From positions 4,312,382 to 4,376,381 of the forward strand of contig OZ245046.1 in assembly GCA_965224245.1 (NCBI GenBank): DNA of 64,000 bases. Direction: 5' to 3'. The notes under the pieces are model-generated. The model made no database searches, was not told the DNA's origin, and saw only the letters and a program-made list of their open reading frames with translations. The DNA comes from Candidatus Eiseniibacteriota bacterium (GTDB lineage Bacteria; Eisenbacteria; RBG-16-71-46; CAZAMP01). This document shows positions 1 to 64,000 of the stretch, piece after piece. The translations under genes and the position numbers were made by a program. How positions within the stretch are numbered: the first letter of the stretch is position 1; each line of letters begins with the position of its first letter.

Positions 1-2802
1 TTCGAGCACTGGCGCGACGTCCGCGCCGCCCACATCGAGGTCCGCGAGCGCATCGATCGCGCCAGGGGCGAGCTGCCCGACGACGTGGGCGACATCACGA
101 TCTCCGGCAGCTGGGACTCCGGCGAGGCGGAGCGACCGATCCTCGAGGCGCGCGTCGCATCGACGCGCGATCTGAGCGAGAGCTACGACCTCATCGAGCG
201 GAAGATCGTCCGACCGCTGGAGCGGATCCCCGGGGTGGCGCAGGTCGGCCTCGACGGCGTGAATCCGAAGGAGGTGCGGATCAACCTGCGCCCGCGCGAC
301 GTGGCCGCTCACGGGCTCGACGTGCGCGACGCGCTGTCGGTCCTGCTCGACAACAACCAGGACCTGAGCCTGGGACACGTGGGCGACGAGGAGCAGACGT
401 TCGCCCTGCGGGCGATCGGGACGTTTCGTTCGGTCGAGGAGATCGGCGCGCTCCCCATCCGCGAGGACGGGCTCCGCCTCTCGGACATCGCGGACGTTCG
501 CTACGAGGAGCCACCGCTCGAGCACGCCCGGCACCTCGACGGCGAGTTCGCGGTGGGGCTCACGATCAGCCAGGAGGCGAACGCCAACACGGTGGCGATC
601 TGCGACGAGGTCTCCCGGCGGGTTCGCGCGATGGGCGACGATCCCGAGCTCCAGGGCGTCAACCTCCTCGTGTGGTCCGATCAGGGCGCCGAGATCCGGA
701 ACACGCTGGAGAGCCTCTTCGCCTCGGGCGTGTTCGGCGCCGCCCTGGCGTCGATCGTGCTGTTCGCGTTCCTCCGGCGTGTGACCAGCACGGCGGTGGC
801 CGTGGCCAGCATCCCGTTCTCGCTGATCGTGGCCTGCGGCGTCCTCTGGTCCCAGGGACGGACGCTCAACACGATCACGCTTCTCGGGCTCATCGTCGGC
901 ATCGGCATGCTGGTCGACAACGCCGTGGTGGTGATGGAGAACATCTTCCGCCACCAGGAACGCGGTCTGGATCGGGCGACCGCGGCCCGCCTGGGATCGC
1001 GCGAGGTGTCCACGGCCGTGATCGCGGCCACGTTGACGTCGGTGATCGCGTTCGTGCCGATGCTGTTCAATCGCCCGTCCGAGATGAGCGTGATCCTGCG
1101 CGAGCTGGCGATCACGGTGGGCGTCACGCTGCTGGCGTCGCTCTTCGTGAGCCAGACGCTGATCCCGCTGGCGATCGCCCACCTGCCGGCCGGCTCGCGG
1201 CCCCGGCGCGGCTGGCGCACGCGCGCGATGGAACGCGGCTACTCGCGCATCCTGGCCTTCAGCCTGCGCCGCCGGTGGGTCGGCGTCGCGCTCGGGCTGG
1301 CGGTCACGGCCTCGGGCATCTTCCCCGCCCTTCGCGTCGATCTGAACATGGACACGAACGAGGCCGAGATGTTCGTCACCGTCCGCTACGACTTCTCCGA
1401 GGAGCTGAGTCTCGACCGCAAGGAGCAGGTGGTCTCCCGGGTCGAGAACGCGCTCGATCCGCACCGCGAGGAGATGTCGGCCAAGTCGATCTACAGCTTC
1501 TGGAGCGAGAACTTCGCCATCACCCGCGTCTACCTGGAGGACGGCAGCGTGAACGAGCGCGAGATCGCGCGGGTGCGCGCGGCGCTCCGGCCGCTCTTGC
1601 CCGAGCTTCCCGGCGTGCGCCTGGAGGTCATGGACTCCGGACCGTTCTGGCGCCGCGACCGGGGCAAGCGGGTGGCGTTTCAGATCTACGGCGAGGACTC
1701 CGACGTGATCGCCGATCTGGCCGAGAAGGCCAAGGACCGCCTCCGCGAGATCGACGGCCTCGTGGAGCCGTTCTCCAGCGCCGAGGGCGGCAGCGACGAG
1801 CTGCACGTCGAGCTGGATCGAGAGCGCGCGCTCGCGTTCGGCATCCCGTTTCGGCAGCCCTCGGACGTCGTCGGTCTGACGTTCCGCGGACGCTCGCTGC
1901 CCAAGTACCGTGGGGACGGCAACGAGCGCGAGATGCGTCTCCTCCTGGACGAGCGCGAGACCGCGACGCTGAGCCAGCTCGAGAACCTGCCGCTCGAGAA
2001 CCGGGACGGCGAGACGATCCCGCTGGCCTCGATCGCCACGTTCGAGGTGCGATCGGGCCCCTCGCGCGTGATGCGCGAGGACCGGCTCACCAGCGTCTGG
2101 GTCGGGGCGCGCTACGACGAGGGCACGCGGCGCGACTATCTGCCGCAGGTGGAGGCCGCCCTCGCCACCCTGGAGTTCCCCGACGGATACGGCTGGACGA
2201 TGTCCCGGACCGACGAGCGGAAACGCCGTCAATCGACGGAGTTCGTGACCAACCTGTCGCTGGCGCTCCTGTTGATCTTCGCGGTCATGGCCAGCCTCTT
2301 CGAGAGCGTGCGCCAGGCGGTGGGACTGATGGTGTCGCTGCCGTTCGCGATCTCCGGCGCGGCGTGGACGCTCTATCTGACCGGCACCGACTTCGATCAG
2401 CCGGCCGCCGTCGGTCTCCTGGTGCTGATCGGCGTGGTCGTGAACAACGGCATCGTCATGCTGGAGCACGTGAACACGTACCGGCGCGCCGGACGCTCAC
2501 GAACGCACGCGATCATGCGAGGGGGTCGCGAGCGACTCCGCCCGATCCTCATGACCACGCTGACCACGCTCATCAGCCTCACCCCGATCGTCGTCCAGCG
2601 GCCGGCGCTGGCCGGCGTGTACTACTACTCGATGGCGCTGGTGATCATGGGCGGGCTCCTGGTCTCGACCGTGCTGACGCTGTTCGTCCTGCCCACGAGC
2701 ACGATCCTGGCCGAGGACATCCCGGCCGGACTGGCCCGGCTCATCGGCGGTGTGTTCCGGCGGGGGCTCCGGCGCCCGATCCCCGAGGCCGGGGCCCGGT
2801 GA
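1..2802 (+). CDS. RND efflux transporter permease subunit (AcrB/AcrD/AcrF family), 5'-truncated by window edge
   Basis: Frame is open from base 1 (FEHWRDVRAAHIEVRERIDR...). RND motifs GMLVDNAVVVMENI, GVVVNNGIVM and RLRPILMTTLTT, with two TM bundles and large periplasmic loops. Confidence 0.95.
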   Translation, partial: FEHWRDVRAAHIEVRERIDRARGELPDDVGDITISGSWDSGEAERPILEARVASTRDLSESYDLIERKIVRPLERIPGVAQVGLDGVNPKEVRINLRPRDVAAHGLDVRDALSVLLDNNQDLSLGHVGDEEQTFALRAIGTFRSVEEIGALPIREDGLRLSDIADVRYEEPPLEHARHLDGEFAVGLTISQEANANTVAICDEVSRRVRAMGDDPELQGVNLLVWSDQGAEIRNTLESLFASGVFGAALASIVLFAFLRRVTSTAVAVASIPFSLIVACGVLWSQGRTLNTITLLGLIVGIGMLVDNAVVVMENIFRHQERGLDRATAARLGSREVSTAVIAATLTSVIAFVPMLFNRPSEMSVILRELAITVGVTLLASLFVSQTLIPLAIAHLPAGSRPRRGWRTRAMERGYSRILAFSLRRRWVGVALGLAVTASGIFPALRVDLNMDTNEAEMFVTVRYDFSEELSLDRKEQVVSRVENALDPHREEMSAKSIYSFWSENFAITRVYLEDGSVNEREIARVRAALRPLLPELPGVRLEVMDSGPFWRRDRGKRVAFQIYGEDSDVIADLAEKAKDRLREIDGLVEPFSSAEGGSDELHVELDRERALAFGIPFRQPSDVVGLTFRGRSLPKYRGDGNEREMRLLLDERETATLSQLENLPLENRDGETIPLASIATFEVRSGPSRVMREDRLTSVWVGARYDEGTRRDYLPQVEAALATLEFPDGYGWTMSRTDERKRRQSTEFVTNLSLALLLIFAVMASLFESVRQAVGLMVSLPFAISGAAWTLYLTGTDFDQPAAVGLLVLIGVVVNNGIVMLEHVNTYRRAGRSRTHAIMRGGRERLRPILMTTLTTLISLTPIVVQRPALAGVYYYSMALVIMGGLLVSTVLTLFVLPTSTILAEDIPAGLARLIGGVFRRGLRRPIPEAGAR

Positions 2803-2839
2803 GTAGCCGTCCGTCGACCCACTCCATGCCGGGACGTCC

Positions 2840-3775
2840 ATGAGCGAGCCCGCTCCGCTTCGCATCGATCTCGACCAGCCGCGCCGCGGGTATCGCGAGT
2901 TCATCAGCGCGTGGCTCGTCGTGCGGGACGACGTGCGGTATGTGGTCGACCCGGGGCCGACGTCCACCATCCCGCATCTGATCGAGCGAACCCGGGCGCA
3001 GACAGAGCGGCTGGATCTCGTCCTCCTCACCCACATCCACATCGATCACGCGGGTGGCACGGGGGCGGTCGTCTCGGCGTTTCCCGGGTGCAAGGTCGCG
3101 TGTCTGCCGCGTGCGCGGGCGCACCTCGTGGATCCGTCGCGGCTCTGGGCCGGATCGCGCGCGGTGCTCGGCGACGTGGCCGACATGTACGGTCCCATCC
3201 TGCCCGTACCCGAGGACGCCTTCGCCGGTGACGACGACCTCGAGCGGCGCTCGCTCGTGATGATCCCGACGCCCGGGCATGCCCCGCACCACGTCGCGTT
3301 CCGTGACGGGGGCCGCGTCTTCGTGGGCGAGGCGCTGGGCACGCGCGCCGGCACCGCGAGCGGAATCTACCGCCGGCCGGCCACGCCGCCGCGGTTCGAG
3401 CGGGAGGTCGCGCTCGCGTCGATCGATCGGATCGGCGCGCTGGAGGACGTTGAGCGGTTTCACTTCGGGCACCACGGCGAGGAGGCGCTCGGCGACGGCG
3501 CCGTCGCGGCCGCGCGCGATCAGCTCCGGCGGTGGACGGACGTCGTGCGGCGCGTGCTCGCGGACGGGGGCTCGGGATCGGGTCAGGGATCCGGTGGCGG
3601 ACCGGACGGCTGGACGTCCCGGTGTCGCGACGCGCTCCTCGCGAGCGACCCCGATTTCGCGCGGCTCACCGAGCTCGACGACGACGTCCGGGAGCGTGAG
3701 GAGACGTTCGTCGTGAACTCGCTGACGGGCATGCGGGGATGGGTGGAATCGGTCCGGTCAGGGGAATCGGACTGA
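2840..3775 (+). CDS. MBL-fold metallo-hydrolase
   Basis: THIHIDHAGG (HxHxDH), TPGHAPHH and a C-terminal FGH motif. Confidence 0.92.
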   Translation: MSEPAPLRIDLDQPRRGYREFISAWLVVRDDVRYVVDPGPTSTIPHLIERTRAQTERLDLVLLTHIHIDHAGGTGAVVSAFPGCKVACLPRARAHLVDPSRLWAGSRAVLGDVADMYGPILPVPEDAFAGDDDLERRSLVMIPTPGHAPHHVAFRDGGRVFVGEALGTRAGTASGIYRRPATPPRFEREVALASIDRIGALEDVERFHFGHHGEEALGDGAVAAARDQLRRWTDVVRRVLADGGSGSGQGSGGGPDGWTSRCRDALLASDPDFARLTELDDDVREREETFVVNSLTGMRGWVESVRSGESD

Positions 3776-3990
3776 ACAAAGCCGCCGATCTGACCCTGTC
3801 GAGGCCTCACAGTGCTCCGGGCTGGTGGGCGGGCTTTGCTGAAGCTCATCCGGAATCGCGGGGTGGCGGAGTTCGTCTCGAGACCTCGACGTCGAACGTC
3901 GAGCCTCGTTCGCGCGTCGGCGGCTCTGCGCTCGCCGCTCCCGCCGGATGCCGGAGGTGGTGATCGTACCCGGGTATCGGGGACAATGCG

Positions 3991-4112
3991 GGGCGCTGGG
4001 TGCTCGGTGCTGGGCGCTGGGTGCTGGGCGCTGGGTGCTGGGCGCTGGGTGCTCGGCGCGGGCGCTGGGTGCTCCACGCGGGCGCTGGGCGCTCGGCGCG
4101 GGCGCTGGGCGC
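3991..4112. repeat. Degenerate heptamer tandem repeat (GGGYGCT)n
   Basis: gggcgct/gggtgct/cggtgct units repeated more than ten times with interruptions; intergenic. Confidence 0.9.
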
Positions 4113-4250
4113 CGGGGCACCCGGCTCGACGGTGATCGGCGATGCGGTCGTGCCTCGGGACGTCGCCGACTCGCGCGCGAACGTCTCCAGTGCGGCGGGT
4201 CAGAGCGCGGGCCGGAGTGTGTTAAAGTATTGTCACGTATTGATTTATGC

Positions 4251-4279
4251 TTGACTTCGCCCGGCCGTTCCGGTAGTCT
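4251..4279 (+). promoter_or_regulatory. Putative sigma70 promoter TTGACT-N17-TAGTCT with AT-rich upstream tract
   Basis: ttgact at 4251-4256, 17-nt spacer, tagtct at 4274-4279, preceded by an AT-rich stretch (about 4220-4250) in GC-rich surroundings; points toward the HNH gene. Confidence 0.65.
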
Positions 4280-4533
4280 TCTCACGTCGATCAGCCCCAG
4301 ATCGACGGACCTCTCCCCCGCGGTGGATCGAGCAGTTGCCAGTTCCTTCGCCGCGCACGCCCCGGGCGATGGCGTTCACCGGTCGATCTCCGTCAGCGCC
4401 GATTGATGACGCGGCGCCGTGCGATCGGATCGGCCGGTCGTCCGAGGCTCAACACCGTCGACTGAGGGGTGCATCATGCGGGTATCCAGGTCCGAGCCAT
4501 CGCGTGTCGCGAACGTGTCCCGCACGAACACGA

Positions 4534-4655
4534 GCCGTCTCCAGGGGGCGGACGTTCGGAGCGACGCGCGCTCCCGTCTTCAGGGGACGGACGTTCGGAA
4601 CAACGCGCGCTCCCGTCTTCAGGGGACGGACGCTCGGCGCGAGGCGCGCTCGCGT
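4534..4655 (+). repeat. 39-bp tandem repeat x3 (SRLQGxDVRxxAR) at the 5' end of the HNH gene
   Basis: cccgtcttcaggggacggacg at 4573 and 4612, with a variant copy at about 4534. Confidence 0.85.
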
Positions 4656-5065
4656 CGCGCCTGCCGGCGGCTGGAGCGCGTGCGACGTCTGGAAGGCCGC
4701 GCCAGCGTCGCGGTCGCGCTGTCGTTCGCCGAGATCGACGCCGAGCACCACTACCGCGTGCTCGGCTTCACCTCGATGCTGGCGTACGCGACCGAGCGAC
4801 TGGAGATGTCGGCGTCGCGGTGTCATCAGCTGCGGGGGCTGTCCGAGCGGATGCGGGAGTTCCCGGCGCTCCGCGACGCGATGGCGTCGGGCCGGCTGAG
4901 CTGGACGAAGGCGCGCGCGATCGCGCCGATCCTGACCGCCTCGTCCGCGGATGCGTGGATCGGGCTGGCGTCGCGTCTGTCGCGTCGGGAGCTGGAGCAG
5001 CGGATCGCGGACGCCCGGGCGGCGGCGCGGCGGGCGGTCGGTGGCGCGGCCCAGGAGACGATCCG

Positions 5066-5275
5066 GGTCGATCCGGCGGCGGTGGCCGACTCGGCGACGG
5101 TGGCGGACTCCACCGCGGTGGTCGATTCCGCCACCGTCGTCGAACCTGCCACGGTCGGCTCCACCGCGGTGGTCGACTCCGCCGCGGTGGTCGACCCTGC
5201 CGCGGTGGTCGACTGCGCTACCCCGGTCGACCCAGCCGGGGTGCTCGACGCCGCCGCGAAGGTCGGCGATGCCGC
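5066..5275 (+). repeat. Degenerate 18-bp coding repeat (VDPAAV/VDSATV)
   Basis: Repeated gtcgac...gccgcggtg units giving hexapeptide repeats. Confidence 0.75.
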
Positions 5276-6104
5276 CGCGACATCGCCGCCGACGCTCGAG
5301 GTGACCCTCGAGCTGCGCGTCCGTCTCGATACCCTCTCCCATGCGCACGCCGAGGCCGCGTGGGAGCACGCCCGGAAGCACGGGTTCCGGGGCTCGAAGG
5401 CGGAGTTCGTCGTCGCGGCGATGGCGATGTTCGCGAACGCCCTGTCGTCGGGGTTGGCGGCTCGGTCGACGGCGTCGGGAGCGGCGGCTCGGTCGACGTC
5501 GGCGCCGTCCTCCTCATCCCCGTCGGCTTCCTCATCCCGCGTGCGTCCTGCGTCTCCGGCGTCTCCGTCGTCGTCGGCGTCCCCCTCGGGCGTCATGGCC
5601 CACGACGTCTTCCTCATCGACGGCGATGGTGGCAGGAGCGGGACCGCGGTCGTGCTATCAGATCGTCGTCCAGGACTGTCCGACCTGTCGACGGGCGCGC
5701 ATCGGGGATCGTGCGCTTCCCGACGTCATGCGCCGGGCCATTCTTGCCGACGCGGACGTCGTCGATGCCCGGGGCCGGCGTCGCGCCAGCATCGCGCCGA
5801 GCCTGCGGCGACGCGTGCTCGCACGCGACGAGCACCGATGTCGTGTACCCGGGTGCAACAGCCGGCATCACCTCGCGGTGCATCATCGGCTGCCCGTGGA
5901 GCTCGGGGGTCGGAACACGCTGGAGACCTGGCCACGGTGTGCTGGCGCTGTCACGCCGCGTTGCACGCGATGCCGGTGGCCGCGGCGCGCGAGGTGTGGC
6001 TCGACGCGCGACGGCGCGAGTGACCGCGAGTCGCGAACGACGGAACGAGCTCCCGCGCCAGGTGCGGGAGGCCGTCTCCGGCGTCGCAACCTCTCGGGGA
6101 CGTG

Positions 6105-6180
6105 AACGGGCGACGGGCCTCATCGGTATCCAACGGGCGACGGGCATCATCGGTACCCAACGGGCGACGGGCATCATCCG
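6105..6180. repeat. 27-bp tandem repeat x3
   Basis: aacgggcgacgggc(a/c)tcatc at 6105, 6132 and 6159. Confidence 0.9.
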
Positions 6181-6231
6181 GATCACGAGGGTCACGTGCG
6201 CCGAGAGGTTCACCACCGTCATCTCTGGACT

Positions 6232-6795
6232 CTCGTCCAGCCGACGATGGCGTTCCTCGAGCTGCTCGACGGTCAGGAGGTAGGTGTCGAACGTGTACTG
6301 CTCGGCCGGATGCTCGAAGCTCGACGTCTGCAACCAGCGACGGTGGTGAGCGATTCAGGCCCTCTTGCTCTGAGTGTGCGTGCAGCCCCGGCGGAGCATG
6401 AACGTGCCCGGGCGATGTCGCGCCGGTGTCAGCTCTCGTCCCACCGCGTCGCGACATCGGCACAGAACGCGGGCCGACACCTCCGTCGCGTCACTCACGC
6501 CCGGCTCCTCTTGCATGCGGCTCTGGCGCCGCCGGCGCCGACCCGCGACCGGGGCTCTGACCCCGCTCATGCTCAACACAGGACGACGGTGCAATCGCGG
6601 GCCGGTCGTTCCATACGGTCCGGTGTGAAACGGGACGCGTCGAGACACGTTCCGCCGCGGCGCGCGCCTCCTCGTGGGCGAGGGTCCGGCCCCGCGCAGG
6701 CACGTCGACCGGATCCACTGCGAGACCGACCGTGTACCGCCGTCTCTGCTGGGCTACAATCGTGGCTACGTCGATCGACTCTTCGGACACCCCGC
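6232..6795 (-). mobile_element. Degenerate IS110-family transposase remnant
   Basis: Minus-strand translation reads ARVLCRCRDAVGRELTPARHRPGTFMLRRG...KRA*IAHHRRWLQTSSFEHPAEQYTFDTYLLTVEQLEER, matching the IS110 central helical region (RDLCR.R......RHRL.KFLLRRG...W...HRRWL...F.H....F..YL..IEQLEER). The in-frame TGA at 6355-6357 replaces the conserved Trp. Decayed N-terminal motifs ESIDVA (about 6770-6785) and HTGPYG (compare YEAGPCG) lie further upstream. Confidence 0.75.
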
Positions 6796-6882
6796 GCTGG
6801 ACGCTCGGTGTTCGACCTTCACCCTGCCCCGCATCCGTCCATCGAGCCAGCGCGGATCACCGACGACCGAGGGGAGGAATCC

Positions 6883-7980
6883 GTGACGGTCCACCTCACA
6901 CGATGCGCCGCCCTCGTCGTGATCCTGGCGCGAGCCGGTCTCGCGGAACCGATGCCCGATTACCTGACCTCCGCAGAGCCCTACGCCGTGGACTTCATGA
7001 TCGGCGGCGAGCTCGACGACGAAGCGAGCTACCTCTATCAGCCCCGCGATCTCGCGATCGATGCCGACGGCAATCTCTTCGTGCTGGACACGAAGGGCTA
7101 CTGCATCAAGAAGTTCGACCCGACCGGAGAATACCTGGCCACGTTCGGGCGACAGGGCGAGGGACCCGGCGAGATGGAGCGCGCATACTCGATGTCGCTC
7201 GATCCGGAAGGCAACGTCGTCATCTACGACACCCAGCAGCGGCGGTTCACCACGTTCGGTCCGGATGGAACGCCGACCGAGACGGTCGGACTGTACGAGC
7301 TCGGCCGGCGCTCCATCCGGGACTTCGAGATCGGGCCGCGCGGATCGGTCTACGTCGTCACGCGGTGGCAGGACTGGGTCGAGCTCAGCCGTCCGGCGCT
7401 CTTCGTGCTCGAGCGGCTCGATCTCGACACGCTCGAGGAGACGCCGATCGACTCGACGCGCGCGACCGACATGTACGTCGTGCGGGACGGGAACACCACG
7501 TGGTCGGTGAGCGCCCCGTTCCCCCATCACCTGCGCTGGGGTGTCGCCCCCTCCGGAAAGGTGGTCACCTGCGACTCGGGCGACTACGTGATCGAGATCT
7601 ACTCACCGGAGCTCCGGCTCCTGAGTACACGCCGGCACGACGTCGATCCGGATCCGGTGACCGATGCGGACCTCGAGCAGTATCTCGAGACATACGAGGA
7701 GGGGCGGTGGCGGGACATGGCCCGCGACGCGGACGTCCCCGAGTTCAAGCCGTACTTCGAGCACATGCACATCGATGACGGCGGCTACCTCCTCTTTCAG
7801 CGGTCCGGAGACGACTCCGACGTCGCGACCTACGACGTGTTCGACCCCGACGGGGTCTTCCTCGATCAGGTCGAGCTGCCGTCGCTGGGAGGGGACGCGA
7901 TCATCACCCAGGATCGGATACTCGACATCGGTGTCGATGAGGACGAGTCACCGGTCGTGTATTGCTACCGTCGCCCGTGA
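6883..7980 (+). CDS. Secreted 6-bladed beta-propeller (NHL-repeat) protein
   Basis: GTG 6883 follows GGGGAGGA; signal-like N-terminus; LYQPRDLAIDADGNLFVLD and FGRQGEGPGE motifs. The upstream part of ORF 6196-7980 is not credible coding sequence. Confidence 0.85.
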   Translation: MTVHLTRCAALVVILARAGLAEPMPDYLTSAEPYAVDFMIGGELDDEASYLYQPRDLAIDADGNLFVLDTKGYCIKKFDPTGEYLATFGRQGEGPGEMERAYSMSLDPEGNVVIYDTQQRRFTTFGPDGTPTETVGLYELGRRSIRDFEIGPRGSVYVVTRWQDWVELSRPALFVLERLDLDTLEETPIDSTRATDMYVVRDGNTTWSVSAPFPHHLRWGVAPSGKVVTCDSGDYVIEIYSPELRLLSTRRHDVDPDPVTDADLEQYLETYEEGRWRDMARDADVPEFKPYFEHMHIDDGGYLLFQRSGDDSDVATYDVFDPDGVFLDQVELPSLGGDAIITQDRILDIGVDEDESPVVYCYRRP

Positions 7981-7987
7981 CCGGTGG

Positions 7988-8032
7988 CGTCGAGGATGTC
8001 ACGGATGTCGAGGATGTCACGGATGTCGAGGC
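7988..8032. repeat. Short 9/18-bp tandem repeat between convergent genes
   Basis: gtcgaggatgtcacggat repeated about 2.5 times. Confidence 0.8.
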
Positions 8033-8053
8033 CGTCCGGCGTCGAGGCCGGAC

Positions 8054-9946
8054 TCAGGGCAGGCGTAGCACCCGGAGCCACGCGCGAGTCTCGGCTCCCG
8101 TCACCCGCAGGACGTAGACGCCCGGCGACACCGGTCGCCCGGCCGCGTCGAGTCCGTCCCACGTCGCGCCCGGCTCACTCCCGCCGAGCTCGATCGCGCG
8201 CCGGAGCCGTCCCGCGGTGTCGTAGACGGTGATCGTGCGCACGGCCTCGCCGCCGGACAGCGTGACCCGGGTGCCGGTCCGGAACGGGTTGGGCATCGCC
8301 TGCGCCGGGGCGTCGGCCGACACGGCGACGCCACCGCCGGGTACTCCGACGGTCGCCTCCTCGACGACGACCAGGAACTGATCGGCGGCCACGTCCAGGA
8401 GCTCCTGGTCGATGCCGCTCGGCCACTCGATGCGGAGACGATCCACGAGGGTGGCCGTGCCGAGCCCGAACTGGGCGACCATCGGCGGACCGGCGTAGAA
8501 GCTCCCGCCGCAGACGATCTCGACCATCTGCGTCGTGGGGCCGATCTCCGCGTACACCCGGGCGCCGACGCCGTTCCGGTTGGACTCGGTGCCCTCGAGT
8601 CGCACGTTCAGGAAGTGCCGGTCCTCGCGCGGCGTCTCGTTCCGGAAGAGCCGGGCGGTATCCCAGAGGTCGGTGAGGAGGAAGTCCACGTCCCCGTCGC
8701 CGTCGCAGTCGAACGGCAGGAGCCCGCGCGTGTTCGCGTCGTGGTCGAAGCCCGAGGCGACCGCGACGTCGGTGAAGTGACCGGTGCCGTCGTTCTGGAA
8801 GAGATACGAGGGAGTCACCCACTCGGTCTGCATCCACCCGTTGACGACCGCCAGATCCAGATCGCCGTCCAGCTCGACGTCCACGAAGGCGGCCCCCCAT
8901 CCCCACCGGGCATCGTTCACGCCCCGCGTGGCGGCCTCGTTCGTGAACGTGCCCGCGCCGTCGTTCTGGTAGTACCAGTTGCAGCAGCCCTCGGCCGCGG
9001 CTGCGTCGTCGGTGATGTTGGTGGTCAGGAGATCGATGTCCCCGTCCCGGTCCACGTCGCCCGAGGCGACGCCCATGTCGTTGTTGATGCTGAAGCCGTC
9101 GGGCCCGGGCGCGAACGGCGTGAACGTGCCGTCACCCTCGTTCCGGAAGGCGTAGTCGGGTGCGAAATCGACCGCACAGAAGAGGTCCTGCCAGCGATCG
9201 CCGTCCAGGTCCACGAAGAGCGGCGTCCACTGGCTCACGGTGTTGCCGAGCTCGAGTCCGGCCTCGACGGTGACGTCGACGAACGTGAACCCACCTTCGT
9301 TGCGATAGAGATGGTTCCCGTAGCTGAGCCAGCTCGTCGTGTAGAGGTCCAGATCGCCGTCGTGATCGTAGTCACCGGCGGTGCCACCGCCGACGACGAC
9401 GGAGAGTGGCTCGAGTCCGCAGCCGGCGCTCACGTTCTGAAACGTTCCATCACCGAGATTGCGGTAGAGCTGCGTGTAGGGGAAGTCGACCGACCCGTCC
9501 GAGTCGCACCACAGGACGAGGTCGTCGTAGCCGTCACCGTCCAGGTCGGCGAAGAGCGGTGTCCGCGCCAGCGCGAGGTCGACGAGACCGGCCGAGGCCG
9601 CGACGTCCACGAAGACGCCGCCGTCGTTGCGATAGAGCGACGAGGGATGGCCGTTGACGTCGGCGATGCAGAGGTCGAGGTCACCGTCGCGGTCGATGTC
9701 CGACGCCGCGGCGCCGGTTCCGAAACGCGAGGTCTCACCCGGCAGATACCCCGGCATCGGGTCGTTCTCGTGATGAACGTAGGTGATCCCCAGAGGGGTC
9801 GTCCGATCCACGAACACGGGGGTCGGATCGGCCTTCACCGCCACCGGGACGGCAGTCGCGACCCCGATGGCGACGGCGATCGCCGCGCGCACGGAGGCCG
9901 CCGGCGCCTCGGTGGACGCGGGAGCTCGCAGACGGGTGATGAGCAT
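8054..9946 (-). CDS. CRTAC1/ASPIC-UnbV family FG-GAP repeat protein with C-terminal FlgD-Ig/T9SS-like domain
   Basis: Multiple DxDxDGDxDL repeats, NRNGVGARV...FGLG...IEWPSG (ASPIC/UnbV) and PNPF...VYDTAGRLRR...WDGLDAAGRPVSPGVY. Confidence 0.92.
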   Translation of the reverse strand: MLITRLRAPASTEAPAASVRAAIAVAIGVATAVPVAVKADPTPVFVDRTTPLGITYVHHENDPMPGYLPGETSRFGTGAAASDIDRDGDLDLCIADVNGHPSSLYRNDGGVFVDVAASAGLVDLALARTPLFADLDGDGYDDLVLWCDSDGSVDFPYTQLYRNLGDGTFQNVSAGCGLEPLSVVVGGGTAGDYDHDGDLDLYTTSWLSYGNHLYRNEGGFTFVDVTVEAGLELGNTVSQWTPLFVDLDGDRWQDLFCAVDFAPDYAFRNEGDGTFTPFAPGPDGFSINNDMGVASGDVDRDGDIDLLTTNITDDAAAAEGCCNWYYQNDGAGTFTNEAATRGVNDARWGWGAAFVDVELDGDLDLAVVNGWMQTEWVTPSYLFQNDGTGHFTDVAVASGFDHDANTRGLLPFDCDGDGDVDFLLTDLWDTARLFRNETPREDRHFLNVRLEGTESNRNGVGARVYAEIGPTTQMVEIVCGGSFYAGPPMVAQFGLGTATLVDRLRIEWPSGIDQELLDVAADQFLVVVEEATVGVPGGGVAVSADAPAQAMPNPFRTGTRVTLSGGEAVRTITVYDTAGRLRRAIELGGSEPGATWDGLDAAGRPVSPGVYVLRVTGAETRAWLRVLRLP

Positions 9947-10150
9947 CGAGTCGTTCCAGGTTCGAAAGAGAAGACCACGGCGGGCGCATGCCCGGTCGGC
10001 ACGCCGGCGATTGTGCTTTCGAGACGACGATTATACCGTAAGGCGCACTCGAACCGAAACCGGCGGAGAGTGCGGCCGATCCACCGAAGACCGCGATGCC
10101 GAACGCCTCCCGCCGGTCACGAGCCCGATGCCGCGAGAGGAGAACGCCGT

Positions 10151-10753
10151 TTGCCCCTCGACCTGACCTCGATCGCCGCGCGGATCGTGGTCGCCGCGAC
10201 CATCGGCGCGATGACCATCGCACGAGTCGTGCATCAACGGTGGGCGGGCGAGAGCCGGTCGAGCCTCGCGCGCCACCCGGGTGCGCGCCGGAGCGTCGTC
10301 TTGCCCGTGGTGGGCGGTGCACCGTGGGCACTCCTGACGATCGGCTGGGTTGCGGGCGTGATCCCGACCGGATGGCGTTCGACCCCGGGCGAGGGCGTCT
10401 GGCCGATCCTCGGCGCGGTGATCTCGGTCGCGTCGGGAATCCTGTACGTGCGCGTCCACGAGGCGCTGGGCCGTAACTTCTCCATCGCGCTCCGGATCCG
10501 GGACGATCACACGCTGGTCACCTCCGGCCCCTACGCGCACGTGCGCCACCCGATGTACACCGCCGGCATCGGGCTCATGCTCGGGGTCTCGCTGGCGTCG
10601 GGGAGCGTCTGGATCGCGGGGACGGGGGCGCTGTACGCGGGCGTTCTCGTCCACCGCGTGCGCGCCGAGGAGGCGCTCCTCACGGACGCGTTCGGATCGG
10701 CCTACGAGACGTATCGCGCCCGGACCGGCGCCATCCTGCCCCGGTGGCGCTGA
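10151..10753 (+). CDS. Isoprenylcysteine carboxyl methyltransferase family (PEMT/ICMT-like) membrane protein
   Basis: LGRNFS...HTLVTSGPYAHVRHPMY...EEALL..AFG.AY..Y..RT; TTG start after GAGAGGAG (start uncertain). Confidence 0.88.
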   Translation: MPLDLTSIAARIVVAATIGAMTIARVVHQRWAGESRSSLARHPGARRSVVLPVVGGAPWALLTIGWVAGVIPTGWRSTPGEGVWPILGAVISVASGILYVRVHEALGRNFSIALRIRDDHTLVTSGPYAHVRHPMYTAGIGLMLGVSLASGSVWIAGTGALYAGVLVHRVRAEEALLTDAFGSAYETYRARTGAILPRWR

Positions 10754-10841
10754 TGCGGGGCACCAGCCCGTCCTTCTCCCGGTGCGCCCCGCGCGCTATG
10801 CTCGCCGTCTTTCGACCCCACGACCGAGGCGAGGAGCCGGC

Positions 10842-12113
10842 ATGAGTGCCTTGAACGTGAGATCCGAGATCGGGCGCCTGCGCGAGGTGCTGGTCCACGC
10901 GCCCGGACCCGAGATCGACAACATGGTGCCGGACCTGATGGAGGAGCTGCTCTTCGACGACATCCTCTACGGCGACCTGGCGCGTGAGGAGCACGCGACG
11001 TTCCGCGCCGTGCTCGAGGCGCTCGACGTGCGAGTGCTCGAGGCACGCGACCTCCTGACCGAGACGCTGGCCAAGGAGGAGCCGCGGGCCTGGGTCAACG
11101 AGGTGCTCCTGCCCACGCTCTCGGCCGCCAGCGAGAACCGGATGCTCGCCGCGGACGCCGCCGAGCTGACGCGGATGCTCGTGGAGGGCATCCGCATCGA
11201 CCCCGGCCACCGGGGGTTCGCGTCGCAGCAGATCTTCGAGATCGTCCCGCTGCCGAACTGGTGCTTCCAGCGCGATCCCCAGATCACGATCGGCGACGGG
11301 ATCGTCATCTCGTCGATGACGACGCCGGCTCGCTGGCGCGAGTCGTTCCTGTCGTCACTGATCTTCTGCCATCACGACCGCTTCGCCGAGACGCCGCGCG
11401 TCCTCGACTCGATGCATCCGGAGGCCCTGCTTCCCGCGTACTTCGGGCCCACACGCCCGTGCCACGAGGGCGGCGACATCCTGATCGTCTCCGAGGACGT
11501 CGTGGTGGTGGGCGGATCCGAGCGCACCAACCGGTCGGGCATCCAGCAGCTGGCGCGGCACCTGGCGCGGCTGGGCGGCCGACCGCGCTGGCTCGTCGCG
11601 GTGGTGCTCCCGCATCGCCGCGCGTACATGCATCTCGACACGGTGTTCACGCCCGTGGATCGGAACGCGTGTCTCGTCTACGCGCCGGTGATCCTCCCCG
11701 GTGGGCCCGAGACCGCCCGCGTGTTCGAGATCGATCTCTCGACCGATCGGCTGCGCTTCGAGCCGGTGGCGGATCTCCTGTCGGCGCTGCGCAACCGCGG
11801 CGTCGACTTCCAGCCCATCGCCTGCGGCGGGGCCGATCCCGTGCAGCAGCAGCGCGAGCAATGGACAGACGGCGCCAACGCGTTCGCGATCGCGCCCGGC
11901 GTGATCACGCTCTACGATCGCAATCTGGCCACGGTCGACGAGCTCGCCCGTCACGGGTTCCAGGCCGTGGCTGCCGAGGACGTCGTCGACGGCACGGTCA
12001 GGCTCGACCTCGACGCCCCCGACAGGAGGTGCATCGTGCTGCCGAGCAACGAGCTGGCCCGGGCCCGGGGGGGGCCCCACTGCATGACGCAGCCGCTGGT
12101 GCGGGACGCCTGA
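10842..12113 (+). CDS. arcA: Arginine deiminase
   Basis: VRSEIGRLREVLVHAPG, LLFDDI, PLPNWCFQRD, EGGD, MHLDTVFT, EQWTDGAN and RGGPHCMT with the catalytic Cys; ATG follows GAGGAG. Confidence 0.93.
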   Translation: MSALNVRSEIGRLREVLVHAPGPEIDNMVPDLMEELLFDDILYGDLAREEHATFRAVLEALDVRVLEARDLLTETLAKEEPRAWVNEVLLPTLSAASENRMLAADAAELTRMLVEGIRIDPGHRGFASQQIFEIVPLPNWCFQRDPQITIGDGIVISSMTTPARWRESFLSSLIFCHHDRFAETPRVLDSMHPEALLPAYFGPTRPCHEGGDILIVSEDVVVVGGSERTNRSGIQQLARHLARLGGRPRWLVAVVLPHRRAYMHLDTVFTPVDRNACLVYAPVILPGGPETARVFEIDLSTDRLRFEPVADLLSALRNRGVDFQPIACGGADPVQQQREQWTDGANAFAIAPGVITLYDRNLATVDELARHGFQAVAAEDVVDGTVRLDLDAPDRRCIVLPSNELARARGGPHCMTQPLVRDA

Positions 12114-12212
12114 CGGAGTCTTCGGCCGCCGATCGTTGGAGCGCACTGACGCCCCGGAGGCGCGGCTCGAAGGGCTCGATCGATCGGCGGGCACCGGCGA
12201 GACGAGGTCGCG

Positions 12213-13148
12213 TCAGCCTCGCGGCGCGCTCTCTCGCCGCACGTTGATGACCCCCTTGGCCAGCGCCGCCACGTACGCGACCGCCATCACGAAGTCGTCC
12301 TCCAGCAGATCGTGGAAGCTCTCAATGTACCCCTGATTGAGGACGACGTCGGTGTCCGCGTAGGCGTCGTACCAGCGCGGCTCGCCGCACTGCGACTCCA
12401 CGTTTCCGAGCGGATAGCCCGGTCCGCACGTGAACGTGCCGCGCCCGTCGGGCTGCACACAGCGTACGCGCCCCGACAGAATCGCGTAGATGAAGCCGGA
12501 TCGATCACCGGTCTTCCACATGGGCGTACCCGCGGTCAGGCGGTGCTCGACCAGCAGACGCGCGAGCTGAGAGACCGAGTCCAGGCTCGAGCCGAGGGTG
12601 CTGCCCCTGGCCAGCACCATGAGCCGCTCCACGTAGTTGAGCGGGCGTTCCGGCGGGATCTCGGCGATCGGCTCGGTGCCGCCGAGGTGCTGGCCGTCGG
12701 GAATCCGCAGCCGCTCGCTCATGATGCGGCGCGCCAGTCCCTTGATGACGTGAAGAACGAAGTAGAAATTCTCCTCGAAGAGGTCTCGCAGCAGCTCGGC
12801 CGAGAGCTCCAGCACCAGCGAGTCGACCTCGGCCACCGCGTGAACGCCCTCGGGGTCGCGGGCGAGGAAGCTGACCAGCCCCACGGCCTGCTCGGCGCCG
12901 AGATCGACCCCGAGCGGGTACTCACCACCCTCGACGCGGATCCACCCGTCCACGATGATGAACACCGACTGCGGGCTCTCCCCGCGCTCCAGGATCACCT
13001 CGCCTTCCCTCACGAAGCGCTCGCGGCCGTACTCGGACATGACCGCCAGCTCGGGCGGGGCCAGTGCGGCCAGGAGCGGGACCTTCTTCATGAACAGCGC
13101 CCGCTCGAGCGGCCCCACGAAGTGCATCCGACCCGCGATCACGCTCAT
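12213..13148 (-). CDS. Tandem cyclic-nucleotide-binding domain protein
   Basis: ERALFMKKVPLLAAL...GEVILERGE...FIIVDGWI and a second copy (ERLMVL...GTPMWKTGD...YAILSGRV); ATGA overlap with the upstream gene. Confidence 0.88.
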   Translation of the reverse strand: MSVIAGRMHFVGPLERALFMKKVPLLAALAPPELAVMSEYGRERFVREGEVILERGESPQSVFIIVDGWIRVEGGEYPLGVDLGAEQAVGLVSFLARDPEGVHAVAEVDSLVLELSAELLRDLFEENFYFVLHVIKGLARRIMSERLRIPDGQHLGGTEPIAEIPPERPLNYVERLMVLARGSTLGSSLDSVSQLARLLVEHRLTAGTPMWKTGDRSGFIYAILSGRVRCVQPDGRGTFTCGPGYPLGNVESQCGEPRWYDAYADTDVVLNQGYIESFHDLLEDDFVMAVAYVAALAKGVINVRRESAPRG

Positions 13149-15883
13149 CGCGTCCCTCCGGATCCGACCTGCTCCAGCCGCCGCAGCACATCGGCGATCA
13201 CGTCCGCATTGGGGTCCTCGGGATGCGTCTCCTGCGAGCGGATGTCCGGCACCAGCTCGACCAGACCGAGCTCGCCCACGTGGTACACCACGAGCCCGCA
13301 CACGGTCGCGCCCGACTGCGCCAGAAGCGAGCGGAGCACGTCCACGTAGCCGAGCTCGCCCGGCGCCACGCTCGCGCGCGTGGCCGCCAGTCGGTCGGCA
13401 TCGGAGACGTCGTCCACGAGCGCCAGCACCGTCTCGCGGTGCGGCGAGGCGAGGAGGTTCTCCAGGAGCTCTCGACTCGACGCGGCGGCGCGACGGTCGC
13501 CCTGCATGAGTCCCCGGTAGATGCGGCGGTAGTCCTCGCGCGCGTCCACCAGATCCAGCAGGCGGAAGAGCCGATCGATCGCGTGGACCTCCTTGTGCAT
13601 CAGGAGCGACGTGAGCGTCTCGTGGGCGGGCGTTCGCCGCTCGGGGCGCTCGCGCGCGCCCTCTTCCAGCCGCAGTCGCCAGCCCAGGAGCTTGACGGCG
13701 GCCTCGATCGTGCGGTCGACCACGTCGCGCAGCGCCGTCTCGTCCAGCGGCAACGACGGGTGGTGGTAGCGGAGAAAGCCCAGGACGCGGAGGATTTTGA
13801 AGCGCACGGCGCCGTTCTCCTCGGACGCGAAGCGTCTCAGCAGGATCTCGCCGGCCCGTTCGGGCTCGAAGAACGCGATCGTTCGTGGAACGTGTATGCG
13901 CCGGCGGACGGGCAGCGTGACGTCCCACAGCGCCTCCTCGAGCGCCGGCAGCGCGACGGGTCCGATGCGTTCGATCGTCTCGCGCACGACGGTGCGGAGC
14001 TCCCGGAGCTCGAGCATCTCGATCAGCTTTGGGAGGTACGTCAGGCTCGACGTGCAGCGCATCGCGCGCGCGGTCTCGCGCCGCACGACGATGTCCGGGT
14101 CGTCGGCCAGGTGCACCAGGATGCCATCGCAGACGGGTGAGGGGCTCTCGATGATCCCCTGAAGAAGCGCGATCTTCCCCTCGTTGGACGACCCGTCCAC
14201 GATCGCGGAGAGCGCCTCGGCGGTGACGGGATCCTCGGCGTCGCCGGCCGCCAGGAGCCCGGCCACCGCCGTCCCGCGCACACGGGGAGCCGGGTCTTCC
14301 AGGAACTCGCGAAGCGTCTCGACGTCGACCCCCTGCGACAGCTTCAGGCGCAGCACCCCCGCGCGGACGCTGGAATCCAGGTGCCCGACGAGGCGGTCGG
14401 CGATGGGCTGGAAGTCGGTGCGTCGCGCTCGGGAGAAGAGATCCAGCGCGTGCACGACCACACGCGAGGACGGGTGGTACAGGATGTACGGTTGAACCAG
14501 GTGGATCTTCCCCTTCTCCTGGAGCAGATCCATGGCCGCGATCACGTCCTGGTCGTTCGCGCTGTTCAGCGCGCCCAGGAGGGACTCGAACGACGCCAGG
14601 TCCAGCTTCGGAAGATCGATCTGGCTCTCGATCAGGCCCTCACGGAGCGTCCGGCGGAAGAGATCCAGGTAGAACGGCTTCAGCCAGATCGCGATCCACA
14701 TCCACAGACCCGACAGGACGACCACGGCGGCCGCGAGAACGGCCTCGCCGGCGCCGACGGCGATCGCGGCCAGAATGCCCACCGATGCGAGCGCCTGTCC
14801 TCCACGCTGGCCGATCACGTCGATGAGCTTCTTGACCCGGGCGCGCACGTCGGCGCCGAGCGGCACGTACAGGATCTCCAGGCTCGTTCGATGCAGGGAG
14901 TGTCGGAGCGCCCCGTCGATCCCCTTCAGGAGCAACGCCGCCGCGAGTCCCCCGCTCACCAGAAGCCCGCCTGCCGCGACCAGAAGTCCGATCGGGAGCA
15001 CGGCCAGCACCGAGCTGACCCCCAGCGAGCGCGTGAGACGCCCCACCACGTAGACCTGGAACACGAGCGAGACCAGGTTCAGCACCATGTAGACCGTCGC
15101 GAACGTGGATCCGAGGCGGGCGGGCTCCACCGAGGACGCGACCGCGCTCTTGAACAGGTAGTCGACGAGGGTCAGCGTGACCGTCGACACGAGGACCAGC
15201 GCCGCGAGCCGGAGCACGTACGGATCGCGGCGCACCGCCGTCCGATCGAGGCCCGGGCCCCAGCGCGGACGGGATCCGGACCGGCGAGCGGCCCTCCCGC
15301 GTGCGATCAGTCGCGCCGGCACGCATGCGACCCCGAAGACGGAGGCGGCCACGACGAGGAGTTCCTCGGCGCCGACGATCTCGCTGGCCACGCGCGCGAG
15401 TGCGGCGCCGGCGATCGCGCCGAGCACGCCGCCGGTCCCGATGAGGGCGAAGAGCCGCTTCGCCTGCGCGACGTCGAAGATGTCCTGGAGGAGGCTCCAG
15501 AACTCCACGACCATCAGTGTGGCCAGGATGCCGCTCCAGACGTAGAGCACGTAGAAGACCCACGGTCCGCCCCGCGTGACGAAGAGCCAGGAGGCGAGAC
15601 TCAGCACGACGCCGACCGAGAGCAGCGCCAGGAGGCTGTTGCCGGCCATCGGTCGCACACGCCGCTCCAGTGCGGTCACCCCCAGTGCAGCCAGCGCGAT
15701 GCCGAGATACACCCAGGGCAGTCGCGCCGCGGGGAGCGACGACAGGAACAGGGCGTCACGAGCGGTCTCCAGCACGCCGTGTGCCGTCATCAGGCCGAAC
15801 AGGGTCAGGAACGCGAGCCGGGCGCCGCCGCGTTCGCTGGCGCGCACGGACGCCAGCGGGTTCAGTCGCGCCGCGTTACGCAT
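13145..15883 (-). CDS. Npt1/Npt2 (TLC ATP/ADP-translocase-like) MFS transporter fused to HEAT repeats
   Basis: ETARDALFLS, FWSLLQDIFDVAQAKRLFALI, LVDYLFK and RHSLHRTSLEILYVPL across about 12 TM segments, then HEAT-like repeats (DPAPRVRGTAV, DPDIVVRRETARAM). Confidence 0.88.
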   Translation of the reverse strand: MRNAARLNPLASVRASERGGARLAFLTLFGLMTAHGVLETARDALFLSSLPAARLPWVYLGIALAALGVTALERRVRPMAGNSLLALLSVGVVLSLASWLFVTRGGPWVFYVLYVWSGILATLMVVEFWSLLQDIFDVAQAKRLFALIGTGGVLGAIAGAALARVASEIVGAEELLVVAASVFGVACVPARLIARGRAARRSGSRPRWGPGLDRTAVRRDPYVLRLAALVLVSTVTLTLVDYLFKSAVASSVEPARLGSTFATVYMVLNLVSLVFQVYVVGRLTRSLGVSSVLAVLPIGLLVAAGGLLVSGGLAAALLLKGIDGALRHSLHRTSLEILYVPLGADVRARVKKLIDVIGQRGGQALASVGILAAIAVGAGEAVLAAAVVVLSGLWMWIAIWLKPFYLDLFRRTLREGLIESQIDLPKLDLASFESLLGALNSANDQDVIAAMDLLQEKGKIHLVQPYILYHPSSRVVVHALDLFSRARRTDFQPIADRLVGHLDSSVRAGVLRLKLSQGVDVETLREFLEDPAPRVRGTAVAGLLAAGDAEDPVTAEALSAIVDGSSNEGKIALLQGIIESPSPVCDGILVHLADDPDIVVRRETARAMRCTSSLTYLPKLIEMLELRELRTVVRETIERIGPVALPALEEALWDVTLPVRRRIHVPRTIAFFEPERAGEILLRRFASEENGAVRFKILRVLGFLRYHHPSLPLDETALRDVVDRTIEAAVKLLGWRLRLEEGARERPERRTPAHETLTSLLMHKEVHAIDRLFRLLDLVDAREDYRRIYRGLMQGDRRAAASSRELLENLLASPHRETVLALVDDVSDADRLAATRASVAPGELGYVDVLRSLLAQSGATVCGLVVYHVGELGLVELVPDIRSQETHPEDPNADVIADVLRRLEQVGSGGTR

Positions 15884-18104
15884 TGGCCAGCCCGAAGTGC
15901 CGCTCGGCGATCGCGGCCAGCTCGCCCAGCGCCAGCTTGCCGCTGGGCAGCATGGGCAAGGCGTCCACGGGGACGTAGGAGTCGGTTCGCGGGATCCAGA
16001 GGTTCGGGTAGCCGTCGGTGCGCATGCGCATGGCGATCTCTCCGGGATTCAGCTCGACCGCGTGCACGACGACGATCCGCTCGCCCTTGGCTGCGTCCGG
16101 CACCGCGGTCACGCCCACCACGAGATCCTCCGCCTCCGTGTAGTCCTGGACGATCTCCTCGATCTTGCCGTGCGGCACCATCTCGCCGCCGATCTTGGAG
16201 AACCGCGACAGACGACCCGTGATGCGCAGGTAGCCGTCGTCGTCGAGCCGGACGACGTCGCCGGTCACGTACCAGCCGTCGCGAAGGACCTCGGCCGTTC
16301 GCTCGCGCTCCTTCAGGTATCCGAGCATCACGTTGGCGCCCCGGACGAGCAGGAGGCCGTCCTGTCCGTTCTGGAGCGGCTCGTACGTCTCGGGATGCAC
16401 GACCTTCACCTCGACTCCCGGGACCGGCTGCCCGATGGACCCCGGTTTGGATGCGCGCTGATGCACGCCGGGTGCACGGACCGGCGGGAGGTTCGCGGCG
16501 ACGACCGGTGCGCACTCGGTCGTGCCGTATCCCTCGAAGAGATCGACACCGTACTTGGCCCGGAACGTCCGGGCGAGCGAGAGCTTGAGCGCCTCGGCGC
16601 CCACGAACCCGAAGCGCAGTCCTCCGAACTTGTCCGGCGGGATCTTGGCCGTGTACTTCGAGCAGAATGCCGGCGTCGACACGAGGATCGTGACCCGGTG
16701 CTTCTCGCAGAGGTCACCGATCTGCTTCACCTCCATCGGATTCGGATGGAACGCGACGCGGTGCCCCCCGCAGAGGGGCAGCCACATCGTGACCGTCAGT
16801 CCGAACGCGTGGAACAGCGGCAGGCTGCCCAGGATGCAGTCGTCCGGCTCGGGGCGGAACACCTGCTGCACCGCCTCGATGTTCGCCAGGATGTTCCGGT
16901 GCGAGAGCATGACGCCCTTCGGGATGCCGGTGGATCCCGACGAGAACAGCACCGTGGCCAGCGCGGTGGGCTCCTGGGGTCCCTCCAGGAGCGTGCGGTG
17001 CAGGAGTCCGGGCACGATGCGCGAGAGGAGGTTCACCAGTGTGAGTCGAACGAACGTGACCGCGAGCCTGGCCGGGGAGACGTCGCGTCGCATGTCCTCG
17101 AGGTAGATCAGCTCGGCGGGAACGTCGACCGTCGCTTTCTCGAGAAATGCACGCGACGTGACCACGTGCCGGATCTCGCAGCGGTCGATGGCCACGTCCA
17201 TGGCCTCGCGCGACGCGGTGAAGTTGAGATTCACCGCGACCTTGCCCAGGAACGAGAGGGCCACGTTCGCGATGGCCCCCGCCGCGGTGGCCGGGAGCAG
17301 CACGCCGACCGTCTCCTCGGGCGCGCGTGAACGGAGCCACCGGGCCATCAGCCACGCGCCGGTGACGAGCTTCCCGTACGTGAGGTCGCGCCCGAGCGAA
17401 TCGGCGACGGCCTTCCGCGCCCAGCATCGCCGTGCCGCGTCCACGAACGCGCCCGGCAACGTCTTCGAGAGCATCGGGCGATCGAAGTAGGCGGCGGCCT
17501 CGAGGCCGCGAATGCGCGGGCGCGCGGCGGTCAGGAGCGTGCCCGCGGGGAGCGGCTGTCCGAAGGAGACCTTGGCGCGGAGCGGCATCCGGCGGGTCAT
17601 CGCGAGGATGCCTCGCCACACACCGGGCTCCAGCGGCGGCCGTACGGGCATGTCGACGTGAACGGGGACGATCTCCACGCCCGACTCGGCGGCCATCGTG
17701 TCCAGCGGCCACCGGAACGGCAGGAGATTGCCGGTGCGCGAGATCTGCCCCTCCGGAAACACGCACACGCTGGTGCCGGAGCGTAGCGAGGCCACCGCCT
17801 CGTCGCAGACGCGCCGGAGCTCGGCCCGCGTACCGACCGTCGGGAGCGACACCGAGTCGATCGTGTCGTAGAACGGCGCGAGATCGGGGATGTCGCGATA
17901 GCAGCTCGGAACGAGGAAGCGCATCCGGCGCCCCAGCGCGTGCTCGATCAGGAAGGCGTCGAGATACGAGACGTTGTTCGCGACCAGGAGCACGGCTCGA
18001 TCGCTCGGAACGTGCTTGCGTCCGGTGGTGCTCAGATCCACGAGGCGATGCGTGGCCAGGTGCTTGACCATCCGGCGTACGATCGGGAGCGTGAGGACGT
18101 GCAC
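15876..18104 (-). CDS. aas: Aas-like bifunctional PlsC-type acyltransferase / acyl-ACP synthetase (AMP-binding), without MFS domain
   Basis: VFPEGQISRTG (PlsC block), FSSGSTGIPKGVMLSH (AMP-binding P-loop), EGYGTTE, WYVTGD, RFSKIGGEM and LPSGK. Confidence 0.85.
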   Translation of the reverse strand: MHVLTLPIVRRMVKHLATHRLVDLSTTGRKHVPSDRAVLLVANNVSYLDAFLIEHALGRRMRFLVPSCYRDIPDLAPFYDTIDSVSLPTVGTRAELRRVCDEAVASLRSGTSVCVFPEGQISRTGNLLPFRWPLDTMAAESGVEIVPVHVDMPVRPPLEPGVWRGILAMTRRMPLRAKVSFGQPLPAGTLLTAARPRIRGLEAAAYFDRPMLSKTLPGAFVDAARRCWARKAVADSLGRDLTYGKLVTGAWLMARWLRSRAPEETVGVLLPATAAGAIANVALSFLGKVAVNLNFTASREAMDVAIDRCEIRHVVTSRAFLEKATVDVPAELIYLEDMRRDVSPARLAVTFVRLTLVNLLSRIVPGLLHRTLLEGPQEPTALATVLFSSGSTGIPKGVMLSHRNILANIEAVQQVFRPEPDDCILGSLPLFHAFGLTVTMWLPLCGGHRVAFHPNPMEVKQIGDLCEKHRVTILVSTPAFCSKYTAKIPPDKFGGLRFGFVGAEALKLSLARTFRAKYGVDLFEGYGTTECAPVVAANLPPVRAPGVHQRASKPGSIGQPVPGVEVKVVHPETYEPLQNGQDGLLLVRGANVMLGYLKERERTAEVLRDGWYVTGDVVRLDDDGYLRITGRLSRFSKIGGEMVPHGKIEEIVQDYTEAEDLVVGVTAVPDAAKGERIVVVHAVELNPGEIAMRMRTDGYPNLWIPRTDSYVPVDALPMLPSGKLALGELAAIAERHFGLANA

Positions 18105-18113
18105 GAGAGACTC

Positions 18114-18470
18114 CTAGCCTCGACCGAACAGCCGGCGGATGCGCTCGATGAAGCCGGTGCGCTCGTGCATGCGATCGAGTAGCTCACGGAGCCGCCGGGC
18201 CTTCTTGCGACTCACCTCGGCAGCCAGCGGAAGGTCGAGCGCCTCGCAGTACGTGTCGACGGCCGCCGTCATCACCGTGGACTCTGGCTCGGTCAGCGCG
18301 AGTGGCGCCACGGCGGAGTCCGAGTCGGCGAGCAGGCGATCCTCGAGACGGTTGTGCAGACCGGCCAGGCGAACCTTCTCGCCCTCGGTGAACGTCCGCT
18401 TGAGAGCGTAGGCCGTGGCCTCGTGAAGCAGCCCGATCTCGTCTCGCGAGAACGTGATTCCCTTTGCCAA
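18114..18470 (-). CDS. Hypothetical small helical protein
   Basis: TTG start after GAGGAG; protein-like composition; stop lies 9 bp before the Aas-like start. Confidence 0.6.
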   Translation of the reverse strand: MAKGITFSRDEIGLLHEATAYALKRTFTEGEKVRLAGLHNRLEDRLLADSDSAVAPLALTEPESTVMTAAVDTYCEALDLPLAAEVSRKKARRLRELLDRMHERTGFIERIRRLFGRG

Positions 18471-18606
18471 TCCTCTAGCTCCTCGATCCGAGCCCGGCGG
18501 AAGGTCCGTGACAACGCACGAAATCGGCTGATATCCTCGCCGCGGCTCGCCCCGAGCCCGGTTCCGCTCCGACCCCAACAGTAAGCCAAGAGGAGAAGGT
18601 TCGGAA

Positions 18607-19674
18607 ATGGAGACGTCGCGACGGCTGCTGGAGACTCTCACCCAGGCCGACAGCGTTCCCGGGTTCGAAGACGAGATGCGTACGCTGTTCGCTACCGAGC
18701 TGGCGTCGGTGGGCAACGTGACGCGGGACCGCATGGGCGGTGTGATCTGTGAGCGTGCTGGGCGGTCGGCCACGCCACGGATCATGCTCGACTGTCACCT
18801 GGACGAGATCGGGTTCATCATCCAGCACGTCTCGGCGGACGGCTTCCTGAAGTTCCTCCCGCTGGGCGGCTGGTGGACACACATCCTGCCCGCGCAGCGC
18901 GTCCGCGTGCACGGATCCGGCCGTACCGTGATCGGGGTGATCGGCTCCACGCCACCACACTTCCTGCCGCCCGAGCGGCGGGGCAACGTGCTCGAGATCC
19001 GGGACATGTTCATCGACGTGGGCGCCGAGAATGCCGGGCAGGTCGCGGAGTGGGGAATCCGCCCCGGCTCGTGGGCGGTGCCGTACAGCCCGTTCACGAC
19101 CATGGCCAGCGAGGATCTCGTCATGGCCAAGGCCTTCGACAACCGCGTGGGCTGTGCGCTCTGCATCGAGACGATGCAGCGCCTCGACGACTCGCACCCC
19201 AACACGATCCTCGCCGCGGGAAGCGCGCAGGAGGAGGTCGGGCTCCGGGGCGCCCGCGCCACCGCGCATCTGATCGACCCCGACGTGGCGATCGTGCTCG
19301 AGGGGCCGCCGGCCGACGACACCCCGGGCATGCGTCCCGACGAGTCGCAGGGCCGCCTCGGCGGCGGGGTCCAGATCCGCGTCTACGATCCGTCGATGAT
19401 CGCCAACCCGCGCCTGGTCGATCTCGTGATCGGCGTGGCCACCGAGGCCGGCATCGCGCACCAGGTCACCGTGCGCTCATCGGGCGGCACCAACGCCGGC
19501 TCCATTCACGTGCACGGCGCCGGCGTCCCCAGCGTCGTCCTGGGCGTGCCCGCGCGGTACATCCACTCGCACGCGAGCATCATCCACCTCGGCGACTATG
19601 CGGCCGCGCTCGACCTGACGCTCGCGCTCTGCAATCGCCTGGACGCGGACACGGTCGCCGGCCTCACGGCCTGA
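18607..19674 (+). CDS. M42 family metallo-aminopeptidase (TET/FrvX-like)
   Basis: HLDEIG, LGGWW, KAFDNRVG, QEEVGLRGA, GGTNAG and RYIHS motifs. Confidence 0.95.
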   Translation: METSRRLLETLTQADSVPGFEDEMRTLFATELASVGNVTRDRMGGVICERAGRSATPRIMLDCHLDEIGFIIQHVSADGFLKFLPLGGWWTHILPAQRVRVHGSGRTVIGVIGSTPPHFLPPERRGNVLEIRDMFIDVGAENAGQVAEWGIRPGSWAVPYSPFTTMASEDLVMAKAFDNRVGCALCIETMQRLDDSHPNTILAAGSAQEEVGLRGARATAHLIDPDVAIVLEGPPADDTPGMRPDESQGRLGGGVQIRVYDPSMIANPRLVDLVIGVATEAGIAHQVTVRSSGGTNAGSIHVHGAGVPSVVLGVPARYIHSHASIIHLGDYAAALDLTLALCNRLDADTVAGLTA

Positions 19675-19716
19675 CCGGCGCGACGACCCCGAGGTGACGG
19701 ACATGGTGGACCCGAC

Positions 19717-20751
19717 GTGAGCCGCGTCGGCTGGGTCACCGACCGGCGATTCCTGGACCACGTGCTTCCGGGTCACCCCGAACGGCCGGAACGGCTGACG
19801 CGACTGTGGGAGGTGCTCGACGAGACCGGCCTCGCCACGCGGCTCGACGTGTTGCCGGTCTCGGTCGTCGATGGCTCGCTGCTCGAGAGCATCCACGCGC
19901 CGGATCAGATCGGCCTCGTGGACGAGCTCAGTCTCTTCGGGGGTCATCTCGATCCCGACACGTACGTCGCGGCCGGATCGGCCGGGATCGCGCGCCTGGC
20001 CGCCGGGGCGGTCGTGGGCGCGGTCGACGCCGTGCTCGACGGCATCTGCGATCGCGCGTTCGCCGCCGTTCGCCCGCCGGGGCACCACGCGGGCGGCCGG
20101 CGGTCGATGGGGTTCTGTCTGTTCAACAACGTCGCGCTCGCCGCCGAGCACGCGCGCCGGCGGGGTCTGGCCCGGGTGGCCGTCGTGGACTGGGACGTGC
20201 ACCACGGCAACGGCACCCAGGACATCTTCTACGGGAGCGCGGACGTGCTGTTCGTCTCGACGCACCAGTATCCCTTCTACCCGGGGACCGGCCCCGCGCA
20301 CGAGATCGGGACCGGCGCGGGCGAGGGCACGACGATCAACGTGCCGCTGCCCGCGGGTGTCGGCGACGCCGGGCTCGAGCTGGCGTTCGATCGGATCGTG
20401 CTACCGGCACTGCGGCGGTTCCGGCCCGAGCTGCTTCTCGTCTCCGCGGGCTTCGACGCGCACCACCGGGATCCGCTCGCGTCGCTTTCGGCCACCACCG
20501 GGTGCTTCACGCGGCTCGCCGAGCGGCTGACCGCGTTCGCGGACGAGGCGTGCCAGGGGCGCGTGGTCGTCACGCTCGAGGGCGGATACGATCTCGAGGC
20601 GATCGCGTGGGGCGCGGCGGCCACGGTCGCGGTGCTCCTGGGGATCACGCCCCCGATCGCTGCGGACGATGCGGAGAGTCTGATCGCGCGGCGGCCCGAG
20701 CCCGACATCACGCCGCTCGTCGAGTCGCTCCAGGCGCTTCACGGTCTGTGA
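19717..20751 (+). CDS. Histone deacetylase family (class II-like) amidohydrolase
   Basis: HPERPERL, RPPGHHA, GFCLFNN, DWDVHHGNGTQ, SAGFDAH and LEGGY motifs. Confidence 0.95.
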   Translation: MSRVGWVTDRRFLDHVLPGHPERPERLTRLWEVLDETGLATRLDVLPVSVVDGSLLESIHAPDQIGLVDELSLFGGHLDPDTYVAAGSAGIARLAAGAVVGAVDAVLDGICDRAFAAVRPPGHHAGGRRSMGFCLFNNVALAAEHARRRGLARVAVVDWDVHHGNGTQDIFYGSADVLFVSTHQYPFYPGTGPAHEIGTGAGEGTTINVPLPAGVGDAGLELAFDRIVLPALRRFRPELLLVSAGFDAHHRDPLASLSATTGCFTRLAERLTAFADEACQGRVVVTLEGGYDLEAIAWGAAATVAVLLGITPPIAADDAESLIARRPEPDITPLVESLQALHGL

Positions 20752-20772
20752 TCGATCCCCGATCCCGACGAC

Positions 20773-23016
20773 TCAACGGCGGAGCGCCCAGTCCGTCAGC
20801 GACGCCAGCAGTGCTCGCACGTCCTCGGGGTACGCACGTGCGAAGGGCCACAGCTCGGTGCCGATCCAGACGATCCTGCCGCCACCTTGGGTCGTGATCC
20901 CGAGAACGACCGGCTCGTCGTCGAGACGCGATCCGAACGGGGTCAGGCAGACCTCGCGCGGATCTTCCGGCCACGCCCACTCGTTGGCGATCATCGTGTA
21001 GAGCACCTCCACGCCGGGCTCGAGCGGGATCGGAAGCCGCTGGACGGCCACGACGTGAGTTCCGGCCGGGTTGTGGTACCCGCCCCACGCATCGGACCAG
21101 AGCGCCGTGCGAGCCGCGTAACCGGTGGGGTCGGCGCGGCCGGCCGGCATCCCCAGCCGGCGAGCCGACTCGCTCGCCTCGAGCCCCACGATCCCGCTGC
21201 ACGGGAGAAGAAGCGACGTGACAGTCCCTCGTGGTGACCGGTCGATCCGGTCGCGGATGCGCATCATGTCCCAGACGAAGCTGCCGGGGCCGAAGTTCGG
21301 GTTCTCCCACGGGGGAATGGCCGGGATCCAGGCGTCGGACGTCCGATAGACGTCACCCATGAGCGCTCCGATCGTGGTCCGACCCCAGATGACGAGGTTC
21401 CCTCCCGCGCGGACGTAGTGATGGAGGCTCAGCGACGGCACGCCGAACCGCCCGCGCGTCAGTTCCCCGAGGGCCGATCGCCCCTCTCTCGCGCCGACGT
21501 CCCAGTAGAGGAGACGGTAATCCCGGAGGTCCGCGAGGGTGATCTCCCGTGGCGGGTCGAGCTCCCCACAGGCACCGTCGGTCGCGCGCGAGTCGAGGCG
21601 GTCGAGCCGCTCGTTCCGCTCGAGATGGGGTGCGATCGCATCCTCGAGGAAGCCGCCGATCAGCGCATCGTGCTGGCAGTCGTCGATGTCCTCGGACACG
21701 TAGTCGTCGATCCAGAGGGCGGCGCGCGTGAGCGTGAACGCGAGGACCTCGACGTCCAGCGCGAGCTCGTTCTGGACGCGCTCGGAGTCGCGCGCGTCCC
21801 TCGCCTGAACGCGAACGGTCAGCACGTCACCGGCCGACCCGCGCGGAATGGTGAAGTCGATCCCGGTCCGGGTGCTCCACCGGCTCCACGTGCCCGGACA
21901 TCTCGGACCGTCGATCCGGTAGCGGCTCTCGCCCGCAGCGTACCCGTACCAGTCCGCCGACACGTCCCACCGCACCGGCAGGGGGATGCTCTCGGGCCAC
22001 GTCGTCGGCGGGGTGAAGTCGCTGTGAGCGGGTCTCGTCTCGGCCACCCGGACCTCGTCCAAGAAGAGCCGGATGCGCGGAGCGGGCGTCAGCGTGGGGT
22101 TGACGTGGACGTAGACGACGTTCGCGCCGTCGGACGGCGACCCCGAGGCCAGCCGGAACCCGTCTGATGGGGTGATCCGACCGTCGCGATCCACGGCGCG
22201 AACCGCCAGCGCACGGTATCCCTCGTCCAGCTCGTCGAAGACGATCTCGGTCGCGGGCCACGGCTCGCTCAGATGGGGCCACCAGTCGGTCTCGAAGAAG
22301 TGCGCCTCGGACGGCAGCTCGGGGAACTCGTGTCCCGGACGCGGCTCGGCCACGCGCAGGCTGTCGGGAATCAGGAGGTTCGGCCGCCGCAGGGTCGACG
22401 TTCCATCCGCGCGGGCGTCGAGGAGCCACGCGAGAATGGTGGCGTACTCCTCGTACCCGTCGCACGCGATCAGCTTCATCTGATAGCCGATGACCGGCGT
22501 CCCGGCGTCCACGGGCGTGCTCGCCCACTGAAACCGCACCGGCGTCGGCACGCCGTTCAACGTGGACTCGGCGATCGGACGGAGGATCCGCGTCGACGGG
22601 CCGCGCCAGTCCCCCTCGAACGTCGCCATGGCGGGAACCGACCGATGCCCCTCGTCATCCGCCGCACGGACCGCGAACGTCCGCGTGTCGCGTCCGTCGT
22701 CGATCTCCTCGGTGGGGAGCGTCAGTCCGTGCTCGGACGTCTCGTTCCAGGTCGGCGCCGTCGCGTCGTCGAGATCACGCCGGTCCGGGGGCTCGTCGAA
22801 CGCCGCCCACTCGTAGTACGCGATCGTGCCGTCGGGATCGTAGGCCGACCAGCGGAACGTGGCCACGACGTGATCGTTGCCCACGAACTCGATCGTGGTG
22901 CGCGGACGCGCGCTGGAGGGGCCGGGCGTCGGCGGCATCTCGTCGCAGGCGAGGGTCGCGCACAGGGCGCTCGCGATCAGCGCGAGGACGCGAGCGTCGA
23001 TCTCGATCCGAATCAT
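20773..23016 (-). CDS. Hypothetical large lipoprotein with Ig/FN3-like segments
   Basis: Lipobox-like ATLAC after a hydrophobic stretch; FRWSAYDPDGTIAYYEW and repeated (F/L)AVRAxD.xG beta-sandwich motifs. Confidence 0.75.
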   Translation of the reverse strand: MIRIEIDARVLALIASALCATLACDEMPPTPGPSSARPRTTIEFVGNDHVVATFRWSAYDPDGTIAYYEWAAFDEPPDRRDLDDATAPTWNETSEHGLTLPTEEIDDGRDTRTFAVRAADDEGHRSVPAMATFEGDWRGPSTRILRPIAESTLNGVPTPVRFQWASTPVDAGTPVIGYQMKLIACDGYEEYATILAWLLDARADGTSTLRRPNLLIPDSLRVAEPRPGHEFPELPSEAHFFETDWWPHLSEPWPATEIVFDELDEGYRALAVRAVDRDGRITPSDGFRLASGSPSDGANVVYVHVNPTLTPAPRIRLFLDEVRVAETRPAHSDFTPPTTWPESIPLPVRWDVSADWYGYAAGESRYRIDGPRCPGTWSRWSTRTGIDFTIPRGSAGDVLTVRVQARDARDSERVQNELALDVEVLAFTLTRAALWIDDYVSEDIDDCQHDALIGGFLEDAIAPHLERNERLDRLDSRATDGACGELDPPREITLADLRDYRLLYWDVGAREGRSALGELTRGRFGVPSLSLHHYVRAGGNLVIWGRTTIGALMGDVYRTSDAWIPAIPPWENPNFGPGSFVWDMMRIRDRIDRSPRGTVTSLLLPCSGIVGLEASESARRLGMPAGRADPTGYAARTALWSDAWGGYHNPAGTHVVAVQRLPIPLEPGVEVLYTMIANEWAWPEDPREVCLTPFGSRLDDEPVVLGITTQGGGRIVWIGTELWPFARAYPEDVRALLASLTDWALRR

Positions 23017-23100
23017 GCCCGTACCTCGTCGACGGGGTCTGCCCCCGGGCAGCGGGACGGGAGGGGATCCCGGAGTATACCCGGGTGCAAATGTCGTGCG

Positions 23101-24132
23101 TCACCCCGATCGCATCGACTCCGTCGCCGGCAGGCGTGACATCCCCATCGCCTCGCGGCACTCGGCCACGGTCTCCCTGGCCAGCGCCCGCGCCTTCTCG
23201 GCGCCCGCGCGGAACACGTCCTCCACCCGATCCGGATCGGCCGAAAGCGCCTCGTAGCGTTCGCGCGCCGGGCCCAGACGCTCCATTATCTTCTCGTAGA
23301 GGAGCTTCTTCGCCTCGCCGTAGCCCATGCCGCCGGCGCGGTAGCGCGCGGCCAGCGCCTCCTTGTCCTCGGGGTCGAAGAGCTTGTAGAGCGAGAAGAC
23401 GTTGCACCGGTCCGGGTCCTTCGGCGCCTCCACCGGGGTGGAGTCGGTGACGATGGACATGACCTTCTTCCGGATCGACTTCCGGGGCTCGAAGAGCATG
23501 ATCGAGTTGTCGTAGCTCTTTGACATCTTGCGGCCGTCGAGGCCGATCACCACGGCCGTCTCCTCCTGGATGTACGGCTCGGGCAGCGTCAGGATGTCGC
23601 CGTAGTAGCGGTTGAACCGCTGGGCCACGTCTCGGGCGATCTCGATGTGCTGCTTCTGGTCCTTGCCCACCGGCACGAGGTGGCTCTTGTAGATCAAGAT
23701 GTCGGCCGCCTGCAGGACGGGATAGTCGAACAGACCGACGTTCACCTCGGTGGCGCTCGCCTTCGCGTCCTTGAACGCGTGCGCGCGATCGAGGAGCCCG
23801 AACGGCGTGGAGCAGTTCAGGAGCCACGTCAGCTCGCACACCTCGGGCACGTCGCTCTGGCGGAAGATCACCGAGCGTTCCGGATCCAGCCCCACCGCGA
23901 GGAGCTCGCGCATGAGCGTCTCGGTCCGCCGCCGCAGCGCCTCGCCGTCGAAGACCGACGTCAGCGCGTGGTAGTCGGCGATGAAGAAGTACGCGTCGTG
24001 ACTCTCCTGGAGGTCCAGCCACTGGACGAACGCACCGAAGTAGTTCCCGATGTGGGCGCCGTCGCCCGAGGGCTTGATGCCCGAGAGGATGCGCTTCCGG
24101 GTGGGTTCTCCGCCGGTGGATGGTCCCGACAT
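23101..24132 (-). CDS. trpS: Tryptophan--tRNA ligase
   Basis: ILSGIKPSG, HIGNY, YPVLQAADIL, VPVGKDQKQH and KMSKS; ATG 24132 follows AAGGAG. Confidence 0.97.
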   Translation of the reverse strand: MSGPSTGGEPTRKRILSGIKPSGDGAHIGNYFGAFVQWLDLQESHDAYFFIADYHALTSVFDGEALRRRTETLMRELLAVGLDPERSVIFRQSDVPEVCELTWLLNCSTPFGLLDRAHAFKDAKASATEVNVGLFDYPVLQAADILIYKSHLVPVGKDQKQHIEIARDVAQRFNRYYGDILTLPEPYIQEETAVVIGLDGRKMSKSYDNSIMLFEPRKSIRKKVMSIVTDSTPVEAPKDPDRCNVFSLYKLFDPEDKEALAARYRAGGMGYGEAKKLLYEKIMERLGPARERYEALSADPDRVEDVFRAGAEKARALARETVAECREAMGMSRLPATESMRSG

Positions 24133-24359
24133 GCACGACTCCTTGCTCACCTGGAGGGTTCGCTCGCGACGGCGAACCGGCCGGGATGCCGGCACCGCCC
24201 ACGCGAGGGTCGACCAGTCTATCAGAACGCCTGCGCGTCGTGCCCGGGTTCGGAGCGGCGGGTTCGCGGCGCCGGGGCGCGCGGAACGACGGCGAGATGC
24301 CGCCGCCCACCGGGGGGTTGCACCGGCAGACGGCGGCGATGCCCCGGGAGGGGCGTGGG

Positions 24360-25973
24360 TCAGGCCGGATCGGCGTCGGTCGTGGCCACCGACGTCGAGT
24401 GCCCGTCCGCTCGGACCCCGTTCGTGGGCGCCTCGTCCCGGGCCGGGTCCGGCGATGCCGTTCCCAGGTACTCGGGGAGCTCGACGCCTGCCATGCGCGC
24501 CACCTCGTGCAGCGGGGGCAGCGTGCGGATCATGTTCGACAGGAAGTTCGACGTGGAGGTTCCGTCGCCGTTGGCGGCGCCGGAGTCCCAGACCGTGATC
24601 TTGTCGATGCGGAGGTTCTTCACCGCGTCGACCTGCTTGGCCACGATCTCTTCCAGCTTCTCGACCATCAGGAGCGTGGCCGCCGCGCGGGCGTCGTTGC
24701 CGCAGCTCTCGACGAGCGCGCGATACCCCTCGGCCTTGCTGTCGAGCACCTGCCGGACACCGGCGGCCTCGGCCTCGTACTTGAGCAGCGTCGCGTCCGC
24801 CGCGCCGCGGGCGGTCTCGCGCTGGCGCGCGGCCTCGGCCTGTGCGGCCAGCTCGACCTTGATCTTGTCGGTCTCGGCCCTGGCGACCTCGACGGCCTTC
24901 AGGCGCTCGGTCTCGGCCGCATACTCGGCGCGCTGGATCGCGAGCTCGGCCTGCCGTCGCGCCACCTCACCGGCCTGGTGCGCCTCGGCCTCTTGCTTGG
25001 CCAGCTCGGCGTTCGACGCGGCGATGCGCCCCTTGGACTCGTTCTCTCCCTGGATCGCCATCGCTTCCTGGTCCTGGACGAAGACGCGGCGATCGGCGTC
25101 GGCCTTCTTCCGTCCCTTGTCCGCCTCGGCCTCGTTCTGAGCGACGTTGACGTCCTTGTCGCGCAGCGCCTCGGCCTCGCCGATGGCGGCCGAGGTCTCC
25201 TGCTGCTGGACGAAGATGCGACGGTCGGCGTCGGCCTTCTTTTGTCCCTTGTCCGCCTCGGCCTGGTGCTCGGCCACGCGGATGGCGCGCTCGCGGTTGG
25301 CCTCGGCCTGGCCGATGGCGCCGAGCTTCTCCTGCTCGGCCACGTCGATCATGGCCCGGTTCGTCGCCTCCGAGGCGGCCTTCTTGCCGATGGACTCGAT
25401 GTAGTCCGACTCGTCGGTGATGTCGGTGATGTTCACGTTGATCAGGTTGAGACCGATCTTGTTCAGCTCGGGCTCGACGTTGGAGCGGATCGCACCCAGG
25501 AAGCTGTCCCGGTCCTGGTTGATCTGCTCGATCGTCAGTGACGCCACCGTCAGGCGTAGCTGGCCGAAGATGATCTCCTTGGCCATCTCCTCGATCTCCC
25601 TGGGGGGCAGCCCCAGGAGACGCTCGGCCGCGTTGTTCATGATCTCCGGACGTGTCCCGACGCCCACGGTGAACGTGCTCGGGACGTTGATGCGGATGTT
25701 CTGCTTGGAGAGGGCCTTCGAGAGCGGAATGCTGATCGTCATCGGGATCAGGCTCAGGAACTCCGAAGCCTGGATGAGCGGCCACACCATGGTGCCGCCG
25801 CCGTGGATGCACTTCGCCGACTGCCCGGTGCCCACCTTGCCGTAGACCACCAGCACGCTGTCCGACGGGCATCGCTTGTAGCGCGACGCCAGGAACACCG
25901 TGAACAGAAAGACGATCGCGATGAACGCGATGAACGCGATCACGAACGCCACGTTGCCGGTTGAGAAATCCAT
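24360..25973 (-). CDS. Flotillin/SPFH-domain protein
   Basis: N-terminal TM, HGGGTMVWPLIQ, FGQLRL, IEQINQDRDSF, an EA-rich coiled coil and IDKITVWD. Confidence 0.95.
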   Translation of the reverse strand: MDFSTGNVAFVIAFIAFIAIVFLFTVFLASRYKRCPSDSVLVVYGKVGTGQSAKCIHGGGTMVWPLIQASEFLSLIPMTISIPLSKALSKQNIRINVPSTFTVGVGTRPEIMNNAAERLLGLPPREIEEMAKEIIFGQLRLTVASLTIEQINQDRDSFLGAIRSNVEPELNKIGLNLINVNITDITDESDYIESIGKKAASEATNRAMIDVAEQEKLGAIGQAEANRERAIRVAEHQAEADKGQKKADADRRIFVQQQETSAAIGEAEALRDKDVNVAQNEAEADKGRKKADADRRVFVQDQEAMAIQGENESKGRIAASNAELAKQEAEAHQAGEVARRQAELAIQRAEYAAETERLKAVEVARAETDKIKVELAAQAEAARQRETARGAADATLLKYEAEAAGVRQVLDSKAEGYRALVESCGNDARAAATLLMVEKLEEIVAKQVDAVKNLRIDKITVWDSGAANGDGTSTSNFLSNMIRTLPPLHEVARMAGVELPEYLGTASPDPARDEAPTNGVRADGHSTSVATTDADPA

Positions 25974-26606
25974 CTATGCCTCCTCATGCTCGACGGCGCC
26001 CGGCACCGGGTCGACGACGAGGACGTCGTGCTCGGCGACGTTCGTGACGAACACGCGCGACCCGGTGGGGAGCGTCTTCGAGGACTCGCTCATCGCGTCG
26101 AACACGCGAAAGCGATCCGCCACCGTCAGCTGGACCTTGCCGGTTCCCCCTCTGGGGATGGCCAGATACACCTCGGCCTCCTGGCCGAGCGCCGCGTGCA
26201 CGTCGATGTTTCCGCTGGACTGAAGCCCCAGCATGACGCGGAACACCTTCGAGATCGTCCACATCGTCATCGCGCCGGCGGCGCACCCGGCCGCGATCGC
26301 CACGAGGGTCGGCAACGGGGTCGCCCGTTCGACGGCGAATCCCACGAGGCCGAACATCGTGGCGAACGCGCTCAGTCCCTGCAGCGACAGCGCGCGGAAG
26401 TCGGCGTCGGCGTCGGCGTTGGAGCTCAGGTCGGGATCGAGGTCGGTGTCGAAGGTGGCGTCGAAGCCGCTATCGGCGTCGGTGTCGACGTCGGTGTCGG
26501 CGCCGAGGAACTGCAGCAGGAAGTAGACCGCGAGCACGATGCCGCCGATGATCGCCGATCCCAGGAACACCTGCTCGATCGGGGCGAGAGCACTGAACCA
26601 GGTCAT
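25974..26606 (-). CDS. NfeD-like membrane protein (flotillin partner)
   Basis: Three TM segments with an Asp-rich loop and a C-terminal OB-like GQEAEVYLAIP...GKVQL; abuts the flotillin gene. Confidence 0.88.
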   Translation of the reverse strand: MTWFSALAPIEQVFLGSAIIGGIVLAVYFLLQFLGADTDVDTDADSGFDATFDTDLDPDLSSNADADADFRALSLQGLSAFATMFGLVGFAVERATPLPTLVAIAAGCAAGAMTMWTISKVFRVMLGLQSSGNIDVHAALGQEAEVYLAIPRGGTGKVQLTVADRFRVFDAMSESSKTLPTGSRVFVTNVAEHDVLVVDPVPGAVEHEEA

Positions 26607-26824
26607 GGCGACCTCCTTCGCGTGCGTGGGCGCACCTGATCGCGTCCGTTCGCATTGTCGTCGCTGCCAATACTCACTACAAGCAATGCGACCGGAATAT
26701 TCGAACAGACGGGGCGACGGCTTCGCCGGTTGCGAAACCGGATCGATGGCGTCCCACACTGGCACCGGGACCGTCGACGTGCGACGCTTCGCTGCAACGA
26801 ATCCTTTCGCGTGGGGGACGGAGT

Positions 26825-27517
26825 GTGACGCTCGGCTCGTATGTGGGACTCGGCGTTGGACTTGGAATCGCGGCCGGCGTGAGCCCGGGACCGCTGCTGA
26901 CGCTCGTGGTGAGCGCGTCGCTTGCCCGCGGCCTGCCCGCCGGGGCTCGGATCGCGGTCGCGCCCCTCCTCACCGACGTCCCGATCGTGCTCGTCTGCCT
27001 GACCGTGCTCGACCGGTTGCCCGCCCGCACCCTCGCCGTGATCTCCATCCTGGGCGCGGTCTACGTGTTGATCCTCGGTATCATGACGCTCGTGAGCGCG
27101 CGAACGGCCTCACTCGGCGCGGAGGTCACGCCCGTGAGCGAGGGTCGCGCCGGCGACGTGTGGCGGGGCGTCCTGGCCAACCTCCTGAACCCGCATCCGT
27201 GGATCGCCTGGATCTCGGTCATGGGACCGGTCGTGGTGCGAGGGTTCGACCAGGCCCCGATCAACGCCATCGTGTTCGTCGGGCTCTTCTACGTCCTCCT
27301 CGTCGGATCCAAGCTCGCAATCGCCGCGCTCGTGGCGCGTGGACGACACCTGATGTCGGAACGGGTTCATCGTCGTGTGCTGGCGGCGACCGGGCTCGTG
27401 CTCATCGTCCTGTCCGGGCTCCTCGCGCGAGACGCTTTCCACCTCTGGTCCGCGCCGGTCGGGCTCTATACTCACCCGACGTCATCGAGAGTCGTGGTCG
27501 GCGAGGGGATCTCGTGA
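26825..27517 (+). CDS. LysE/RhtB family translocator
   Basis: SPGPLLTLVV, PLLTDVPI and GVLANLLNPHPW motifs. Confidence 0.9.
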   Translation: MTLGSYVGLGVGLGIAAGVSPGPLLTLVVSASLARGLPAGARIAVAPLLTDVPIVLVCLTVLDRLPARTLAVISILGAVYVLILGIMTLVSARTASLGAEVTPVSEGRAGDVWRGVLANLLNPHPWIAWISVMGPVVVRGFDQAPINAIVFVGLFYVLLVGSKLAIAALVARGRHLMSERVHRRVLAATGLVLIVLSGLLARDAFHLWSAPVGLYTHPTSSRVVVGEGIS

Positions 27518-27656
27518 GACGGCGCATCCCGCGCGCCTCGCGGCCGCACGTCGCCGGCCGCGGGTGCGCGAGAAGGACCGATCGCGTCCCGAGCGCCGGG
27601 GTCGGCACCGAGAAGCTCGCGCAAGGCAACCACTCCGGCCGGTCGACGAGGACGAC

Positions 27657-29918
27657 ATGACGCTGATGTCCCGGTACACGCACTGGCTTCACACCCGCTG
27701 GCCGGCGGGAACGGTGGAGAAGCTCCCCGACGTCGGCGACGACGGACGGACGAGTATCCCCGGTGTCCGGATCGTCGGTGATCTCACCGGCATTCCGCTC
27801 CTGAAGTTCTCGGTTCACACCGGGGCACGCGCGGTGAAGGCGATCATGGCCGAGTCGGACTTCCGCCCGTCGAGGGATCCGTCCGATCCGATCGTCGACC
27901 TGGCCATCATCGGCGCCGGCGTCTCGGGCATGTCGGCGGCGCTGGAGGCACGCAAGCACGGGCTGGCCACGATCGTCTACGAGGCCGTCGAGCCGTTCAC
28001 GACAATCGCGAACTTCCCGAAGGCCAAGCCCATCTTCACGTATCCCACCGAGATGGTGCCCGAGGGCGATCTGACGGTCACCGCGGACGTCAAGGAGGCT
28101 CTCCTCGAGGAGCTGGACGAGCAGCGCGCGAAGGCGGGCATCGAGCCCGTGCATGCGCGTGTACAGATCCTCTCGGCGAACGGCCAGCATCTCGAGCTGA
28201 AGCTCGCCGACGGACACCTCCGCAAGGCGCGCCGGGTGATCGTCGCGATCGGGCGCACCGGTAACTACCGGAAGCTCGGCGTGCCCGGTGAGAAGCTGGA
28301 CAAGGTCTACAACCGCCTCTACGACCCGATGGAGTTCGCCGAACGCGACGTGCTCGTGGTGGGCGGCGGCGACTCGGCTCTGGAGGCCGCGATCGCGCTG
28401 GTGTGCACGGGCGCCAACGTGACGCTCAGCTATCGAAAGCCCGAGTTCTCGCGACCCAAGCCCGCGAACCTCGAGAAGATCCGCGCGCTCCAGAGCGACC
28501 CCGCGAGCGACGTCGGCGTCGAGAGCCCGGCCTCGGAGCGAGTCACCACGGCGGCCTTCTCGTCGATGCGCGGATCGGGCGCGCCGGGCTCGTTGCGACT
28601 GGAGATGGCGTCCGAGGTCGAGAGCATCTCCGAGGACGCGGTCGAGCTCCGCACGTCCGACGGTACCTCGGAGCGGATCCCGAACGACGTCGTGTTCGCG
28701 ATGATCGGTCGCGAGGCGCCGCTCGACTTCTTCCGCAGGGCCGGAATCCGTCTGCGCGGCGAGCTCACGCCGGCGGACTGGCTGAAGCTCGGTGGGTTCT
28801 TCGCGCTGATGCTGGTCCTGTACCTGTGGAAGTCCTGGTGGATCGGCGCCACAGACCTCTTCCGCGTGGTGCCCTCGTTCGGCGACCCCGTGTTGCGCGA
28901 GGTGATCGGCCGCGCCAGCGCCGATCCCTCCGCGTGGTTCACCCTGGCGTACTCGGTCGTCATCGTCGTGTTCGGGATCGCGCGGATCCGGCGGCGGCGC
29001 ACGCCGTACGTCACGCTGCAGACGGTGACGCTGATGGCGATCCAGGTCGTCCCGCTCTTCCTGTTGCCGGTGCTGGTGCTGCCCTACCTGCACGGGATCG
29101 GCGCGCTCCCGGCGTGGATCACCGACACGTTCTTCCCGGGCGAGTCCTGGTGGCGGGCCTACGGGCTGATCCTGGCCTGGCCGCTCTTCCTGTGGAACCT
29201 GGCCACGCCCGAGCCCGTCTGGGGCTGGCTCGTGCTCGGGCTCGCGCAGACGTTCGTGCTGATCCCGATCCTGGTCCACCGCTGGGGCAAGGGCGCGTAC
29301 TGCGGATGGATCTGCAGCTGCGGCGCGATGGCCGAGACCCTGGGTGACACGCACCGACACAAGATGTGGCACGGCCCGCTCGCCAACCGGTGGAACATGA
29401 CCGGTCAAGTGATTCTGGTCGTGGCCACGCTGGTCACCGTCCTGTTCGTCCTGACCTGGAGTCCGTCGTTGCACGGGCCCCTCGCCGGTCTCACGAAGGG
29501 CGCGGGTACGTTCTACAAGGCGGTCGTGGACGTGTTTCTGGCCGGCGCGTTCGGCCTCGGCGTCTACTTCTGGTTCTCGGGGCGCGTGTGGTGCCGGTTC
29601 GCGTGCCCGCTGGCGGCGCTGATGCACGTGTACGCGCGCTTCTCGCGTTTCCGGATCTTCTCGGACAAGAAGAAGTGCATCTCCTGCAACGTCTGCACGT
29701 CGGTGTGTCATCAGGGCATCGACGTCATGAACGTCGCCAACAAGGGGCTTCCGATGGAGGACCCCCAGTGCGTGCGGTGCTCGGCCTGCGTACAGAGCTG
29801 TCCCACCGGCGTGCTGAGCTTCGGGCGCATCGGGTCGGACGGGCGACCGGTGCTGGATCGGCTCGCGGCCTCTCCGGTTCGCATGGCCGAGCGATCCCCC
29901 GCCGACGACGCGAGCTGA
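27657..29918 (+). CDS. FAD/NAD(P)-binding oxidoreductase (TrxB-like fold) fused to a NapH/MauN-type membrane 4Fe-4S domain
   Basis: IIGAGVSG and VVGGGDSA Rossmann motifs; multiple TMs; YCGWICSCG, WCRFACP, CISCNVCTSVC and CVRCSACVQSCP. Confidence 0.88.
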   Translation: MTLMSRYTHWLHTRWPAGTVEKLPDVGDDGRTSIPGVRIVGDLTGIPLLKFSVHTGARAVKAIMAESDFRPSRDPSDPIVDLAIIGAGVSGMSAALEARKHGLATIVYEAVEPFTTIANFPKAKPIFTYPTEMVPEGDLTVTADVKEALLEELDEQRAKAGIEPVHARVQILSANGQHLELKLADGHLRKARRVIVAIGRTGNYRKLGVPGEKLDKVYNRLYDPMEFAERDVLVVGGGDSALEAAIALVCTGANVTLSYRKPEFSRPKPANLEKIRALQSDPASDVGVESPASERVTTAAFSSMRGSGAPGSLRLEMASEVESISEDAVELRTSDGTSERIPNDVVFAMIGREAPLDFFRRAGIRLRGELTPADWLKLGGFFALMLVLYLWKSWWIGATDLFRVVPSFGDPVLREVIGRASADPSAWFTLAYSVVIVVFGIARIRRRRTPYVTLQTVTLMAIQVVPLFLLPVLVLPYLHGIGALPAWITDTFFPGESWWRAYGLILAWPLFLWNLATPEPVWGWLVLGLAQTFVLIPILVHRWGKGAYCGWICSCGAMAETLGDTHRHKMWHGPLANRWNMTGQVILVVATLVTVLFVLTWSPSLHGPLAGLTKGAGTFYKAVVDVFLAGAFGLGVYFWFSGRVWCRFACPLAALMHVYARFSRFRIFSDKKKCISCNVCTSVCHQGIDVMNVANKGLPMEDPQCVRCSACVQSCPTGVLSFGRIGSDGRPVLDRLAASPVRMAERSPADDAS

Positions 29919-30155
29919 CGGCCGGGGCGATCGCCGCGGAGACGTCTCGACGAGACGGTCGAACTCGCGCCCCATCGACGCGGAGACCGGCGCTCCCTCG
30001 AGTACACCCAATCGACTACTGGACATAGACTTGGAGGATGGACGGAGTCGCGTGATCACGCATGGCGCGCCCCTTGCAAAACCGGTTGAGTCGTCTCGCC
30101 CGATGCCGCGTCGTCAACAGGACGCGCCCGGACTCTCATCGGGAGGTTTGTTCCA

Positions 30156-30479
30156 ATGTGTAAACGTGTTCTGCGTGGAGCGGTCGCATCGATTGGCATC
30201 ATGCTCGTCACGCTCACGGCCGCGCCCGGCGCGACGGCCTGCGATCTGAACTGCCCGGCCGGCGACGGCGGTCCGACCGGCGCGGGTGCCGGTGACAAGA
30301 GCCCGGATCTCAACCAGGACGGTGCGGTGAACCTGTCCGACATCGTGCTCTTTCAGCAGATGTTCCTGACCACGTCCTACTGCGCGGACTTCGACTGCGA
30401 CGGGATCGTCACGCTGACCGACTACGTGATGTTCGCGCTTCACTACGGTCACAGTGGCGTGCCCGGCCAGTGCATCTAG
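30156..30479 (+). CDS. Small secreted dockerin/EF-hand-like Ca-binding protein
   Basis: GGGAGG RBS, signal peptide and two loops DLNQDGAVNLSD and DFDCDGIVTLTD. Confidence 0.8.
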   Translation: MCKRVLRGAVASIGIMLVTLTAAPGATACDLNCPAGDGGPTGAGAGDKSPDLNQDGAVNLSDIVLFQQMFLTTSYCADFDCDGIVTLTDYVMFALHYGHSGVPGQCI

Positions 30480-30626
30480 CCGGCACCCACCCGAACCGGG
30501 GGGCGCTGGAGCATCGGCTCCGGTGCCCTCCAGCGACTCCATGACGCTCGCGCGATTCCCGGCTCTCGTGTCAGAATGCGGGCTCCGCGTCCGGAGGCCA
30601 GCACGAGGATCGGAGGACCGCCGCGG

Positions 30627-31190
30627 ATGTCGAAGCCGACCGACGTCACGACCCTGTTGATCTCGATCCGAGAGGGTGCACCGCGGGCCCTCGAGGAGCT
30701 CTTCGATCTGGTCTATCCCGAGCTTCGACGCGTGGCCCATCGCGAGCGGGCACGAGGTCCCGGGGCGACGATGAACACGACCGCCGTGGTCCACGAGGCC
30801 TACCTGAAGCTGGTCGGGGCGGCCCATCTGGAGATCCGCGACCGCGCCCACTTCTTCGCGGTGGCGGCCACCGCGATGCGGCAGCTCCTGGTGGATCAAG
30901 CCCGCCGGAAGCTCGCACAGAAGCGAGGCGGCGGCGCGCCGGTGCTCGAACTCGATTCGCGGGCCCTGTCGGTCGACGATCCGGGAGCGGTCATGATCGA
31001 CCTCGACCGTGCCCTGGATCGGCTCCGGGAGCTGAACGAACGGCTCGTCGACGTCGTGAGCCTGCGCTTCTTCGCCGGTCTCGAGGAGCGCGAGGTAGGC
31101 GAGCTCCTGGGGGTGAACGAACGCACGGTTCGTCGCGACTGGCGAAAGGCCCGGGCTTTCCTGTACCACGAGCTCTACGGGTCGGGATGA
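30627..31190 (+). CDS. ECF sigma factor, kinase-associated (TIGR02999-like)
   Basis: VTTLL, VYPELRRVA, TTAVVHEAYLKL, HFFAVAATAMRQLLVD.AR and RTVRRDW.KARAFL motifs. Confidence 0.93.
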   Translation: MSKPTDVTTLLISIREGAPRALEELFDLVYPELRRVAHRERARGPGATMNTTAVVHEAYLKLVGAAHLEIRDRAHFFAVAATAMRQLLVDQARRKLAQKRGGGAPVLELDSRALSVDDPGAVMIDLDRALDRLRELNERLVDVVSLRFFAGLEEREVGELLGVNERTVRRDWRKARAFLYHELYGSG

Positions 31191-31212
31191 CTACCCGGAC
31201 GGAGCGCCCCAC

Positions 31213-34164
31213 ATGACGACGCGCGAGCGCTGGGCCGAGATCGAACGCCACCTGGACGAGCTGATCGGGAGCGACCCGCCGGCGCGCGCGGCCGCGCTCG
31301 CGAGGCTCGAGGCCGAGGATCCCGAGCTCTGCGCCGCGGTCTCCGCGCTCCTCGATGCCGACGATCGGGCCACCGGCGTTCTCGACGAGCCGGTGTCCGC
31401 CCTGGCCGACGTCGGCGGGTCCGACGACGACGAGGAGCTCGCCGAGCCGTCACGGGCTGGAACGGTCGTCGACGCCTACCGGATCGCCGATCAGATCGGG
31501 AGCGGCGGCATGGGCGAGGTCTACCTCGCCGAGCGCGCCGACGGCCAGTTCGAGCAGACGGTCGCGCTGAAGATGATCCGGCGTGGCATGGGCAGTCGTG
31601 ACAATCGCCGCCGCTTCGTCCAGGAGCGGCAGATCCTGGCCAGGCTCGTCCATCCGGCGATCACGCGCCTGCTCGACGGTGGCGTGACCGAGCACGGCCA
31701 GCCCTATCTGGTGATGGAGCTCGTGGAGGGTCGCCCGCTGACGCTCTACGCCGAGGAGCACGGCCTGGACGTCCCCGCCCGGCTGGCGCTCTTCGACAAG
31801 GTCACCGACGCGGTCGGCTACGCGCACCGTCACCTCGTCGTGCACCGCGACCTGAAGCCGTCCAACGTGATGGTGACCGACTCCGGTGACGTCAAGCTCC
31901 TCGACTTCGGGATCGCGAAGCTCGTGGAGGAGGACGACGCCGAGGGGCTCACCCGCGTCGGCACGTTCGTCCTGACCCCCGAGTACGCAGCACCCGAACA
32001 GGTGCGCGACGAGCCGATCACGACCGCCACCGACGTCTACGCGCTCGGAGTCCTCCTGTACGAGCTCCTGTCCGGAACCCGACCTCACCGCCTCACCGGC
32101 ACGTCTCGGGCCGAGCTGGAGAGCGCCATCGTGCAGGCCGAGCCCGAGCCTCTTCCCCCGCACGTGGATCGCGACCTCGCGATGATCGTGTCGCACGCGC
32201 TGGCCAAGGAGCCCGAGCGTCGCTACCCGACGGCCGACGCGCTCCGCGACGACCTCGTCCGCTACCGGGATGGACTCCCGATCACGGCCCGCGCGCCGTC
32301 GTTCCGCTACCGCGCGGGCAAGTTCGTTCGCCGGAACCGGGTGGCGGTCGGGGCGGCGGCGATCGTGTTCGTGGCGATTCTGGCCGGCATGGCGGGCACG
32401 ATCTGGCAGGCCCAGGCGGCCCGGCGTGAGGCCGCCCGGGCCACGCTCGTGAAGGATCTTCTCGTGGACGTGTTTCGCGGCGCCGATCCCGACGTCGCAG
32501 CCGGCGAGACGATGACGGCCACCGACGTCCTGCAGCGCGGAATCGAGCGTATCGATGCCCAGCTGGAAGGTGATCCGGTCGTTCGCTCCGAGATGCTGCA
32601 CACGGTGGGTGTGCTGTTGACCGACCTCGGGGACCATCGGGCGGCGTACGATGTCTTGCTGCGGTCGCTGACCCTCCGGCAGCGCCACGGTTTCCCGGAT
32701 GGACACGGCGAGTGGGAGAGCCTGGACGCGCTCGCCACCGCCGCGCTGCATCTCGAGCGGTACGACGAGGCCGATTCGCTCTTCCGGACCGCCATCGAGG
32801 CCCTGCCGGACGGCGACGAGGACGTGCGCCGCCCCCGCGCTCTCAACAACCTGGCGGTTCTCCTGGCCCGCACCGGTGACTACGACGCCGCCGAATCGCT
32901 CCATCGCGAGTCGATCGCGCTCGACCAGGCGCGGTACGGTCCGGTAAACGCCGAGGTGGCGACCGACTACTCGAACCTGGCCACGCTGCTCTACGAGACC
33001 GGACGTGAGGCCGAATCCGATTCGCTCCATCAGGTGGTCCTCGACATGCGCCGGTCGATCTTTGCCGGTGACCACACGAGCCTGGCCGCGAGCCTTCACA
33101 ACCTGGCCGAGTTGAAGCGCGCCCTCGGGGACATGGAGGCCGCCGAGTCGATCATCGACGAGACGATCGCGATGAAGCGCCGGCTCTACGAGGGCGATCA
33201 CCCCAGCCTCGCCAGCAGCCTGAACGTGCGCGGCAAGATCCTGTACGCGGCGGGCCGCCGGGACGACGCGGAGGAGCAGCTCCGAGAGGTCATCGACATG
33301 AACGAGCGCCTCGGGCTCGGGCACAGCGAGCAGGTCGCGAACGCGTACAACGACCTCGGCATCATCGCCTACCTGCGCGGCGATCTGGCACTCGCGCGTG
33401 ACCGGTTCGAGCCGGCGATGGACCTCTTCGAGGAGATCCTGGGACCCGATCACGCGACGGTGGCCACGATCATGGGCAACGTGGCCACGCTGGAACGCCT
33501 GCTGGGCCGCCTCGACTCGGCCGAGAGGCGCTACCGCGAGGTGCTGGATCTGCACCTCGCGCGCTACGGCGAGGACCATCCCCAGATCGTCATCGACCTG
33601 AACAACCTGGGAGTGACCCTCCGCGCCAGGGGCGACCCGATCGCCGCCACGGAGCTTCATCGACGAGCGCTCGAGGTCGCACGACGAGTCCGGGGTGGAG
33701 ACGCGTTCTCGGACGTGGCCTCGTCCCGCGCGTCCCTGGCCTCCGCGCTGATGGAGACGGGAGATCTCGTGGAGGCGGAAGCGCTCTTCCGTGGCGCGAT
33801 CGCGTTCTACGAGGCCGAGCTTCCCGAAGGAGACAACCGGACCGTCGGGGCGTGGACCGGCCTCGGTCGCGTGCTCACGCTCGCGGGGCGCGCCACGGAG
33901 GCACACGACGTTCTCGAGCGCGCCCTCTCGGTGTGTCGCGAGCACGAGGGCGAGCGGAGCACGCGGACCGCGCGGGTCATGGTCGGACTCGGGCGCTGTC
34001 TGTCGGCGCTCGGTCGGGACCGCGACGCGATCGAGATGCTGACCGACGCCAGGAACATCCTGGGGGCCGAGCTGGGCGACGCGCACTACGACGTGCGCGA
34101 GGCGGACGTGGCGCTGTCCGATGCCCGGGACCGCGCCGGACGGATCGCCACCCCCACCGACTGA
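31213..34164 (+). CDS. Ser/Thr protein kinase with TM segment and C-terminal TPR repeats
   Basis: IGSGGMGEVY, VALK, HRDLKPSN, DFG, YAAPEQ and DVYALG; one TM; many 42-residue TPR-like repeats. Confidence 0.96.
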   Translation: MTTRERWAEIERHLDELIGSDPPARAAALARLEAEDPELCAAVSALLDADDRATGVLDEPVSALADVGGSDDDEELAEPSRAGTVVDAYRIADQIGSGGMGEVYLAERADGQFEQTVALKMIRRGMGSRDNRRRFVQERQILARLVHPAITRLLDGGVTEHGQPYLVMELVEGRPLTLYAEEHGLDVPARLALFDKVTDAVGYAHRHLVVHRDLKPSNVMVTDSGDVKLLDFGIAKLVEEDDAEGLTRVGTFVLTPEYAAPEQVRDEPITTATDVYALGVLLYELLSGTRPHRLTGTSRAELESAIVQAEPEPLPPHVDRDLAMIVSHALAKEPERRYPTADALRDDLVRYRDGLPITARAPSFRYRAGKFVRRNRVAVGAAAIVFVAILAGMAGTIWQAQAARREAARATLVKDLLVDVFRGADPDVAAGETMTATDVLQRGIERIDAQLEGDPVVRSEMLHTVGVLLTDLGDHRAAYDVLLRSLTLRQRHGFPDGHGEWESLDALATAALHLERYDEADSLFRTAIEALPDGDEDVRRPRALNNLAVLLARTGDYDAAESLHRESIALDQARYGPVNAEVATDYSNLATLLYETGREAESDSLHQVVLDMRRSIFAGDHTSLAASLHNLAELKRALGDMEAAESIIDETIAMKRRLYEGDHPSLASSLNVRGKILYAAGRRDDAEEQLREVIDMNERLGLGHSEQVANAYNDLGIIAYLRGDLALARDRFEPAMDLFEEILGPDHATVATIMGNVATLERLLGRLDSAERRYREVLDLHLARYGEDHPQIVIDLNNLGVTLRARGDPIAATELHRRALEVARRVRGGDAFSDVASSRASLASALMETGDLVEAEALFRGAIAFYEAELPEGDNRTVGAWTGLGRVLTLAGRATEAHDVLERALSVCREHEGERSTRTARVMVGLGRCLSALGRDRDAIEMLTDARNILGAELGDAHYDVREADVALSDARDRAGRIATPTD

Positions 34165-34189
34165 CCGTGCGCCGGGCCAGCGCCCCGCG

Positions 34190-36526
34190 TCATCGCATGA
34201 GGTCGCGGAGCCGCCGGGACGCGCGCGAGCTCATCGACTCGACGATGCGGTGCCAGGCCTCCTCGGCCTCCCGATCGCCCCGGACCGAAGGAGCCAGCTC
34301 GGCCAGTACGTGCTCCAGCGTGCCCGACGAGCCGATCTCGTCGTCGGCGATCTCCAGCGCGTCCATGACGGAGATCACGCCGTCGCGCGACAGCGTCAGC
34401 ACGAGGTGCGCGAGCGTCCCGTCCGACTCGACCTCGTTCACGGCCGCGAGCACGGCGGCCCGCGTCTGGTCGTCGTCGGCGCTCTCACGACCGATCGTGT
34501 CGATCACGTGAGCGAGCGTGCTGTCGGATTCGATCTGATCGGAGGCCAGTCGAAGCGCCTCGCCTGGCGAGAGCACACCGCGGTCGACCAGCGTGATCAG
34601 GGTCGCGGCCAGCGTCCCGTCCGACTCGATGGACTCGAGGGCGCCGACGATCGTCGGCCGATCGGCTTCCAGGTCGTCGCTCGTGTCGGCGAGCTGGACG
34701 AGAAACGCCGACAGCGTGCCGTCGGACTCGATGACCTCCCGCGCGGCCCCGGCCGCCGCTTCGGTCGAGATCGCGTCGAGATCGTGGAGTTGTGAGAGGA
34801 GGTGTGACAGCGTCCCGTCGGACTCGATCCGGGCGCGCGCGATCATGACCAGCGCCTCGACGTCGGATGGCGACGGAGAGCCGTCCTCGACGATGGAGAT
34901 GATCGCGGTGGCCATGAGCCCGTCGCTGGTCACGCCGTTCAGGTACGAGGAGACCGCGTCCATTCCCTGCTCGCGGTAGACACGGAGCGCGCGCACGTCG
35001 GCGTCGAACCTGGTCGCCACCAGGGGGGCGATGAACTGCTCCAGCCACCGGTCGGTCTGGCGGGATCGCTCGACGTGCGACCAGCCGCGCGCGCGCCGGG
35101 GTCGAACCTCGAAGCGCCAGAGGATGCCGTCGCGGGTCCCCTCGGCCAGGACGCGCCGGCGAACCCCCGCCGCGTCCCGCTCCTCGAGACCGAGAAACGA
35201 ACCGGCGGCGATCTCGACGTCGTCGATGCGACCGTCTCCGAGATAGACGTCTCCATCGAGCTCGAGACCGAGGTCCCAGCGACCGCTCTCGAACTCGATC
35301 ATCACCCGGTCGTCGTCACGCCGATGGCGGCGGGGACCTCGCTGGAGGCGATCGCGATCAATGGGGGTCCAGTCCTCGAACGTGCGCCTGGCGTCGTCCG
35401 CGTCGGCGGCCTCGGTCACGTCGGCGCCGTCGGAGACGCGTTCACGATCGTCCCGGGACCGATCGCTCGGGTCGGCGCTGGTGGTCATCACGAGCGGGGT
35501 CAGCGCGACCGCCACCAGGAGCGCCAGCGCCACGACCGCCGCGTCGTGCCGCCGAGGTCCGGTGCTCGAGAATCCCAGCACGCGACGGACACGGTGCAGT
35601 AGCGGACCTCGGGTCGCGCCGAGCGCGAGCGCGGACTCCGGCCGGAGCTCGGCCAGCGCGAGCAGCGCGGACGCGTAGCGCTTTCGATCTCCCGTCACGC
35701 GAACCGCCATGTCGTCGCAACACAGCTCACGCTCCCGCTCGATGACCGAAGCCAGCCACCAGACGCCGGGATGGTAGAAGAGCAACGTGGTCACGATCGA
35801 CGTGGCGATCTGCACGACGTAGTCGTACCGCCGCACGTGAGCGAGCTCGTGCGCGAGAACCGCACGTAGCTGATGGGCATCGAGACCGGTCACGGCGGTC
35901 ACCGGCAGCACGACGACCGGGCGCAGCCAGCCGGCCGTCATCGCGCCCGCGTTCCGGGTCGACGTCACCAGTCGAACCGCGCGACCGATGCCCATCTCGA
36001 TCCGGAGGCGTTCGAATTGACTTCTCGTCGCGACGTCGACCGGGAGCGACCTGTCGTGAGTCACGGTGCGAACGCGCCGGGCGCCGACGCCCATCCGGGT
36101 CGACAGCGCGAGCACGCCCACCAGCCAGAGCCCGACCACGAGGGCATGACCGCCCCCGGCGGGGCGCTCCCCGGCGCCGGATCGGCCGAGGATGGAGAGC
36201 GACGCGGATCCGCGCTCGGACGTCGCGCCGGTCGTCGCCGGACTCGCCGCCCCACCCCCGTCCGCGGAGGGCGCGATGGACCCGGCCGTCCGCGGCGGAT
36301 CCAGCGTGCCGAGCTCGGCCACGTACGTGACGATCGGGGCGGTCGCCATGACGAGCAGACCGATGCAGGCGACGGCGTGGCGCACCTCCGGCGAGCGCCG
36401 TCGCAGGAGCCAGAGCGCGGCGCTCACGACCAGCGCGATGATCGTGCCGTGAAGCGTGAAGCGGATCAGCGTGCGCCCGAGGGCATCCACCGCCGGCGCT
36501 CCGAGAACGTCGTAGAGGGGGGTCAT
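34190..36526 (-). CDS. BlaR1/MecR1-type M56 metallopeptidase with helical-repeat C-terminal domain
   Basis: VLAHELAHVRRYD, FYHPGVWW and ERELCCDD; ATGA overlap with the BlaI-family gene; C-terminal IESDGTL repeats. Confidence 0.92.
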   Translation of the reverse strand: MTPLYDVLGAPAVDALGRTLIRFTLHGTIIALVVSAALWLLRRRSPEVRHAVACIGLLVMATAPIVTYVAELGTLDPPRTAGSIAPSADGGGAASPATTGATSERGSASLSILGRSGAGERPAGGGHALVVGLWLVGVLALSTRMGVGARRVRTVTHDRSLPVDVATRSQFERLRIEMGIGRAVRLVTSTRNAGAMTAGWLRPVVVLPVTAVTGLDAHQLRAVLAHELAHVRRYDYVVQIATSIVTTLLFYHPGVWWLASVIERERELCCDDMAVRVTGDRKRYASALLALAELRPESALALGATRGPLLHRVRRVLGFSSTGPRRHDAAVVALALLVAVALTPLVMTTSADPSDRSRDDRERVSDGADVTEAADADDARRTFEDWTPIDRDRLQRGPRRHRRDDDRVMIEFESGRWDLGLELDGDVYLGDGRIDDVEIAAGSFLGLEERDAAGVRRRVLAEGTRDGILWRFEVRPRRARGWSHVERSRQTDRWLEQFIAPLVATRFDADVRALRVYREQGMDAVSSYLNGVTSDGLMATAIISIVEDGSPSPSDVEALVMIARARIESDGTLSHLLSQLHDLDAISTEAAAGAAREVIESDGTLSAFLVQLADTSDDLEADRPTIVGALESIESDGTLAATLITLVDRGVLSPGEALRLASDQIESDSTLAHVIDTIGRESADDDQTRAAVLAAVNEVESDGTLAHLVLTLSRDGVISVMDALEIADDEIGSSGTLEHVLAELAPSVRGDREAEEAWHRIVESMSSRASRRLRDLMR

Positions 36527-36912
36527 GGCGTCTTCCCTTCGAGGTCGTCGAGGAGACGACGGATCTCGGCCAGCTCCTCGGGGGATACCTTGCGTGTGCT
36601 CAGCGCATGAAGCGCCAGCTGTCCAGCCGCGTCGTCGAACGCGCGGTGCATGAGGTCGCGCACGAGACGCCGCTGCGTGCGGCGGCGCGACGTCGATGCG
36701 CGATAGACGTGGGTCCGCTGCGACTCGTCCCGCTCGACGAGCCCCTTCTCGGTCATGATCTGCATGAGCTTCAGGACGGTGGTGTAGCCCACGTCGCGCT
36801 GCGACTGGAGGTGGTCGTGCACCCGCCGGACGGTGCAGGGTCCGTCGCGCCACAGGACGCGCAGGATCTCGAGCTCGGCGTCGGTCGGTCGGCGGGGCGA
36901 TTCGCTGGACAT
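36523..36912 (-). CDS. BlaI/MecI/CopY family transcriptional repressor
   Basis: PTDAELEILRVLW..GP.TVR.V, YTTVLKLMQIM.EKGLV and EELAEIRRLL motifs. Confidence 0.95.
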   Translation of the reverse strand: MSSESPRRPTDAELEILRVLWRDGPCTVRRVHDHLQSQRDVGYTTVLKLMQIMTEKGLVERDESQRTHVYRASTSRRRTQRRLVRDLMHRAFDDAAGQLALHALSTRKVSPEELAEIRRLLDDLEGKTP

Positions 36913-37075
36913 GGTGCGCTCCGTGTCGGCTCGGGTCGTCGCGGCGGACCGGGCGAGAGGACGGCTCCACTCCGGGAGTCGCTCGTGCTCGGGGCCACGC
37001 TCACGGCCGTGCTCGGGACCGCGCGGGATCCGGCTCCGGCCCGCGTGCGGCGCTCGATCTCGGCGTCGGATGTCG

Positions 37076-37117
37076 ATTATACGAACGCTTTCGTAGATGT
37101 CAACGAAGAGTTTCGTA
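37076..37117 (-). promoter_or_regulatory. Consensus sigma70 promoter (TTGACA-N16-TATAAT) overlapped by two palindromic BlaI-type operators
   Basis: Minus-strand TTGACA at 37103-37098 and TATAAT at 37081-37076; TACGAA-cgct-TTCGTA at 37080-37095 and AACGAA-gagt-TTCGTA at 37102-37117. Confidence 0.85.
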
Positions 37118-37156
37118 GATTGATCCGCCGAGATCGGGGGCGAACGTCCCGGGACG

Positions 37157-39640
37157 CTACTCCCCGTCGTCGATCAGGCCCTGCATGATCTCGAGGTTCG
37201 CGCGAGCGAGCTCGTTGGTCGGGTCGAGCTTCAACGCGGCGGCGAACGCGGCGGCGGCGCCCCGCACGTCGCCGAGGTGGGCCCGCGCGACGCCGAGGTT
37301 GTTGTGGCTCTCGGTACGCCTCGGATCTAGCGCGACCGCTCGCTCCAGCATGGCGACCGCGTCCGCGTAGCGCTCCAGGTCGACGTACAGCGCACCGAGG
37401 TCGTACCGGGCGAACTCGGAGTCTGGACAGAGCGCGACCGCGGACTCGTACAGCTCCACCGCGCTCTCGGGCCGACCCCGGCGGTAGGCGGCGCGCCCGA
37501 TCGTGCTCAGGAAGTCCGCCGTCAGTCCGCACGGAACGTCGTCGAGACCGGCGAGAGCGTCGTCCGCCCCGCCGGTCGAGTCCGCGGCGTCGTCGGACGG
37601 ACGGCCGTAGACGTGAACGGCCCACCCGTCGTGCTCGCGAGCGTCGAACGTCGCGAGCTCGGTCCAGGTGCTCGCCAGGTGCCGGCGCAGCTCGCTCGCC
37701 CGGGGCGCGCTGACCGAGTCGGGCACGTCCTCGAACTCGCTACTGACCACCGCGTAGTCGACGTCCACGAACCAGCGCGGGTCGTAGAGCGGATCACACG
37801 CCGACGGTCCCATGACGTCGGTCGGGATCGGAACGATGATCAGCCTCAGATCACCCAGGTCGCGGTACCAGTCCTTGGCGCGCTGTGCGCCCTCGATGAC
37901 GACGGACGGCGCGGGGATGGCGTTCGCGCGGAACCACCGTCGGGCCGCCACGTCGGGGTCGATGCGCGCGCCCTCACTCATGACGCCGACCACCCGGAAC
38001 AGGACGACCGCCAGCCCCATCGCGGCAACGCCGACCGCCACCCGACGCAGCCGCCGGGAGGGTCGTGGAAACACATCGGGCCGGACCCACGGCTGCGCCG
38101 GTCCGAACACCCCGAATGCGATCGAGACGACCATCCAGGGGACGAGGGGCGTCACGTAGCGCGCTTGCATCGTGTGCGAGAGCGCGGTGGCCGCCCCGAA
38201 GGCCAGCGCGAACGCGAACGTCGCCACACCGAACGTGCGAACGCGATCCCGTACACGCAGCCGCGAGCGCGCCAGCGCAGCCCCCGCGAGCACGAAGCCG
38301 ATCAGCCACTCCAGACGCAGCACCCACCGCATGCTCGGCGCCAGCGCGAACACCACGTCGCCGTGAGGGGGACCCCAGTGCAACGTCTCCTCGCCCGGCC
38401 AGAAGTCGTCGAGCACGGGGTCGGCGCGCTTGCGCATCTGATAGCGTCCACCGTTCATCAGCTTTCCGGTCGTGAACACGCGCACGAGGCTGTCGAGATA
38501 GTAGTCCCGCAGGTAGGAAACCGGATGCTCGGCGATCCACGACCGCGCGAACGTGCGCAGGAGCTCGTTCACGAGGACGTACGCGTGATGGTACGGCTGA
38601 TCCTGTCCGCGACCGTAGCCGTACGGGTTGTCGTATCGCGCGAAGAGACGGCTGGCCGTCGTGTGCCACGACGGCGACTCCTCGCGGTATCGCCGCACGA
38701 ACTCGTCGGCGGCATCGCCTCCACCGCGAAGCGGATGGAAGAACGCCCACAGGAGCCGCTTGCCCGGCGAGTCGCTCGACCACCGGTGCCAGTCGGCGTC
38801 GTTCTCGGAGAGCATGTCGGGCGGGAACGTCGCGTAGTACTCGGTCAGGAGCCGGAGCTCGGGATCCTCGACGTCGTCGCCGTCACCGGGGCGGACGGAG
38901 ATGATCGGACCGATGTTGCCGGCGAACGTCCAGCCGTCGAACGTCGTCATGCGGAAGACGCCGTACTCCCGCTCGACCTGTCCGCACAGCCAGGCCACGA
39001 GCGCCACCGTGGGAATCGCGACGGCCGCCACGCGGGCCAGCCGCCCGGGTCCTCCGTACACGATGCAGGCGACCACGAGGGCGGCCGGAAGCGCCAGCCC
39101 GACGAAGCGCAGCGCGAGCGCGACCAGGGACGCGCCGATGCCCACCGAGAGCCACATCCACCGGCTCGGCTCGCGTTCGGCGCACACGTGTCCGATCGTC
39201 GCGGCGAGGGCGAGCGTGGATGCCGCGATGAACAGCCCGTCGGACAGGAGGTGGTGATCGAGGAACAGCGTCAGCGGATCCAGCGCGATGCAGAGCATCG
39301 TGCCGAGAACCGCCCAGCGCGGCCAGCGCACGTAGCGCCGCAGCACCTCGCCCAGCACCTGAACCGACAGGGCACGCAGGGTGGCCTGCAGGAGCACGGT
39401 GGTCAACGGTCCGCCGAGGAGCCGGGCCAGGGCCAGGAAGTACGAGTAGCCGATCGGTTTGTACGGGTTGGGGCGAAGCGTCTCCGCCGCCCAGATGTAC
39501 TCGCCGGTATCGCTGACGATGTACGGATCGGGGTAGAAGACGGACTGGATCCCCTTGACGCAGGCGAGGATCACCCAGAACGGCAGGAAGTACCGGACGA
39601 ACGAGGAGATCGCGTCACGCCGGGCCGAGGAGGTGCTCAT
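37157..39640 (-). CDS. Polytopic membrane protein (GT-C/ArnT-like N-terminus) with C-terminal TPR repeats
   Basis: First loop SDTGEY...YKPIGYSYFL, LLSDGLF and many TMs; terminal TPRs (ARYDLG, SHNNLG, ALKLDP). Confidence 0.7.
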   Translation of the reverse strand: MSTSSARRDAISSFVRYFLPFWVILACVKGIQSVFYPDPYIVSDTGEYIWAAETLRPNPYKPIGYSYFLALARLLGGPLTTVLLQATLRALSVQVLGEVLRRYVRWPRWAVLGTMLCIALDPLTLFLDHHLLSDGLFIAASTLALAATIGHVCAEREPSRWMWLSVGIGASLVALALRFVGLALPAALVVACIVYGGPGRLARVAAVAIPTVALVAWLCGQVEREYGVFRMTTFDGWTFAGNIGPIISVRPGDGDDVEDPELRLLTEYYATFPPDMLSENDADWHRWSSDSPGKRLLWAFFHPLRGGGDAADEFVRRYREESPSWHTTASRLFARYDNPYGYGRGQDQPYHHAYVLVNELLRTFARSWIAEHPVSYLRDYYLDSLVRVFTTGKLMNGGRYQMRKRADPVLDDFWPGEETLHWGPPHGDVVFALAPSMRWVLRLEWLIGFVLAGAALARSRLRVRDRVRTFGVATFAFALAFGAATALSHTMQARYVTPLVPWMVVSIAFGVFGPAQPWVRPDVFPRPSRRLRRVAVGVAAMGLAVVLFRVVGVMSEGARIDPDVAARRWFRANAIPAPSVVIEGAQRAKDWYRDLGDLRLIIVPIPTDVMGPSACDPLYDPRWFVDVDYAVVSSEFEDVPDSVSAPRASELRRHLASTWTELATFDAREHDGWAVHVYGRPSDDAADSTGGADDALAGLDDVPCGLTADFLSTIGRAAYRRGRPESAVELYESAVALCPDSEFARYDLGALYVDLERYADAVAMLERAVALDPRRTESHNNLGVARAHLGDVRGAAAAFAAALKLDPTNELARANLEIMQGLIDDGE

Positions 39641-39771
39641 GGCCAGGCACTCTAGCCCAAGGGGGTCGGCTCGGCGACCCCCACGACGCGGATTGGCCAC
39701 GCATCACGCCTCGACACCGTGGGCCGACCGGTCGTCGGCCCGATTGGAATCCGTCGAGGCGAGCGCCGTTC

Positions 39772-42700
39772 TCACCAGTGATCCGACCCGCCGCTCGACT
39801 TGTCGGGAAACGGCGGCGGGGTCGGCCGCGGTACCGGCGCCTCGGCGATCTTCCCCTCGAGGTAGGCGATCGCGGCGTCGAGCTGGGGATCCCGCCCCTT
39901 CATGAGCTCGGCGGGGTCGTCCTCGACGATCATGTCGGGCTCGACGCCGACGCCCTCGATGATCCACTCGCCCTCCGGTATCCACGCCGCGTAGTTCGGT
40001 ATGTACACCGCGCCACCGTCCACCAGGCGGTAGCCGCCGCCGCTTCCCACCTCACCTCCCCAGGTCCGCGTTCCGATCAACGGACCGATCCCGCGTCGCT
40101 GGAAGGCGTCGCTGAACTCCTCGGCGTTGGACCCGCTCTGGTCGTTGCAGAGCGCGGCCGCGTGCCCGGTGAACGCCCAGTCCTGCCGGCTCCAGGACGC
40201 GCCGTAGCGCGGCTTGAAGTACGAGTACCGGGGCGAGGACATCTGGAGGATGAGCATGGCGTGGATGTAGCCGCCGCCGTTGAACCGGACGTCGTAGATC
40301 AGACCGTCTCGGTCGAGACTCGCGTAGTAGTGCTTGCCGAACTCCTGAAAGCCGCGGCCGCTCATGTTCGGGATGTGCACGTAGCCGAGGTCGGGGCCTC
40401 CGTGCTCGAGCACGTACCGCCGCCGTCCCTCCACCCAGTCGAAGTAGCGTGCGCGTCGCTCGCTCCGCATCGGCTCGACGAACACCTCGCGCGCTCCGTC
40501 GAACGACGCGCGATCGTTCACCGTCAACGTGACGGCCCGGCCCGCCGTTCCGACCAGGAGCGCCTGGAGCTCCTGGTCCGCGCGCACGGGAGCGCCACTC
40601 ACCGCGACGATCACGTCCCCGACCGACACCTCGACTCCCGGGGTCAACAGCGGCGACCGAGCATCGAGATCGAAGCCGTCGCCGGCCAGGATCCGCGTGA
40701 TCCGGTACCCCGGCACGTCGTCGTTGACCGGCTCCACGTCGATCCCGAGGTAGCCCATCGGAATCAGGGGCGCGCGCTGCTCGTCGCCGCCGACGATGTA
40801 CGCGTGGCCGCAGTTCAGCTCGGCGACCATCTCGCGCTGGAGGAAGCTGAGATCGCTCCGCACCGCGACCGCCTCCAGCAGCGGCTCGTACTTGTCCCGG
40901 ACCGCCGGCCAGTCGACGCCGTGCATGCCGGGGTCGTAGAAGAAGTCGCGCGCGACCCGCCAGGTCTCGGCGAACATCTGCCGCCACTCGGCGACCGGAT
41001 CGATCGTGAGCGTCCAGCCGTCCGTCTCGACCTGGCCGTCGTCCTCGGGCATCTCGCCGGCGCCGGCATCCAGCAGCGTGAAGCGCTTCCCACGCCGGAC
41101 GAGGAGCTTCTTCCGGTCCGCGGAGAGGTCGAACTCGTCGAGCGCCTCCACGAGCACCTTCGCCTTCTTCTCCTCGAGATCGAAGGTGTGGAGCCGGCGG
41201 GGTCCGGACATCTCTCCGTCGTCCCCCTCGGCGCCCTCGTACGTCTCCAGGAGCAGCTTCTTCTCGATGGGAACCACGCGCGTGTACCGATCGGCGGGAA
41301 CCGGGACCTCGACGACACGGGTTGCGATCCCGTCCACGTCGACGGTCATGTCGGGCAGCTCCCGCTCGTCGTCGTTGTCATCCTCGTCGTCGTTGTCGTC
41401 CTCGTCGTCCTCGTTGCTCGCATCGTCGTCGGTCGCGCCCTCGCGGTCGTTCTCGTCGAGGAATGGAGACCGCGTCTCGGCGGCGAGCGTGACCAGCGTG
41501 ACCTTCGTCATCTTCTGGTCGTAGGTGAAGTACCGGTTGATCGGCGAGTAACGCGGGTCGAGCTCGCGATCGGCCAGGAAGTACAGGAGCTCGCCGTCGG
41601 GATCGAACGCCGGCGCGTAGCACGACATCGCGGGATCGGTGATCCGCGTGGTCTCGCCGGTCGCGATCTCGTACAGGTGGACGCTCCAGGCCCATCTCGG
41701 CTCCAGATGCGTGAAGGCGACCCACTTGCCGTCGGGGCTGAACGCGTACTGGCTCAGCACGATGTCGTACGATCCCCCGCGATCGGACTGGTCCACCACG
41801 GTCATGGCCCCGGAGGCCACGTCGACGAGCAACGTGCGCATCTCGCGATCGCTGGTCAGGAGCCGCTCGCCGTCGGGTGACCAGACGATCGGGCCCAGGG
41901 GGCCGGTGTGGCCGGACGTCACCTGTCGAGCCTCGCCGCCCGAGGCGGGCACGATCCAGATCTCCTCCTCACCCGAGACGTCGGACACGTACGCGACCTC
42001 GGCTCCGTCGGGAGACCACTCGGGGTACTGGCACCGGGCCGCGGCATCCGCCGCGACGACCCGCACGTCGCCGTGCTCGGCCGGCGCGCTCAGGATCTGT
42101 CCCCTCGCCGAGACGAGGATCCGCTTGCCGGTGGGACCCAGCTCGAAGCCGAAGAGCTGATCGTGCGCCGAGACGCGGCGCTCCCGCGCGTGAATCCGGT
42201 CGGAGCGAAGATCCAGGTGGATCGAGCGCGTCTGGCCGGTGGCCACGTCGTAGAGTCCGATGCCGTCGCCGTACTCGTACACGACGACCCGTCCGTCCGA
42301 CTGCGGGTAGCGCACCTCGAAGTCGGTGTAGGACGTGGCCGGCGTCACGTCGCCCGAGCCGGGATCCAGCGCGTGGAGGTTGGCCACGCCGTCGCGCTCG
42401 GACACGAAGTAGATCACGTCCCCGGCCCAGACCGGCTGGGTGTCCACGCCGAGATCGTCGGTCAGGCGCCGGAAGTCGGGCACCGCGTCCGCGTCGGGTG
42501 AGGGTGTCGCGAGCCACACGTCGTCGGCGAATCCGCCCCGGTAGCGCTTCCAGTTCTGCCACTCGCCGCTGATCGGCACGTACGCGATCCGTCCATCCGG
42601 GTGCAGCGTGGCGAACTCGCCGTACGGGACCGGCAGGCGGGTCGCGGCGCCGCCCGCGAGGGGAACCTGCCAGATGCGTGTGCGCATGGTCGTCCCGCGA

Positions 42701-43122
42701 CGCGATCGGAACACGACGTGCGTCCCGTCGGGGCTCCAGCCGAGCACGGTCACGCCACGGGGATCCCAGGTCAGGCGTCGCGGCACGCCGCCGGCGACGT
42801 CCATCACGTAGACCTCGCGAGCCCCGTCATAGCTCGCGGCGAACGCCAGCGTTCGCCCGTCCGGGGAGAAGAACGCCGGCCCCTCCGATCCCTCGTCGGA
42901 CGTGATCCGCATCGCGGTGCCGCGCTCGATCGAGCCGAGCCACAGATCACCTTCGCTGGTGAAGACGATCTGATCTCCCGAGACGTCGGGACGGCGGAGA
43001 AACTGAGCGGCGGCCCCGGCCGGTGACGCGGTCGCGAGCGCCAGGGTCAACCCGCCGCCGAGACACGCCACGACGAGCCGACGGGAAAGGCGACGGAAAG
43101 GGGAGTGGACACGCGAGCGCAC
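39772..43122 (-). CDS. Tricorn-type S41 family protease
   Basis: IVFTSEGDLW, WKRYRGG, EWRQMFAETWR, FFYDPGMHGVDW, ELNCGH, a PDZ domain, DVRFNGGG, SGSNAE and GTRTWGG; GTG 43122 follows AGGAGG (start inferred). Confidence 0.95.
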   Translation of the reverse strand: MRSRVHSPFRRLSRRLVVACLGGGLTLALATASPAGAAAQFLRRPDVSGDQIVFTSEGDLWLGSIERGTAMRITSDEGSEGPAFFSPDGRTLAFAASYDGAREVYVMDVAGGVPRRLTWDPRGVTVLGWSPDGTHVVFRSRRGTTMRTRIWQVPLAGGAATRLPVPYGEFATLHPDGRIAYVPISGEWQNWKRYRGGFADDVWLATPSPDADAVPDFRRLTDDLGVDTQPVWAGDVIYFVSERDGVANLHALDPGSGDVTPATSYTDFEVRYPQSDGRVVVYEYGDGIGLYDVATGQTRSIHLDLRSDRIHARERRVSAHDQLFGFELGPTGKRILVSARGQILSAPAEHGDVRVVAADAAARCQYPEWSPDGAEVAYVSDVSGEEEIWIVPASGGEARQVTSGHTGPLGPIVWSPDGERLLTSDREMRTLLVDVASGAMTVVDQSDRGGSYDIVLSQYAFSPDGKWVAFTHLEPRWAWSVHLYEIATGETTRITDPAMSCYAPAFDPDGELLYFLADRELDPRYSPINRYFTYDQKMTKVTLVTLAAETRSPFLDENDREGATDDDASNEDDEDDNDDEDDNDDERELPDMTVDVDGIATRVVEVPVPADRYTRVVPIEKKLLLETYEGAEGDDGEMSGPRRLHTFDLEEKKAKVLVEALDEFDLSADRKKLLVRRGKRFTLLDAGAGEMPEDDGQVETDGWTLTIDPVAEWRQMFAETWRVARDFFYDPGMHGVDWPAVRDKYEPLLEAVAVRSDLSFLQREMVAELNCGHAYIVGGDEQRAPLIPMGYLGIDVEPVNDDVPGYRITRILAGDGFDLDARSPLLTPGVEVSVGDVIVAVSGAPVRADQELQALLVGTAGRAVTLTVNDRASFDGAREVFVEPMRSERRARYFDWVEGRRRYVLEHGGPDLGYVHIPNMSGRGFQEFGKHYYASLDRDGLIYDVRFNGGGYIHAMLILQMSSPRYSYFKPRYGASWSRQDWAFTGHAAALCNDQSGSNAEEFSDAFQRRGIGPLIGTRTWGGEVGSGGGYRLVDGGAVYIPNYAAWIPEGEWIIEGVGVEPDMIVEDDPAELMKGRDPQLDAAIAYLEGKIAEAPVPRPTPPPFPDKSSGGSDHW

Positions 43123-43288
43123 GCGGCACCTCCTGAATCGATGGAGACGAGAAGCGAACGCGTGACGATACCACGCCGCACGGGTCTCGGGATCGGAACT
43201 CTGAACGGCTGGATACAAGACCGCCCGCTCGTGGCCGGGTGCCTCGGCGGGCGGGTCGGGATCCGACCTCCCGGCGGAGTCCGCCGGC

Positions 43289-44032
43289 CTATTCCGTGAC
43301 CACCGCCTCGGAGCGACCGACCTCGTCTCCCGGTGCGCTCCGCCAGTCGGTCAGGAACAGCTCCGCGGCCAGCGCGTGCCAGCGATCGCCGCCGATGTGG
43401 CGCCCGAAGCCGTAGATCGGCAGCCCGCCGTCCTGCATCACGACGCCGAGCTCCCGGCCCATCAACCCGCTGATCCGGTCCGACGTCTCCTTCATCCACG
43501 AGCGCGCCAGAGAGTACGGCAGCAGGTTCTTCAGCGAGCGCTCGGCCTCGCGCGGGCGCACCTCGAGCAGCCAGCCCTTCCCGTACGGATCGGCGCTGGC
43601 GGTCTGGGGTGCCTCGGCCGCGTCGTCGTTGATTCCCACGACGACGCCGTCCACCGGCGACAGCATGTCGATGACGTGGCCGTCCACCCGGAGATGGAAG
43701 CCCGGCTTTCCCTGTTCGAGCACGGTCCCCTCGGCCGGGAGCATGACCGCGCTCGGGCTTCCCAGGAAGTGATACGCGAAGTCGTCCACCCCCACGCGTA
43801 CGGTGTCGGCCTCGTCCGGTCGCGCCCAGGTGTGCCCCCGGTGATAGAAGAATCCCTCGGGAAGCCGGAACCACTCGACCGGAGCCGAGTCGGCCGCCCC
43901 GGCGACCGCGCCCCGGACCCGCGCCGGCGACGCCGACCAGATCCGCGCCGCGAGACGTGTCAAGGGAACGAGCAGCGCCAGGTACCCGATGGCCAGGATG
44001 TACTCGATGCCCTTGGTCGGCATGAAATCCAT
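43289..44032 (-). CDS. Membrane-anchored glycine cleavage H-like protein lacking the lipoyl-Lys
   Basis: YHRGHTW, VGVDDFA, SPVDG.V..IN and DPYGKGW; Gly at the lipoyl-Lys position; N-terminal TM; C-terminal MQDGG extension. Confidence 0.88.
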   Translation of the reverse strand: MDFMPTKGIEYILAIGYLALLVPLTRLAARIWSASPARVRGAVAGAADSAPVEWFRLPEGFFYHRGHTWARPDEADTVRVGVDDFAYHFLGSPSAVMLPAEGTVLEQGKPGFHLRVDGHVIDMLSPVDGVVVGINDDAAEAPQTASADPYGKGWLLEVRPREAERSLKNLLPYSLARSWMKETSDRISGLMGRELGVVMQDGGLPIYGFGRHIGGDRWHALAAELFLTDWRSAPGDEVGRSEAVVTE

Positions 44033-44046
44033 GACTCACTCCCCCT

Positions 44047-45309
44047 TCACGCCACCGACGACTGGATCCGGGGCGTCGAGGCATCCCGGGAAGTCCGGGA
44101 CTCGGTCGACGCGCCGAGTACGGCCATGCGATTGATCACCCACCGGAACACCCAGATCTCGGCGCTGACGACACCCATCACCACGACGATCTCCATCCAG
44201 GTGGGGACGTAGTGGTGCACGGCGTCGTAGCGGAACGCGATCACCGACACGTTCAGGCGATTCAGGACCACGCCGGCCAGCGTCAGGACGGACGCGACCC
44301 GGATGACCTTCTGCCGCCGCGTCGCCGCTCCGTACGCGAACAGCACCATCGGCACCGCAACCAGACCCAGGATCTCGAGCGTCCACCAGCCCGCGTAGAA
44401 CCCCGAGAGATCACGCCAGTGCTGTCCGTGCAGGAAGTTGAGCGCCAGCAGGAACAGATACGCGAACATCGCACCGGCGCAGATTCGCGCCAGCCCGACG
44501 ACGATGTCGCGATGGGCCGAGATCAGCTTCAGGCTCATCCGGTGAAAGAACGCTCGGTGGGTCAGCGTGCCCTCGAGGATCACCATCGAGAGACCGGCGA
44601 ACACGCTCGAGACCACGAACAGCACGGGCAGGAACTCCGAGTACCAGAGCGGATGGAGCTTCTGCTTCGCCATCAGATAGAGGGCGCCCAGGCCGGACTG
44701 GTGCAGGAGCGACAGCGTGATCCCGAGGATCACGGCGCCCACCGTCATCCGGGCCAGGACCCGGCGTGCGCGCTCGGCGCCGAACCACTCGGCGATCGCG
44801 GGCGAGAACTCCACCAGCTCGGCCAGCATGTACAGAAGGAAGTGCCATGCGACCAGGAACAGGACCGACGTCATCCCGAACGAGTTTCCGATGATCGGGT
44901 TGACGACGTGCCACGGCCGGCCGAGGTCCAGAACGAGCGCTCCGGCATAGAACACGTACGCCAGGAAGCCGTTCAGCACCGTGACCCGGACGATCGGCTT
45001 GTACGCCTCGAGGCGCAGGATGTAGACGAGGAACGTCACCATGTACGCGCCACCGGCCAGCGCCACGCCGGCCATGACGTCGAAACCGATCCAGAGGCCC
45101 CACGGAACGTCCTGGGACAGGTTCGTCACCGCCCCCAGACCGTAGGCGAAGCGGATCGCGATGATCACCGCCGCCGCGAGCATGAGGACGGCGGTGATCA
45201 GATTGAACGGCGTCAGCACACGCCCCTTCGGACGCAGCTCTCGTCTCAGGAACGCACGTGTTCCCAGACGCTGACGCGGATGAACGGGCATCGGCACGAC
45301 GGCGCTCAT
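44047..45309 (-). CDS. NrfD/PsrC/HybB-type integral membrane subunit
   Basis: GLGAVTNLS...PWGLWIGFDV..GVALAGG, DLGRPW, LSLLHQSGLG, KLHPLW and LNRLNV motifs. Confidence 0.93.
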   Translation of the reverse strand: MSAVVPMPVHPRQRLGTRAFLRRELRPKGRVLTPFNLITAVLMLAAAVIIAIRFAYGLGAVTNLSQDVPWGLWIGFDVMAGVALAGGAYMVTFLVYILRLEAYKPIVRVTVLNGFLAYVFYAGALVLDLGRPWHVVNPIIGNSFGMTSVLFLVAWHFLLYMLAELVEFSPAIAEWFGAERARRVLARMTVGAVILGITLSLLHQSGLGALYLMAKQKLHPLWYSEFLPVLFVVSSVFAGLSMVILEGTLTHRAFFHRMSLKLISAHRDIVVGLARICAGAMFAYLFLLALNFLHGQHWRDLSGFYAGWWTLEILGLVAVPMVLFAYGAATRRQKVIRVASVLTLAGVVLNRLNVSVIAFRYDAVHHYVPTWMEIVVVMGVVSAEIWVFRWVINRMAVLGASTESRTSRDASTPRIQSSVA

Positions 45310-45310
45310 G

Positions 45311-46225
45311 TCAGGCCTCCCCCGAGGGATCGGTCCACTCGGTCGTCGAGTTCGTTCCGCCGGACGCGCTCGCGTGCGAGTCGCTCGCGACCCGCGATCC
45401 GGTCGCACCGCGCAGTCCCAGGAGCGCCATCGGCACCAGTCCGATCACCACGGGCACCGCCGTGAGGAAGTCCCGCGTCAGCTCCGGGTAGGACGTGTCG
45501 TCGAGATCCGTGGGGAAGCCGAGCTCCGCGAAGTCCACCTTCGAGATGTAGAGCCAGCCGGTTCCCCCGGCCTCGTGCTCACCGTAGATGTGCGGGACGT
45601 ACTCGTCGTCCTCGGCCAGCCGTGCGCGCGCGATCCGGAGCAGCCCGGACCGGCGACCGAAGGTCAGCGCCTCGGCCGGGCACTCCTCCACACAGGCCGG
45701 CTGCTCCCCCTCCTTCAAGCGTTCCCAGCACATCGTGCACTTCTCGATCCGGGGGTTCCGGCTGTGGTACTCGAACTTCGGCACGTCGAACGGGCACGAG
45801 ATCATGCAGTAGCGGCACCCCATGCACTTGTCGCCGTTCCACACCACCGGTCCGTCCGGTGTCCTGGACAGCGCCTTGGTCAGGCAGCCGGCCGCGCAAG
45901 CGGGCTGGAGACAGTGCATGCACTGACGCCGGACGTAGACGTCACCCTTGCTCGTCTGGAACCGGGAGACCGCCACCCGTCGCCGGTCGCTGGTCGTGCG
46001 GAATCCCACCTCGTCGAGGTCGACGTCCTCCGGCTCGGGGAGGCCGTTGGCCTCGGCGCAGGCGTACTCGCAGCTCCGGCAACCCTCGCAGAGGCTGAGA
46101 TCCACGAGGACACCCCAGCCGTCGACGTCGACTCCATCATCCGCGCTCGCTCGTGACGCCCCCGGGCGGGCAATGGACGCGCTGCCCATCACCGCGAGCG
46201 TCTGAAGAAAGCTACGCCGCTTCAT
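45311..46225 (-). CDS. Tat-exported 4x[4Fe-4S] protein (HybA/NrfC/FdnH-like) with C-terminal anchor
   Basis: MKRRSFL Tat motif; CEGCRSC...C, CMHCLQPAC...C, CMGCRYC...CP and KCTMC...PAC...CP; IYGEHEAGGT; C-terminal TM. Confidence 0.93.
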   Translation of the reverse strand: MKRRSFLQTLAVMGSASIARPGASRASADDGVDVDGWGVLVDLSLCEGCRSCEYACAEANGLPEPEDVDLDEVGFRTTSDRRRVAVSRFQTSKGDVYVRRQCMHCLQPACAAGCLTKALSRTPDGPVVWNGDKCMGCRYCMISCPFDVPKFEYHSRNPRIEKCTMCWERLKEGEQPACVEECPAEALTFGRRSGLLRIARARLAEDDEYVPHIYGEHEAGGTGWLYISKVDFAELGFPTDLDDTSYPELTRDFLTAVPVVIGLVPMALLGLRGATGSRVASDSHASASGGTNSTTEWTDPSGEA

Positions 46226-46988
46226 GCTCACCCCCAAAGAAGCTCGTGCGTACGTGCTCCCACTGGGCGTCTCCGATCAGTCGGTGCAGCTCGTCCACGA
46301 GCGCACCGCCGTCGGCGACGACCGGCGAGTGCTCGTCCCCCGAGAGGACGGCGATGAGACGATCGACCTCTCCCTTGAACCAGTCCCGCGCGCGGCGACC
46401 CAGGAGGAGATCGCAGCGCGGCTCGCTCGCGTCGTCGCACGCGACCCGGAGGGCCCAGCCTCTCGCGTAGGGATCCCGGTTGACCAGTCCGGCGTCGGAC
46501 CGGAGCGCGTCGTTCACGAACTCCACGCGCCCGGAGATCGGTGATGTCAGCTCGATCCAGCGAGATCGGGCACGGAGACGGATCGCGGGCTTTCCGCGCT
46601 CGACGCGATCCCCGGGAACGGGGAGCTCGATGCCGTGGAGCGGCCCCAGGAGACGCGGTGCCAGATCGTCGGATCCCACGATCGCGGTGCCGGGCAGGAA
46701 CCGGACCCAGGCGTGTCCGCGATCGAGCGCCACGTCGGTCCCCAGACGAAGTCCCTTGTGGAGGATCTCCGCGGCCGACATCGCACCGAAGCGCTCGCGG
46801 AAACCCGGGCTCACGGCGTACGCGACCGCCACCGCCACCAATGCACTGGCGAACGCGACCAGGAGCGCGACGCGGACTGCCACGACGAGAAACGCGAGCA
46901 GCGGTAGGGCGAGCAGCACGAGAACCGCCCCGGTGATCACGACCGTCGTGAGGATCGCGTGCCGGCTTCGGCTGCTAGTGCGTGACAT
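46212..46988 (-). CDS. Second membrane-anchored GcvH-like protein lacking the lipoyl-Lys
   Basis: RGHAWV, VGSDDLA, SPISGRV..VN and DPYARGW; Ser at the lipoyl-Lys position; two N-terminal TMs; VADGG extension. Confidence 0.85.
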   Translation of the reverse strand: MSRTSSRSRHAILTTVVITGAVLVLLALPLLAFLVVAVRVALLVAFASALVAVAVAYAVSPGFRERFGAMSAAEILHKGLRLGTDVALDRGHAWVRFLPGTAIVGSDDLAPRLLGPLHGIELPVPGDRVERGKPAIRLRARSRWIELTSPISGRVEFVNDALRSDAGLVNRDPYARGWALRVACDDASEPRCDLLLGRRARDWFKGEVDRLIAVLSGDEHSPVVADGGALVDELHRLIGDAQWEHVRTSFFGGEHEAA

Positions 46989-47036
46989 GACGCCTCCCTT
47001 CCCCCGCATGTCGGGGAACGACCGCCCTCACCTCTT

Positions 47037-47052
47037 CGCATGTGGCGCGCCA
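47037..47052 (-). promoter_or_regulatory. Putative sigma54 -24/-12 promoter
   Basis: Minus-strand TGGCGCGCCACATGCG (GG-N10-GC) about 50 bp upstream of ATG 46988; a GAFTGA activator is encoded divergently. Confidence 0.6.
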
Positions 47053-47161
47053 GTCCGCCCGGGAGAGCCCCACGGATCGTGCAACCGGCCATCACGCGAA
47101 CGCTTGCGTTCGATCGTCCGGAGATCGGGGAGGACGCCCGCTGGCGGGAGGCGGCCCCGGG

Positions 47162-47199
47162 CGTCGAGAATCTCGACACCGGTGTGGAGGATCTCCACG
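47162..47199. promoter_or_regulatory. Tandem palindromic enhancer (UAS) sites for an NtrC-family activator
   Basis: CGTCGAGAATCTCGACA (47162-47178) and TGTGGAGGATCTCCACG (47183-47199), 21 bp centre to centre and 110-150 bp upstream of the sigma54 site. Confidence 0.65.
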
Positions 47200-47306
47200 A
47201 CCACGCGGTGGCGCGGCGTCGGGGCTCGGGATTCCCCTATACCCGCGTTTGCCGGAAAGGTCTTTCCTGAACGCGGGGTGTGCCTTCTCGAGTCGGCGAG
47301 GATGTC

Positions 47307-48989
47307 ATGCGATCTCCCATCGGCGTCCGGGCCTCGCGGCTGGGTGCCCGGCTGTTTCTGCCTCTGGTCGCGATCGTGGCCGTCACGTTCGCGATGCACG
47401 CAGTGGTGAACTACCGGACCTCGCGCAACGAGCTTCTCGGCTTCCTCCGATCGAACGCCGATCAGTCGAGCGATCTGATCCGGCGCGCCACCCACGACGG
47501 AATGCTCCTGAACCGGCTGGACGACGTGCAGGACACGATCACGCGCATCGTCGAGGGTCCGGGCATGGCGGCCATCCGCGTATACGACAAGGCCGGCGCC
47601 GTCGTCCTGTCGGCCCATCGGGACGAGATCGGCCAGCGGGCACCGATCACGTCGGACACGTGCGAGAGCTGTCACCAGCCCAATCACACGACCGAGGTCG
47701 GGCGCCTCGAGCGAAGCGGTCTGGCGCGGCTCTCGCGAGGCGAGGAGGTACTTCGCCACCTGTCGGTGATCCCGAACGAGCCCGCCTGTGCCGCCCCGGG
47801 CTGTCACGCGTCGCCCGACGAGGCGCCGATCCTCGGCGTCCTCGACATCGAGATGTCGATGCAGCCGGTAGAGTCCACTTTGCGCGCGGCGCAGGCCCGG
47901 ATCGCCCTGACCACGTTCGCGCTGATCGTGCTGATCGGATGGGCGTGCTGGGTGTTCATCGACCGGTTCGTGCATCGACCGGTCGCGGCGCTCACCGAGG
48001 GCACGCGACGGATCGCGAGCGGCGACCTCGAGACGCGGATCCGCGTGGAGGGCGGCCACGAGTTCGCCGACCTCGCGGGGTCCTTCAACGCGATGTCCGA
48101 GGATCTCCTGGCCGCCAAGCGCGAGCTCGAGACGTGGTCGCGCACGCTGGAGGAGAAGGTGCTGGACAAGTCGGCCGAGCTCCAGCGCGCGCACCGTCAG
48201 GTGCTCCACATGGAGAAGATGGCGTCGCTCGGCAAGCTGTCGGCCACGGTGGCTCACGAGCTCAACAACCCGATCACGGGGATGGTGAACTACACGCGTC
48301 TGATCGAGCGCGAGCTCGGACGGCAGCCGCTGGCGATGACCACGAAGGACGAGCTACTGCGCTACCTCGGTTTTCTCCACCGCGAGTGCCTCCGGTGCGG
48401 GAAGATCGTGTCGAACCTGTTGCTCTTCGCCAGGCGAACCGGCACCGAGATGGCCCCGGTGGATCTCCGCGTCGTGCTGGACCAGAGCCTGATGCTGATC
48501 GATCACCATCTGCACGTCAGCGGCGTCCAGCTGGAGAAGAAGCTGCCCGACCGCGACCTCACGGTCATCGCCGACGCGGGAGAGCTCCAGCAGGCGCTCG
48601 TGGCCTTGTTGATCAACGCGGTGGAGTCGATGGCGGGTCCGGACGCGGTCGACGAGCGGCTGACCGTCGAGGTCGTGGTCGAGGACGACGCGGTGCGAGT
48701 GGACATCCGCGACACCGGGGCCGGGATCGCCGCCGACGTGCTGCCGCACATCTTCGAGCCCTTCTACTCGACGAAGGACGAGGAGGGCGGCGTCGGGCTC
48801 GGGCTGGCGGTGGTCTACGGGATCGTCCAGCGTCACGGAGGCCGCATCGACGTCGAGTCGGAGACGGGGAGCGGCACCACGTTCCACCTGTGGATCCCGA
48901 GGGGCATCGAGTCGTTCGAACCGCGGCCGGGGCCCGACGACCGGCTGTCGGTGGTGGGTGGACCTCGCCGGGGAGGAGCGACGTCATGA
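47307..48989 (+). CDS. Sensor histidine kinase (HAMP, HisKA, HATPase) with periplasmic CxxCH and Cx4CH motifs
   Basis: Two TMs; CESCH and CAAPGCH; EKMASLG...VAHELNNP, DTGAGI, FEPFYSTK and GLGL motifs. Confidence 0.95.
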   Translation: MRSPIGVRASRLGARLFLPLVAIVAVTFAMHAVVNYRTSRNELLGFLRSNADQSSDLIRRATHDGMLLNRLDDVQDTITRIVEGPGMAAIRVYDKAGAVVLSAHRDEIGQRAPITSDTCESCHQPNHTTEVGRLERSGLARLSRGEEVLRHLSVIPNEPACAAPGCHASPDEAPILGVLDIEMSMQPVESTLRAAQARIALTTFALIVLIGWACWVFIDRFVHRPVAALTEGTRRIASGDLETRIRVEGGHEFADLAGSFNAMSEDLLAAKRELETWSRTLEEKVLDKSAELQRAHRQVLHMEKMASLGKLSATVAHELNNPITGMVNYTRLIERELGRQPLAMTTKDELLRYLGFLHRECLRCGKIVSNLLLFARRTGTEMAPVDLRVVLDQSLMLIDHHLHVSGVQLEKKLPDRDLTVIADAGELQQALVALLINAVESMAGPDAVDERLTVEVVVEDDAVRVDIRDTGAGIAADVLPHIFEPFYSTKDEEGGVGLGLAVVYGIVQRHGGRIDVESETGSGTTFHLWIPRGIESFEPRPGPDDRLSVVGGPRRGGATS

Positions 48990-50353
48990 GCGCGTCCGAG
49001 GGACGCATCCTGATCGTGGACGACGAGTTCTCGGTCCGGGATTCCCTGACGAACTGGTTCGGAAAAGACGGCTACGACGTGACCGCGGCGGAGAACGCGG
49101 CGGAGGCGCTCCGATCCCTGGAGGGCGGCTCGTACGACGTCGTGCTCCTCGACATCAAGATGCCGGGGATGGACGGCATGGCGCTCCTGGAGCGTGTCCG
49201 CGAGATCGACCCGAGCATGGCGGTGATCATGATGACCGCATTCGCATCGGTGGAGACCGCGGTACGCGCGCTGAAGGAAGGTGCGTTCGACTACGTCACC
49301 AAGCCCATCGATCCGGACGAGCTCTCCCATCTCGTGCGCCGCGCGATCGATCAGCGCCGCCTGCGCGACGAGAACCTCCGGCTCCGCGAGACCCTGGACG
49401 AGGTCACCGGCGTCCCGCCCATCATCGGCGACAGCCCGGCCATCCGCGAGGTGATGCGCCTCGTGGACCAGGTGGCCGGGACCGACGCCACGGTCCTCGT
49501 CCTCGGCGAGAGCGGCACCGGCAAGGAGCTCATCGCGCGGGCGATTCACGCCGCGAGCCCCCGCCGCTACTTCCCCCTGGTCCCGGTGAACTGCGGCGCG
49601 CTCCCGGCGGAGCTCCTGGAGAGCGAGCTCTTCGGCCACGAGAAAGGCGCGTTCACCGGGGCCCAGCAACGTCGCAAGGGACGCATCGAGATGGCCGGCG
49701 GGGGCACGCTGTTCCTGGACGAGGTGGGGGCCATTCCACCCCGGATGCAGGTCGATCTCCTTCGGGTGCTCGAGACCCACGAGTTCACCCGTCTCGGCAG
49801 CTCACAGCCGATCCACGCCGACTTCCGCGTGATCTGTGCGACCAACGAGGACCTGGAGAAGGCGGTCGCGGACGGTCGGTTCCGCGAGGACTTCTTCTAC
49901 CGCATCAACGTGTTCACGATCCTGGCGCCGCCGCTCAGGAGCCGTCGCTCGGACATCCGCCTCCTCGCCGAGCACTTCCTCGACGAGCTCGGCCGCAAGA
50001 TGAACAAGCGCTTCACCGGCTTCGCGCCAGACGCCATGGAGCTTCTGACCAGCTACCACTGGCCGGGCAACGTGCGCGAGCTGTACAACGCGATCGAGCG
50101 GGCGATGGTCGTGGGCCGGCCGCCGACGATCCGGTCGGACGACATGCCGGTGTGGCGCTCGCGCGCCGGGGTCGAGACACACAGCGCCCGCCTCGCCGAC
50201 ATCGAGCGGCGGCACATCGGCAAGGTGCTCGACGAGACCGGATGGAACATCACCCGGGCGGCCGAGCTGCTCGACATCGACCGGGCCACCGTCTACAGCA
50301 AGATCAAGAAGTATGATCTGGAGCCGCCTCAGGCGCGCACGAACGGCACATGA
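48986..50353 (+). CDS. Sigma54-dependent response regulator (NtrC/AtoC/ZraR family)
   Basis: REC domain (ILIVDDE, LLDIKMP), GESGTGKE, GAFTGA, WPGNVREL and a Fis-type HTH; ATGA overlap with the kinase gene. Confidence 0.96.
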   Translation: MSASEGRILIVDDEFSVRDSLTNWFGKDGYDVTAAENAAEALRSLEGGSYDVVLLDIKMPGMDGMALLERVREIDPSMAVIMMTAFASVETAVRALKEGAFDYVTKPIDPDELSHLVRRAIDQRRLRDENLRLRETLDEVTGVPPIIGDSPAIREVMRLVDQVAGTDATVLVLGESGTGKELIARAIHAASPRRYFPLVPVNCGALPAELLESELFGHEKGAFTGAQQRRKGRIEMAGGGTLFLDEVGAIPPRMQVDLLRVLETHEFTRLGSSQPIHADFRVICATNEDLEKAVADGRFREDFFYRINVFTILAPPLRSRRSDIRLLAEHFLDELGRKMNKRFTGFAPDAMELLTSYHWPGNVRELYNAIERAMVVGRPPTIRSDDMPVWRSRAGVETHSARLADIERRHIGKVLDETGWNITRAAELLDIDRATVYSKIKKYDLEPPQARTNGT

Positions 50354-50423
50354 TCGCGCATCCGCCGACCGCGGCGACCGCGCCGCGCCCGCGTCGCGCA
50401 CGCGTGAACGCCCCCGGGGAGAC

Positions 50424-50966
50424 GTGCAGCCCTCCGCTCCTCTGCGGCTGGTGCCGTTCTACCTCGGCTCCCACGCAGGGCTCGTCTCCCGGCTCTCGGA
50501 CGGCCTGACACACGCGTTCGGGCTTCGCGTGGAGCAGCACCCACCGGCGTTCGATCCCGAGATCGCCTACGACGCGTCGCGGGGGCAGTACAACTCGCGG
50601 GCCCTCCTCGCCCAGCTTCTCGCCGAGGCGCCGGACGAGGAGGGGCACATCCTCGGCGTCACGGGACTGGATCTCTTCATCCCCGTGCTCACGTTCGTGT
50701 TCGGGGAGGCGCAGCTCGGGGGCCGGGTTGCCGTCGTGTCGACCTATCGGCTCGACGACGTCGTCTACGGGCTGCCGGCGGCGCCGGAGCTACTTCTCGA
50801 TCGCCTGGTGAAAGAGGCCGTTCACGAGCTGGGACACACGTTCGGGCTCGTGCACTGTCACGATCCCACGTGCGTGATGACCAGCTCGACTCAGGTGGAC
50901 GGGATCGATCTCAAGACGAACCGGTTCTGCTCCGCCTGCCAGGACCGCGTGCTGGCGCGCCCGTGA
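50424..50966 (+). CDS. Archaemetzincin family Zn-metalloprotease (M54)
   Basis: RGQYNS, FVFGEAQLGG, KEAVHELGHTFGLVHC....CVM..S and FCSAC; start uncertain. Confidence 0.92.
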   Translation: MQPSAPLRLVPFYLGSHAGLVSRLSDGLTHAFGLRVEQHPPAFDPEIAYDASRGQYNSRALLAQLLAEAPDEEGHILGVTGLDLFIPVLTFVFGEAQLGGRVAVVSTYRLDDVVYGLPAAPELLLDRLVKEAVHELGHTFGLVHCHDPTCVMTSSTQVDGIDLKTNRFCSACQDRVLARP

Positions 50967-51108
50967 TCCGTCGATCTCGACCCGGCTGGCGCGTGCGACC
51001 ACGGGCATCGATCTCGAGAGGGTTCGGTCCTGCGCGGCCTGCCCGGGGCCGCGTGACCGTGCGACCGGCATCCCCGCTCGGCGGCGACTCCTCCGGACGG
51101 GCCCGGAA

Positions 51109-51984
51109 TCAGCCCTGGGCTCCCCGGTCGCCGCTGCCGCGTCGCTTGCGCCAGTCCCCCCGAGGCTCGCCCTGCCAGGCGAGCATCGCCTGGAGGCTGG
51201 TCGCGAAGCCGTCGATGCCCGGGAACAAGCTCAGGCGGTTCACGTTCAGGCGGTTCAGCCACGCGAGCAGGTACCACTGATTGTCGAGGGTGATGGGGAT
51301 CTCGATCTTGATCACACGCGTCCGCAGCACGGTGGGCGTGCCGAGCGACCGGAGGTTGCTCATGAACGACTTGCCCGGATTCATGGGGACCAGGAACACG
51401 CCTTGCTGCACGGCCAGCCGCTCGTTGACGTAGTACGGCACCAGCGGAACCACGAGGGTCGGCTCCTCCTCCAGGAGCACCGTGACCGCCGCGGGACTCT
51501 TGAGCTTCGGATCGATCCGGAGGGCCTCCCGCACGGCCGGCACCTTGCTGCGCCGGAGCCGATCGAACATCCACTGCTGGTCGATGGCCCAGACCGCGCA
51601 CGTGTCACCGGGGTTGGCCTGCTCGATCGCGAAGAAGAGCGCGATGTGAAACGAGTACGTCCAGTCGAGCAGTCGCGTGGGCGCGCCGTGATGCTGCATG
51701 AGCGCGTACCACTCCATGAAGTCGTCCGCACGCGGGACGCGTCCCGTGAACCGATGGAGGTGTCTGACGAAGTGGCGGAAGACGCGCCACTCGAGATACG
51801 CCTGATGTGAGAGCGGCCTGCCGAAGCGGTCGGTCGCGATCCGCTCCAGGCTCGGCTTGAGATCCCAGCTCGAACTCCCCTGGCCGCGAAACACCCACTG
51901 GATGCTCGGATCGGAGAAGCGCGCCTCGATCAGATCCTGAACCGACTGCCACGAGTCGCAGCTCTCGACGTGATACCAGGTCAT
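51109..51984 (-). CDS. FRG domain-containing protein
   Basis: WVFRGQ..SSW.L.PSL.R, LMQHHGAPTRLLDWT.S..IALFFA, RLAVQQGVF and LSLFPGIDG; ATG follows AGGAGG. Confidence 0.93.
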   Translation of the reverse strand: MTWYHVESCDSWQSVQDLIEARFSDPSIQWVFRGQGSSSWDLKPSLERIATDRFGRPLSHQAYLEWRVFRHFVRHLHRFTGRVPRADDFMEWYALMQHHGAPTRLLDWTYSFHIALFFAIEQANPGDTCAVWAIDQQWMFDRLRRSKVPAVREALRIDPKLKSPAAVTVLLEEEPTLVVPLVPYYVNERLAVQQGVFLVPMNPGKSFMSNLRSLGTPTVLRTRVIKIEIPITLDNQWYLLAWLNRLNVNRLSLFPGIDGFATSLQAMLAWQGEPRGDWRKRRGSGDRGAQG

Positions 51985-52151
51985 CCGCACACCTCCTGTG
52001 CCGGTCGAACCCGGACCATACACCGGGCAGGGCGACCGTTCGACGGTCGTGAGACGCCCCCGGCCGGGGGGGGGCACCCGGCCGGGGCCGATGCCGACCG
52101 GACCGCATGCCGTGCCCCACAGATCGCTTCGTTCAGCGGGGACGTCCGTCC

Positions 52152-52181
52152 GTGTGATTCCGGTACCCCCCACGCGCCCAA
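52152..52181 (+). promoter_or_regulatory. Putative ECF promoter GTGTGATTCCGG-N10-GCGCCCAA (copy 1)
   Basis: Both blocks and the spacer length are identical to the copy at 56215-56186 on the minus strand; lies 72 bp upstream of ATG 52254. Confidence 0.7.
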
Positions 52182-52253
52182 TCCGAGCGACCACCCGGGC
52201 GTGCCGGCGGAGGCCGCCCGCACTGACGGCATCCACGTTACAGGAGGCACGAC

Positions 52254-54719
52254 ATGCTCCGCTGGAACGCCGGCGCGCGCCGCGGGCGCGCGTTCACGGC
52301 GGCGCTCGCGTGCGCGCTCGTCTGGCTCGGGATCGCAGCCGCCGGCTCGTCCGCCGCCACGTACTTCGTCGACGCCGCACGGCCCGACGACGCGGGTAGC
52401 GGAACGAGCTGGGACGACGCCAAGAGGACGATCGACGCCGCCATCGCCGCCTCGGCCGCCGGAGACGCCATCCTCGTCAAGTACGGCGCCTACGCGATCG
52501 ACGACGACATCGTGCTCGTCTCGCATCGTCGCATCACGTCCGACGACGGCACGCACCTCGACTGGAGCTCGGCCGATCCCGATTCGAGTCTCTGCGTCGT
52601 CGACGCCGGCCAGGGCTCTCGTGTGCTCACCATCCACGGCGCCGCGATGACCGGACCGACTCACGTTCGAGGCCTCGAGCTGACCGGCGGCGACGGCACG
52701 TACAGCTCCGCCGACCCGTCCGCCGCCTATGGAGGCGGCGTCTACGTCGATGGGGGCGCCGACGTCACGCTCGAGCGCTGCTGGATCTCGGGCAACGTCG
52801 GCGGTACCAGCTACAACGGATTCGGCGGTGGGGTCGCGTGTCTGGGGACAGGGACCGACGTCTCGATCGAGGACTGCCGGATCTCGGGAAACACCGCGGC
52901 CACACCCCATCACGGGTACGGCGGCGGCATCTACTGCGACGGCGTCACCGCCACGATCGTCGGGAACGTGATCGAGGGCAACCTCGGATCCGTCCACCGG
53001 ACCGGGGTCGGCGGCGGCATCTACGCCGCGAACAGCGACGTCGTCGTCCAGTCGAACACGATCACGGACAACGTCGCGGCCGGACCCAGCTCGGGCGCGG
53101 GCGGCAACGGCGGCGGCGTCTATCTCTTCTCGGGCACCGCCGACGTCGGGCTGAACACGATCACCGGCAACAGCGCCGCCGAGGCGACGTCGAGAAGCGG
53201 TGCCGGCGGCGGGATCTACTGCAGCACCGCCGAGACGTACATCTGGGAGAACGTGGTCGGCGAGAACGTCGCCTCTCGGGGGGGACGGGGCAACGGTGGC
53301 GGGATCTACTGCCGGGGATCCGATTCGGTCGTACGCGACAACGAGGTGTACGACAACGTGGCCAGCACGTCCACCACAGGAGGCTACTACGCGTACGGCG
53401 CCGGGGGCGGCATCGTCGCCGGCGAGGGCAGCGGCATTCACGTGCTCCGCAACCGTGTGTACGGGAACGTCGCCTCTCGCTACGGAACGGGCAACGGAGG
53501 CGGGATCTGGATCAACAACATCGCGCAGATCGTGGAGCGGAATCTCATCTACGACAACGTCGCGTCGGAGGGGGCGCCCGGCGCCGGTGGCGGCGTCTTC
53601 ATCAACGGCACGACGCGCGCCGAGGTCGTCAACAACACCCTGTACCACAACGCGAGCCAGACCGGCGGCGACGGGGGAACCGGCAGCGGGATCTATCACA
53701 CCTCGGGCGGCACCCCGACGATCCGCAACAACGCCATCGCCGCTCACGACGTGCCCGGCAGCGACATGGTGGGGATCTACGAGACCTCCGCCCTGACCGT
53801 CGAGTACAACTGCTATCACGACAATCCGGGCGGGCACTACAACGAGCACGTGGTCTCGCTGAACGAGGGCATCGGCGAGCCCCGCTTCACCGACGCCGCG
53901 GTCCGCGACTTCGAGCTGCTGTACGACTCACCCCTGATCGAGGCCGGGCATCCCGACACGGAGGTGCCCGAGAACGGCGGCTGGCGCGTCGACGTGGGCG
54001 CGATCGAGTACACGGGGATCCGCCACGCCCGCGCCGTCCCGGGCCCCGGTGAGTACCTGTTCGGCGGACAGGTCCGCGCAAAGGTGACCGTCACCACGTT
54101 GGGCACGCTGTCCGAGATCGACATGACCGTACATCCCGGCGAACGGCATCCCGATGCGGTGAGCGTCGTCGATCGCTGGTTCGACATCCAGGCGGACGAA
54201 GGAGGTGGAACCACGTTCGAGCTCACGCTCAGCTATCTCGACGAGGAGCTGAACGGGCACCGGGAGAGCGACCTCACCCTCTGGCGGCGGGACGGATCGT
54301 CGTGGGAGGGACCCAAGGTCCCCACGGACGCCGATGCCGACGACGACTGGCTGACCGTCAGCGGGGAGACCGCGTTCAGCGACTGGGTGATCAGCGGCTT
54401 CGACGTGATGCTCGACGTCCCTGGCGAGACCGTGCTCGGGCCCGCCGTCGCCCTCGGAGCCCCGGCGCCGAACCCGTTCCGCGTCGTGAGCAGGCTGCGG
54501 TTCGACCTGGCCGACCGGGGCCGGACCACGCTGGCGGTCTATCGAACCGACGGGCGGCGGGTTCGCACGCTGATCGACGCGGTGCTCCCGGTCGGCGTGC
54601 ACGAGATCACCTGGGATGGTCGCGACGACGCGGGGCACGCGGTCGCGTCCGGTACCTATTTCTGCCGGCTGTCGACGGCACGGGGTCGAGTCGACCGTCG
54701 ACTGACCCTCGTGCGATGA
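52254..54719 (+). CDS. Secreted right-handed parallel beta-helix repeat protein with C-terminal FlgD-Ig/T9SS-like domain
   Basis: Signal peptide, ATYFVD...G.GTSW.DAK.TI..AI, many GGGI(Y/V)...N.I..N repeats, SPLIEAG...DVGAIEY and PNPF...WDGRDDAG..VASGTYF; AGGAGG RBS. Confidence 0.92.
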   Translation: MLRWNAGARRGRAFTAALACALVWLGIAAAGSSAATYFVDAARPDDAGSGTSWDDAKRTIDAAIAASAAGDAILVKYGAYAIDDDIVLVSHRRITSDDGTHLDWSSADPDSSLCVVDAGQGSRVLTIHGAAMTGPTHVRGLELTGGDGTYSSADPSAAYGGGVYVDGGADVTLERCWISGNVGGTSYNGFGGGVACLGTGTDVSIEDCRISGNTAATPHHGYGGGIYCDGVTATIVGNVIEGNLGSVHRTGVGGGIYAANSDVVVQSNTITDNVAAGPSSGAGGNGGGVYLFSGTADVGLNTITGNSAAEATSRSGAGGGIYCSTAETYIWENVVGENVASRGGRGNGGGIYCRGSDSVVRDNEVYDNVASTSTTGGYYAYGAGGGIVAGEGSGIHVLRNRVYGNVASRYGTGNGGGIWINNIAQIVERNLIYDNVASEGAPGAGGGVFINGTTRAEVVNNTLYHNASQTGGDGGTGSGIYHTSGGTPTIRNNAIAAHDVPGSDMVGIYETSALTVEYNCYHDNPGGHYNEHVVSLNEGIGEPRFTDAAVRDFELLYDSPLIEAGHPDTEVPENGGWRVDVGAIEYTGIRHARAVPGPGEYLFGGQVRAKVTVTTLGTLSEIDMTVHPGERHPDAVSVVDRWFDIQADEGGGTTFELTLSYLDEELNGHRESDLTLWRRDGSSWEGPKVPTDADADDDWLTVSGETAFSDWVISGFDVMLDVPGETVLGPAVALGAPAPNPFRVVSRLRFDLADRGRTTLAVYRTDGRRVRTLIDAVLPVGVHEITWDGRDDAGHAVASGTYFCRLSTARGRVDRRLTLVR

Positions 54720-54858
54720 GCTGACGAGGGCCGAGGGTGCCCCCGCGGAGAGCACGCGAGCGCACGATCTCCCTGGTCGCGCGCTCGCTTTCGTCTAGCG
54801 CCGTCGGGGCACGCCGTGCGTGACGAACGTGTCGGGCCGGGATGCGGCGGTGAGACGC

Positions 54859-55569
54859 TCACGGCATCCGGAACGTGCCGACCCGTGAACGCGCGATCTC
54901 GTCTCGGTTTCGGTAGGCGACCACACACCACGCTACCGCGGCGCCGGATGGCGGCGGATCGGGGACGCGCGTGGGCTGGAAGACCAGGAGCGTGTCGGGG
55001 CCACCGTCCACGATCGCGTGAACCGTGCCGTCGTCGTCGAGAAGGTGCAGCTCGTAGCGGTTCGCTCCGTCGACCGGACGCCAGGTCAGACGCACCCGTC
55101 CGCCCGCCATCCTCTCGGGCTCCTCGGCGATCGAGACCACGTCCGTGCCGGCCCGGTCACCGCGGAGGCGGAGCTCGGGCTCCCGGTCGTCACGAGCGAG
55201 CAACGTCATGGCCGACACCACGACGACGAACGCGGCGCCGGCACCGAACGCGGGCCTCCAGCGCGGGCCGAGGAACGCGTCGAAGAGGCGGTCCAGTCGG
55301 CTCGGGCGGGTCGACCGGGCGGCGGCCGCCGACCGCCGGGTCGCGCTCGCTCCGGTGAGGATCTCCCGTTCGAGCACGTCCGAGAGGCGCGCCGCGGCGT
55401 CGGTCGGGTCCGCACCCGCGGGGACATCGGCGGGATCGAGAAACGACCGATACGACGCCAGCCGCGCCCGGCAACGCGGGCAGTCATGCAGGTGGTCGAG
55501 CGCGCGGTCACCCGGAGCGAGCCCGGCGATCGTCTCCAGCTCGTCGATTCGGTAGCAGGCGTCGCTCAT
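54859..55569 (-). CDS. Putative zinc-finger (ZAS-type) transmembrane anti-sigma factor
   Basis: HLHDCPRC (Hx3Cx2C), a single TM and a C-terminal beta-sandwich; ATGA overlap with the sigma gene. Confidence 0.82.
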   Translation of the reverse strand: MSDACYRIDELETIAGLAPGDRALDHLHDCPRCRARLASYRSFLDPADVPAGADPTDAAARLSDVLEREILTGASATRRSAAAARSTRPSRLDRLFDAFLGPRWRPAFGAGAAFVVVVSAMTLLARDDREPELRLRGDRAGTDVVSIAEEPERMAGGRVRLTWRPVDGANRYELHLLDDDGTVHAIVDGGPDTLLVFQPTRVPDPPPSGAAVAWCVVAYRNRDEIARSRVGTFRMP

Positions 55570-56180
55570 GGTGATGATCCCCAGCGGTGCGCGTCGTCGT
55601 CTCGTGCTCTCGCTGCGAGTGCGCTGCGAAGCTTTCGCCGCGCGCTCTGCAGCACCCCACGGGCCCCCGACGCGGACCCGATCTTCAGGATCACGGTGAT
55701 GTCGTCCACGGCGACCCGCTCGAAGCAGCGGAGCCAGATCGCCTCCTGCTCGACGGGCTCGAGCGTCCGCCGGATCAGCGCGAGCGACGCCTCCTCGTCG
55801 AGACGCTCTTCGAGCTCACGATCGGGACCGATGCCGTCGTCCATCACGGCATCGGGATCGGCGTGCTCGTCGGTCATGAGCGCCGGTCGACGGAGCTGAC
55901 TCAAGCAACGATTCCGCGCGATCGCGAAGAGCCACGACGAGAAGCGCGCCCGCCCCTCGAACGTGCCGAGATCCCGGTATGCCGCCAAGAGCGTCTCCTG
56001 GGCCAGATCCAGCGCCCGCTCGTGGTCGCGGACGTGGCGAACGCACCACAGATACACGCGCCCCTGGTACCTGGCGAACAGGTCGGCGACGTCGCGTCGC
56101 ACGCCGTCGGCCTCCGGCTCGGTCTGGAACCGGAGCACGATCTCCTCGTCCGTTCGGTCGGGCGCATTCAATCGGTTCAT
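55566..56180 (-). CDS. ECF RNA polymerase sigma factor
   Basis: LFARYQGRVY, ALDLAQETLL.AY, FEGRARFSSWLF.IARNRC and region 4 ending ARRKLR. Confidence 0.93.
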   Translation of the reverse strand: MNRLNAPDRTDEEIVLRFQTEPEADGVRRDVADLFARYQGRVYLWCVRHVRDHERALDLAQETLLAAYRDLGTFEGRARFSSWLFAIARNRCLSQLRRPALMTDEHADPDAVMDDGIGPDRELEERLDEEASLALIRRTLEPVEQEAIWLRCFERVAVDDITVILKIGSASGARGVLQSARRKLRSALAARARDDDAHRWGSSP

Positions 56181-56185
56181 CGAGC

Positions 56186-56215
56186 TTGGGCGCACGACCA
56201 CCTCCGGAATCACAC
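56186..56215 (-). promoter_or_regulatory. Putative ECF promoter GTGTGATTCCGG-N10-GCGCCCAA (copy 2, probably autoregulatory and leaderless)
   Basis: Ends 5 nt before the sigma ATG at 56180, with no RBS; includes the stop codon of the CHAT gene. Confidence 0.7.
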
Positions 56216-59080
56216 CGATCGGGGCGCCGGCCGGGTCGAACGGTCGATCGATCCGGCGCGACGCCGCCACCACACCGCGGTCACCCCGAGACCGATCCCC
56301 AGCCCGATCAGGGCGCGGCCGGGCCAGGAGTGGCGACGCTCGAGGGCGATGGTGGCTCGACCGTCCCCCATGACCGTGAAGCCGGCCCAGTAAAAGGGAT
56401 GTGTCGTCTCGGGATCCTCTCTCATCCGACGCTGCGCCGTCCCGAGCGCGCCCGCCACCGAGCGTCCGCGCTCGAGGGCTCGATAGAAGACGTCCATGAA
56501 GCGCGCGGTCTGTGCGTCGTCGACGGGCCAGAGCGTCGAGACCACGCACCGCGTGCCGGCCACGAGGAATGCCGTACCGAGCCCCAGCATGCCCTCTCCG
56601 GAGACGATTCGCCCACCCGCGCTCTCGCATCCGGAGAGCACCGCCAGGCGCGCATCGAGATCCAGCGACACGATCGCCTCGGCCCGCAGCATCGAGTCCG
56701 CCTCGGCACTGCCGGCACCGCCGGGTCCGCTGACGTCGGCCGAGTCGGCCGATCCCGAGCCCCCGGCGCCGAGGGCGATTCCCGATCGCCAGGGCCGCTC
56801 GTCGTCCACGGTGATGTGTCCCGCGAGGTGGACGACGTCGTAGCCGACCAGGTCGGCGCCGCGGAGCGATCCCGCCTCGTCGTCCCTCCACAGATGCACG
56901 TGACGATAGCGTCCGGCGAGCTGCCGGACTTCGCCCCGCGCGCCGGCCAGATCCCCTCCGACCGACGGGCCGGCGGCCGCATAGGCGAGCGTGGACGGCG
57001 CCCCGGCTGCCGTCGAAGGCGCAACGTCGCGAAGAAGCGCGAGCACGGCACAAGACGGCACGCGCAGAACCGTCGCGTCGACGTCGCCGGCCAGCAGCGG
57101 GCGCAGCGGAATCCGATGGAGCGCGCCGTCGGGAACGTAGACGATACCGCTCGCGGCGGCGATGAGATCGGACACGCCCGCGAGCAGCGCGCTGGCCAGC
57201 GTGGCCGTGGTACGGGCCAGGAGCTCGAGGTCGGCGTCGCCCGATGCGCTCGACGGGGGCGCGGCGAGGAGACCCCGGCAGATCCCGACGTTGCGGGCGA
57301 GCCTCGTCTCGGTCATTCCCACGCGAACCACCCGACAGGAGTCCGTCGTCACCGCGAACACCAGTGTCTGATCGGATGCCGCGTGAATGTCGAGTAGTAG
57401 CTCTCCGGGCACGAGCACCCGGGTCTGGATCGCCGAGAGCGTCAACGCGTCCGTCGGCGCCCGTGCTCCCGCATCCTCGCCCAGCATGCGCTCGATCAGC
57501 GCGCGCGATCGAAAGCGCTGCAAGAACGCGAACGCGCGCTCTCGCCGCGCGGCCACCGGCAGCTGGGCGGGATGCTCGAGCAGCAGATCGGCGAGCGCGC
57601 CGTGAATCGCCGACCCGAGCTCCGCGCGCTGCTCCCGCCACATCGGATCGTCGGGCCGACTCCGCATGGCCTCCCAGGAGTCCGCGGCCTGTCGCAGATA
57701 CACGTATGCGCTGTCGGGGTACCCGAGCCCTCGATGGGCCGCCGCCGCGATGCGGCGAATGTGGAGGTCGACCTTCACCGGCAGCGGCTCGTCGTCGGCC
57801 TCGGCCGCGATCGCCCGCGCCAACGGAAGCACCTCGGCGTAGCGGCCGGCGTGGAGCAGGAGCTGTGCGAGCTCGCCCTCGATCACGACCCGCTTCTCGC
57901 GCCCGAGCCGGGGGACGATCTGGGGGAGGTGTTCCTCCATCAGGGTGACGGCGGCGGCCAGCGAGTCGGCGTCGTCGAGCGTGCGCGCGAGCCCCTTCAG
58001 GGCATCGGCCTCGAGGGCGGGCAGGTCGGTCTCCTGAAGCAGGTGAAGGGCGGCCCTGTAGTGCCCGACCGCCTCACCGGATCGGAGCCGGTCCCGCGCG
58101 ATCTCCCCGAGCGCGATGCGCGCGGAGGCCTCGTGATCGCGAAACCCGAACTCCCGGGCGATCGCGAGCTGCTCGTTCAACAGGCGCTCGGCGTCCTCGT
58201 ACCGGCCCAGCTCTCGAAACGCCAGCGCCGCGTTGGAGGCCGGCGCGATGGCGGCGCGCAGCCGGTTCTGCGCGCGCAGAACCGCGTACGCCTCGTCCCA
58301 GTGGACGGCGGCGCGATCGGGGCGGCCGGCGTTCGCCTCGAGGAGCCCCAGGTTGGTCAGGCAGTTCCCCTCGAGCGACGCCTGATCGTGCTCGCGCGCG
58401 TAGCGAAGCGCGTCCGTCCAGCTCCGTCGCGCCGCGTCGACGTCTCCCGCGCGGTGCTGGCAGATCCCGAGAAACAGCTTCGCCCCGTTCTCGTCGAGGG
58501 CGAGGTCGAGCCGCTGGAAGAGGGCGATCGCGCGCTCCAGCCGACGGGCCGCGCTCTCGAGCTGCCCGGCGCCGATCTCGCGACGACCGAGGTACAGATC
58601 CCCGCGCCCCACGAACTCGTCGAGGCCGGCGCGCTCGGCCAGCTCGATCACCCGCTCGTACATCGCGATCGCGCGTGGCGGCCGCCCCTGGGCATCGGCG
58701 GCCTGGGCCTGGCGGAAGAGGCTCCGGCACCACAGGAGCGTGTCGGCCACCTGCGCCGAGAGCGAGGCCGCCTCGGCCAGTGCCGACTCCGCCTCGGCCG
58801 GGCGGTTCATGAACCGGAGCACGCGTCCGATCCGGAACGCGGCGCGTGCCTCGTCACCGGCGGCTCCGGCCCGGTGACGCTCGTCTCGCAGGGCGCCGAG
58901 GACGACCAGCGCCGAGTCGAGACGGCCTTCGGCCCGCAGCGAGTCGGCGTGGGAGAACGCGGCATCCACGTCGGCCGCGCCCGCCGGTCCGGTCGTCTCG
59001 GCGGTGGCGAAGGGCGCACGCCCGTGCGCCCAGAGGATCGCCGTGAGGCACAGCAGTGCCGTCGTCAGAGAGGCCCGCAC
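56210..59080 (-). CDS. TPR-CHAT (caspase-like clan CD) protease with N-terminal signal peptide and C-terminal TM anchor
   Basis: TPR repeats; VPDGALHRIP, VVHLAGH (His), LAVLSGCES (Cys), GEGMLGL..AFL.AG, STLWPVDD and HPFYWAGF; C-terminal TM followed by WWRRR. Start is GTG 59080 or ATG 59209. Confidence 0.93.
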   Translation of the reverse strand: MRASLTTALLCLTAILWAHGRAPFATAETTGPAGAADVDAAFSHADSLRAEGRLDSALVVLGALRDERHRAGAAGDEARAAFRIGRVLRFMNRPAEAESALAEAASLSAQVADTLLWCRSLFRQAQAADAQGRPPRAIAMYERVIELAERAGLDEFVGRGDLYLGRREIGAGQLESAARRLERAIALFQRLDLALDENGAKLFLGICQHRAGDVDAARRSWTDALRYAREHDQASLEGNCLTNLGLLEANAGRPDRAAVHWDEAYAVLRAQNRLRAAIAPASNAALAFRELGRYEDAERLLNEQLAIAREFGFRDHEASARIALGEIARDRLRSGEAVGHYRAALHLLQETDLPALEADALKGLARTLDDADSLAAAVTLMEEHLPQIVPRLGREKRVVIEGELAQLLLHAGRYAEVLPLARAIAAEADDEPLPVKVDLHIRRIAAAAHRGLGYPDSAYVYLRQAADSWEAMRSRPDDPMWREQRAELGSAIHGALADLLLEHPAQLPVAARRERAFAFLQRFRSRALIERMLGEDAGARAPTDALTLSAIQTRVLVPGELLLDIHAASDQTLVFAVTTDSCRVVRVGMTETRLARNVGICRGLLAAPPSSASGDADLELLARTTATLASALLAGVSDLIAAASGIVYVPDGALHRIPLRPLLAGDVDATVLRVPSCAVLALLRDVAPSTAAGAPSTLAYAAAGPSVGGDLAGARGEVRQLAGRYRHVHLWRDDEAGSLRGADLVGYDVVHLAGHITVDDERPWRSGIALGAGGSGSADSADVSGPGGAGSAEADSMLRAEAIVSLDLDARLAVLSGCESAGGRIVSGEGMLGLGTAFLVAGTRCVVSTLWPVDDAQTARFMDVFYRALERGRSVAGALGTAQRRMREDPETTHPFYWAGFTVMGDGRATIALERRHSWPGRALIGLGIGLGVTAVWWRRRAGSIDRSTRPAPRSV

Positions 59081-59298
59081 GCTGCTCTCCCCCGACTCCA
59101 CGCGCTCACGCGCGTGCTCCAAGGCTCGATCGCCACCGGGCGAGCCATTCGTGTGCTCGCCGAACGAGCGCGTGCGGCGAATCGCGAGACCGCGAATCGC
59201 TGGTCGCATTGTACTCCCGCCGGGCGGTGTCCGGAATCAGCCGTCGAACGAAAAGGCAGCGTGATCGGGACCAGTGGGAGAGTCCGAGCGGAGGGATG

Positions 59299-59330
59299 GA
59301 GGCGACCCCCTCACGGGAGCGGGTCGCCTC
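59299..59330 (-). terminator. GC-rich hairpin downstream of the BNR-repeat gene
   Basis: GAGGCGACCC / GGGTCGCCTC 10-bp inverted repeat with additional inner pairing; no U-tract. Confidence 0.45.
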
Positions 59331-59347
59331 TCGACGTGATCAGCGCA

Positions 59348-61696
59348 CTAGCGCAGGATGAACAGCTTGCTGTGGAAACTGCCGAAGCGGGTGTCGAACC
59401 GGATGAAGTATGCCCCGGACGCGAGCAGGCTCCCGTCGTCGGAGCGCGCGTCGAACGCATACTCGTGCCGGCCCGCCTCGAACGCGCCCTCGGCGATCGT
59501 GCGCACGAGCTGACCCTTGACGCTGAACAGCCGCAGCGATCCCTCGGTCGGGCGATCCAGCTCGTAGTGGATCTTGGTGCTCGACTTGTACGGGTTCGGC
59601 GACGCACCCAGCGCCACGAACGGGAACGGGTTGGTCGGCGGCTCCAGCGGCTCGACGGCCACGACGATCCCGCCCTCGACGAGGGTCCGCGTGTGCAGCA
59701 CGAGCGCCGACCCGTCGACCTCGACGGACGCGGTGTGGTCGAGCTCCTGGGCGCCGGTGAACGTGCCCGCGATGCCGTTCAGCGACATCGTGCCCGACAC
59801 GGCGAACACGTAGTCGGAAACGCCGTCGGTCAGCGTCATGTCGCCCGCGATCTCCACCGTGCCCGGGCCGGTGGACGTCAGACCGATGAGCCCGCTCCAG
59901 GAGTCGGTGAACGCGATGCCGCCGAGGGCGGCGTCGGACTCCGCGGTGAAGTCGAAGTCGATGTCCGAGGTGCCGGTGCGGACGATCGCGAACGTCCCCG
60001 TCACCGTGCCCTCGGTGGCGGTCAGCGTGACGGCGCCGCTGATGTCCTCGCCCCCGATCTGGAAGACGCCCGGATCCTCGGCCGGCGTGGCCAGGAATCC
60101 GAGCGCGAGGCCACCCACCGCCAGCTGCGCGTTGGAGTCGACCGCCGGCGGCGGATCCATGCGGATCTCCGCCTCGTTGGGGATGAACCACGCCGTGCCC
60201 GACGCGGCGAATGGGGCCACGGACGCAATGTCGCCCGTCACCGAGAGCGTGTGCACGTCGTCGAAGCGCGAGAAGATGACGTCGGGGTTGCCCTCGCGCG
60301 CGTCGGACCACGCCGCGAACACCGACCGCTCGTCGCTGTCCATGTCGTTGTAGTCGCCGAAGTTCGGAATGGCGTCGGCGGGCACGCCGCACCAGGCCAC
60401 CGACATGTCGGACATGCGCCGGTTCGGGCCGAACGTGACGCCGCCGTCGACCGACTGGGTCACGTAGAAGTCGCAGAGGCTCGTTCCGCCCGCGTCGTTG
60501 CGGCGATCGTACCAGCCCACGGTGACGCGGCCGTCGGGGCCTACCGACAACGTCGGGAAGAACTGCTCGGTGTCGTCGGAGGGTGTGTTGTCGTTGAGCT
60601 GCTTGAACCCCTGGAAGCTCGCACCGTGGTTGTCGGAGTACTTGTAGTAGATGTTGAACTCGCCGCCCGCGCCGTTCACGTAAGACGCGTGCAGGCGCCC
60701 GCGGTTTTGACCGTCGCTGCGATCCACCTCGACCGACGGCCAGCGCAGGTTGCGGTCGCGGTTGAAGCACTGCGGATTCTCGCCCGAGAAGAACCCCATC
60801 GTCGCGATCTGGTTGATCCCGGTCGACCAGCTCGAGCCGCCGTTGGAGGAGTACCGCACGAACGCGGTGCCGCTGGCCGCCGGATCACCCTCGGCCCACG
60901 AGACGTACACCCCGCCGTCGATGCCGACCACGGGATACGGTCCACTCGAGCCGAACCCGTCGACCACGAGCCGCGGGGACGCCCACGCGAGCCCGTCGGT
61001 GTCCGACCACGTGAGCTCGGTGTTTCCGGTGTTGATGTTGTTGTACGCCATGTAGATCCGGTCGATGGTGGGATCGTAGTCGAGATACTCCTTGTCGAGG
61101 AAGGCGGCCCCGTACCGGATCGGTGGATTCCAGGTGAGCACGTCCGAGATGAACTCGCCGCGGTTGACGGCGAGGCCACTGGGATCTCCGAGGCTGTTCA
61201 GGCCGATCGACGCGTAGACCCACGTGCCGGCGTTGGTCTTCACGATCGTCGGGTCGCCGAGGACCCCGATGGTGGCCGTCTCGGGCATGCTGCCGCCATC
61301 GGTCCAGGTCTCGCCGCGGTCGCGGGAGTAGCCGACGCCGCTGTTGCTGCCCACCCCGGCGAACCCCCGCGAATCGTTCCAGCCGATGACGACGTCGTCA
61401 CCGTCGACCCAGATGCCGACCTCGGACTGAACCGAGGCGCCGGGCTCGCCGGTCCGGTCGTTGACCAGCTTGTTGTCCGGAGGTACCGCGCGCCCGGGAG
61501 GCACGGGCTGGGTCTGAGGCGGATCGTAGTCGCCAACCGGCGGCTCGATCGGCTCGGGAAACGCGGAGCGGAACGCCGTCCCGGTCGTGGAGTCGGCGCC
61601 CGGGGCGTCCGACGTGGCTCGCTCGCGTGCTATGAATCCTCCGGCGACGACCAGGATGCTCACCAGAGCGATGGCCGCGGTGCGATGCGCTGTCAT
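59348..61696 (-). CDS. Secreted BNR/Asp-box (sialidase-like propeller) protein with C-terminal FlgD-Ig/T9SS-like domain
   Basis: Asp-boxes YSRDRGETW, YSSNGGSSW, YSDNHGASF and QSVDGGVTF; FGDYN; C-terminal SPNPY...KGQLVRT...LASGAYF; GGAGGT RBS. Confidence 0.9.
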   Translation of the reverse strand: MTAHRTAAIALVSILVVAGGFIARERATSDAPGADSTTGTAFRSAFPEPIEPPVGDYDPPQTQPVPPGRAVPPDNKLVNDRTGEPGASVQSEVGIWVDGDDVVIGWNDSRGFAGVGSNSGVGYSRDRGETWTDGGSMPETATIGVLGDPTIVKTNAGTWVYASIGLNSLGDPSGLAVNRGEFISDVLTWNPPIRYGAAFLDKEYLDYDPTIDRIYMAYNNINTGNTELTWSDTDGLAWASPRLVVDGFGSSGPYPVVGIDGGVYVSWAEGDPAASGTAFVRYSSNGGSSWSTGINQIATMGFFSGENPQCFNRDRNLRWPSVEVDRSDGQNRGRLHASYVNGAGGEFNIYYKYSDNHGASFQGFKQLNDNTPSDDTEQFFPTLSVGPDGRVTVGWYDRRNDAGGTSLCDFYVTQSVDGGVTFGPNRRMSDMSVAWCGVPADAIPNFGDYNDMDSDERSVFAAWSDAREGNPDVIFSRFDDVHTLSVTGDIASVAPFAASGTAWFIPNEAEIRMDPPPAVDSNAQLAVGGLALGFLATPAEDPGVFQIGGEDISGAVTLTATEGTVTGTFAIVRTGTSDIDFDFTAESDAALGGIAFTDSWSGLIGLTSTGPGTVEIAGDMTLTDGVSDYVFAVSGTMSLNGIAGTFTGAQELDHTASVEVDGSALVLHTRTLVEGGIVVAVEPLEPPTNPFPFVALGASPNPYKSSTKIHYELDRPTEGSLRLFSVKGQLVRTIAEGAFEAGRHEYAFDARSDDGSLLASGAYFIRFDTRFGSFHSKLFILR

Positions 61697-61769
61697 GCGA
61701 CACCTCCGTGTGTGGGTGGAGGGAGATGGCCGGAAAGTGAAATTGTAGCGCGTCCCGGCGCTCCGGTGG

Positions 61770-62330
61770 TCACCGGCCGAGAAACTTTCGGTGCAGGATG
61801 TGCGGCTCCTCGTTGCTGAACGGCGGCGGCAGCGGCAGGGCCAGCCCGCGGGCGACCTCGACGAACCCGAAGGCCCAGTGCAGGTCGATCGACGGCCGGT
61901 TTCCCTCGCCGGTGAAGTAGTAGACGACGTCCGTGCGCTCACGGAGCCATTCGAGGCGGCGTGCGGTCAGCGCGCGGCCGATCCCCATGCGCCGGTGGCT
62001 GCGATCGACCTCCACGCCCGTCAGATACCAGCCGTCGGGCACGACGGAGGACCCGCCCGCGTCCTTCCAGGTTTTGTAGGCGCACTTGCCGTACCCCGCG
62101 ATCCGACCGCCGACCACCCCCACGCACGTGAACGCGCGTTCATCGCGGGCGGCGCGCTCCAGCGCGGCCCGGACCAGGGGGGCGAGCTCCGCGGGTGGCC
62201 GGTCCTCCCGCTCGACGTCCACGTGCGCGATCGCGAGCGCGTCGTCGGGAAGGGCGTCACGAACGACGATCGGCGCCGGGCGTCCGTGCCGCTCCGGCTC
62301 GTACGGCGATCGGGTGTTGCGCCTGGGCAT
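61770..62330 (-). CDS. GNAT family N-acetyltransferase
   Basis: V...HRRMGIGRAL acetyl-CoA motif and N.PSI.LH..FGF. Confidence 0.9.
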   Translation of the reverse strand: MPRRNTRSPYEPERHGRPAPIVVRDALPDDALAIAHVDVEREDRPPAELAPLVRAALERAARDERAFTCVGVVGGRIAGYGKCAYKTWKDAGGSSVVPDGWYLTGVEVDRSHRRMGIGRALTARRLEWLRERTDVVYYFTGEGNRPSIDLHWAFGFVEVARGLALPLPPPFSNEEPHILHRKFLGR

Positions 62331-62466
62331 GTCCGGTGTCCCCCGGCGGTCACGCTCGGCGGCGCGGATCCCCGTTGCGAGGCCGCGATCGGCCGATCCG
62401 CTCGCCCGAGCAGAGGGTCGTCACCACCTTAGTGCGGATCGCCGGTGGGGTCCAAGACCTTCGCGG

Positions 62467-63408
62467 CTACGCGGACGCGCGCGACGCCGTGCGGACGCGC
62501 GGGGGCTCGGGGCCCAGCCGATGGCCGGCGAGGAAGGCCGCGCGGACCGGAACGCTGAAGATCGGCTTCAGCCGCGCGCCGAGCTCCGGCCCCGCGTGTT
62601 CGAACCGTCGTCCGAGGGGTCGCAACGCGGCGGCCATGACCGCCCAGGCGAGCGCGGCCACCGCGACGCCGCCGGGGATCCGCTCGATGGGCTTTCGCGC
62701 CTCCGGGCACATCTCGACGAACAGCTTTCGAGCCCGGCCGGCGGCCCACCGCTTGCGGGAGAAGTCCTCGAACCCTTCCTCGGCGAGGTGGTAGCCCACG
62801 GCGTCGGGATCGTAGTAGAGCGTCATCCCGCGCGCTCTCTCCAGCCGGTAGCCGAGCTCGAGATCCTCGTAGAACGTCAGCGTCTCGTCGAGCGGCATGC
62901 CCTCGACGAGCGACGGCCGGAACGAGATGTTGCACGTGTAGAGGAAGTCCGGCGAGATCGGCACGTGCGCCGGCATGTGTGCGTAGCCGAACTGCGGACC
63001 CCAGACGTCGAGCCACGCCCGAAACGCGTTCAACGTGATGTCCGGATGACGCTTGACCTGGCCCAGCACCATCGCCGCGGGGTCGGGGTGCCGCTCGAGG
63101 TGGTCGGCGACGTGACGGGCCACGAGGTCGGGCGCGGGCACGACGTCGTCGTCCAGGAGAAGGATCAGATCACCCTCGACCGATCGGATGCCCACGTTGC
63201 GCGTGTTGCCCTTCCCGCCTCCCGAGAGCTTCATCCGCACCGGCAGTCGATCGCGGAACCGCTCCAGGATCGGCTCGATCGTGGCGACGGTCTCGTCCTC
63301 GACCACGATCACCTCGAACGGGGGCGTCACCTGTGCGCAGAGCCCCTCGAGGCACCGCGTGAGCATGTCGTGCCGGCGATGCGTGGGGATGACGACCGAT
63401 ACGCGCAC
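62467..63408 (-). CDS. Glycosyltransferase family 2
   Basis: VSVVIPTH.R, EVIVVED, RNVGI, LLDDD and YEDLELGYRL motifs. Confidence 0.93.
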   Translation of the reverse strand: MRVSVVIPTHRRHDMLTRCLEGLCAQVTPPFEVIVVEDETVATIEPILERFRDRLPVRMKLSGGGKGNTRNVGIRSVEGDLILLLDDDVVPAPDLVARHVADHLERHPDPAAMVLGQVKRHPDITLNAFRAWLDVWGPQFGYAHMPAHVPISPDFLYTCNISFRPSLVEGMPLDETLTFYEDLELGYRLERARGMTLYYDPDAVGYHLAEEGFEDFSRKRWAAGRARKLFVEMCPEARKPIERIPGGVAVAALAWAVMAAALRPLGRRFEHAGPELGARLKPIFSVPVRAAFLAGHRLGPEPPRVRTASRASA

Positions 63409-63567
63409 GCACGGGCCTCCAGGACCTGGGATGGACGTCGAGAACCGGCGGCCGGCGGCTCACGCGCGCCACCGGGCCGGCAGCCGGCGCCGTCGGTTGC
63501 CCGCCGCCGATCGAGGGACGTACAATCCTACCTCATTTGATTCACCTCGGACAAAAGGCCCGATCTC

Positions 63568-64000
63568 ATGCGTGTCGCGGTTCTCGGAGACATGGACTCG
63601 GTTCATACGCCCCGCTGGTGCGAGGCGCTGATCGCGCGCGGCCTGGACGTGCGCTGCTTCTCCCTGGAGCCGTTCACGATCGGCGCGCCGTACGCGACGT
63701 TCGTCGAGCCGAGGCTCGGACCACAGAAGCTCCGGTACGTGAGCTCGTTCGACCGGGTCGGGCGCGCGGTGAAGGCGTTCGATCCCGACGTGGTCAACCC
63801 CGTTCACTTCCCGAACTACGGGCTCGTGAACTGGCTGATGGGGCACCGCCTCCCGGTGTATCTCGTGGGGTGGGGATCGGACATCCTCCACTCGGCGGAG
63901 AAGACGCCGCTGCACAAGATGATCATGCGGCGCATCATCGCCCGCGCCGAGCGCATCAACGTGGACGCCGAGATCATGCGCACGTACCTGATCGATCGGT
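63568..64000 (+). CDS. Glycosyltransferase family 4 (GT-B), N-terminal part, truncated by window edge
   Basis: Not in the ORF track. Translation MRVAVLGDMDSVHTPRWCEAL..RGLDV...FDPDVV..VH.PNYG...WGSDI; possible TTGCCC-N18-TACAAT promoter at 63497-63526. Confidence 0.85.
   Translation, partial: MRVAVLGDMDSVHTPRWCEALIARGLDVRCFSLEPFTIGAPYATFVEPRLGPQKLRYVSSFDRVGRAVKAFDPDVVNPVHFPNYGLVNWLMGHRLPVYLVGWGSDILHSAEKTPLHKMIMRRIIARAERINVDAEIMRTYLIDR

Follow-up and report, generated by a model that had tools for sequence, protein, structure and literature searches.

Lipoyl-less, membrane-anchored GcvH-like proteins encoded with an FeS/NrfD pair in Candidatus Eiseniibacteriota and other bacterial phyla

Background

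What might two proteins with the fold of the glycine cleavage H protein (GcvH) be doing on either side of a respiratory iron-sulfur (FeS) protein and its NrfD-type membrane partner, given that neither of them has the lipoyl lysine? The question is raised by a 64-kb stretch of Candidatus Eiseniibacteriota DNA (termed here the window), whose open reading frames and translations reveal four tightly coupled minus-strand genes in the order H1, FeS, NrfD and H2. H1 (46988 to 46212), with GGGAGG immediately 5' of its ATG, encodes a GcvH-fold protein of 258 residues that is anchored in the membrane and lipoyl-less; the FeS gene (46225 to 45311), whose start overlaps the 3' end of H1 by 14 nt, encodes an NrfC-type, HmcB/HybA-like subunit with a Tat signal and four [4Fe-4S] clusters; NrfD (45309 to 44047), starting one base past the FeS stop, encodes an integral membrane, quinone-interacting subunit resembling HmcC and HybB; and H2 (44032 to 43289), starting 14 nt past the NrfD stop, encodes a second membrane-anchored, lipoyl-less GcvH-fold protein, of 247 residues. 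All four reading frames are present with their Pfam families, in the very order (H-like, Tat-type four-cluster FeS, NrfD-type, H-like) that had been read from the DNA in the original prediction. Other neighbors of the FeS/NrfD pair in the window are a tricorn-like protease and regulators.

Several known systems provide points of reference. Lipoyl carriers are known from genomic contexts that include gcvT/P, sHdr, and macrodomain and sirtuin genes. The N-terminal barrel-sandwich of NqrA and RnfC is a cofactor-less biotinyl/lipoyl-like domain that sits at the cytoplasmic periphery of a membrane-bound respiratory complex. The Hmc complex of Desulfovibrio includes HmcA, HmcD, HmcE and HmcF beside HmcB and HmcC. 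The reading preferred here, which is given about an even chance of being correct, is that the operon encodes a sigma-54-controlled auxiliary respiratory module, in which cofactor-less H-like proteins would serve as adaptor or regulatory subunits on the FeS/NrfD pair and to which a redox-sensing kinase would belong.

Results and discussion

Assignment of H1 and H2 to the H-protein fold follows both from Pfam GCV_H, matched with 58 and 61.9 bits, respectively (cut-off 22.2), and from AF2 models (pLDDT 88.4 for H1 and 88.7 for H2) that Foldseek superimposes on 1onl_A with a TM(target) of 0.90 and an E of 1.4e-10 for H1, a TM(target) of 0.91 and an E of 1.4e-13 for H2, and an rmsd of 1.6-1.7 Å. 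The NCBIfam gcvH equivalog TIGR00527, by comparison, is not reached (54.1 and 64.2 bits versus a cut-off of 115.85). In an alignment with the canonical GcvH of this genome, the lipoyl-lysine column contains Ser in H1 and Gly in H2, and the hairpins of both proteins are free of Lys; the predicted loss of the lipoyl site is thereby borne out, and the residue that defines a lipoylated GcvH is lacking. Among 121 aligned sequences of the H-like family, a count that takes in the genome's canonical GcvH, the same column consists of 46 Gly, 32 Ser, 20 Ala, 10 Thr, 6 Asp and 5 Lys; the column after it is occupied by Lys in 63, Arg in 26 and His in 22, that is, without a conserved Lys, and Cys is absent from 97 of the sequences.

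These patterns bear on the possibility that the H-like proteins have remained swinging-arm carriers, of acyl, lipoyl or other groups, which are modified at a non-canonical residue and convey a substrate or reducing equivalents on the cytoplasmic side of the complex. In its favor are the well preserved fold and the K, R or H that 111 of the 121 sequences have immediately after the canonical site; the two H-like proteins of Bacteroidales retain a Lys there, one position off, where modification is conceivable; and at some loci the FeS protein is Tat-less, presumably cytoplasmic, and could face a carrier. Such a role is nevertheless improbable: neither the R nor the H found at that position in 48 of the 121 sequences can carry lipoate, most of the family lacks Cys, both window hairpins are Lys-free, and H1 and H2 score far under the gcvH cut-off. 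Nor is a lipoate ligase or synthase gene linked to the operon. As had been noted from the window, gcvT/P/L and lipoate ligase genes are not nearby: the genome's true GcvH gene adjoins gcvT about 2.9 Mb from the operon, and its single BPL_LplA_LipB match lies at 1.34 Mb.

An adaptor or regulatory role for H1 and H2 is more readily reconciled with their topology and with the domains to which their homologs are fused. Hydropathy reveals a 56-residue hydrophobic stretch in H1 (residues 8-63) and a single hydrophobic segment in H2 (residues 9-29), in agreement with the N-terminal transmembrane (TM) segments originally assigned to them; that of H2 is a TM helix bearing a conserved TKGIEY motif and preceded by a short periplasmic N-terminus. 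Because positive charges come after the TM segment, and because in tetraheme fusions (P0037, P0123 and P0153) the TKGIEY helix stands between four CxxCH motifs on its N-terminal side and the H domain on its C-terminal side, the N-terminus is periplasmic, and the H domain and C-terminal helical domain are cytoplasmic. Few parts of the protein are as well conserved as the TM helix and the periplasmic TKGIEY motif. The C-terminal helical extension that the two proteins had been said to share is indeed common to H1 (ADGG) and H2 (QDGG) and is specific to this family, in which QDGG is nearly invariant. H2 has 555 homologs, and its C-terminal part, used as the sole query, retrieves 151 cluster representatives (E<=0.001) and, among the 150 listed, aligns to the C-terminus of full-length proteins, with the exception of the repetitive P0162.

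Like the tetraheme cytochromes, two other domains occur fused ahead of the H-like module: a receiver domain whose acceptor residues are intact (four protein clusters, from three sources) and, in Bacteroidales, a solute-binding domain. As judged from these sequences, the fusions suggest that the role of the H-like proteins is adaptor or regulatory rather than that of a carrier, which fits the original proposal of a non-lipoylated adaptor or sensor. H1 and H2 have the barrel-sandwich H-protein fold, with its structural motifs, in common with the lipoyl carriers GcvH, LbpA and GcvH-L, but differ from them in lacking the lipoyl Lys, in being anchored to the membrane, in possessing the extra C-terminal QDGG domain, and in not being linked to gcvT/P, sHdr, macrodomain or sirtuin genes. 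NqrA and RnfC offer an analogy, without a claim of homology; the Foldseek match is weak (8acy_A, E 0.23).

The FeS subunit has the features of an NrfC/HybA-type periplasmic four-cluster protein: a match to Pfam Fer4_11 (74.5 bits), an N-terminal twin-arginine motif (MKRRSFL), four Cys groups with 16 cluster cysteines in its translation, and a C-terminal hydrophobic segment that corresponds to a membrane helix (residues 251-275). Its NCBIfam scores are 302.6 bits against HmcB (cut-off 420), 207.2 against HybA (cut-off 263) and 61.6 against QrcC (cut-off 400). The NrfD protein, with about 10 hydrophobic segments, exceeds the Pfam NrfD gathering score (63.9 versus 25.8 bits) and scores 363.1 bits against HmcC (cut-off 550), 239.1 against HybB (cut-off 450) and 68.6 against QrcD (cut-off 570). 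By these scores the pair is closer to HmcB/HmcC than to HybA/HybB, to which it had first been likened.

Passages of PMC8076601, in which the word 'glycine' does not occur, give D58, D109, S129, Y99, E148, H184 and R89 as functional residues of E. coli HybB. Equivalents of the first six are kept in all 19 module NrfD proteins, and an equivalent of R89 in 17 of the 19; as aligned to the HybB residues in those passages, the quinone-site residues and those of a predicted cytoplasm-side proton half-channel are retained in module NrfD proteins, that of the window included. The Pfam domain and the invariance of the D58, D109 and S129 equivalents place the window's NrfD in the NrfD/PsrC family of quinone-interacting subunits.

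HmcB/HmcC and HybA/HybB resemble the window pair in that each consists of a Tat-exported, C-terminally anchored four-cluster FeS protein adjoining an NrfD-type subunit of about 10 helices, and they are its best NCBIfam families, yet the pair scores under both sets of cut-offs. Identity with the Hmc complex was rejected on these scores and on the absence of HmcA, HmcD, HmcE and HmcF genes from the operon, and identity with QrcABCD, the menaquinone reductase of sulfate reducers, on the low QrcC and QrcD scores and on the absence of QrcA and QrcB from the window. QrcABCD operates on the same principle, namely a periplasmic FeS protein seated on an NrfD subunit that has a proton path on its cytoplasmic side; the literature search found no paper treating it together with glycine cleavage. 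What sets the window pair apart from Hmc and Hyb is the attachment of two GcvH-fold proteins and of a set consisting of a di-heme kinase, a sigma-54 regulator and an archaemetzincin.

The original prediction also held that this redox module has no catalytic subunit and no multiheme cytochrome nearby. Beside the window's FeS/NrfD pair this is the case: none of the genome's seven molybdopterin-family matches falls within the window, and neither does any ORF with at least three CxxCH motifs, the nearest of which starts 18 kb beyond it. For the family as a whole the absence of a catalytic subunit does not hold, inasmuch as Acidobacteriota loci have a complete QrcABCD-like complex with a cytochrome. 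Across the genome, 37 ORFs contain three or more CxxCH motifs (up to 26 per ORF). There are also four further NrfD loci, all of which have a molybdopterin match (two loci) and/or a multiheme ORF (three loci) within a few kb.

It could be supposed that the FeS/NrfD pair is a HybA/HybB anchor for a hydrogenase or molybdoenzyme encoded elsewhere, the H-like genes being bystanders. HybA and HybB are, after all, its second-best NCBIfam matches, and the HybB functional residues given in the passages cited above are kept. Identity with hydrogenase 2 was rejected, in addition to the equivalog scores not reached, because the organism's own genome, which is 97.4% complete, yields no match to the NiFe hydrogenase large subunit (PF00374). 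Two of the seven molybdopterin matches adjoin other NrfD loci, which implies that those enzymes have their own anchor, and the linkage to H-like genes is conserved across phyla. An anchoring role of this kind is accordingly regarded as very unlikely.

Divergently from the operon, on the plus strand, lies a regulatory triad. Its sensor histidine kinase (47280..48989) has a periplasmic domain with two c-type heme-binding motifs, after which come the HAMP, HisKA and HATPase domains assigned by Pfam; the heme motifs are CxxCH and Cx4CH in the window protein, and 44 of the 45 orthologs that score at least 200 bits have a CxxCH and a Cx2-4CH spaced by about 43 residues, the exception being a C-terminal fragment. 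The sigma-54-dependent response regulator (48986..50353), whose start codon shares bases with the stop codon of the kinase gene (ATGA), consists of a receiver (Response_reg, 118.7 bits), an AAA+ sigma-54 interaction domain (Sigma54_activat, 236.5 bits) and an HTH_8 domain, and rpoN is present in the genome. The frame of the third gene (50313..50966), which overlaps the 3' end of the regulator, encodes an archaemetzincin-family zinc metalloprotease-like protein that exceeds the NCBIfam archmetzin cut-off (158 versus 145 bits) and matches Pfam Peptidase_M54 with 80.7 bits; it may have a role in the module. The conserved di-heme domain of the kinase itself is a more obvious sensor than an FeS/NrfD complex that, as originally suggested, might report the quinone redox state to the kinase.

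A candidate -24/-12 promoter (TGGCGC-N5-ATGCG; 47037..47052, minus strand) precedes the first in-frame H1 ATG by 28 nt. It departs from TGGCAC-N5-TTGCW at three positions and keeps GG and GC in register, as do 49 sites on both strands of the window, in which the strict pattern has no match; taken alone, this putative site is weak and would not stand. Its position is homologous to that of perfect or one-mismatch sites at related loci: in 1.12 Mb of such loci there are four perfect sites, each bordering the first H-like gene on its 5' side, and about a dozen one-mismatch sites 100-450 nt upstream of that gene.

Similar clusters had been said to exist in other anaerobes, and a survey in which 80 loci were kept from 298 tblastn-confirmed stretches indeed finds them in at least six phyla. 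An NrfD match is present at 73 of the 80 loci, an FeS match at 70 and both at 69; at least two H-like genes occur at 60. The di-heme kinase, sigma-54 regulator and archaemetzincin are all present at 42 of the 80, and archaemetzincin occurs in six of 40 class relatives, in all six of which the contig concerned also bears an H-like gene, so that the supposed linkage to the triad likewise holds up. The partner pair is either HmcBC-like or a true QrcABCD homolog. At 51 loci, most of them from Acidobacteriota, the FeS/NrfD pair between or beside the H-like genes is a distantly scoring one; at the single one of these that was scanned against NCBIfam (L075), the flanked genes score 558 bits for QrcD, 320 for QrcC and 221 for QrcB and are accompanied by a c3-type cytochrome, near-cut-off Qrc scores being confined to Acidobacteriota loci. 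The FeS proteins of a second group of loci, 11-12 in number, have no Tat signal, and a simple periplasmic-FeS picture fails to account for these.

At three or more loci, namely L029 and L097 (both of Desulfosarcina widdelii) and L038 (the closest relative), H-like genes accompany the kinase, regulator and archaemetzincin without a flanking FeS/NrfD pair; an NrfCD partner is therefore not strictly needed, and the H-like proteins may belong primarily to the regulatory system. This raises the possibility, tentative and on the unlikely side, that they are chiefly signaling parts of the kinase/sigma-54/archaemetzincin system, with FeS/NrfD or Qrc as regulated cargo to which they do not bind. They could then be membrane co-sensors, substrates or partners of archaemetzincin, or feedback regulators of the AAA+ activator, by analogy with PspA acting on PspF. 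The receiver domain fused directly to the H-like module in four clusters, the sensor-like periplasmic domains (solute-binding or heme c) ahead of the TM helix, and the invariable co-occurrence with archaemetzincin among the six relatives all point this way. Against it, H-like genes are directly beside FeS/NrfD at 69 of the 80 loci, often on both sides of the pair and with overlapping or near-abutting frames; the strong conservation of the TM helix and TKGIEY is as expected of a helix packed on a membrane partner; and a fused tetraheme cytochrome would occupy the place of an electron donor to the FeS subunit.

Conclusions

In the preferred reading, that of an auxiliary respiratory module, the HmcB/HybA-like periplasmic FeS protein would be docked on the HmcC/HybB-like NrfD membrane subunit and would, with it, pass electrons between the quinone pool and redox carriers of the periplasm that are encoded elsewhere, the partner and the direction of flow being conjectural; these carriers would most likely be the organism's many multiheme c-type cytochromes. 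H1 and H2 would be membrane-tethered, cofactor-less cytoplasmic adaptor or regulatory subunits, carriers of neither lipoyl nor aminomethyl groups, that form a functional part of the NrfCD/Qrc membrane module and of the regulatory triad alike; binding to NrfD and a target for the H domain are presumed. The di-heme kinase would sense the periplasmic redox poise and phosphorylate the sigma-54 activator, which would in turn switch on the H-like/FeS/NrfD operon from the -24/-12 promoter. No description of this gene set (H-like, FeS, NrfD and di-heme kinase) or of its function was found in the literature searched. The module, though without a described function there, is not a local oddity of one genome: it recurs in many bacterial phyla.

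Operon architecture

Four ORFs, whose starts were refined from sequence, lie head-to-tail on the minus strand in the order H1, FeS, NrfD, H2; that is, two GcvH-fold (H-like) proteins flank an HmcB/HybA-like 4x[4Fe-4S] subunit and an HmcC/HybB-like subunit. The H1 gene (46988 to 46212; Pfam GCV_H, 58 bits) has GGGAGG directly 5' of its ATG; FeS (46225 to 45311; Fer4_11 and related families) starts 14 nt within the 3' end of H1; NrfD (45309 to 44047; Pfam NrfD, 63.9 bits) starts one base past the FeS stop; and H2 (44032 to 43289; GCV_H, 61.9 bits) starts 14 nt past the NrfD stop. These overlaps and gaps, together with the Pfam assignments, bear out the tight operon of the original prediction. 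Divergent from it is a regulatory triad: a histidine kinase with HAMP, HisKA and HATPase domains (47280-48989), a response regulator of the sigma-54-dependent type (48986-50353), whose ATG overlaps the kinase stop, and an archaemetzincin (50313-50966; 158 bits against a cut-off of 145). Just past the archaemetzincin gene is an FRG-domain protein (51109-52236, minus strand; 83 bits). Adjoining H2 downstream is a tricorn-like protease of 1148 aa (39772-43218, minus strand; PD40 repeats, Tricorn_C1, PDZ_Tricorn and Peptidase_S41). About 30 of its residues form a strongly acidic insert rich in Asp, Glu and Asn, and the gene is not kept beside the module in related loci, among which a single weak match (L084) was found.

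Lipoyl site, fold and topology of the H-like proteins

The window's genome encodes one canonical gcvT-gcvH pair, far from the module. When the H-like proteins are aligned with this GcvH, H2 has Gly and H1 has Ser in the lipoyl-lysine column, and both hairpins are devoid of Lys. Hydropathy and charge indicate a single transmembrane (TM) helix in H2 (residues 9-29), with Arg-rich sequence behind it, and a hydrophobic stretch of 56 residues in H1, with basic residues flanking either side. Both the loss of the lipoyl Lys and the N-terminal membrane segments had been claimed at the outset, and both hold. AlphaFold2 models are confident (pLDDT 88.7 for H2 and 88.4 for H1) and superpose in Foldseek on solved H-proteins (against 1onl_A, E = 1.4e-13, TM(target) 0.91 and rmsd 1.7 A for H2; E = 1.4e-10, 0.90 and 1.6 A for H1); for their C-terminal helices Foldseek found no solved structural counterpart.

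From hydropathy and charge we infer that the H domains of H1 and H2 are both cytoplasmic. For H2, natural fusion proteins lend support to this topology: in P0037, P0123 and P0153 (H2-homologue clusters) the TM helix bearing the conserved TKGIEY motif is preceded by four CxxCH heme motifs, as well as by a signal or anchor segment, and followed by the H domain. Because c-type hemes are periplasmic and here precede the TM helix, an H2-type N-terminus would lie outside and the H domain inside. The H-like module is thus predicted to be cytoplasmic, with neither a lipoyl site nor cofactor-binding residues.

A distinct subfamily with variable N-terminal segments

At E <= 0.001, H2 has homologues in 555 protein clusters, mostly about 230 aa long, and many of these are annotated with PF28260. 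In an alignment of 121 members plus the genome's GcvH, the canonical Lys column reads G46/S32/A20/T10/D6/K5 and the next column K63/R26/H22; Cys is absent from 97 of the 121 sequences counted, the canonical GcvH being among those counted. Conservation peaks in the N-terminal TKGIEY helix, in the H-fold core motifs and in a C-terminal LG.V.QDGG.P..G motif. At E <= 0.001, a search with only the last 93 residues of H2 against 1.84 billion cluster representatives found 151 proteins. Of the full-length proteins in the list of 150, all but the repetitive P0162 are matched at the C-terminus, and many of the short matches resemble gene fragments. These results mark the H-like proteins as a distinct subfamily, catalogued but unnamed, and not as a decayed GcvH. 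A protein Atlas search returned only clusters named GCV_H. The NCBIfam family GcvH_rel_desulf, which matches the window proteins weakly and occurs in one of 101 Desulfosarcina-phylum genomes, was rejected as the same family.

The segment preceding the H-like module varies by lineage, and takes five forms: (i) a bare TM helix; (ii) a TM helix with a periplasmic tetraheme cytochrome; (iii) a TM helix with a solute-binding domain; (iv) a Cys-rich segment; and (v) a receiver domain with intact acceptor residues and no TM helix. A search for longer homologues yielded one protein, P0121, a solute-binding fusion. The receiver-fused form comprises four clusters (P0199, P0271, P0272 and P0273) from three sources, the H parts of which are about 80% identical to ordinary TM forms. 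The Cys-rich segment (roughly C-x12-C-x5-C-x2-C) stands right before the H domain in many H-like proteins (e.g., L029:7620-8531, L038:6736-7560, L075:2529-3374 and L075:7602-8486), sometimes starts with C[VI]WM.AG, and is either N-terminal and soluble or right behind the TM helix; it could serve as a ligand site for Zn or an Fe-S cluster, and is absent from the window's H1 and H2.

The FeS/NrfD core and its likely electron carriers

The FeS protein combines four Cys groups with a twin-arginine motif and, at its C-terminus, a hydrophobic helix. Its closest NCBIfam model is HmcB (302.6 bits; cut-off 420), followed by HybA (207.2 bits, below cut-off); for NrfD these are HmcC (363.1 bits; cut-off 550) and HybB (239.1 bits, below cut-off). 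The HybA/HybB-like label first given to the pair is therefore right as to family kinship but not as to best match. The pair is a member of the NrfC/NrfD kind, and yet, on score and on context, not an equivalog of Hmc, Hyb or Qrc.

E. coli HybB was aligned with 19 module NrfD proteins and compared at residues listed in a review (PMC8076601). The equivalents of HybB quinone-site residues D58, D109 and S129 are invariant, as are those of N-side channel residues Y99, E148 and H184, with R89 kept in 17 of the 19; S105, E133 and S190 are not conserved. The review describes the N-side channel residues of HybB as mutationally important (PMC8076601). A complex prediction for NrfD and H2 as a pair alone gave scores of 0.00 and 0.00, which weigh neither way.

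No NiFe hydrogenase large subunit was found in the window's genome (completeness 97.4%), which extends to the whole genome the earlier statement that no hydrogenase is nearby. Of its seven molybdopterin-family matches, none is in the window. The four other NrfD genes of the genome each have a neighbor at a distance of a few kb: a molybdopterin-family match for those at about 0.73 and 1.80 Mb, and a multiheme ORF for those at about 1.13, 1.80 and 5.46 Mb. In all, 37 ORFs in the genome have at least three CxxCH motifs, with a maximum of 26 per ORF, and from this we infer periplasmic cytochromes to be the partners of the FeS/NrfD pair. Very large multiheme cytochrome ORFs are clustered at about 448000-451400 and 739000-748100 of the genome's contig G000:C1 (26, 16, 14, 12, 12 and 11 CxxCH motifs), which suggests a capacity for extracellular or metal-linked electron transfer.

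Conservation of the gene neighborhood

In species-representative genomes, a scan led to 298 stretches that were confirmed, the carriers of which include Acidobacteriota, Bacteroidota, Desulfobacterota, Gemmatimonadota, Chloroflexota-like and Verrucomicrobiota MAGs. The window proteins were mapped onto six-frame ORFs of the best 80 loci. NrfD is matched in 73 of these, FeS in 70 and both in 69, so that the similar clusters mentioned in the original prediction do recur; at least two H-like genes occur in 60. Linkage to the triad recurs as well (kinase in 47, sigma-54 regulator in 46, archaemetzincin in 42 and all three in 42), and contig ends cut many of the remaining loci. Among 40 same-class relatives, archaemetzincin occurs in six, and in all of these its contig also bears a non-canonical H-like gene; three further genomes have H-like genes on short contigs and no archaemetzincin match, and the rest have canonical-length GcvH matches only.

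Three arrangements can be distinguished. Type A (11 loci; Bacteroidales, Desulfobulbaceae and one 'Deltaproteobacteria' MAG) is that of the window: H-like genes together with a Tat-signal HmcB-like FeS and an HmcC-like NrfD. A periplasmic solute-binding-like domain (PBP_like_2, 30.6 bits) is present on the upstream H-like protein in Bacteroidales. Type B (11 loci as binned, to which L010, whose NrfD ORF was split, also belongs) has a related pair in which FeS starts 22-35 residues later than the window's, within a stop-to-stop frame too short for a Tat signal. Tat-less, HmcB-like FeS genes are seen at L013:9316-10134 and L021:5865-6611 and in L010, L014-L016, L018-L020, L023 and L081. The type B FeS may face the cytoplasm, the side of the H-like domain, or be exported by hitch-hiking. 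Type C (51 loci) is mostly acidobacterial. In L075, the one type C locus examined gene by gene, a c3-type multiheme cytochrome is encoded along with proteins resembling QrcB, QrcC and QrcD (221, 320 and 558 bits; QrcD cut-off 570). The H-like protein upstream of these is soluble and Cys-rich, whereas the one downstream has a TM segment. The other type C loci show the ORF order of L075, with an interval of about 2 kb at the position of the L075 cytochrome and QrcB.

NrfD is unmatched in seven of the 80 loci. Four (L017, L043, L064 and L080) have a contig end close to the match, and L079 has a frameshifted QrcD. An apparent 651-aa QrcD-H-like fusion in this long-read MAG (L079:6534-8486) was rejected as a frameshifted or overlapping reading and left uncounted; the frame is QrcD-like at residues 2-121 only and H-like at 490-649, with an Arg/Pro-rich, out-of-frame stretch between, and is probably an assembly frameshift. 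In the last two, L029 and L038, the FeS/NrfD pair is absent within the available sequence. L029 and L097, from one Desulfosarcina widdelii genome, contain only H-like, archaemetzincin, regulator and kinase genes; they lie about 19 kb apart, as two separate copies of this set, both without FeS/NrfD. L038, the window's closest relative (kinase score 729 bits), contains an H1 orthologue as well as a Cys-rich H-like gene, and no FeS/NrfD in 4.4 kb downstream.

That loci without the FeS/NrfD pair keep their H-like genes speaks for regarding the H-like module as a component of a kinase/activator/archaemetzincin circuit. This nevertheless seems rather unlikely, and an accessory subunit of NrfD, combined with regulation, is favored instead, because H-like genes are tightly, and often on both sides, linked to FeS/NrfD genes, because the TM helix is very conserved, and because the cytochrome fusions would put hemes next to the FeS subunit.

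Proposed regulation by a di-heme kinase and sigma-54

The periplasmic part of the kinase contains a CxxCH motif and, about 43 residues on, a Cx2-4CH motif; of 45 orthologues with scores of 200 bits or more, 44 share these paired heme motifs, and the other is a fragment. The genome contains rpoN. In 1.12 Mb of related loci, sites with at most two mismatches to TGGCAC-N5-TTGCW are common, with 134 on the strand of the operon and 117 on the opposite one. The four perfect sites (L021, L029, L069 and L081) are all at the 5' edge of the first H-like gene, and about a dozen one-mismatch sites are 100-450 nt upstream of that gene. The strict pattern has no match within the window; a candidate with three mismatches and correct GG/GC spacing, 28 nt 5' of the first ATG of H1, is unconvincing alone. 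On the minus strand of L040, L054, L062 and L088, sites with one or two mismatches (sequence TGGCACCAGAA.TGC. in the first three) occur upstream of the kinase gene at a distance of about 1.8-3 kb; their recurrence in Acidobacteriota loci suggests a further sigma-54-dependent gene nearby.

Relation to described systems

The H-like proteins share their fold with GcvH, but lack its lipoyl Lys and score below the equivalog level. No description of their association with FeS/NrfD was found in the openly accessible literature searched, nor any work joining QrcABCD with 'glycine cleavage'. The papers found on GcvH-like proteins concern only Staphylococcus GcvH-L, LbpA and lipoylation. In the portions consulted, the NrfD review (PMC8076601) does not mention 'glycine', and an acidobacterial Qrc paper (PMC10564751) does not mention GcvH. 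The Geobacter Cbc5/CbcBA-BccR cluster was rejected as the identity of the module on account of its other gene content, and the parts consulted of the corresponding paper contain no HybA, NrfD or glycine terms (bioRxiv 10.1101/2021.04.15.440034). The role of the H fold here is possibly new.

A possible signal-output module

Given variable input segments, no cofactor residues, no lipoyl site and a cytoplasmic location, the variety of N-terminal forms appears to be the pattern of an output or adaptor domain receiving input from outside or from a kinase, and not that of a carrier. As an accessory subunit, the H-like module would sit at the cytoplasmic face of NrfD, at the opening of the conserved proton half-channel. 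A more speculative and rather doubtful proposal is that the GcvH fold and QDGG domain constitute an unrecognized signal-output or regulatory module. Input would reach it either through the conserved TM helix, from heme c, a solute-binding domain or a bare TKGIEY stub touching FeS/NrfD, or by phosphorylation of a receiver domain. Its site of action would be on the cytoplasmic side, the most attractive candidate being the mouth of the NrfD proton half-channel, where it might tune how strongly electron transfer between quinone and periplasm is coupled to the proton gradient; and the archaemetzincin and sigma-54 activator would be further partners.

NrfD-type modules link the quinone pool to many anaerobic respirations, and this gene set may bear on how their proton coupling is controlled. 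It is a widespread set, in which an NrfCD/Qrc core occurs together with cofactor-less H-protein look-alikes and a heme-based kinase, and in which an ancient carrier fold has been put to new use without its cofactor. Cultured carriers, such as Maribellus mangrovi and a Draconibacterium strain, both of the HmcBC-like type, and Desulfosarcina widdelii, whose H-like genes lack NrfCD, make it experimentally accessible, and it opens the questions of how bacteria monitor redox conditions in the periplasm and of how a respiratory branch is adjusted.

Follow-up and report, generated by a model that had tools for sequence, protein, structure and literature searches.

A two-block element, probably an ECF-type promoter, shared by a sigma factor operon and a convergent gene for a putative secreted beta-helix protein

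Within a 64-kb stretch of DNA (hereafter the window, meaning the whole stretch analysed) we encountered two copies of a bipartite element, one in front of a gene encoding an ECF-type sigma factor and the other in front of a convergent gene encoding a large protein with a signal peptide. Very probably these copies are promoters read by the adjacent sigma factor, serving its own operon and one output gene. The assignment as an ECF-type promoter pair, with autoregulation and a single output gene, is drawn from the pair itself, from conservation of the element in the sigma family, from the ranking of both copies by a weight matrix and from co-variation of sites within loci. The features concerned are as follows.

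51103..51111, minus strand: fourth TGATTCCGG word, whose TGA is the stop codon of an FRG-domain gene; matrix score -31.2 bits
52152..52181, plus strand: copy 1, candidate output-gene promoter; family matrix score 21.2 bits, second sites in 26 related loci
52254..54719, plus strand: candidate output gene, 821 aa (P0123); signal peptide, C-terminal FlgD_ig domain (Pfam E 3e-8)
54756..54788, no strand assigned: inverted repeat with 12-nt arms and a 9-nt loop, between the convergent output and anti-sigma genes
54859..55569, minus strand: putative anti-sigma factor of the zinc type with one membrane pass, 236 aa (P0121); its start overlaps the stop of the sigma gene
55566..56180, minus strand: ECF-type sigma factor, 204 aa (P0001); Pfam Sigma70_r2 E 3.8e-16
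56186..56215, minus strand: copy 2, candidate promoter of the sigma/anti-sigma operon; family matrix score 21.2 bits, homologous site in 59 of 80 loci
56210..59209, minus strand: TPR-CHAT caspase-like (clan CD) protease, 999 aa (P0122); Pfam CHAT E 1.1e-50 at residues 668-949, plus TPR
59231..59239, minus strand: partial copy with TGATTCCGG alone, 21 nt upstream of the CHAT ATG; matrix score -36.4 bits

The pattern GTGTGATTCCGG-N10-GCGCCCAA has exactly two matches in the window, at 52152-52181 (plus) and 56215-56186 (minus), as originally predicted. There are still two when up to three mismatches are allowed on both strands of the 64 kb, against 0.01 expected, and two matches were reached in none of 100 shuffles. 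The claims that all 20 flanking bases (12 + 8) are identical and that the 10-nt spacers are unrelated were both borne out, the latter agreeing at only 1 of 10 positions; identity between the copies ends at both outer edges. GCGCCCAA alone occurs only within the two copies (2.1 expected) and is not in excess, and the significance therefore rests on the combined pattern. TGATTCCGG alone is found four times against 0.54 expected, two of these belonging to the full copies. The other two lie at 59239-59231, 5' of the CHAT gene, and at 51111-51103; the family matrix described below scores them at about -36 and -31 bits, so neither is a match. The partial copy reported before the CHAT gene is thus present as a word but not supported as a site: in the 35 loci where CHAT lies upstream of sigma, the family matrix gives no site of 7 bits or more near the CHAT start. 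No gene lies downstream of the word at 51103..51111 in its orientation, and we take this occurrence as chance.

In copy 2 the -35 block TGTGATTC occupies 56214-56207 and the -10 block GCGCCCAA 56193-56186, with CGCC at 56192-56189. The CHAT gene has its stop codon in this -35 block (the TGA at 56212-56210), a point absent from the original prediction, which had correctly placed the end of the copy (56186) 5 nt before the sigma ATG (56180). The start codon lies 12 nt after the C of the CGTC-type block, and the predicted transcript start is the A of the ATG or the adjacent base (56181-56180). A transcript beginning at or next to the ATG would be a leaderless mRNA, and the sigma/anti-sigma operon is probably leaderless. 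Copy 1, with TGTGATTC at 52153-52160 and GCGCCCAA at 52174-52181, is located within a 269-nt intergenic region that also has a G+C-rich hairpin. Its end is separated by 72 nt from the ATG at 52254, which is preceded by AGGAGG; transcription is predicted to start at about 52186-52187, giving a 5' leader of about 67 nt that includes AGGAGG.

Homologues of the sigma factor are numerous (1357 at E≤1e-10 among 3158 candidates), and we compared the best 80 loci with sigma homologues (46-63% identity), which come from 67 assemblies of MAGs named in their records as Eisenbacteria, Krumholzibacteriota and Latescibacteria, three candidate phyla. This set carries a two-block element, tGTGATTc-N13-gCGTCyaA, just 5' of the sigma start. 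An unselected printout of the 110 nt before the sigma homologue in the 80 loci reads mostly GTGTGATTyy, about 14 nt, CGTC, a few nt and ATG. An unbiased count of 6-mers finds GTGATT in 49 of the 80 upstream windows (1.1 expected) and TGTGAT in 43, and the -10 words GTCTCA, GTCTAA and GTCCAA are also enriched. In 50 of the 72 anchored sites the C of CGTC follows the G of GTGA at a spacing of 21, GTGATTC and CG(T/C)C being 14 bases apart, with information content close to zero over the 13 positions between the blocks. Sites are directional, always facing the downstream gene. They persist in loci where a hairpin rather than a gene lies upstream (L004, L006, L008, L019, L021, L022 and L028), and the family conservation is therefore not an artefact of coding sequence. 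The same element at fixed spacing thus precedes the sigma homologue in most of the 80 loci, which supports the proposal that the motif is the promoter of the sigma gene.

A weight matrix was trained on 59 related loci with the window left out. Its training sites were picked by a GTGA anchor and consensus score, which inflates the information content at those positions; the 6-mer count and the upstream printout are independent of this choice. With this matrix a site of at least 13 bits precedes the sigma gene in 59 of 80 loci, and the remaining 21, below 13 bits near sigma, include some variants (spacer longer by 1 nt, GTGAC, GACTC) and some loci with nothing recognisable. Of these 59 sites, 34 have an in-frame start 10-12 nt beyond the C of CGTC and 16 have none within 5-15 nt, so leaderless initiation would be common and not universal. 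Both copies in the window head the ranking (21.2 bits each, next best 12.2), a score reached even once in only 2 of 200 window shuffles. Across 1.18 Mb of loci, 112 real sites reach 14 bits or more, compared with 4 in reversed and 16 in shuffled sequence. The training sites have T in the -10 block in 56 of 59 cases, where the window copies have C (CGCC). Of the three exceptions, two are mis-picked sites within a CHAT ORF, and CGCC thus occurs at no true site sampled; the -10 block in the window could mark a weak or altered promoter.

A second site of at least 19 bits accompanies the sigma site in 26 loci, usually 5' of a gene whose large product has a signal peptide and a C-terminal FlgD_ig/Por_Secre_tail domain. 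Among the 25 ORFs downstream of second sites that were scanned with Pfam, 15 have a C-terminal FlgD_ig, Por_Secre_tail or CHU_C domain. Two of the targets (L007 and L016) are right-handed beta-helix proteins, and the convergent arrangement of the window recurs in L007. The -10 blocks co-vary within loci, with an identity of 6.08/8 against 5.08 for permuted partners, a value reached in 0 of 5000 permutations over the 26 loci; the variable -35 positions give 4.00 against 3.55 (12 of 5000), and the spacers show no within-locus co-variation (3.27 against 3.33). Related loci are not independent, which may flatter this test. The window pair follows the same pattern, its -10 blocks being alike and its spacers not. 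Because the -10 blocks co-vary within loci, the comparison argues that each sigma reads its own neighbours.

The body of P0123 consists of GGGxY/N-x-A repeats. Pfam Beta_helix was not detected in it even at E≤5, Chlam_PMP appearing only at E 0.11. BLASTP aligns the protein with the L016 target (E 8e-16, 28% identity over residues 9-406), itself a Beta_helix/NosD protein (Pfam Beta_helix E 1.9e-27), and by homology the body would be a right-handed beta-helix. This alignment, and the second sites before secreted-protein genes in 26 loci, favour the suggestion that the beta-helix protein is the output of the cassette. The body itself has no orthologue in the 80 loci by tblastn, only the C-terminal domain being matched. 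The inverted repeat at 54756..54788 is possibly a two-way terminator; it was missed by a consensus terminator scan because it has no T run.

P0001 scores 60.2 bits with TIGR02937 (sigma70-ECF, cut-off 42.9) over residues 31-188 and has sigma2 and sigma4 regions only, which places it among the ECF sigma factors, although Pfam gives no separate region-4 match. It falls far under the cut-offs of the NCBIfam equivalog models (best 81.5 bits against 206), and in a PDB sequence search 18 sequences reached E≤1e-3, led by an AlgU-type sigma (E 2e-13). P0001 departs from the family consensus at I14, F18, D30, V31, A32, F35, T63 and A157. P0121, which has no Pfam or NCBIfam match, contains an HLHDCPRC motif and one membrane segment at about residues 107-125, and its C-terminal domain of about 110 aa would be extracytoplasmic. 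A homologue lies directly 3' of sigma in 71 of 80 loci; the anti-sigma ORFs contain H-x3-C-x2-C in 62 of 77 cases and one TM-like segment in 70 of 77, while C5, H26, C30 and C33, a predicted CHCC zinc site, are invariant in 44 sequences. It is the putative cognate anti-sigma encoded beside the sigma. Homologues of P0122 are present in 61 of 80 loci. The protein has a hydrophobic segment near its N-terminus (about residues 48-62) and a membrane anchor at its C-terminus with RRR behind it, which probably places the TPR-CHAT part outside the cytoplasm; most of 45 full-length homologues also end in a hydrophobic stretch with basic residues. H794, H798 and C861 are invariant in 34 CHAT sequences, and the predicted His/Cys dyad is intact.

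It is unlikely, in our estimation, that the copies are ECF-type promoters recognised by a paralogous sigma encoded at another place in the genome and not (only) by the adjacent one, which would amount to cross-regulation between cassettes. Two loci among the best 80 come from the same assembly in 13 of 67 cases, so several paralogous cassettes per genome are common, and the CGCC block departs from the family norm with no obvious change in the -10-reading region of P0001. Against this stand the co-variation of -10 blocks within loci, the position of one copy directly on the start of the adjacent sigma, as in related loci, and the lack, anywhere in the 64-kb window, of a further sigma, CHAT or anti-sigma paralogue. 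It is highly unlikely that the blocks are operators for a non-sigma regulator of the CRP/FNR type, for example, with promoters elsewhere. The element does contain TGTGA, the half-site word of CRP-family operators, and a consensus scan of 51000-60000 found no sigma-70-like promoter to account for transcription otherwise. However, a symmetric second half-site is lacking across the uninformative 13 positions, the element is directional, its second block is of the CGTC type at a promoter-like distance, most sites have a start shortly beyond that block, and the element travels with one sigma family across the three candidate phyla.

A structured RNA element, a leader or riboregulator common to the two transcripts, would fit the hairpin in the intergenic region of copy 1, yet no Rfam family was matched (only a chance-level E of 0.97 elsewhere), neither block is complementary to the other, no co-variation is seen in the spacer, and copy 2 runs into the 3' end of a coding gene with just 5 nt left before the ATG; we give this explanation very little credence. 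The idea of a functionless chance repeat, or a relic of local duplication, could appeal to the two further TGATTCCGG words that look like chance and to the unremarkable frequency of GCGCCCAA, but it is close to refuted by the scarcity expected of the combined pattern, by unrelated spacers and flanks that exclude a recent duplication, and by a matrix from other genomes that picks exactly both copies.

We compared the cassette with known systems, as far as the consulted sections of the literature describe them. Like other autoregulated ECF promoters, the element has two blocks (-35 and -10) 5' of the sigma's own gene, with a zinc-type anti-sigma adjoining. Among the published motif descriptions consulted, ECF11 (RpoE/ChrR type; GTGATC / CGTA) and ECF22 (TGTGATTTT / GCGAAT(C/A)AT) come closest in the -35 block (PMC7826278). 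The -35 block here likewise contains GTGAT and the -10 is of CGT type, but it reads CGTC (CGCC in the window) where those have CGTA or GCGAAT, the anti-sigma is predicted to cross the membrane once, unlike the soluble ChrR type or a four-helix membrane protein, and the cassette includes a CHAT protease. None of the 18 PDB sequences found with the sigma (E≤1e-3) has a molecule name, the names alone being considered, that points to DdvS or an RpoE/ChrR-type chain.

DdvS of Myxococcus xanthus is described as an ECF sigma held by a membrane anti-sigma, DdvA, which has a cytoplasmic CHCC zinc site and an outer TPR-CHAT module proposed to start regulated proteolysis; DdvS is autoregulated and drives neighbouring genes (PMC11506125, PMC6061681). 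The window has the same components, namely an ECF sigma, a membrane anti-sigma with a predicted CHCC zinc site, TPR-CHAT and candidate autoregulation. In these accounts DdvA combines zinc domain, membrane helix and TPR-CHAT in one polypeptide with a His-Cys site described as incomplete, fused forms of this kind are reported only in Myxococcota and one Comamonas, and the DdvS regulon is a CBASS/CRISPR defence island (PMC11506125, PMC6061681). In contrast, two genes are present here (54859-55569 and 56210-59209), a split seen also in related loci, the CHAT protein carries a C-terminal anchor of its own together with the invariant His and Cys residues, and the outputs are predicted secreted repeat proteins. 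A PDB sequence search with P0122 returned only 12 TPR-repeat proteins at E≤1e-3, no CHAT-domain protein and none resembling DdvA.

CHAT and TPR proteins are also conserved in the genomic context of ECF54 in Actinobacteria, which the sections consulted describe without an anti-sigma and with carboxypeptidase-like and subtilase neighbours (PMC8999054, PMC7826278). The cassette resembles ECF54 in having CHAT and TPR proteins beside the sigma and differs in the zinc-type anti-sigma usually found 3' of it and in the phyla concerned. In the craspase, too, genes for a TPR-CHAT protease, a small partner protein and an ECF sigma are linked. There, the small partner protein Csx30 and the sigma RpoE are reportedly linked to Csx29. 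The craspase of type III-E CRISPR systems, as described, pairs the TPR-CHAT protein Csx29 with an ECF-type sigma and is cytoplasmic and guided by Cas7-11 (PMC10028731, PMC9825189). Here, no repeat array was found in 40000-64000, PADLOC returned no defence match for the sigma or anti-sigma, and protease and anti-sigma both carry membrane segments.

We infer initiation by sigma-RNA polymerase at both sites, the exact start points, the protein topology and a step leading from the protease to the anti-sigma. At rest the sigma would be held by the zinc-type membrane anti-sigma. The membrane-anchored TPR-CHAT protease, probably outward-facing, is the likely signal input and may cut the outer part of the anti-sigma, releasing the sigma. 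The sigma4 domain would then read tGTGATTc as the -35 block and the sigma2 domain gCGCCcaA as the -10 block, the local form of the family gCGTCyaA. Copy 2 would drive the sigma/anti-sigma operon, giving positive autoregulation, and copy 1 would drive a single output gene, whose predicted secreted beta-helix product carries a sorting-type domain at its C-terminus. A sigma factor that would switch on itself together with a large secreted surface protein appears to be a wiring that recurs in many uncultured relatives.

The bipartite motif GTGTGATTCCGG-N10-GCGCCCAA is present twice in the window, once before the gene for an 821-aa output protein (copy 1) and once before a gene encoding an ECF-type sigma factor (copy 2). 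The two sites and their surroundings are arranged as follows:

47042-50353, plus strand: 1103-aa response-regulator/sigma-54 activator; no link to the motif pair seen
50313-50966, plus strand: M54 (archaemetzincin-like) peptidase; likewise no link to the motif pair seen
51109-51984, minus strand: 291-aa FRG-domain protein (Pfam FRG, E 3.7e-24), divergent neighbour of the output gene
52055-52090: inverted repeat rich in G+C, with arms of 14 nt, a loop of 8 nt and nine consecutive G; between the divergent genes, some 60 nt 5' of copy 1
52152-52181, plus strand: copy 1
52254-54719, plus strand: 821-aa output gene (signal peptide, GGGxY-type repeat body, C-terminal FlgD_ig), convergent on the minus-strand genes
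55569-54859, minus strand: 236-aa ORF (predicted anti-sigma), its start overlapping the sigma stop
56180-55566, minus strand: ECF-type sigma, 204 aa
56215-56186, minus strand: copy 2
59209-56210, minus strand: TPR-CHAT gene, 999 aa
59299-59330: hairpin with 14-nt arms, after the gene in the next line
59348-61942, minus strand: 864-aa BNR/FlgD_ig/Por_Secre_tail protein, 5' of the CHAT gene

Only 5 nt separate copy 2 from the sigma ATG, and the TGA in this copy is the CHAT stop codon; copy 1 lies 72 nt 5' of the 821-aa gene, inside a 269-nt region shared with the divergent FRG-domain gene. Even when three mismatches are allowed, the 64-kb window contains just these two matches, compared with an average of 0.01 in shuffled sequence (0 of 100 shuffles reach two), which confirms the exact pair reported in the original prediction. 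The spacers are identical at only 1 of 10 positions and identity ends at both outer edges, so the copies are not a duplicated stretch. When the blocks are counted separately, GCGCCCAA is not over-represented in the window (2 observed, 2.1 expected) and TGATTCCGG occurs four times against 0.54 expected, two of these being the full copies. The fourth TGATTCCGG, at 51111-51103, scores -31.2 bits with the family matrix described below and is taken as chance, since it falls on a stop codon with no gene downstream. A search for known RNA families (Rfam) gave no match, and a consensus scan of 51000-60000 found neither sigma-70-like promoters nor intrinsic terminators.

Homologues of the sigma factor are numerous: 1357 of 3158 candidates match at E<=1e-10, the best being 52-68% identical, and their source names include Candidatus Eisenbacteria and Krumholzibacteriota. 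Thirty aligned homologues, in all of which C46, C92 and C152 are invariant, were used for a profile scan of species-representative genomes, which matched at least 584 stretches and yielded at least 412 loci confirmed by tblastn. The best 80 of these (L001-L080, 46-63% identical to the sigma, the source genome not among them) were taken for comparison. When the 110 nt before the predicted first sigma residue were printed for all 80 loci without selection, we observed a shared pattern in most of them: (c)GTGTGATTyy is separated by about 14 nt from gCGTC(t/c)(c/a)A, and ATG or GTG follows a few bases later. Hexamer counts in the -70 to +20 windows agree, with GTGATT in 49 of 80 loci (1.1 expected) and TGTGAT in 43; the -10 words GTCTCA, GTCTAA and GTCCAA are also over-frequent. 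A candidate GTGA anchor was located in 72 of the 80 loci, and the distance from its G to the best CGTC-like word is 21 nt in 50 of them, with 19, 20 and 22 nt in 10, 7 and 5 loci, respectively.

A weight matrix was built from the 59 loci that pass a simple consensus filter. Its consensus is tGTGATTc-N13-gCGTCyaA, and the spacer positions carry practically no information. At the anchored positions the information content is inflated by the filter; the unselected printout and the hexamer count are independent of it. Near the sigma gene the remaining 21 loci stay under 13 bits; among these the spacer is one base longer in L005 and L013, GTGAC or GACTC variants are found in L044, L045, L053 and L065, and there is no recognisable motif near sigma in L003, L017, L050 and L064. 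Although no window sequence entered the matrix, a scan of both strands of the 64 kb gives each copy 21.2 bits. The next scores (12.2, 11.9 and 11.0) were rejected as further sites because they are below 14.6, the best score averaged over 200 first-order shuffles of the 64 kb; just two of these shuffles attained 21.2 at all. Relaxed family-style patterns with variable spacing recovered nothing beyond the same two sites. The earlier reading of the motif as the promoter of the sigma gene is supported by its presence before sigma homologues in most of the 80 loci.

As copy 2 contains the CHAT stop codon, the -35 block might be conserved merely as the end of an upstream gene. The TGA within it ends an open frame of at least 200 codons in 19 of the 59 loci, and this overlap is recurrent but not obligatory. 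In seven Krumholzibacteria-like loci (L004, L006, L008, L019, L021, L022 and L028) no gene stands there; the ECF motif is instead preceded, 30-110 nt 5' of the sigma start, by a TGATATAAT-like word resembling an extended -10 and by a T-run hairpin rich in G+C. This shows that conservation of the GTGATT block does not depend on a stop-codon role. The same features suggest that a housekeeping promoter stands in tandem with the predicted ECF promoter in these seven loci.

Transcription from ECF promoters begins about 10-12 nt from the -10 block. An in-frame ATG, GTG or TTG is found 10-12 nt past the C of CGTC at 34 of the 59 sites; within these, the distance is exactly 11 nt in 28 alone, and four more sites also have an earlier start. 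Nine sites have an in-frame start just 5-8 nt past the C, and 16 have none between 5 and 15 nt. In the window the start codon is 12 nt past the C, and the one GGAGG in the vicinity, 22 nt 5' of the sigma ATG, is too far away for a usual ribosome-binding site. Start codon and transcription start would therefore roughly coincide, which makes a leaderless sigma mRNA probable.

The motif is not confined to sigma starts. Across 1.18 Mb of the related loci, 112 sites score at least 14 bits, compared with 4 for the reversed and 16 for the shuffled control; at a threshold of 13 bits, 59 sites are at the sigma start and 60 elsewhere, and 32 sites outside the sigma start reach at least 19 bits. Most of these second sites follow closely on the final cassette gene and share its strand, some are divergent from the first gene, and L007 has the convergent layout of the window. 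For 25 of the 32, the longest plausible downstream ORF was scanned with Pfam; seven were left out, namely L006 (where this ORF is sigma itself), L027 and L040 (just a 98-aa ORF at a distance of over 320 nt), L034 and L057 (contig ends), L076 (doubtful ORF) and the one site of L077 that is antisense within the sigma gene. A C-terminal FlgD_ig, Por_Secre_tail or CHU_C domain is present in 15 of the 25, the L016 and L060 ORFs run off the contig before their C-terminus, and eight lack such domains (L003, L004, L021, L015, L052, L042, L079 and L041).

Proteins associated with second sites in related loci
FG-GAP propeller bodies: L002, L013, L049, L078, L080 (1365-1374 aa); also L038, L064
Beta_helix/NosD bodies: L007 (with subtilase domain), L016
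Other bodies: LVIVD, L033; RCC1, L060; Rax2-type propeller, L077
Signal-peptide proteins of 124-138 aa: L003, L004, L021
Proteins of 265-274 aa: L015, L052
1-Cys peroxiredoxin: L041, 13022-13687, plus strand; second site of 26.6 bits, not before a secreted repeat protein

The FG-GAP protein with C-terminal FlgD_ig, of near-constant length in five loci, looks like a conserved output class. Position of second sites before genes for secreted proteins also lends support to the proposal that the secreted beta-helix protein is the output in the window. Pfam called no beta-helix on the window target, and direct comparison with the L016 beta-helix protein aligned residues 9-406 (E 8e-16, 28% identity). 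A tblastn search for whole-protein orthologues of the target in the 80 loci matched the C-terminal domain and nothing more. The 864-aa BNR protein is not a predicted target, as no matrix site precedes its gene.

Joint drift of the paired sites would be expected were every sigma to recognise the two promoters of its own locus. Such co-variation is observed in 26 loci with a sigma site of at least 13 bits and another site of at least 19 bits. The -10 blocks within a locus agree at 6.08 of 8 positions compared with 5.08 when permuted, with none of 5000 permutations reaching the observed value, and the variable positions around -35 at 4.00 of 6 compared with 3.55 (12 of 5000), in a test that treats loci as independent when some are close relatives. 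Spacers agree no better than permuted (3.27 compared with 3.33). For example, both sites carry GCATC in L015 and L052, CGTTT in L079, and GTGTC in L080, L040 and L057; the window copies, with identical blocks and unrelated spacers, show this pattern too.

Both window copies read CGCC, with C at a place that is T (CGTC) in 56 of the 59 training sites. The CGCC of the L018 and L026 training sites comes from mis-picks inside the CHAT ORF, and no true sampled site has this variant. It may mark a private specificity of the window cassette, or it may mark a weak promoter. The window sigma departs from residues common to at least 80% of the other 29 homologues at I14, F18, D30, V31, A32, F35, T63 and A157, but these deviations are outside the region expected to read the -10, and no link from them to CGCC emerged.

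The 236-aa ORF has no Pfam or NCBIfam match, and homologues of it are located directly 3' of sigma in 71 of the 80 loci. Among 77 ORFs at that place, H-x3-C-x2-C occurs near the N-terminus in 62 and one hydrophobic segment in 70. Alignment of 44 sequences shows C5, H26, C30 and C33 to be invariant, as are R136 and W163 beyond the membrane segment; R136 belongs to a consensus VLRG just after this segment, only a few residues beyond the membrane, and is a speculative candidate for the CHAT cleavage site. CHAT homologues are present in 61 of the 80 loci. The 45 full-length ORFs are directly 5' of sigma (35), directly 3' of the anti-sigma (9) or on the opposite strand (1), and most have a C-terminal hydrophobic stretch followed by basic residues; H794, H798 and C861 are invariant in 34 aligned sequences. 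Near the CHAT start of the 35 upstream-CHAT loci there is no matrix site of at least 7 bits and no convincing hexamer enrichment, which places the protease outside the regulon of sigma in this layout. A partial copy at 59239-59231 before the CHAT gene, noted in the original prediction, scores -36.4 bits and none of the 35 relatives has a site there, so a third promoter finds no comparative support. On the minus strand, TACAAT at 59208-59213 overlaps the annotated CHAT ATG; should it serve as a housekeeping -10, CHAT would in fact have to start further downstream. Matches of CHAT homologues by tblastn start only at about residues 45-90.

A defence-system reading of the cassette was rejected, PADLOC giving just weak CHAT/TPR matches and there being no repeat array in 40000-64000. 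The neighbouring FRG-domain protein matches the PADLOC candidate defence family PDC-S15 (E 1e-43); it has no homologue in any of the 80 loci, and its gene is therefore considered to be outside the cassette.

We envisage that in the resting state the zinc anti-sigma would keep sigma at the membrane. From synteny, topology and the precedent of DdvA, the TPR-CHAT anti-sigma of Myxococcus xanthus, we infer that an outward-facing TPR-CHAT protease would cut the outer part of the anti-sigma, possibly at the invariant Arg just outside the membrane, and that intramembrane and cytoplasmic proteolysis would follow. Comparative evidence suggests that the freed sigma would read both promoters, so that expression of its own leaderless operon rises and the gene for the secreted beta-helix protein is turned on. 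Tentatively, and with rather more doubt than confidence, these cassettes could represent an undescribed, widespread ECF module in which CHAT is the site-1 protease, one sensor controls essentially one surface protein and promoter dialects are insulated. Such a module would be spread over Eisenbacteria, Krumholzibacteriota and Latescibacteria, in at least 412 loci and often two or more per genome. A free-standing, membrane-anchored TPR-CHAT, catalytically intact as judged by its residues, would act on a separate CHCC-zinc anti-sigma, and the co-evolving dialect of each cassette would drive a leaderless sigma mRNA and one giant surface protein with an FG-GAP propeller, beta-helix, LVIVD or RCC1 body and a sorting-type C-terminal domain. 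Paralogues might thereby be insulated at the promoter level, the unique CGCC -10 of the window being one dialect.

The underlying principle, autoregulation of an ECF sigma through a bipartite promoter, is textbook knowledge. The element is of a well-known regulatory kind; the novelty lies in its family and regulon, possibly also in how the input protease is arranged, but not in the mechanism. Of the ECF groups covered in the consulted part of the PMC7826278 supplement, ECF11 (GTGATC/CGTA) and ECF22 (TGTGATTTT/GCGAAT...) come closest in their promoter motifs; there are differences in the -10, in the type of anti-sigma and in the genomic context. CHAT proteins also neighbour ECF54, for which PMC8999054 and PMC7826278 describe no anti-sigma. 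DdvA, according to PMC11506125 and PMC6061681, unites these parts in one polypeptide with an active site reported to be incomplete, and a defence island forms the regulon. In the PDB copy searched, the CHAT protein matched nothing but TPR-repeat proteins at E<=1e-3, and no chain listed for sigma was named DdvS, the cognate ECF sigma of DdvA. The literature searched contained no paper with both Eisenbacteria and ECF, and among the matches listed for TPR-CHAT with anti-sigma all were on DdvA or CRISPR-associated proteases.

The analysis turns a sequence coincidence into a testable regulatory circuit, comprising the consensus tGTGATTc-N13-gCGTCyaA, a sigma, an anti-sigma, a probable protease input and one output gene, in phyla for which we know of no cultured model and no mapped promoters. 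The co-varying paired sites provide a natural data set on how ECF sigma/promoter specificity diverges between paralogues, and sigma/promoter pairs that are possibly orthogonal could be drawn from them. The split TPR-CHAT and zinc anti-sigma would extend the theme of DdvA, the sole characterised TPR-CHAT anti-sigma, beyond the Myxococcota and outside phage defence.

Follow-up and report, generated by a model that had tools for sequence, protein, structure and literature searches.

The window, by which we mean the whole 64,000-nt stretch of DNA that was analyzed, carries on its minus strand adjacent genes for a TPR-CHAT protease (56210–59209), an ECF sigma factor (55566–56180) and a single-pass, ZAS-type anti-sigma (54859–55569), and this arrangement recurs in many related genomes. 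We tentatively propose that the three genes form an envelope signaling module with one target gene, and that the module represents, in split form, the DdvA/DdvS system known from M. xanthus. If this is true, a cut at one invariant arginine in the anti-sigma would turn on a gene for a secreted protein. The module is common in a little-studied bacterial phylum.

The gene triad and its conservation

A preliminary description of this DNA had named the same three genes, and our analysis places them at the same coordinates and on the same strand. The ECF sigma factor (204 aa) has a Pfam Sigma70_r2 match (E 3.8e-16) and scores 60.2 bits against TIGR02937 (sigma70-ECF), above its cut-off of 42.9. Its stop codon overlaps the start codon of the anti-sigma (236 aa) as ATGA. 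The anti-sigma has the zinc-type HxxxCxxC motif (H26-x3-C30-x2-C33, at 55471–55494), a membrane helix at model residues 102–125 (55195–55266) and, in the model, an outer beta-sandwich that forms an Fn3-like ectodomain (54862–55146), with residues 142–236 matching Fn3 folds at Z ~9. The domain matches, overlap, motif and model bear out the earlier view of an ECF sigma factor coupled to a ZAS-type transmembrane anti-sigma with an outer domain. No Pfam model matches any of the 40 aligned members of the anti-sigma family (alignment A3), and its role is therefore assigned on gene position, motif and helical model. As had also been reported, no CRISPR-like array was found in the 64,000-nt window, and none of its 35 open reading frames, called by third-position GC content, had a Pfam match to a cas family.

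The synteny survey covered 80 related CHAT loci from many genomes, mostly Candidatus Eisenbacteria and Krumholzibacteriota. At 57 of the 80 loci, an immediate neighbor of the CHAT gene was an ECF sigma gene in the same orientation, and the adjacency is therefore beyond chance. Two gene orders were observed, CHAT>sigma>anti-sigma (27 loci) and sigma>anti-sigma>CHAT (30 loci). The gene after the sigma factor belonged to the anti-sigma family of the window at 39 of the 57 loci, and its ectodomain was always ~109–123 aa long. Twenty loci were without an adjacent sigma gene; at 12 of these, the flank on one or both sides was shorter than 1 kb, and 8 had no adjacent sigma gene although each flank reached 1.7 kb or more. 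The survey supports the three genes as a conserved functional unit, in agreement with the signaling cassette of the preliminary description.

The TPR-CHAT protein, whose features all lie on the minus strand, is 999 aa long counted from the ATG at 59209 and 956 aa from an alternative GTG at 59080. Pfam places its caspase-like CHAT domain at residues 668–949 (56363–57208; E 1.1e-50) and TPR families at ~120–410, and regular helix pairs in the AlphaFold model (pLDDT 86.5, pTM 0.80) delimit a TPR superhelix at residues 78–543 (57581–58978). Genome-wide, there were 16 matches to CHAT and 47 to sigma region 2. Among PDB structures, the fold of the model agrees best with DdvA (8rw5, E 5.2e-17; 8rot_A, 8.3e-16), with separase and Csx29 ranking behind, and a sequence comparison of the CHAT-domain profile with the PDB also put DdvA first (8.3e-7). 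Residues H798 (56816–56818) and C861 (56627–56629) align with the catalytic H862 and C907 of DdvA, so the His-Cys dyad is intact, as had been noted. Of 57 relatives, 56 retain H798 and all 57 retain C861, which argues that the dyad is under selection.

Both ends of the protease suggest a membrane location. The hydrophobic segment SLTTALLCLTAILWA (residues 47–61; 59027–59071) is predicted, from the sequence and orthologue N-termini, to be the h-region of a signal peptide or a signal anchor. In alignment A1 (12 sequences: the window CHAT and 11 orthologues), all 11 orthologues have a short signal-like N-terminus, and the window protein is ~43 residues longer there; for this reason, the GTG at 59080, which is preceded by GGGGGAG, may be the true start instead of the ATG at 59209. 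At the other end, the sequence, model and orthologues point to a membrane helix ALIGLGIGLGVTAVWW with an RRR tail (residues 964–985; 56255–56320). A hydrophobic segment with a basic tail ends 8 of the 12 A1 sequences, and a hydrophobic window lies within the last 60 residues at 61 of the 80 related loci. The signal peptide claimed earlier thus stands as a prediction, and the C-terminal transmembrane segment with its basic tail corresponds to the predicted helix.

The anti-sigma linker and the duplicated promoter

The anti-sigma family carries the motif [V/I/L]-L-R-G in its linker, 11 residues beyond the membrane helix and ahead of the Fn3 fold, which starts at ~residue 142. In the window, L135-R136-G137 (55159–55167, minus strand) is a candidate site-1 cleavage or recognition site, based on the conservation of R136 and on the low confidence with which the linker is modeled. 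The linker is predicted to be disordered (pLDDT <50 at residues 137–141), and the stretch around the motif is variable and rich in Pro, Gly, Glu and Ser. R136 is present in 40/40 sequences of A3. Among 141 diverged representatives of the family (≤50% identity), R136 was found in all 141, L135 in 121 and G137 in 100, and the zinc ligands, present in 118 to 130 of the same representatives, are rarer than R136.

Sequence comparisons indicate that a linker motif of this type crosses anti-sigma families. The sole match of the family profile in the genome of the window is the window's own anti-sigma. In that genome, [LIVMT]RG occurs ≤45 residues past the membrane helix in 5/6 anti-sigma candidates with a CHAT paralogue within 10 kb and in 0/8 of the remaining candidates, a small comparison of 14 proteins in total in which the paralogues are non-independent. 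At related loci, VLRG was found in 3/3 non-family anti-sigmas with a detectable membrane helix. The invariant Arg is likely, although unproven, to be the cut site; it could instead serve another protease or a contact that is not modeled. A cut directly after Arg is proposed solely from the analogy to separase, metacaspases and gingipain R; known CHAT proteases, the craspases, also cut after Met or Leu (PMC11506125).

A 29-nt ECF-type promoter, TGTGATTCCGG-N10-GCGCCCAA, has exactly two matches in the window, where 0 are expected by chance. The whole 6.9-Mb genome gave 22 relaxed matches and only two such sites, both in the window. One copy (56186–56214, minus strand) has the CHAT stop codon within its −35-like part and abuts the sigma ATG, so the mRNA of the sigma operon looks leaderless. 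The other, an exact copy (52153–52181, plus strand), lies 72 nt upstream of the ATG of a gene for an 821-aa secreted protein (52254–54719, plus strand; RBS AGGAGG). This protein has a signal-like N-terminus and a C-terminal FlgD_ig/T9SS-type sorting domain (Pfam FlgD_ig, E 3e-8), and its passenger is probably a right-handed beta-helix. Its look-alikes in the atlas carry Beta_helix, FlgD_ig and Por_Secre_tail (score 0.89), which we take as a lead only.

Judging from the identical motifs, the sigma factor very probably drives its own operon and this beta-helix-like gene, the probable regulon target. Across the survey, the motif family TGTGAT-N15/16-GCGTC was found before the sigma gene at 16/57 loci and after the triad at 10/50, and the strict motif was detectable at just 16/57. 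Upstream of the window CHAT gene, there is only a partial look-alike (9/11 bases in the −35-like and 3/8 in the −10-like part), and at the 5 CHAT>sigma loci with the strict motif before the sigma gene, 0/5 have it before CHAT. As the exact promoter lies between CHAT and sigma, the sigma factor would induce itself and the anti-sigma, and not demonstrably the protease. The earlier proposal that the sigma factor induces itself and the secreted gene is retained.

Proposed mechanism and its alternatives

We hypothesize that the TPR-CHAT protein is exported and that its C-terminal helix holds it on the outer face of the cytoplasmic membrane, an anchor that would keep the caspase-like domain near the membrane. 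The zinc-type N-terminal domain of the anti-sigma would bind the ECF sigma factor in the cytoplasm, and the anti-sigma would span the membrane once, exposing a flexible linker and then the Fn3 domain outside. Sequence and models thus predict that the protease and the anti-sigma ectodomain share the outer side of the same membrane, the single compartment that the preliminary description had supposed. CHAT would be activated when the TPR array, the Fn3 domain or the two together sense a signal, and it would then cleave the linker at, or immediately beside, the invariant [V/I/L]-L-R-G arginine. Such a site-1 cleavage by CHAT is plausible, and we hold it tentatively. An RseP-type site-2 protease (the genome encodes an M50 homologue, E 1.7e-60) and cytoplasmic proteases would then clear the remainder of the anti-sigma, and the released sigma factor would transcribe its own operon and the 821-aa protein gene from their identical promoters.

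It is rather unlikely, but worth weighing, that CHAT does not trigger the system but belongs to its outputs or accessories, for example in the periplasmic processing of co-regulated secreted proteins with sorting domains, with the anti-sigma inactivated by a generic site-1 protease or by ligand binding to Fn3. T9SS sorting domains are known substrates of clan CD proteases such as PorU. Gene order fits this role equally well, as at 30 of the 57 loci CHAT follows the sigma and anti-sigma genes and is transcribed in the same direction, which places it in the sigma-controlled operon directly upstream of a secreted gene; beyond CHAT there is often a second sigma-type promoter (10/50) and a large FlgD_ig-type gene (19/50). 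However, in the window the exact promoter begins past the CHAT gene, with the partial look-alike upstream, the five informative loci (0/5) agree, and an output role leaves the invariant linker Arg in CHAT-linked anti-sigmas of different families unexplained. In DdvA, moreover, an anti-sigma domain and a TPR-CHAT are seen to be able to work within one polypeptide (PMC11506125).

A non-proteolytic role is doubtful, and slightly more so. CHAT would be a co-sensor whose TPR array forms a complex with the Fn3 ectodomain and shields the anti-sigma, site-1 cleavage would fall to another protease once a ligand breaks the complex, and the dyad would serve only autoprocessing or another substrate. RseB shields RseA in the classical pathway, and such a role suits the TPR arrays, which are protein-binding modules, and the predicted tethering of both proteins to the same membrane. 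The bulky TPR-CHAT of DdvA likewise blocks RseP until its removal (PMC11506125). Yet the retention of Cys (57/57) and His (56/57) argues for a proteolytic role, and shielding gives no reason for a linker residue to be conserved beyond the zinc ligands. That the CHAT gene lies beside an ordinary ECF sigma/anti-sigma pair by accident is scarcely credible: both CHAT (16 matches) and sigma region 2 (47 matches) are numerous in the genome, but the survey contradicts it with 57/80 loci, two gene orders and the same anti-sigma family at 39.

Comparison with known systems

The module resembles several known systems in part. The preliminary description had looked to Csx29 and Csx30 of type III-E CRISPR systems, which our analysis replaces with M. 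xanthus DdvA, not named there, as the closest one. The type III-E craspase (Cas7-11, Csx29, Csx30, RpoE) also links a TPR-CHAT protein to an ECF-type sigma factor via a cleavable sigma-binding protein, and Csx29 structures appear among the fold matches; the craspase, however, is cytoplasmic, RNA-guided and dependent on Cas7-11, whereas the window CHAT is predicted to be exported and the window has no cas gene or array. Classical regulated proteolysis (RseA/DegS/RseP; RsiW/PrsW/RasP) shares the single-pass anti-sigma, the extracytoplasmic site-1 cut and the M50 site-2 protease, but its site-1 enzymes belong to the serine or metallo proteases, and the DegS gene, for one, does not lie beside rseA, whereas here a clan CD cysteine protease would share a cassette with the anti-sigma. 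The eukaryotic TPR-like/CHAT protease separase, one of the top fold matches in overall architecture, cleaves an unstructured motif after an Arg (PMC11506125), but it is soluble, acts in the cell cycle and is not linked to any sigma factor. The conserved neighborhood of the ECF54 group includes genes for CHAT, subtilase and carboxypeptidase proteins, and proteolytic control has been proposed for this group; the available text of PMC8999054 describes ECF54 as without an anti-sigma, whereas the window module has a conserved one.

DdvA itself is a single chain with a transmembrane ZAS anti-sigma domain, a membrane helix and, in the periplasm, a TPR-CHAT, and its authors propose site-1 autoproteolysis of the juxtamembrane linker by CHAT, followed by RseP (PMC11506125), which lowers the novelty of the cleavage proposed here. 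The two systems are alike in having a TPR-CHAT with a His-Cys dyad, periplasmic in DdvA and predicted so here, coupled across the membrane to an ECF sigma factor and a zinc-type anti-sigma domain, and in the flexible linker as the proposed site-1 target. They differ in that separate genes encode the window's protease and anti-sigma, with a C-terminal anchor on the protease itself. The best 150 family representatives and a search of longer proteins yielded no fused form. The window's anti-sigma has an Fn3 ectodomain, which is not described for DdvA in the available text of PMC11506125. That text gives a CBASS/CRISPR island as the DdvA target, in place of a secreted beta-helix-like protein, and reports DdvA-like proteins only in Myxococcota and one Comamonas, whereas the window module occurs in Eisenbacteria and Krumholzibacteriota. 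What is novel here is the invariant-Arg [V/I/L]-L-R-G linker motif and the 29-nt ECF-type promoter that occurs twice.

The TPR-CHAT protein, the sigma factor and the anti-sigma factor

The cassette at 54859-59209 consists of three co-directional genes on the minus strand, in a window with a G+C content of ~70%. The TPR-CHAT gene (56210-59209, minus strand) encodes a protein of 999 aa with matches to Pfam CHAT, a family of clan CD caspase-like proteases (PF12770, residues 668-949, E 1.1e-50, 173.2 bits against a cut-off of 24) and to TPR families (residues ~120-410). In an AlphaFold model of this protein, made from a 69-sequence alignment (pLDDT 86.5, pTM 0.80), residues 41-61 form a helix, 78-543 a regular TPR superhelix and ~600-950 the CHAT domain, which is of the alpha/beta type; a terminal helix spans 964-985. 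The intact His-Cys dyad reported in the preliminary description was confirmed by comparing a CHAT-domain profile with PDB sequences: H798 pairs with H862 and C861 with C907 of DdvA, a Myxococcus xanthus transmembrane ZAS anti-sigma factor fused to a periplasmic TPR-CHAT, of which H862 and C907 are named as the catalytic dyad (PMC11506125). C861 is kept in 57/57 relatives and H798 in 56/57, and a second histidine, H794, is present in all 57. Three acidic residues, E760, E872 and D898, are invariant too, and are candidates for lining the pocket into which the arginine of a substrate would fit. At one related locus (L072:7402-8520), which has no adjacent sigma gene, the catalytic histidine is replaced by glutamine (HFAGQS), and judged from this residue the protein is possibly a pseudo-protease.

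A hydrophobic stretch is located near the N-terminus of the TPR-CHAT protein (residues 47-61). All 11 orthologues aligned with the window protein have a short signal-like N-terminus, and the window protein is ~43 residues longer if the ATG at 59209 is its start. An alternative start, a GTG at 59080 with GGGGGAG just upstream, would yield a conventional signal peptide. Either codon may be the start, and in both cases the prediction places the TPR-CHAT body outside the cytoplasm. At the C-terminus, ALIGLGIGLGVTAVWW precedes RRR, with the helix at 964-985 in the model, and a hydrophobic window was found within the last 60 residues of the CHAT protein at 61/80 related loci. Because CHAT is the C-terminal domain, this predicted anchor would hold the catalytic domain within ~13 residues of the membrane surface.

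The adjacent gene (55566-56180, minus strand) encodes an ECF sigma factor, as had been proposed, of group 4 (the class with sigma regions 2 and 4 only), based on its Sigma70_r2 match and a TIGR02937 match above cut-off (60.2 bits versus 42.9, residues 31-188). The sigma stop codon is overlapped, as ATGA, by the start ATG of the anti-sigma gene (54859-55569, minus strand). That this third gene encodes a translationally coupled, ZAS-type (class I) transmembrane anti-sigma factor with an outer domain is supported by the overlap, by the zinc motif HxxxCxxC near its N-terminus (H26-x3-C30-x2-C33) and by a model made from 40 sequences (pLDDT 84.5), in which an N-terminal helical domain is followed by a membrane helix at 102-125, a low-confidence linker (pLDDT <50 at 137-141) and a beta-sandwich. 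The sandwich (model range 142-236) resembles Fn3 (VIA Z ~9, rmsd 2.4-2.8 Å over 87-91 residues), a resemblance also returned by Foldseek; matches in the wide fold search were dominated by this domain and not by the N-terminal one. None of the 40 family members, the window protein included, matched a Pfam family (for anti-sigma families, at E up to 0.01), apart from a zinc-ribbon match in one member that was put down to chance. The NCBIfam "antisigma" model matched the window protein weakly, at E 0.0057 and with 16.7 bits, below its cut-off of 100. The ATGA overlap and the conserved adjacency of the two genes suggest that the anti-sigma factor binds its cognate sigma factor.

Scanning one genome per species with the orthologue alignment gave 80 CHAT loci, mostly from metagenome-assembled genomes of Candidatus Eisenbacteria and Krumholzibacteriota, with a few from Gemmatimonadota, Latescibacterota and others. 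Sigma genes were sought with an ECF profile, for which the window's own genome supplied 32 sequences. An ECF sigma gene is directly adjacent to the CHAT gene on the same strand at 57/80 loci, either in the CHAT>sigma order of the window (27 loci, gaps of 3-178 nt) or in the order sigma>X>CHAT (30 loci, 579-1828 nt between). Three other loci have a sigma gene elsewhere in the locus, and 20 have none; in 12 of these, the flanking sequence is shorter than 1 kb on one or both sides. The ORF following sigma belongs to the window's anti-sigma family at 39 of the 57 loci, in both gene orders, and the ectodomain of these anti-sigma factors has a constant length (109-123 aa). The synteny survey that the preliminary description had suggested thus indicates that the triad is almost certainly a conserved signaling module.

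In a sample of 151 genomes from the phylum, 96 matched the anti-sigma family at E up to 1e-5; the best E was 1e-30 or lower in 47, and single genomes had up to nine copies. Among 1.84 billion cluster representatives, 868 matched at E up to 1e-30, some being long proteins matched only through Fn3 repeats; the best 150 of these comprised 141 stand-alone proteins (213-272 aa) and nine long Fn3-repeat proteins. No anti-sigma/CHAT fusion was found among these best 150 representatives, and a search for longer relatives, which is weak evidence, found none. The window's genome gave 16 matches to CHAT and 47 to sigma region 2. At least 10 of its CHAT paralogues have an ECF sigma gene no more than a few kb away, and the window's own protein is the only member of the Fn3 anti-sigma family in that genome. 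Most of the ~1000-aa TPR-CHAT paralogues in this genome are situated downstream of an ECF sigma gene and a single-pass anti-sigma gene of another family (e.g., contig C1 of G000, the window's genome: 4258928-4263088, 4961077-4965321, 4898014-4902804, 3130120-3134667 and 3943659-3953158), and these anti-sigma factors also have [LIVMT]RG shortly past the membrane helix.

Promoter-like motif copies and neighboring genes

The motif TGTGATTCCGG-N10-GCGCCCAA occurs exactly twice in the window and in none of 100 shuffles, and these two copies are the only such sites among 22 relaxed motif matches in the genome. Between copy 1 (56186-56214, minus strand) and the sigma ATG there are 5 nt, which would make the sigma transcript leaderless or nearly so; the TGA stop codon of the CHAT gene lies inside this copy, within its -35-like TGTGAT. 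The same near-leaderless geometry was observed at several related loci, with the start codon a few nt 3' of the GCGT core in the examples inspected. Copy 2 (52153-52181, plus strand) precedes the gene (52254-54719, plus strand) for a secreted protein of 821 aa, at a distance of 72 nt from its start ATG at 52254. The gene has AGGAGG as its ribosome-binding site, and the protein has a signal-like N-terminus and, at the C-terminus, an FlgD_ig domain. On this basis the sigma factor probably drives both itself and the secreted protein gene. This part of the regulon proposed in the preliminary description is thereby strengthened by two exact promoter copies, while the beta-helix identity given to the secreted protein is a lead only, coming from language-model look-alikes (Beta_helix, FlgD_ig and Por_Secre_tail, score 0.89).

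Across the related loci, the motif family TGTGAT-N15/16-GCGTC precedes sigma at 16/57 loci and is found 3' of the triad at 10/50. A large protein with the same C-terminal domain as the 821-aa protein is encoded 3' of the triad at 19/50 loci, and that of one locus, L020, has a Pfam Beta_helix match. The strict pattern precedes sigma at only 16 of the 57 loci; subfamilies probably differ in their sigma-binding motif. Also considered was a cluster of ORFs of 411 aa, located downstream at 24 loci; it has no Pfam match, its representative overlaps a 1622-aa sorting-domain ORF in another frame, and it is probably the shadow of a large gene and not a fifth component.

Upstream of the CHAT gene there is a partial look-alike of the motif, CTGATTCCGG at 59231-59240 (minus strand), which has 9/11 bases of the -35-like element and an unmatched -10 part. 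At the five CHAT>sigma loci with a detectable strict motif before sigma, none has one before CHAT. In the CHAT>sigma order, control of the protease by sigma is thus not demonstrable, which offers a thin hint of an upstream signaling role. A scan of 54600-59500 for sigma-70 promoters and intrinsic terminators found nothing. A GC-rich inverted repeat, GGCGACCC...GGGTCGCC, at about 59303-59335 (minus strand), lies 3' of the stop codon of the preceding gene and may be a terminator lacking a T-run. That preceding gene (59348-61942, minus strand, 5' of CHAT) specifies a product of 864 aa that weakly matches BNR repeats and has a C-terminal FlgD_ig / Por_Secre_tail domain. It is a second cargo-like sorting-domain gene flanking the cassette, in this case with no copy of the sigma-type promoter.

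Other neighbors encode a sigma-54 activator, an M54 peptidase, an FRG-domain protein, a GNAT acetyltransferase and a family 2 glycosyltransferase. The FRG-domain gene (51109-52236, minus strand) is divergent from that of the 821-aa protein, and its start codon at 52236 is ~55 nt past promoter copy 2, on the opposite strand. A sigma-54-dependent response regulator (receiver, AAA+, HTH_8) is encoded at 47042-50353 (plus strand); counted from the first GTG, its long N-terminal region of ~650 aa matches nothing in Pfam. This gene model is uncertain, as ORF calling by third-position GC split the frame at 47280-48986. Farther away are a tricorn-like protease of 1148 aa (39775-43218, minus strand; PD40 repeats, Tricorn_C1, PDZ_Tricorn and Peptidase_S41) and, at 30576-31187 (plus strand), a Sigma70_ECF (PF07638) sigma gene directly followed at 31213-34161 (plus strand) by a gene for a 983-aa Ser/Thr kinase with a long TPR array. 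The two genes at 30576-34161 make up another type of ECF pair, apparently one regulated by the kinase.

A conserved arginine in the anti-sigma linker

Only three columns are invariant in the 40-sequence anti-sigma alignment: F43, R136 and W163. R136 occurs in the context [V/I/L]-L-R-G (L in 34/40, G in 31/40), with variable surroundings rich in Pro, Gly, Glu and Ser. In a wider count over 141 representatives of the family at 50% identity or less, R136 was present in all 141, L135 in 121 and G137 in 100, compared with 118 for the zinc ligand H26 and 130 for each of the zinc ligands C30 and C33. A linker residue that is disordered in the model, 11 positions past the membrane helix, is therefore more conserved than the metal ligands, and this calls for a functional explanation. 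The simplest is that L135-R136-G137 is a candidate site of protease recognition or cleavage. Metacaspases and gingipain R, which belong to clan CD, cleave after Arg. So does separase, also of clan CD (PMC11506125).

The motif was also found beyond the family, in comparisons involving small numbers, mutually related proteins and crude ORF calling. In the window's genome, [LIVMT]RG is located at most 45 residues past the membrane helix in 5/6 anti-sigma candidates having a CHAT paralogue within 10 kb, versus 0/8 candidates lacking one; Fisher's exact probability is about 0.003, by hand calculation and for proteins that are related to one another. The sixth CHAT-linked candidate is kinase-like and probably miscalled. 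At the related loci, VLRG is present in 3/3 anti-sigma factors from outside the family that have a detectable membrane helix.

The best single mechanism, which we favor tentatively, is that CHAT acts as a site-1 protease, cutting the anti-sigma factor outside the cytoplasm at L-R-G. For a subsequent site-2 cut, the window's genome has four PF02163 (M50) matches (best E 1.7e-60), and an M50 site-2 protease homologue is encoded outside the window. CHAT might instead be an output or maturation protease; given the distribution of the promoter motif and the linker arginine, we consider this less likely. Somewhat less likely still is that CHAT is a non-proteolytic co-sensor. When residues 75-960 of CHAT were co-folded with residues 126-236 of the anti-sigma factor, the score was 0.21 against a mark of 0.32, which speaks neither for nor against binding.

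Returning to site-1 cleavage by CHAT, a broader form of this proposal is possible, and we advance it with more reserve. Membrane-anchored periplasmic TPR-CHATs may be a widespread class of caspase-like site-1 proteases, dedicated to this task, gated by a signal and acting in trans, with ECF anti-sigma factors cut after the invariant Arg of a juxtamembrane [V/I/L]-L-R-G. This logic would be common to several unrelated anti-sigma families, would permit at least 10 parallel protease/sigma channels per genome, and would make DdvA a fused special case. If CHAT does cut the anti-sigma factor at the candidate site, caspase-like proteases would join the known initiators of regulated intramembrane proteolysis, which would also account for the enlarged repertoires of CHAT and ECF genes in Eisenbacteria, Krumholzibacteriota and related phyla.

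Comparison with known systems

A Foldseek search of the PDB with the CHAT model returned DdvA first (8rw5 at rank 1, E 5.2e-17; 8rot_A at rank 5, E 8.3e-16), then human separase, then the craspase subunit Csx29. The TM-scores of these fold matches are modest (0.42-0.48), as is expected for superhelices that are long and flexible. DdvA was also the best PDB sequence match of the CHAT-domain profile (8rot_B, E 8.3e-7). This required a profile of that domain only: phmmer with the CHAT domain alone gave no matches to PDB sequences, and the full-length profile gave only TPR proteins among the 60 matches listed.

Type III-E craspase has Cas7-11 (gRAMP) and a CRISPR array, whereas an array search and inspection of the 35 called ORFs found neither in the window. 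This agrees with the preliminary description, which had noted no cas genes or array: no CRISPR-like array was detected in the window, and no cas family among those ORFs. With PADLOC, the CHAT protein gave only weak BovA (8.7e-9) and generic TPR (1.6e-6) matches. ECF54 also has CHAT genes in its context, as noted in a review, and the group is described as lacking an anti-sigma factor (PMC8999054); the sigma gene of the window, in contrast, is followed by a conserved anti-sigma gene.

The closest known system is DdvA, whose TPR-CHAT fold is shared by the window's protease. DdvA is described as a transmembrane anti-sigma factor with a cytoplasmic zinc-type domain and a periplasmic TPR-CHAT of ~900 residues, and it becomes an RseP substrate when the TPR-CHAT is removed (PMC11506125). 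The same paper proposes, without proof, that CHAT cuts the flexible juxtamembrane linker of DdvA, and states that self-cleavage can be validated only once the signal is known (PMC11506125). The TPR-CHAT of DdvA is periplasmic, and for that of the window a similar location is predicted from the signal-like N-terminus and the C-terminal helix with its RRR tail. The regulons differ: that of DdvA is an anti-phage defense island, whereas the second promoter copy in the window precedes a gene for a sorting-domain secreted protein and there are no cas genes. No description was found, in the literature searched, of the split architecture, of the anti-sigma family with its Fn3 domain, of the motif with the invariant Arg or of how widespread the system is in an uncultured phylum.

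The idea of CHAT-driven site-1 cleavage is already published for DdvA, and the present locus differs from it as the split form. In DdvA a single chain carries the anti-sigma domain, the membrane helix and the TPR-CHAT, whereas in the window the anti-sigma factor and the TPR-CHAT are encoded by separate genes. The order sigma>anti-sigma>CHAT, seen at related loci, is that expected from splitting DdvA after its membrane helix, which provides a Rosetta-stone argument for a functional link. Where enzyme and substrate are one chain in DdvA, the split form has them encoded separately and offers a precise candidate site.
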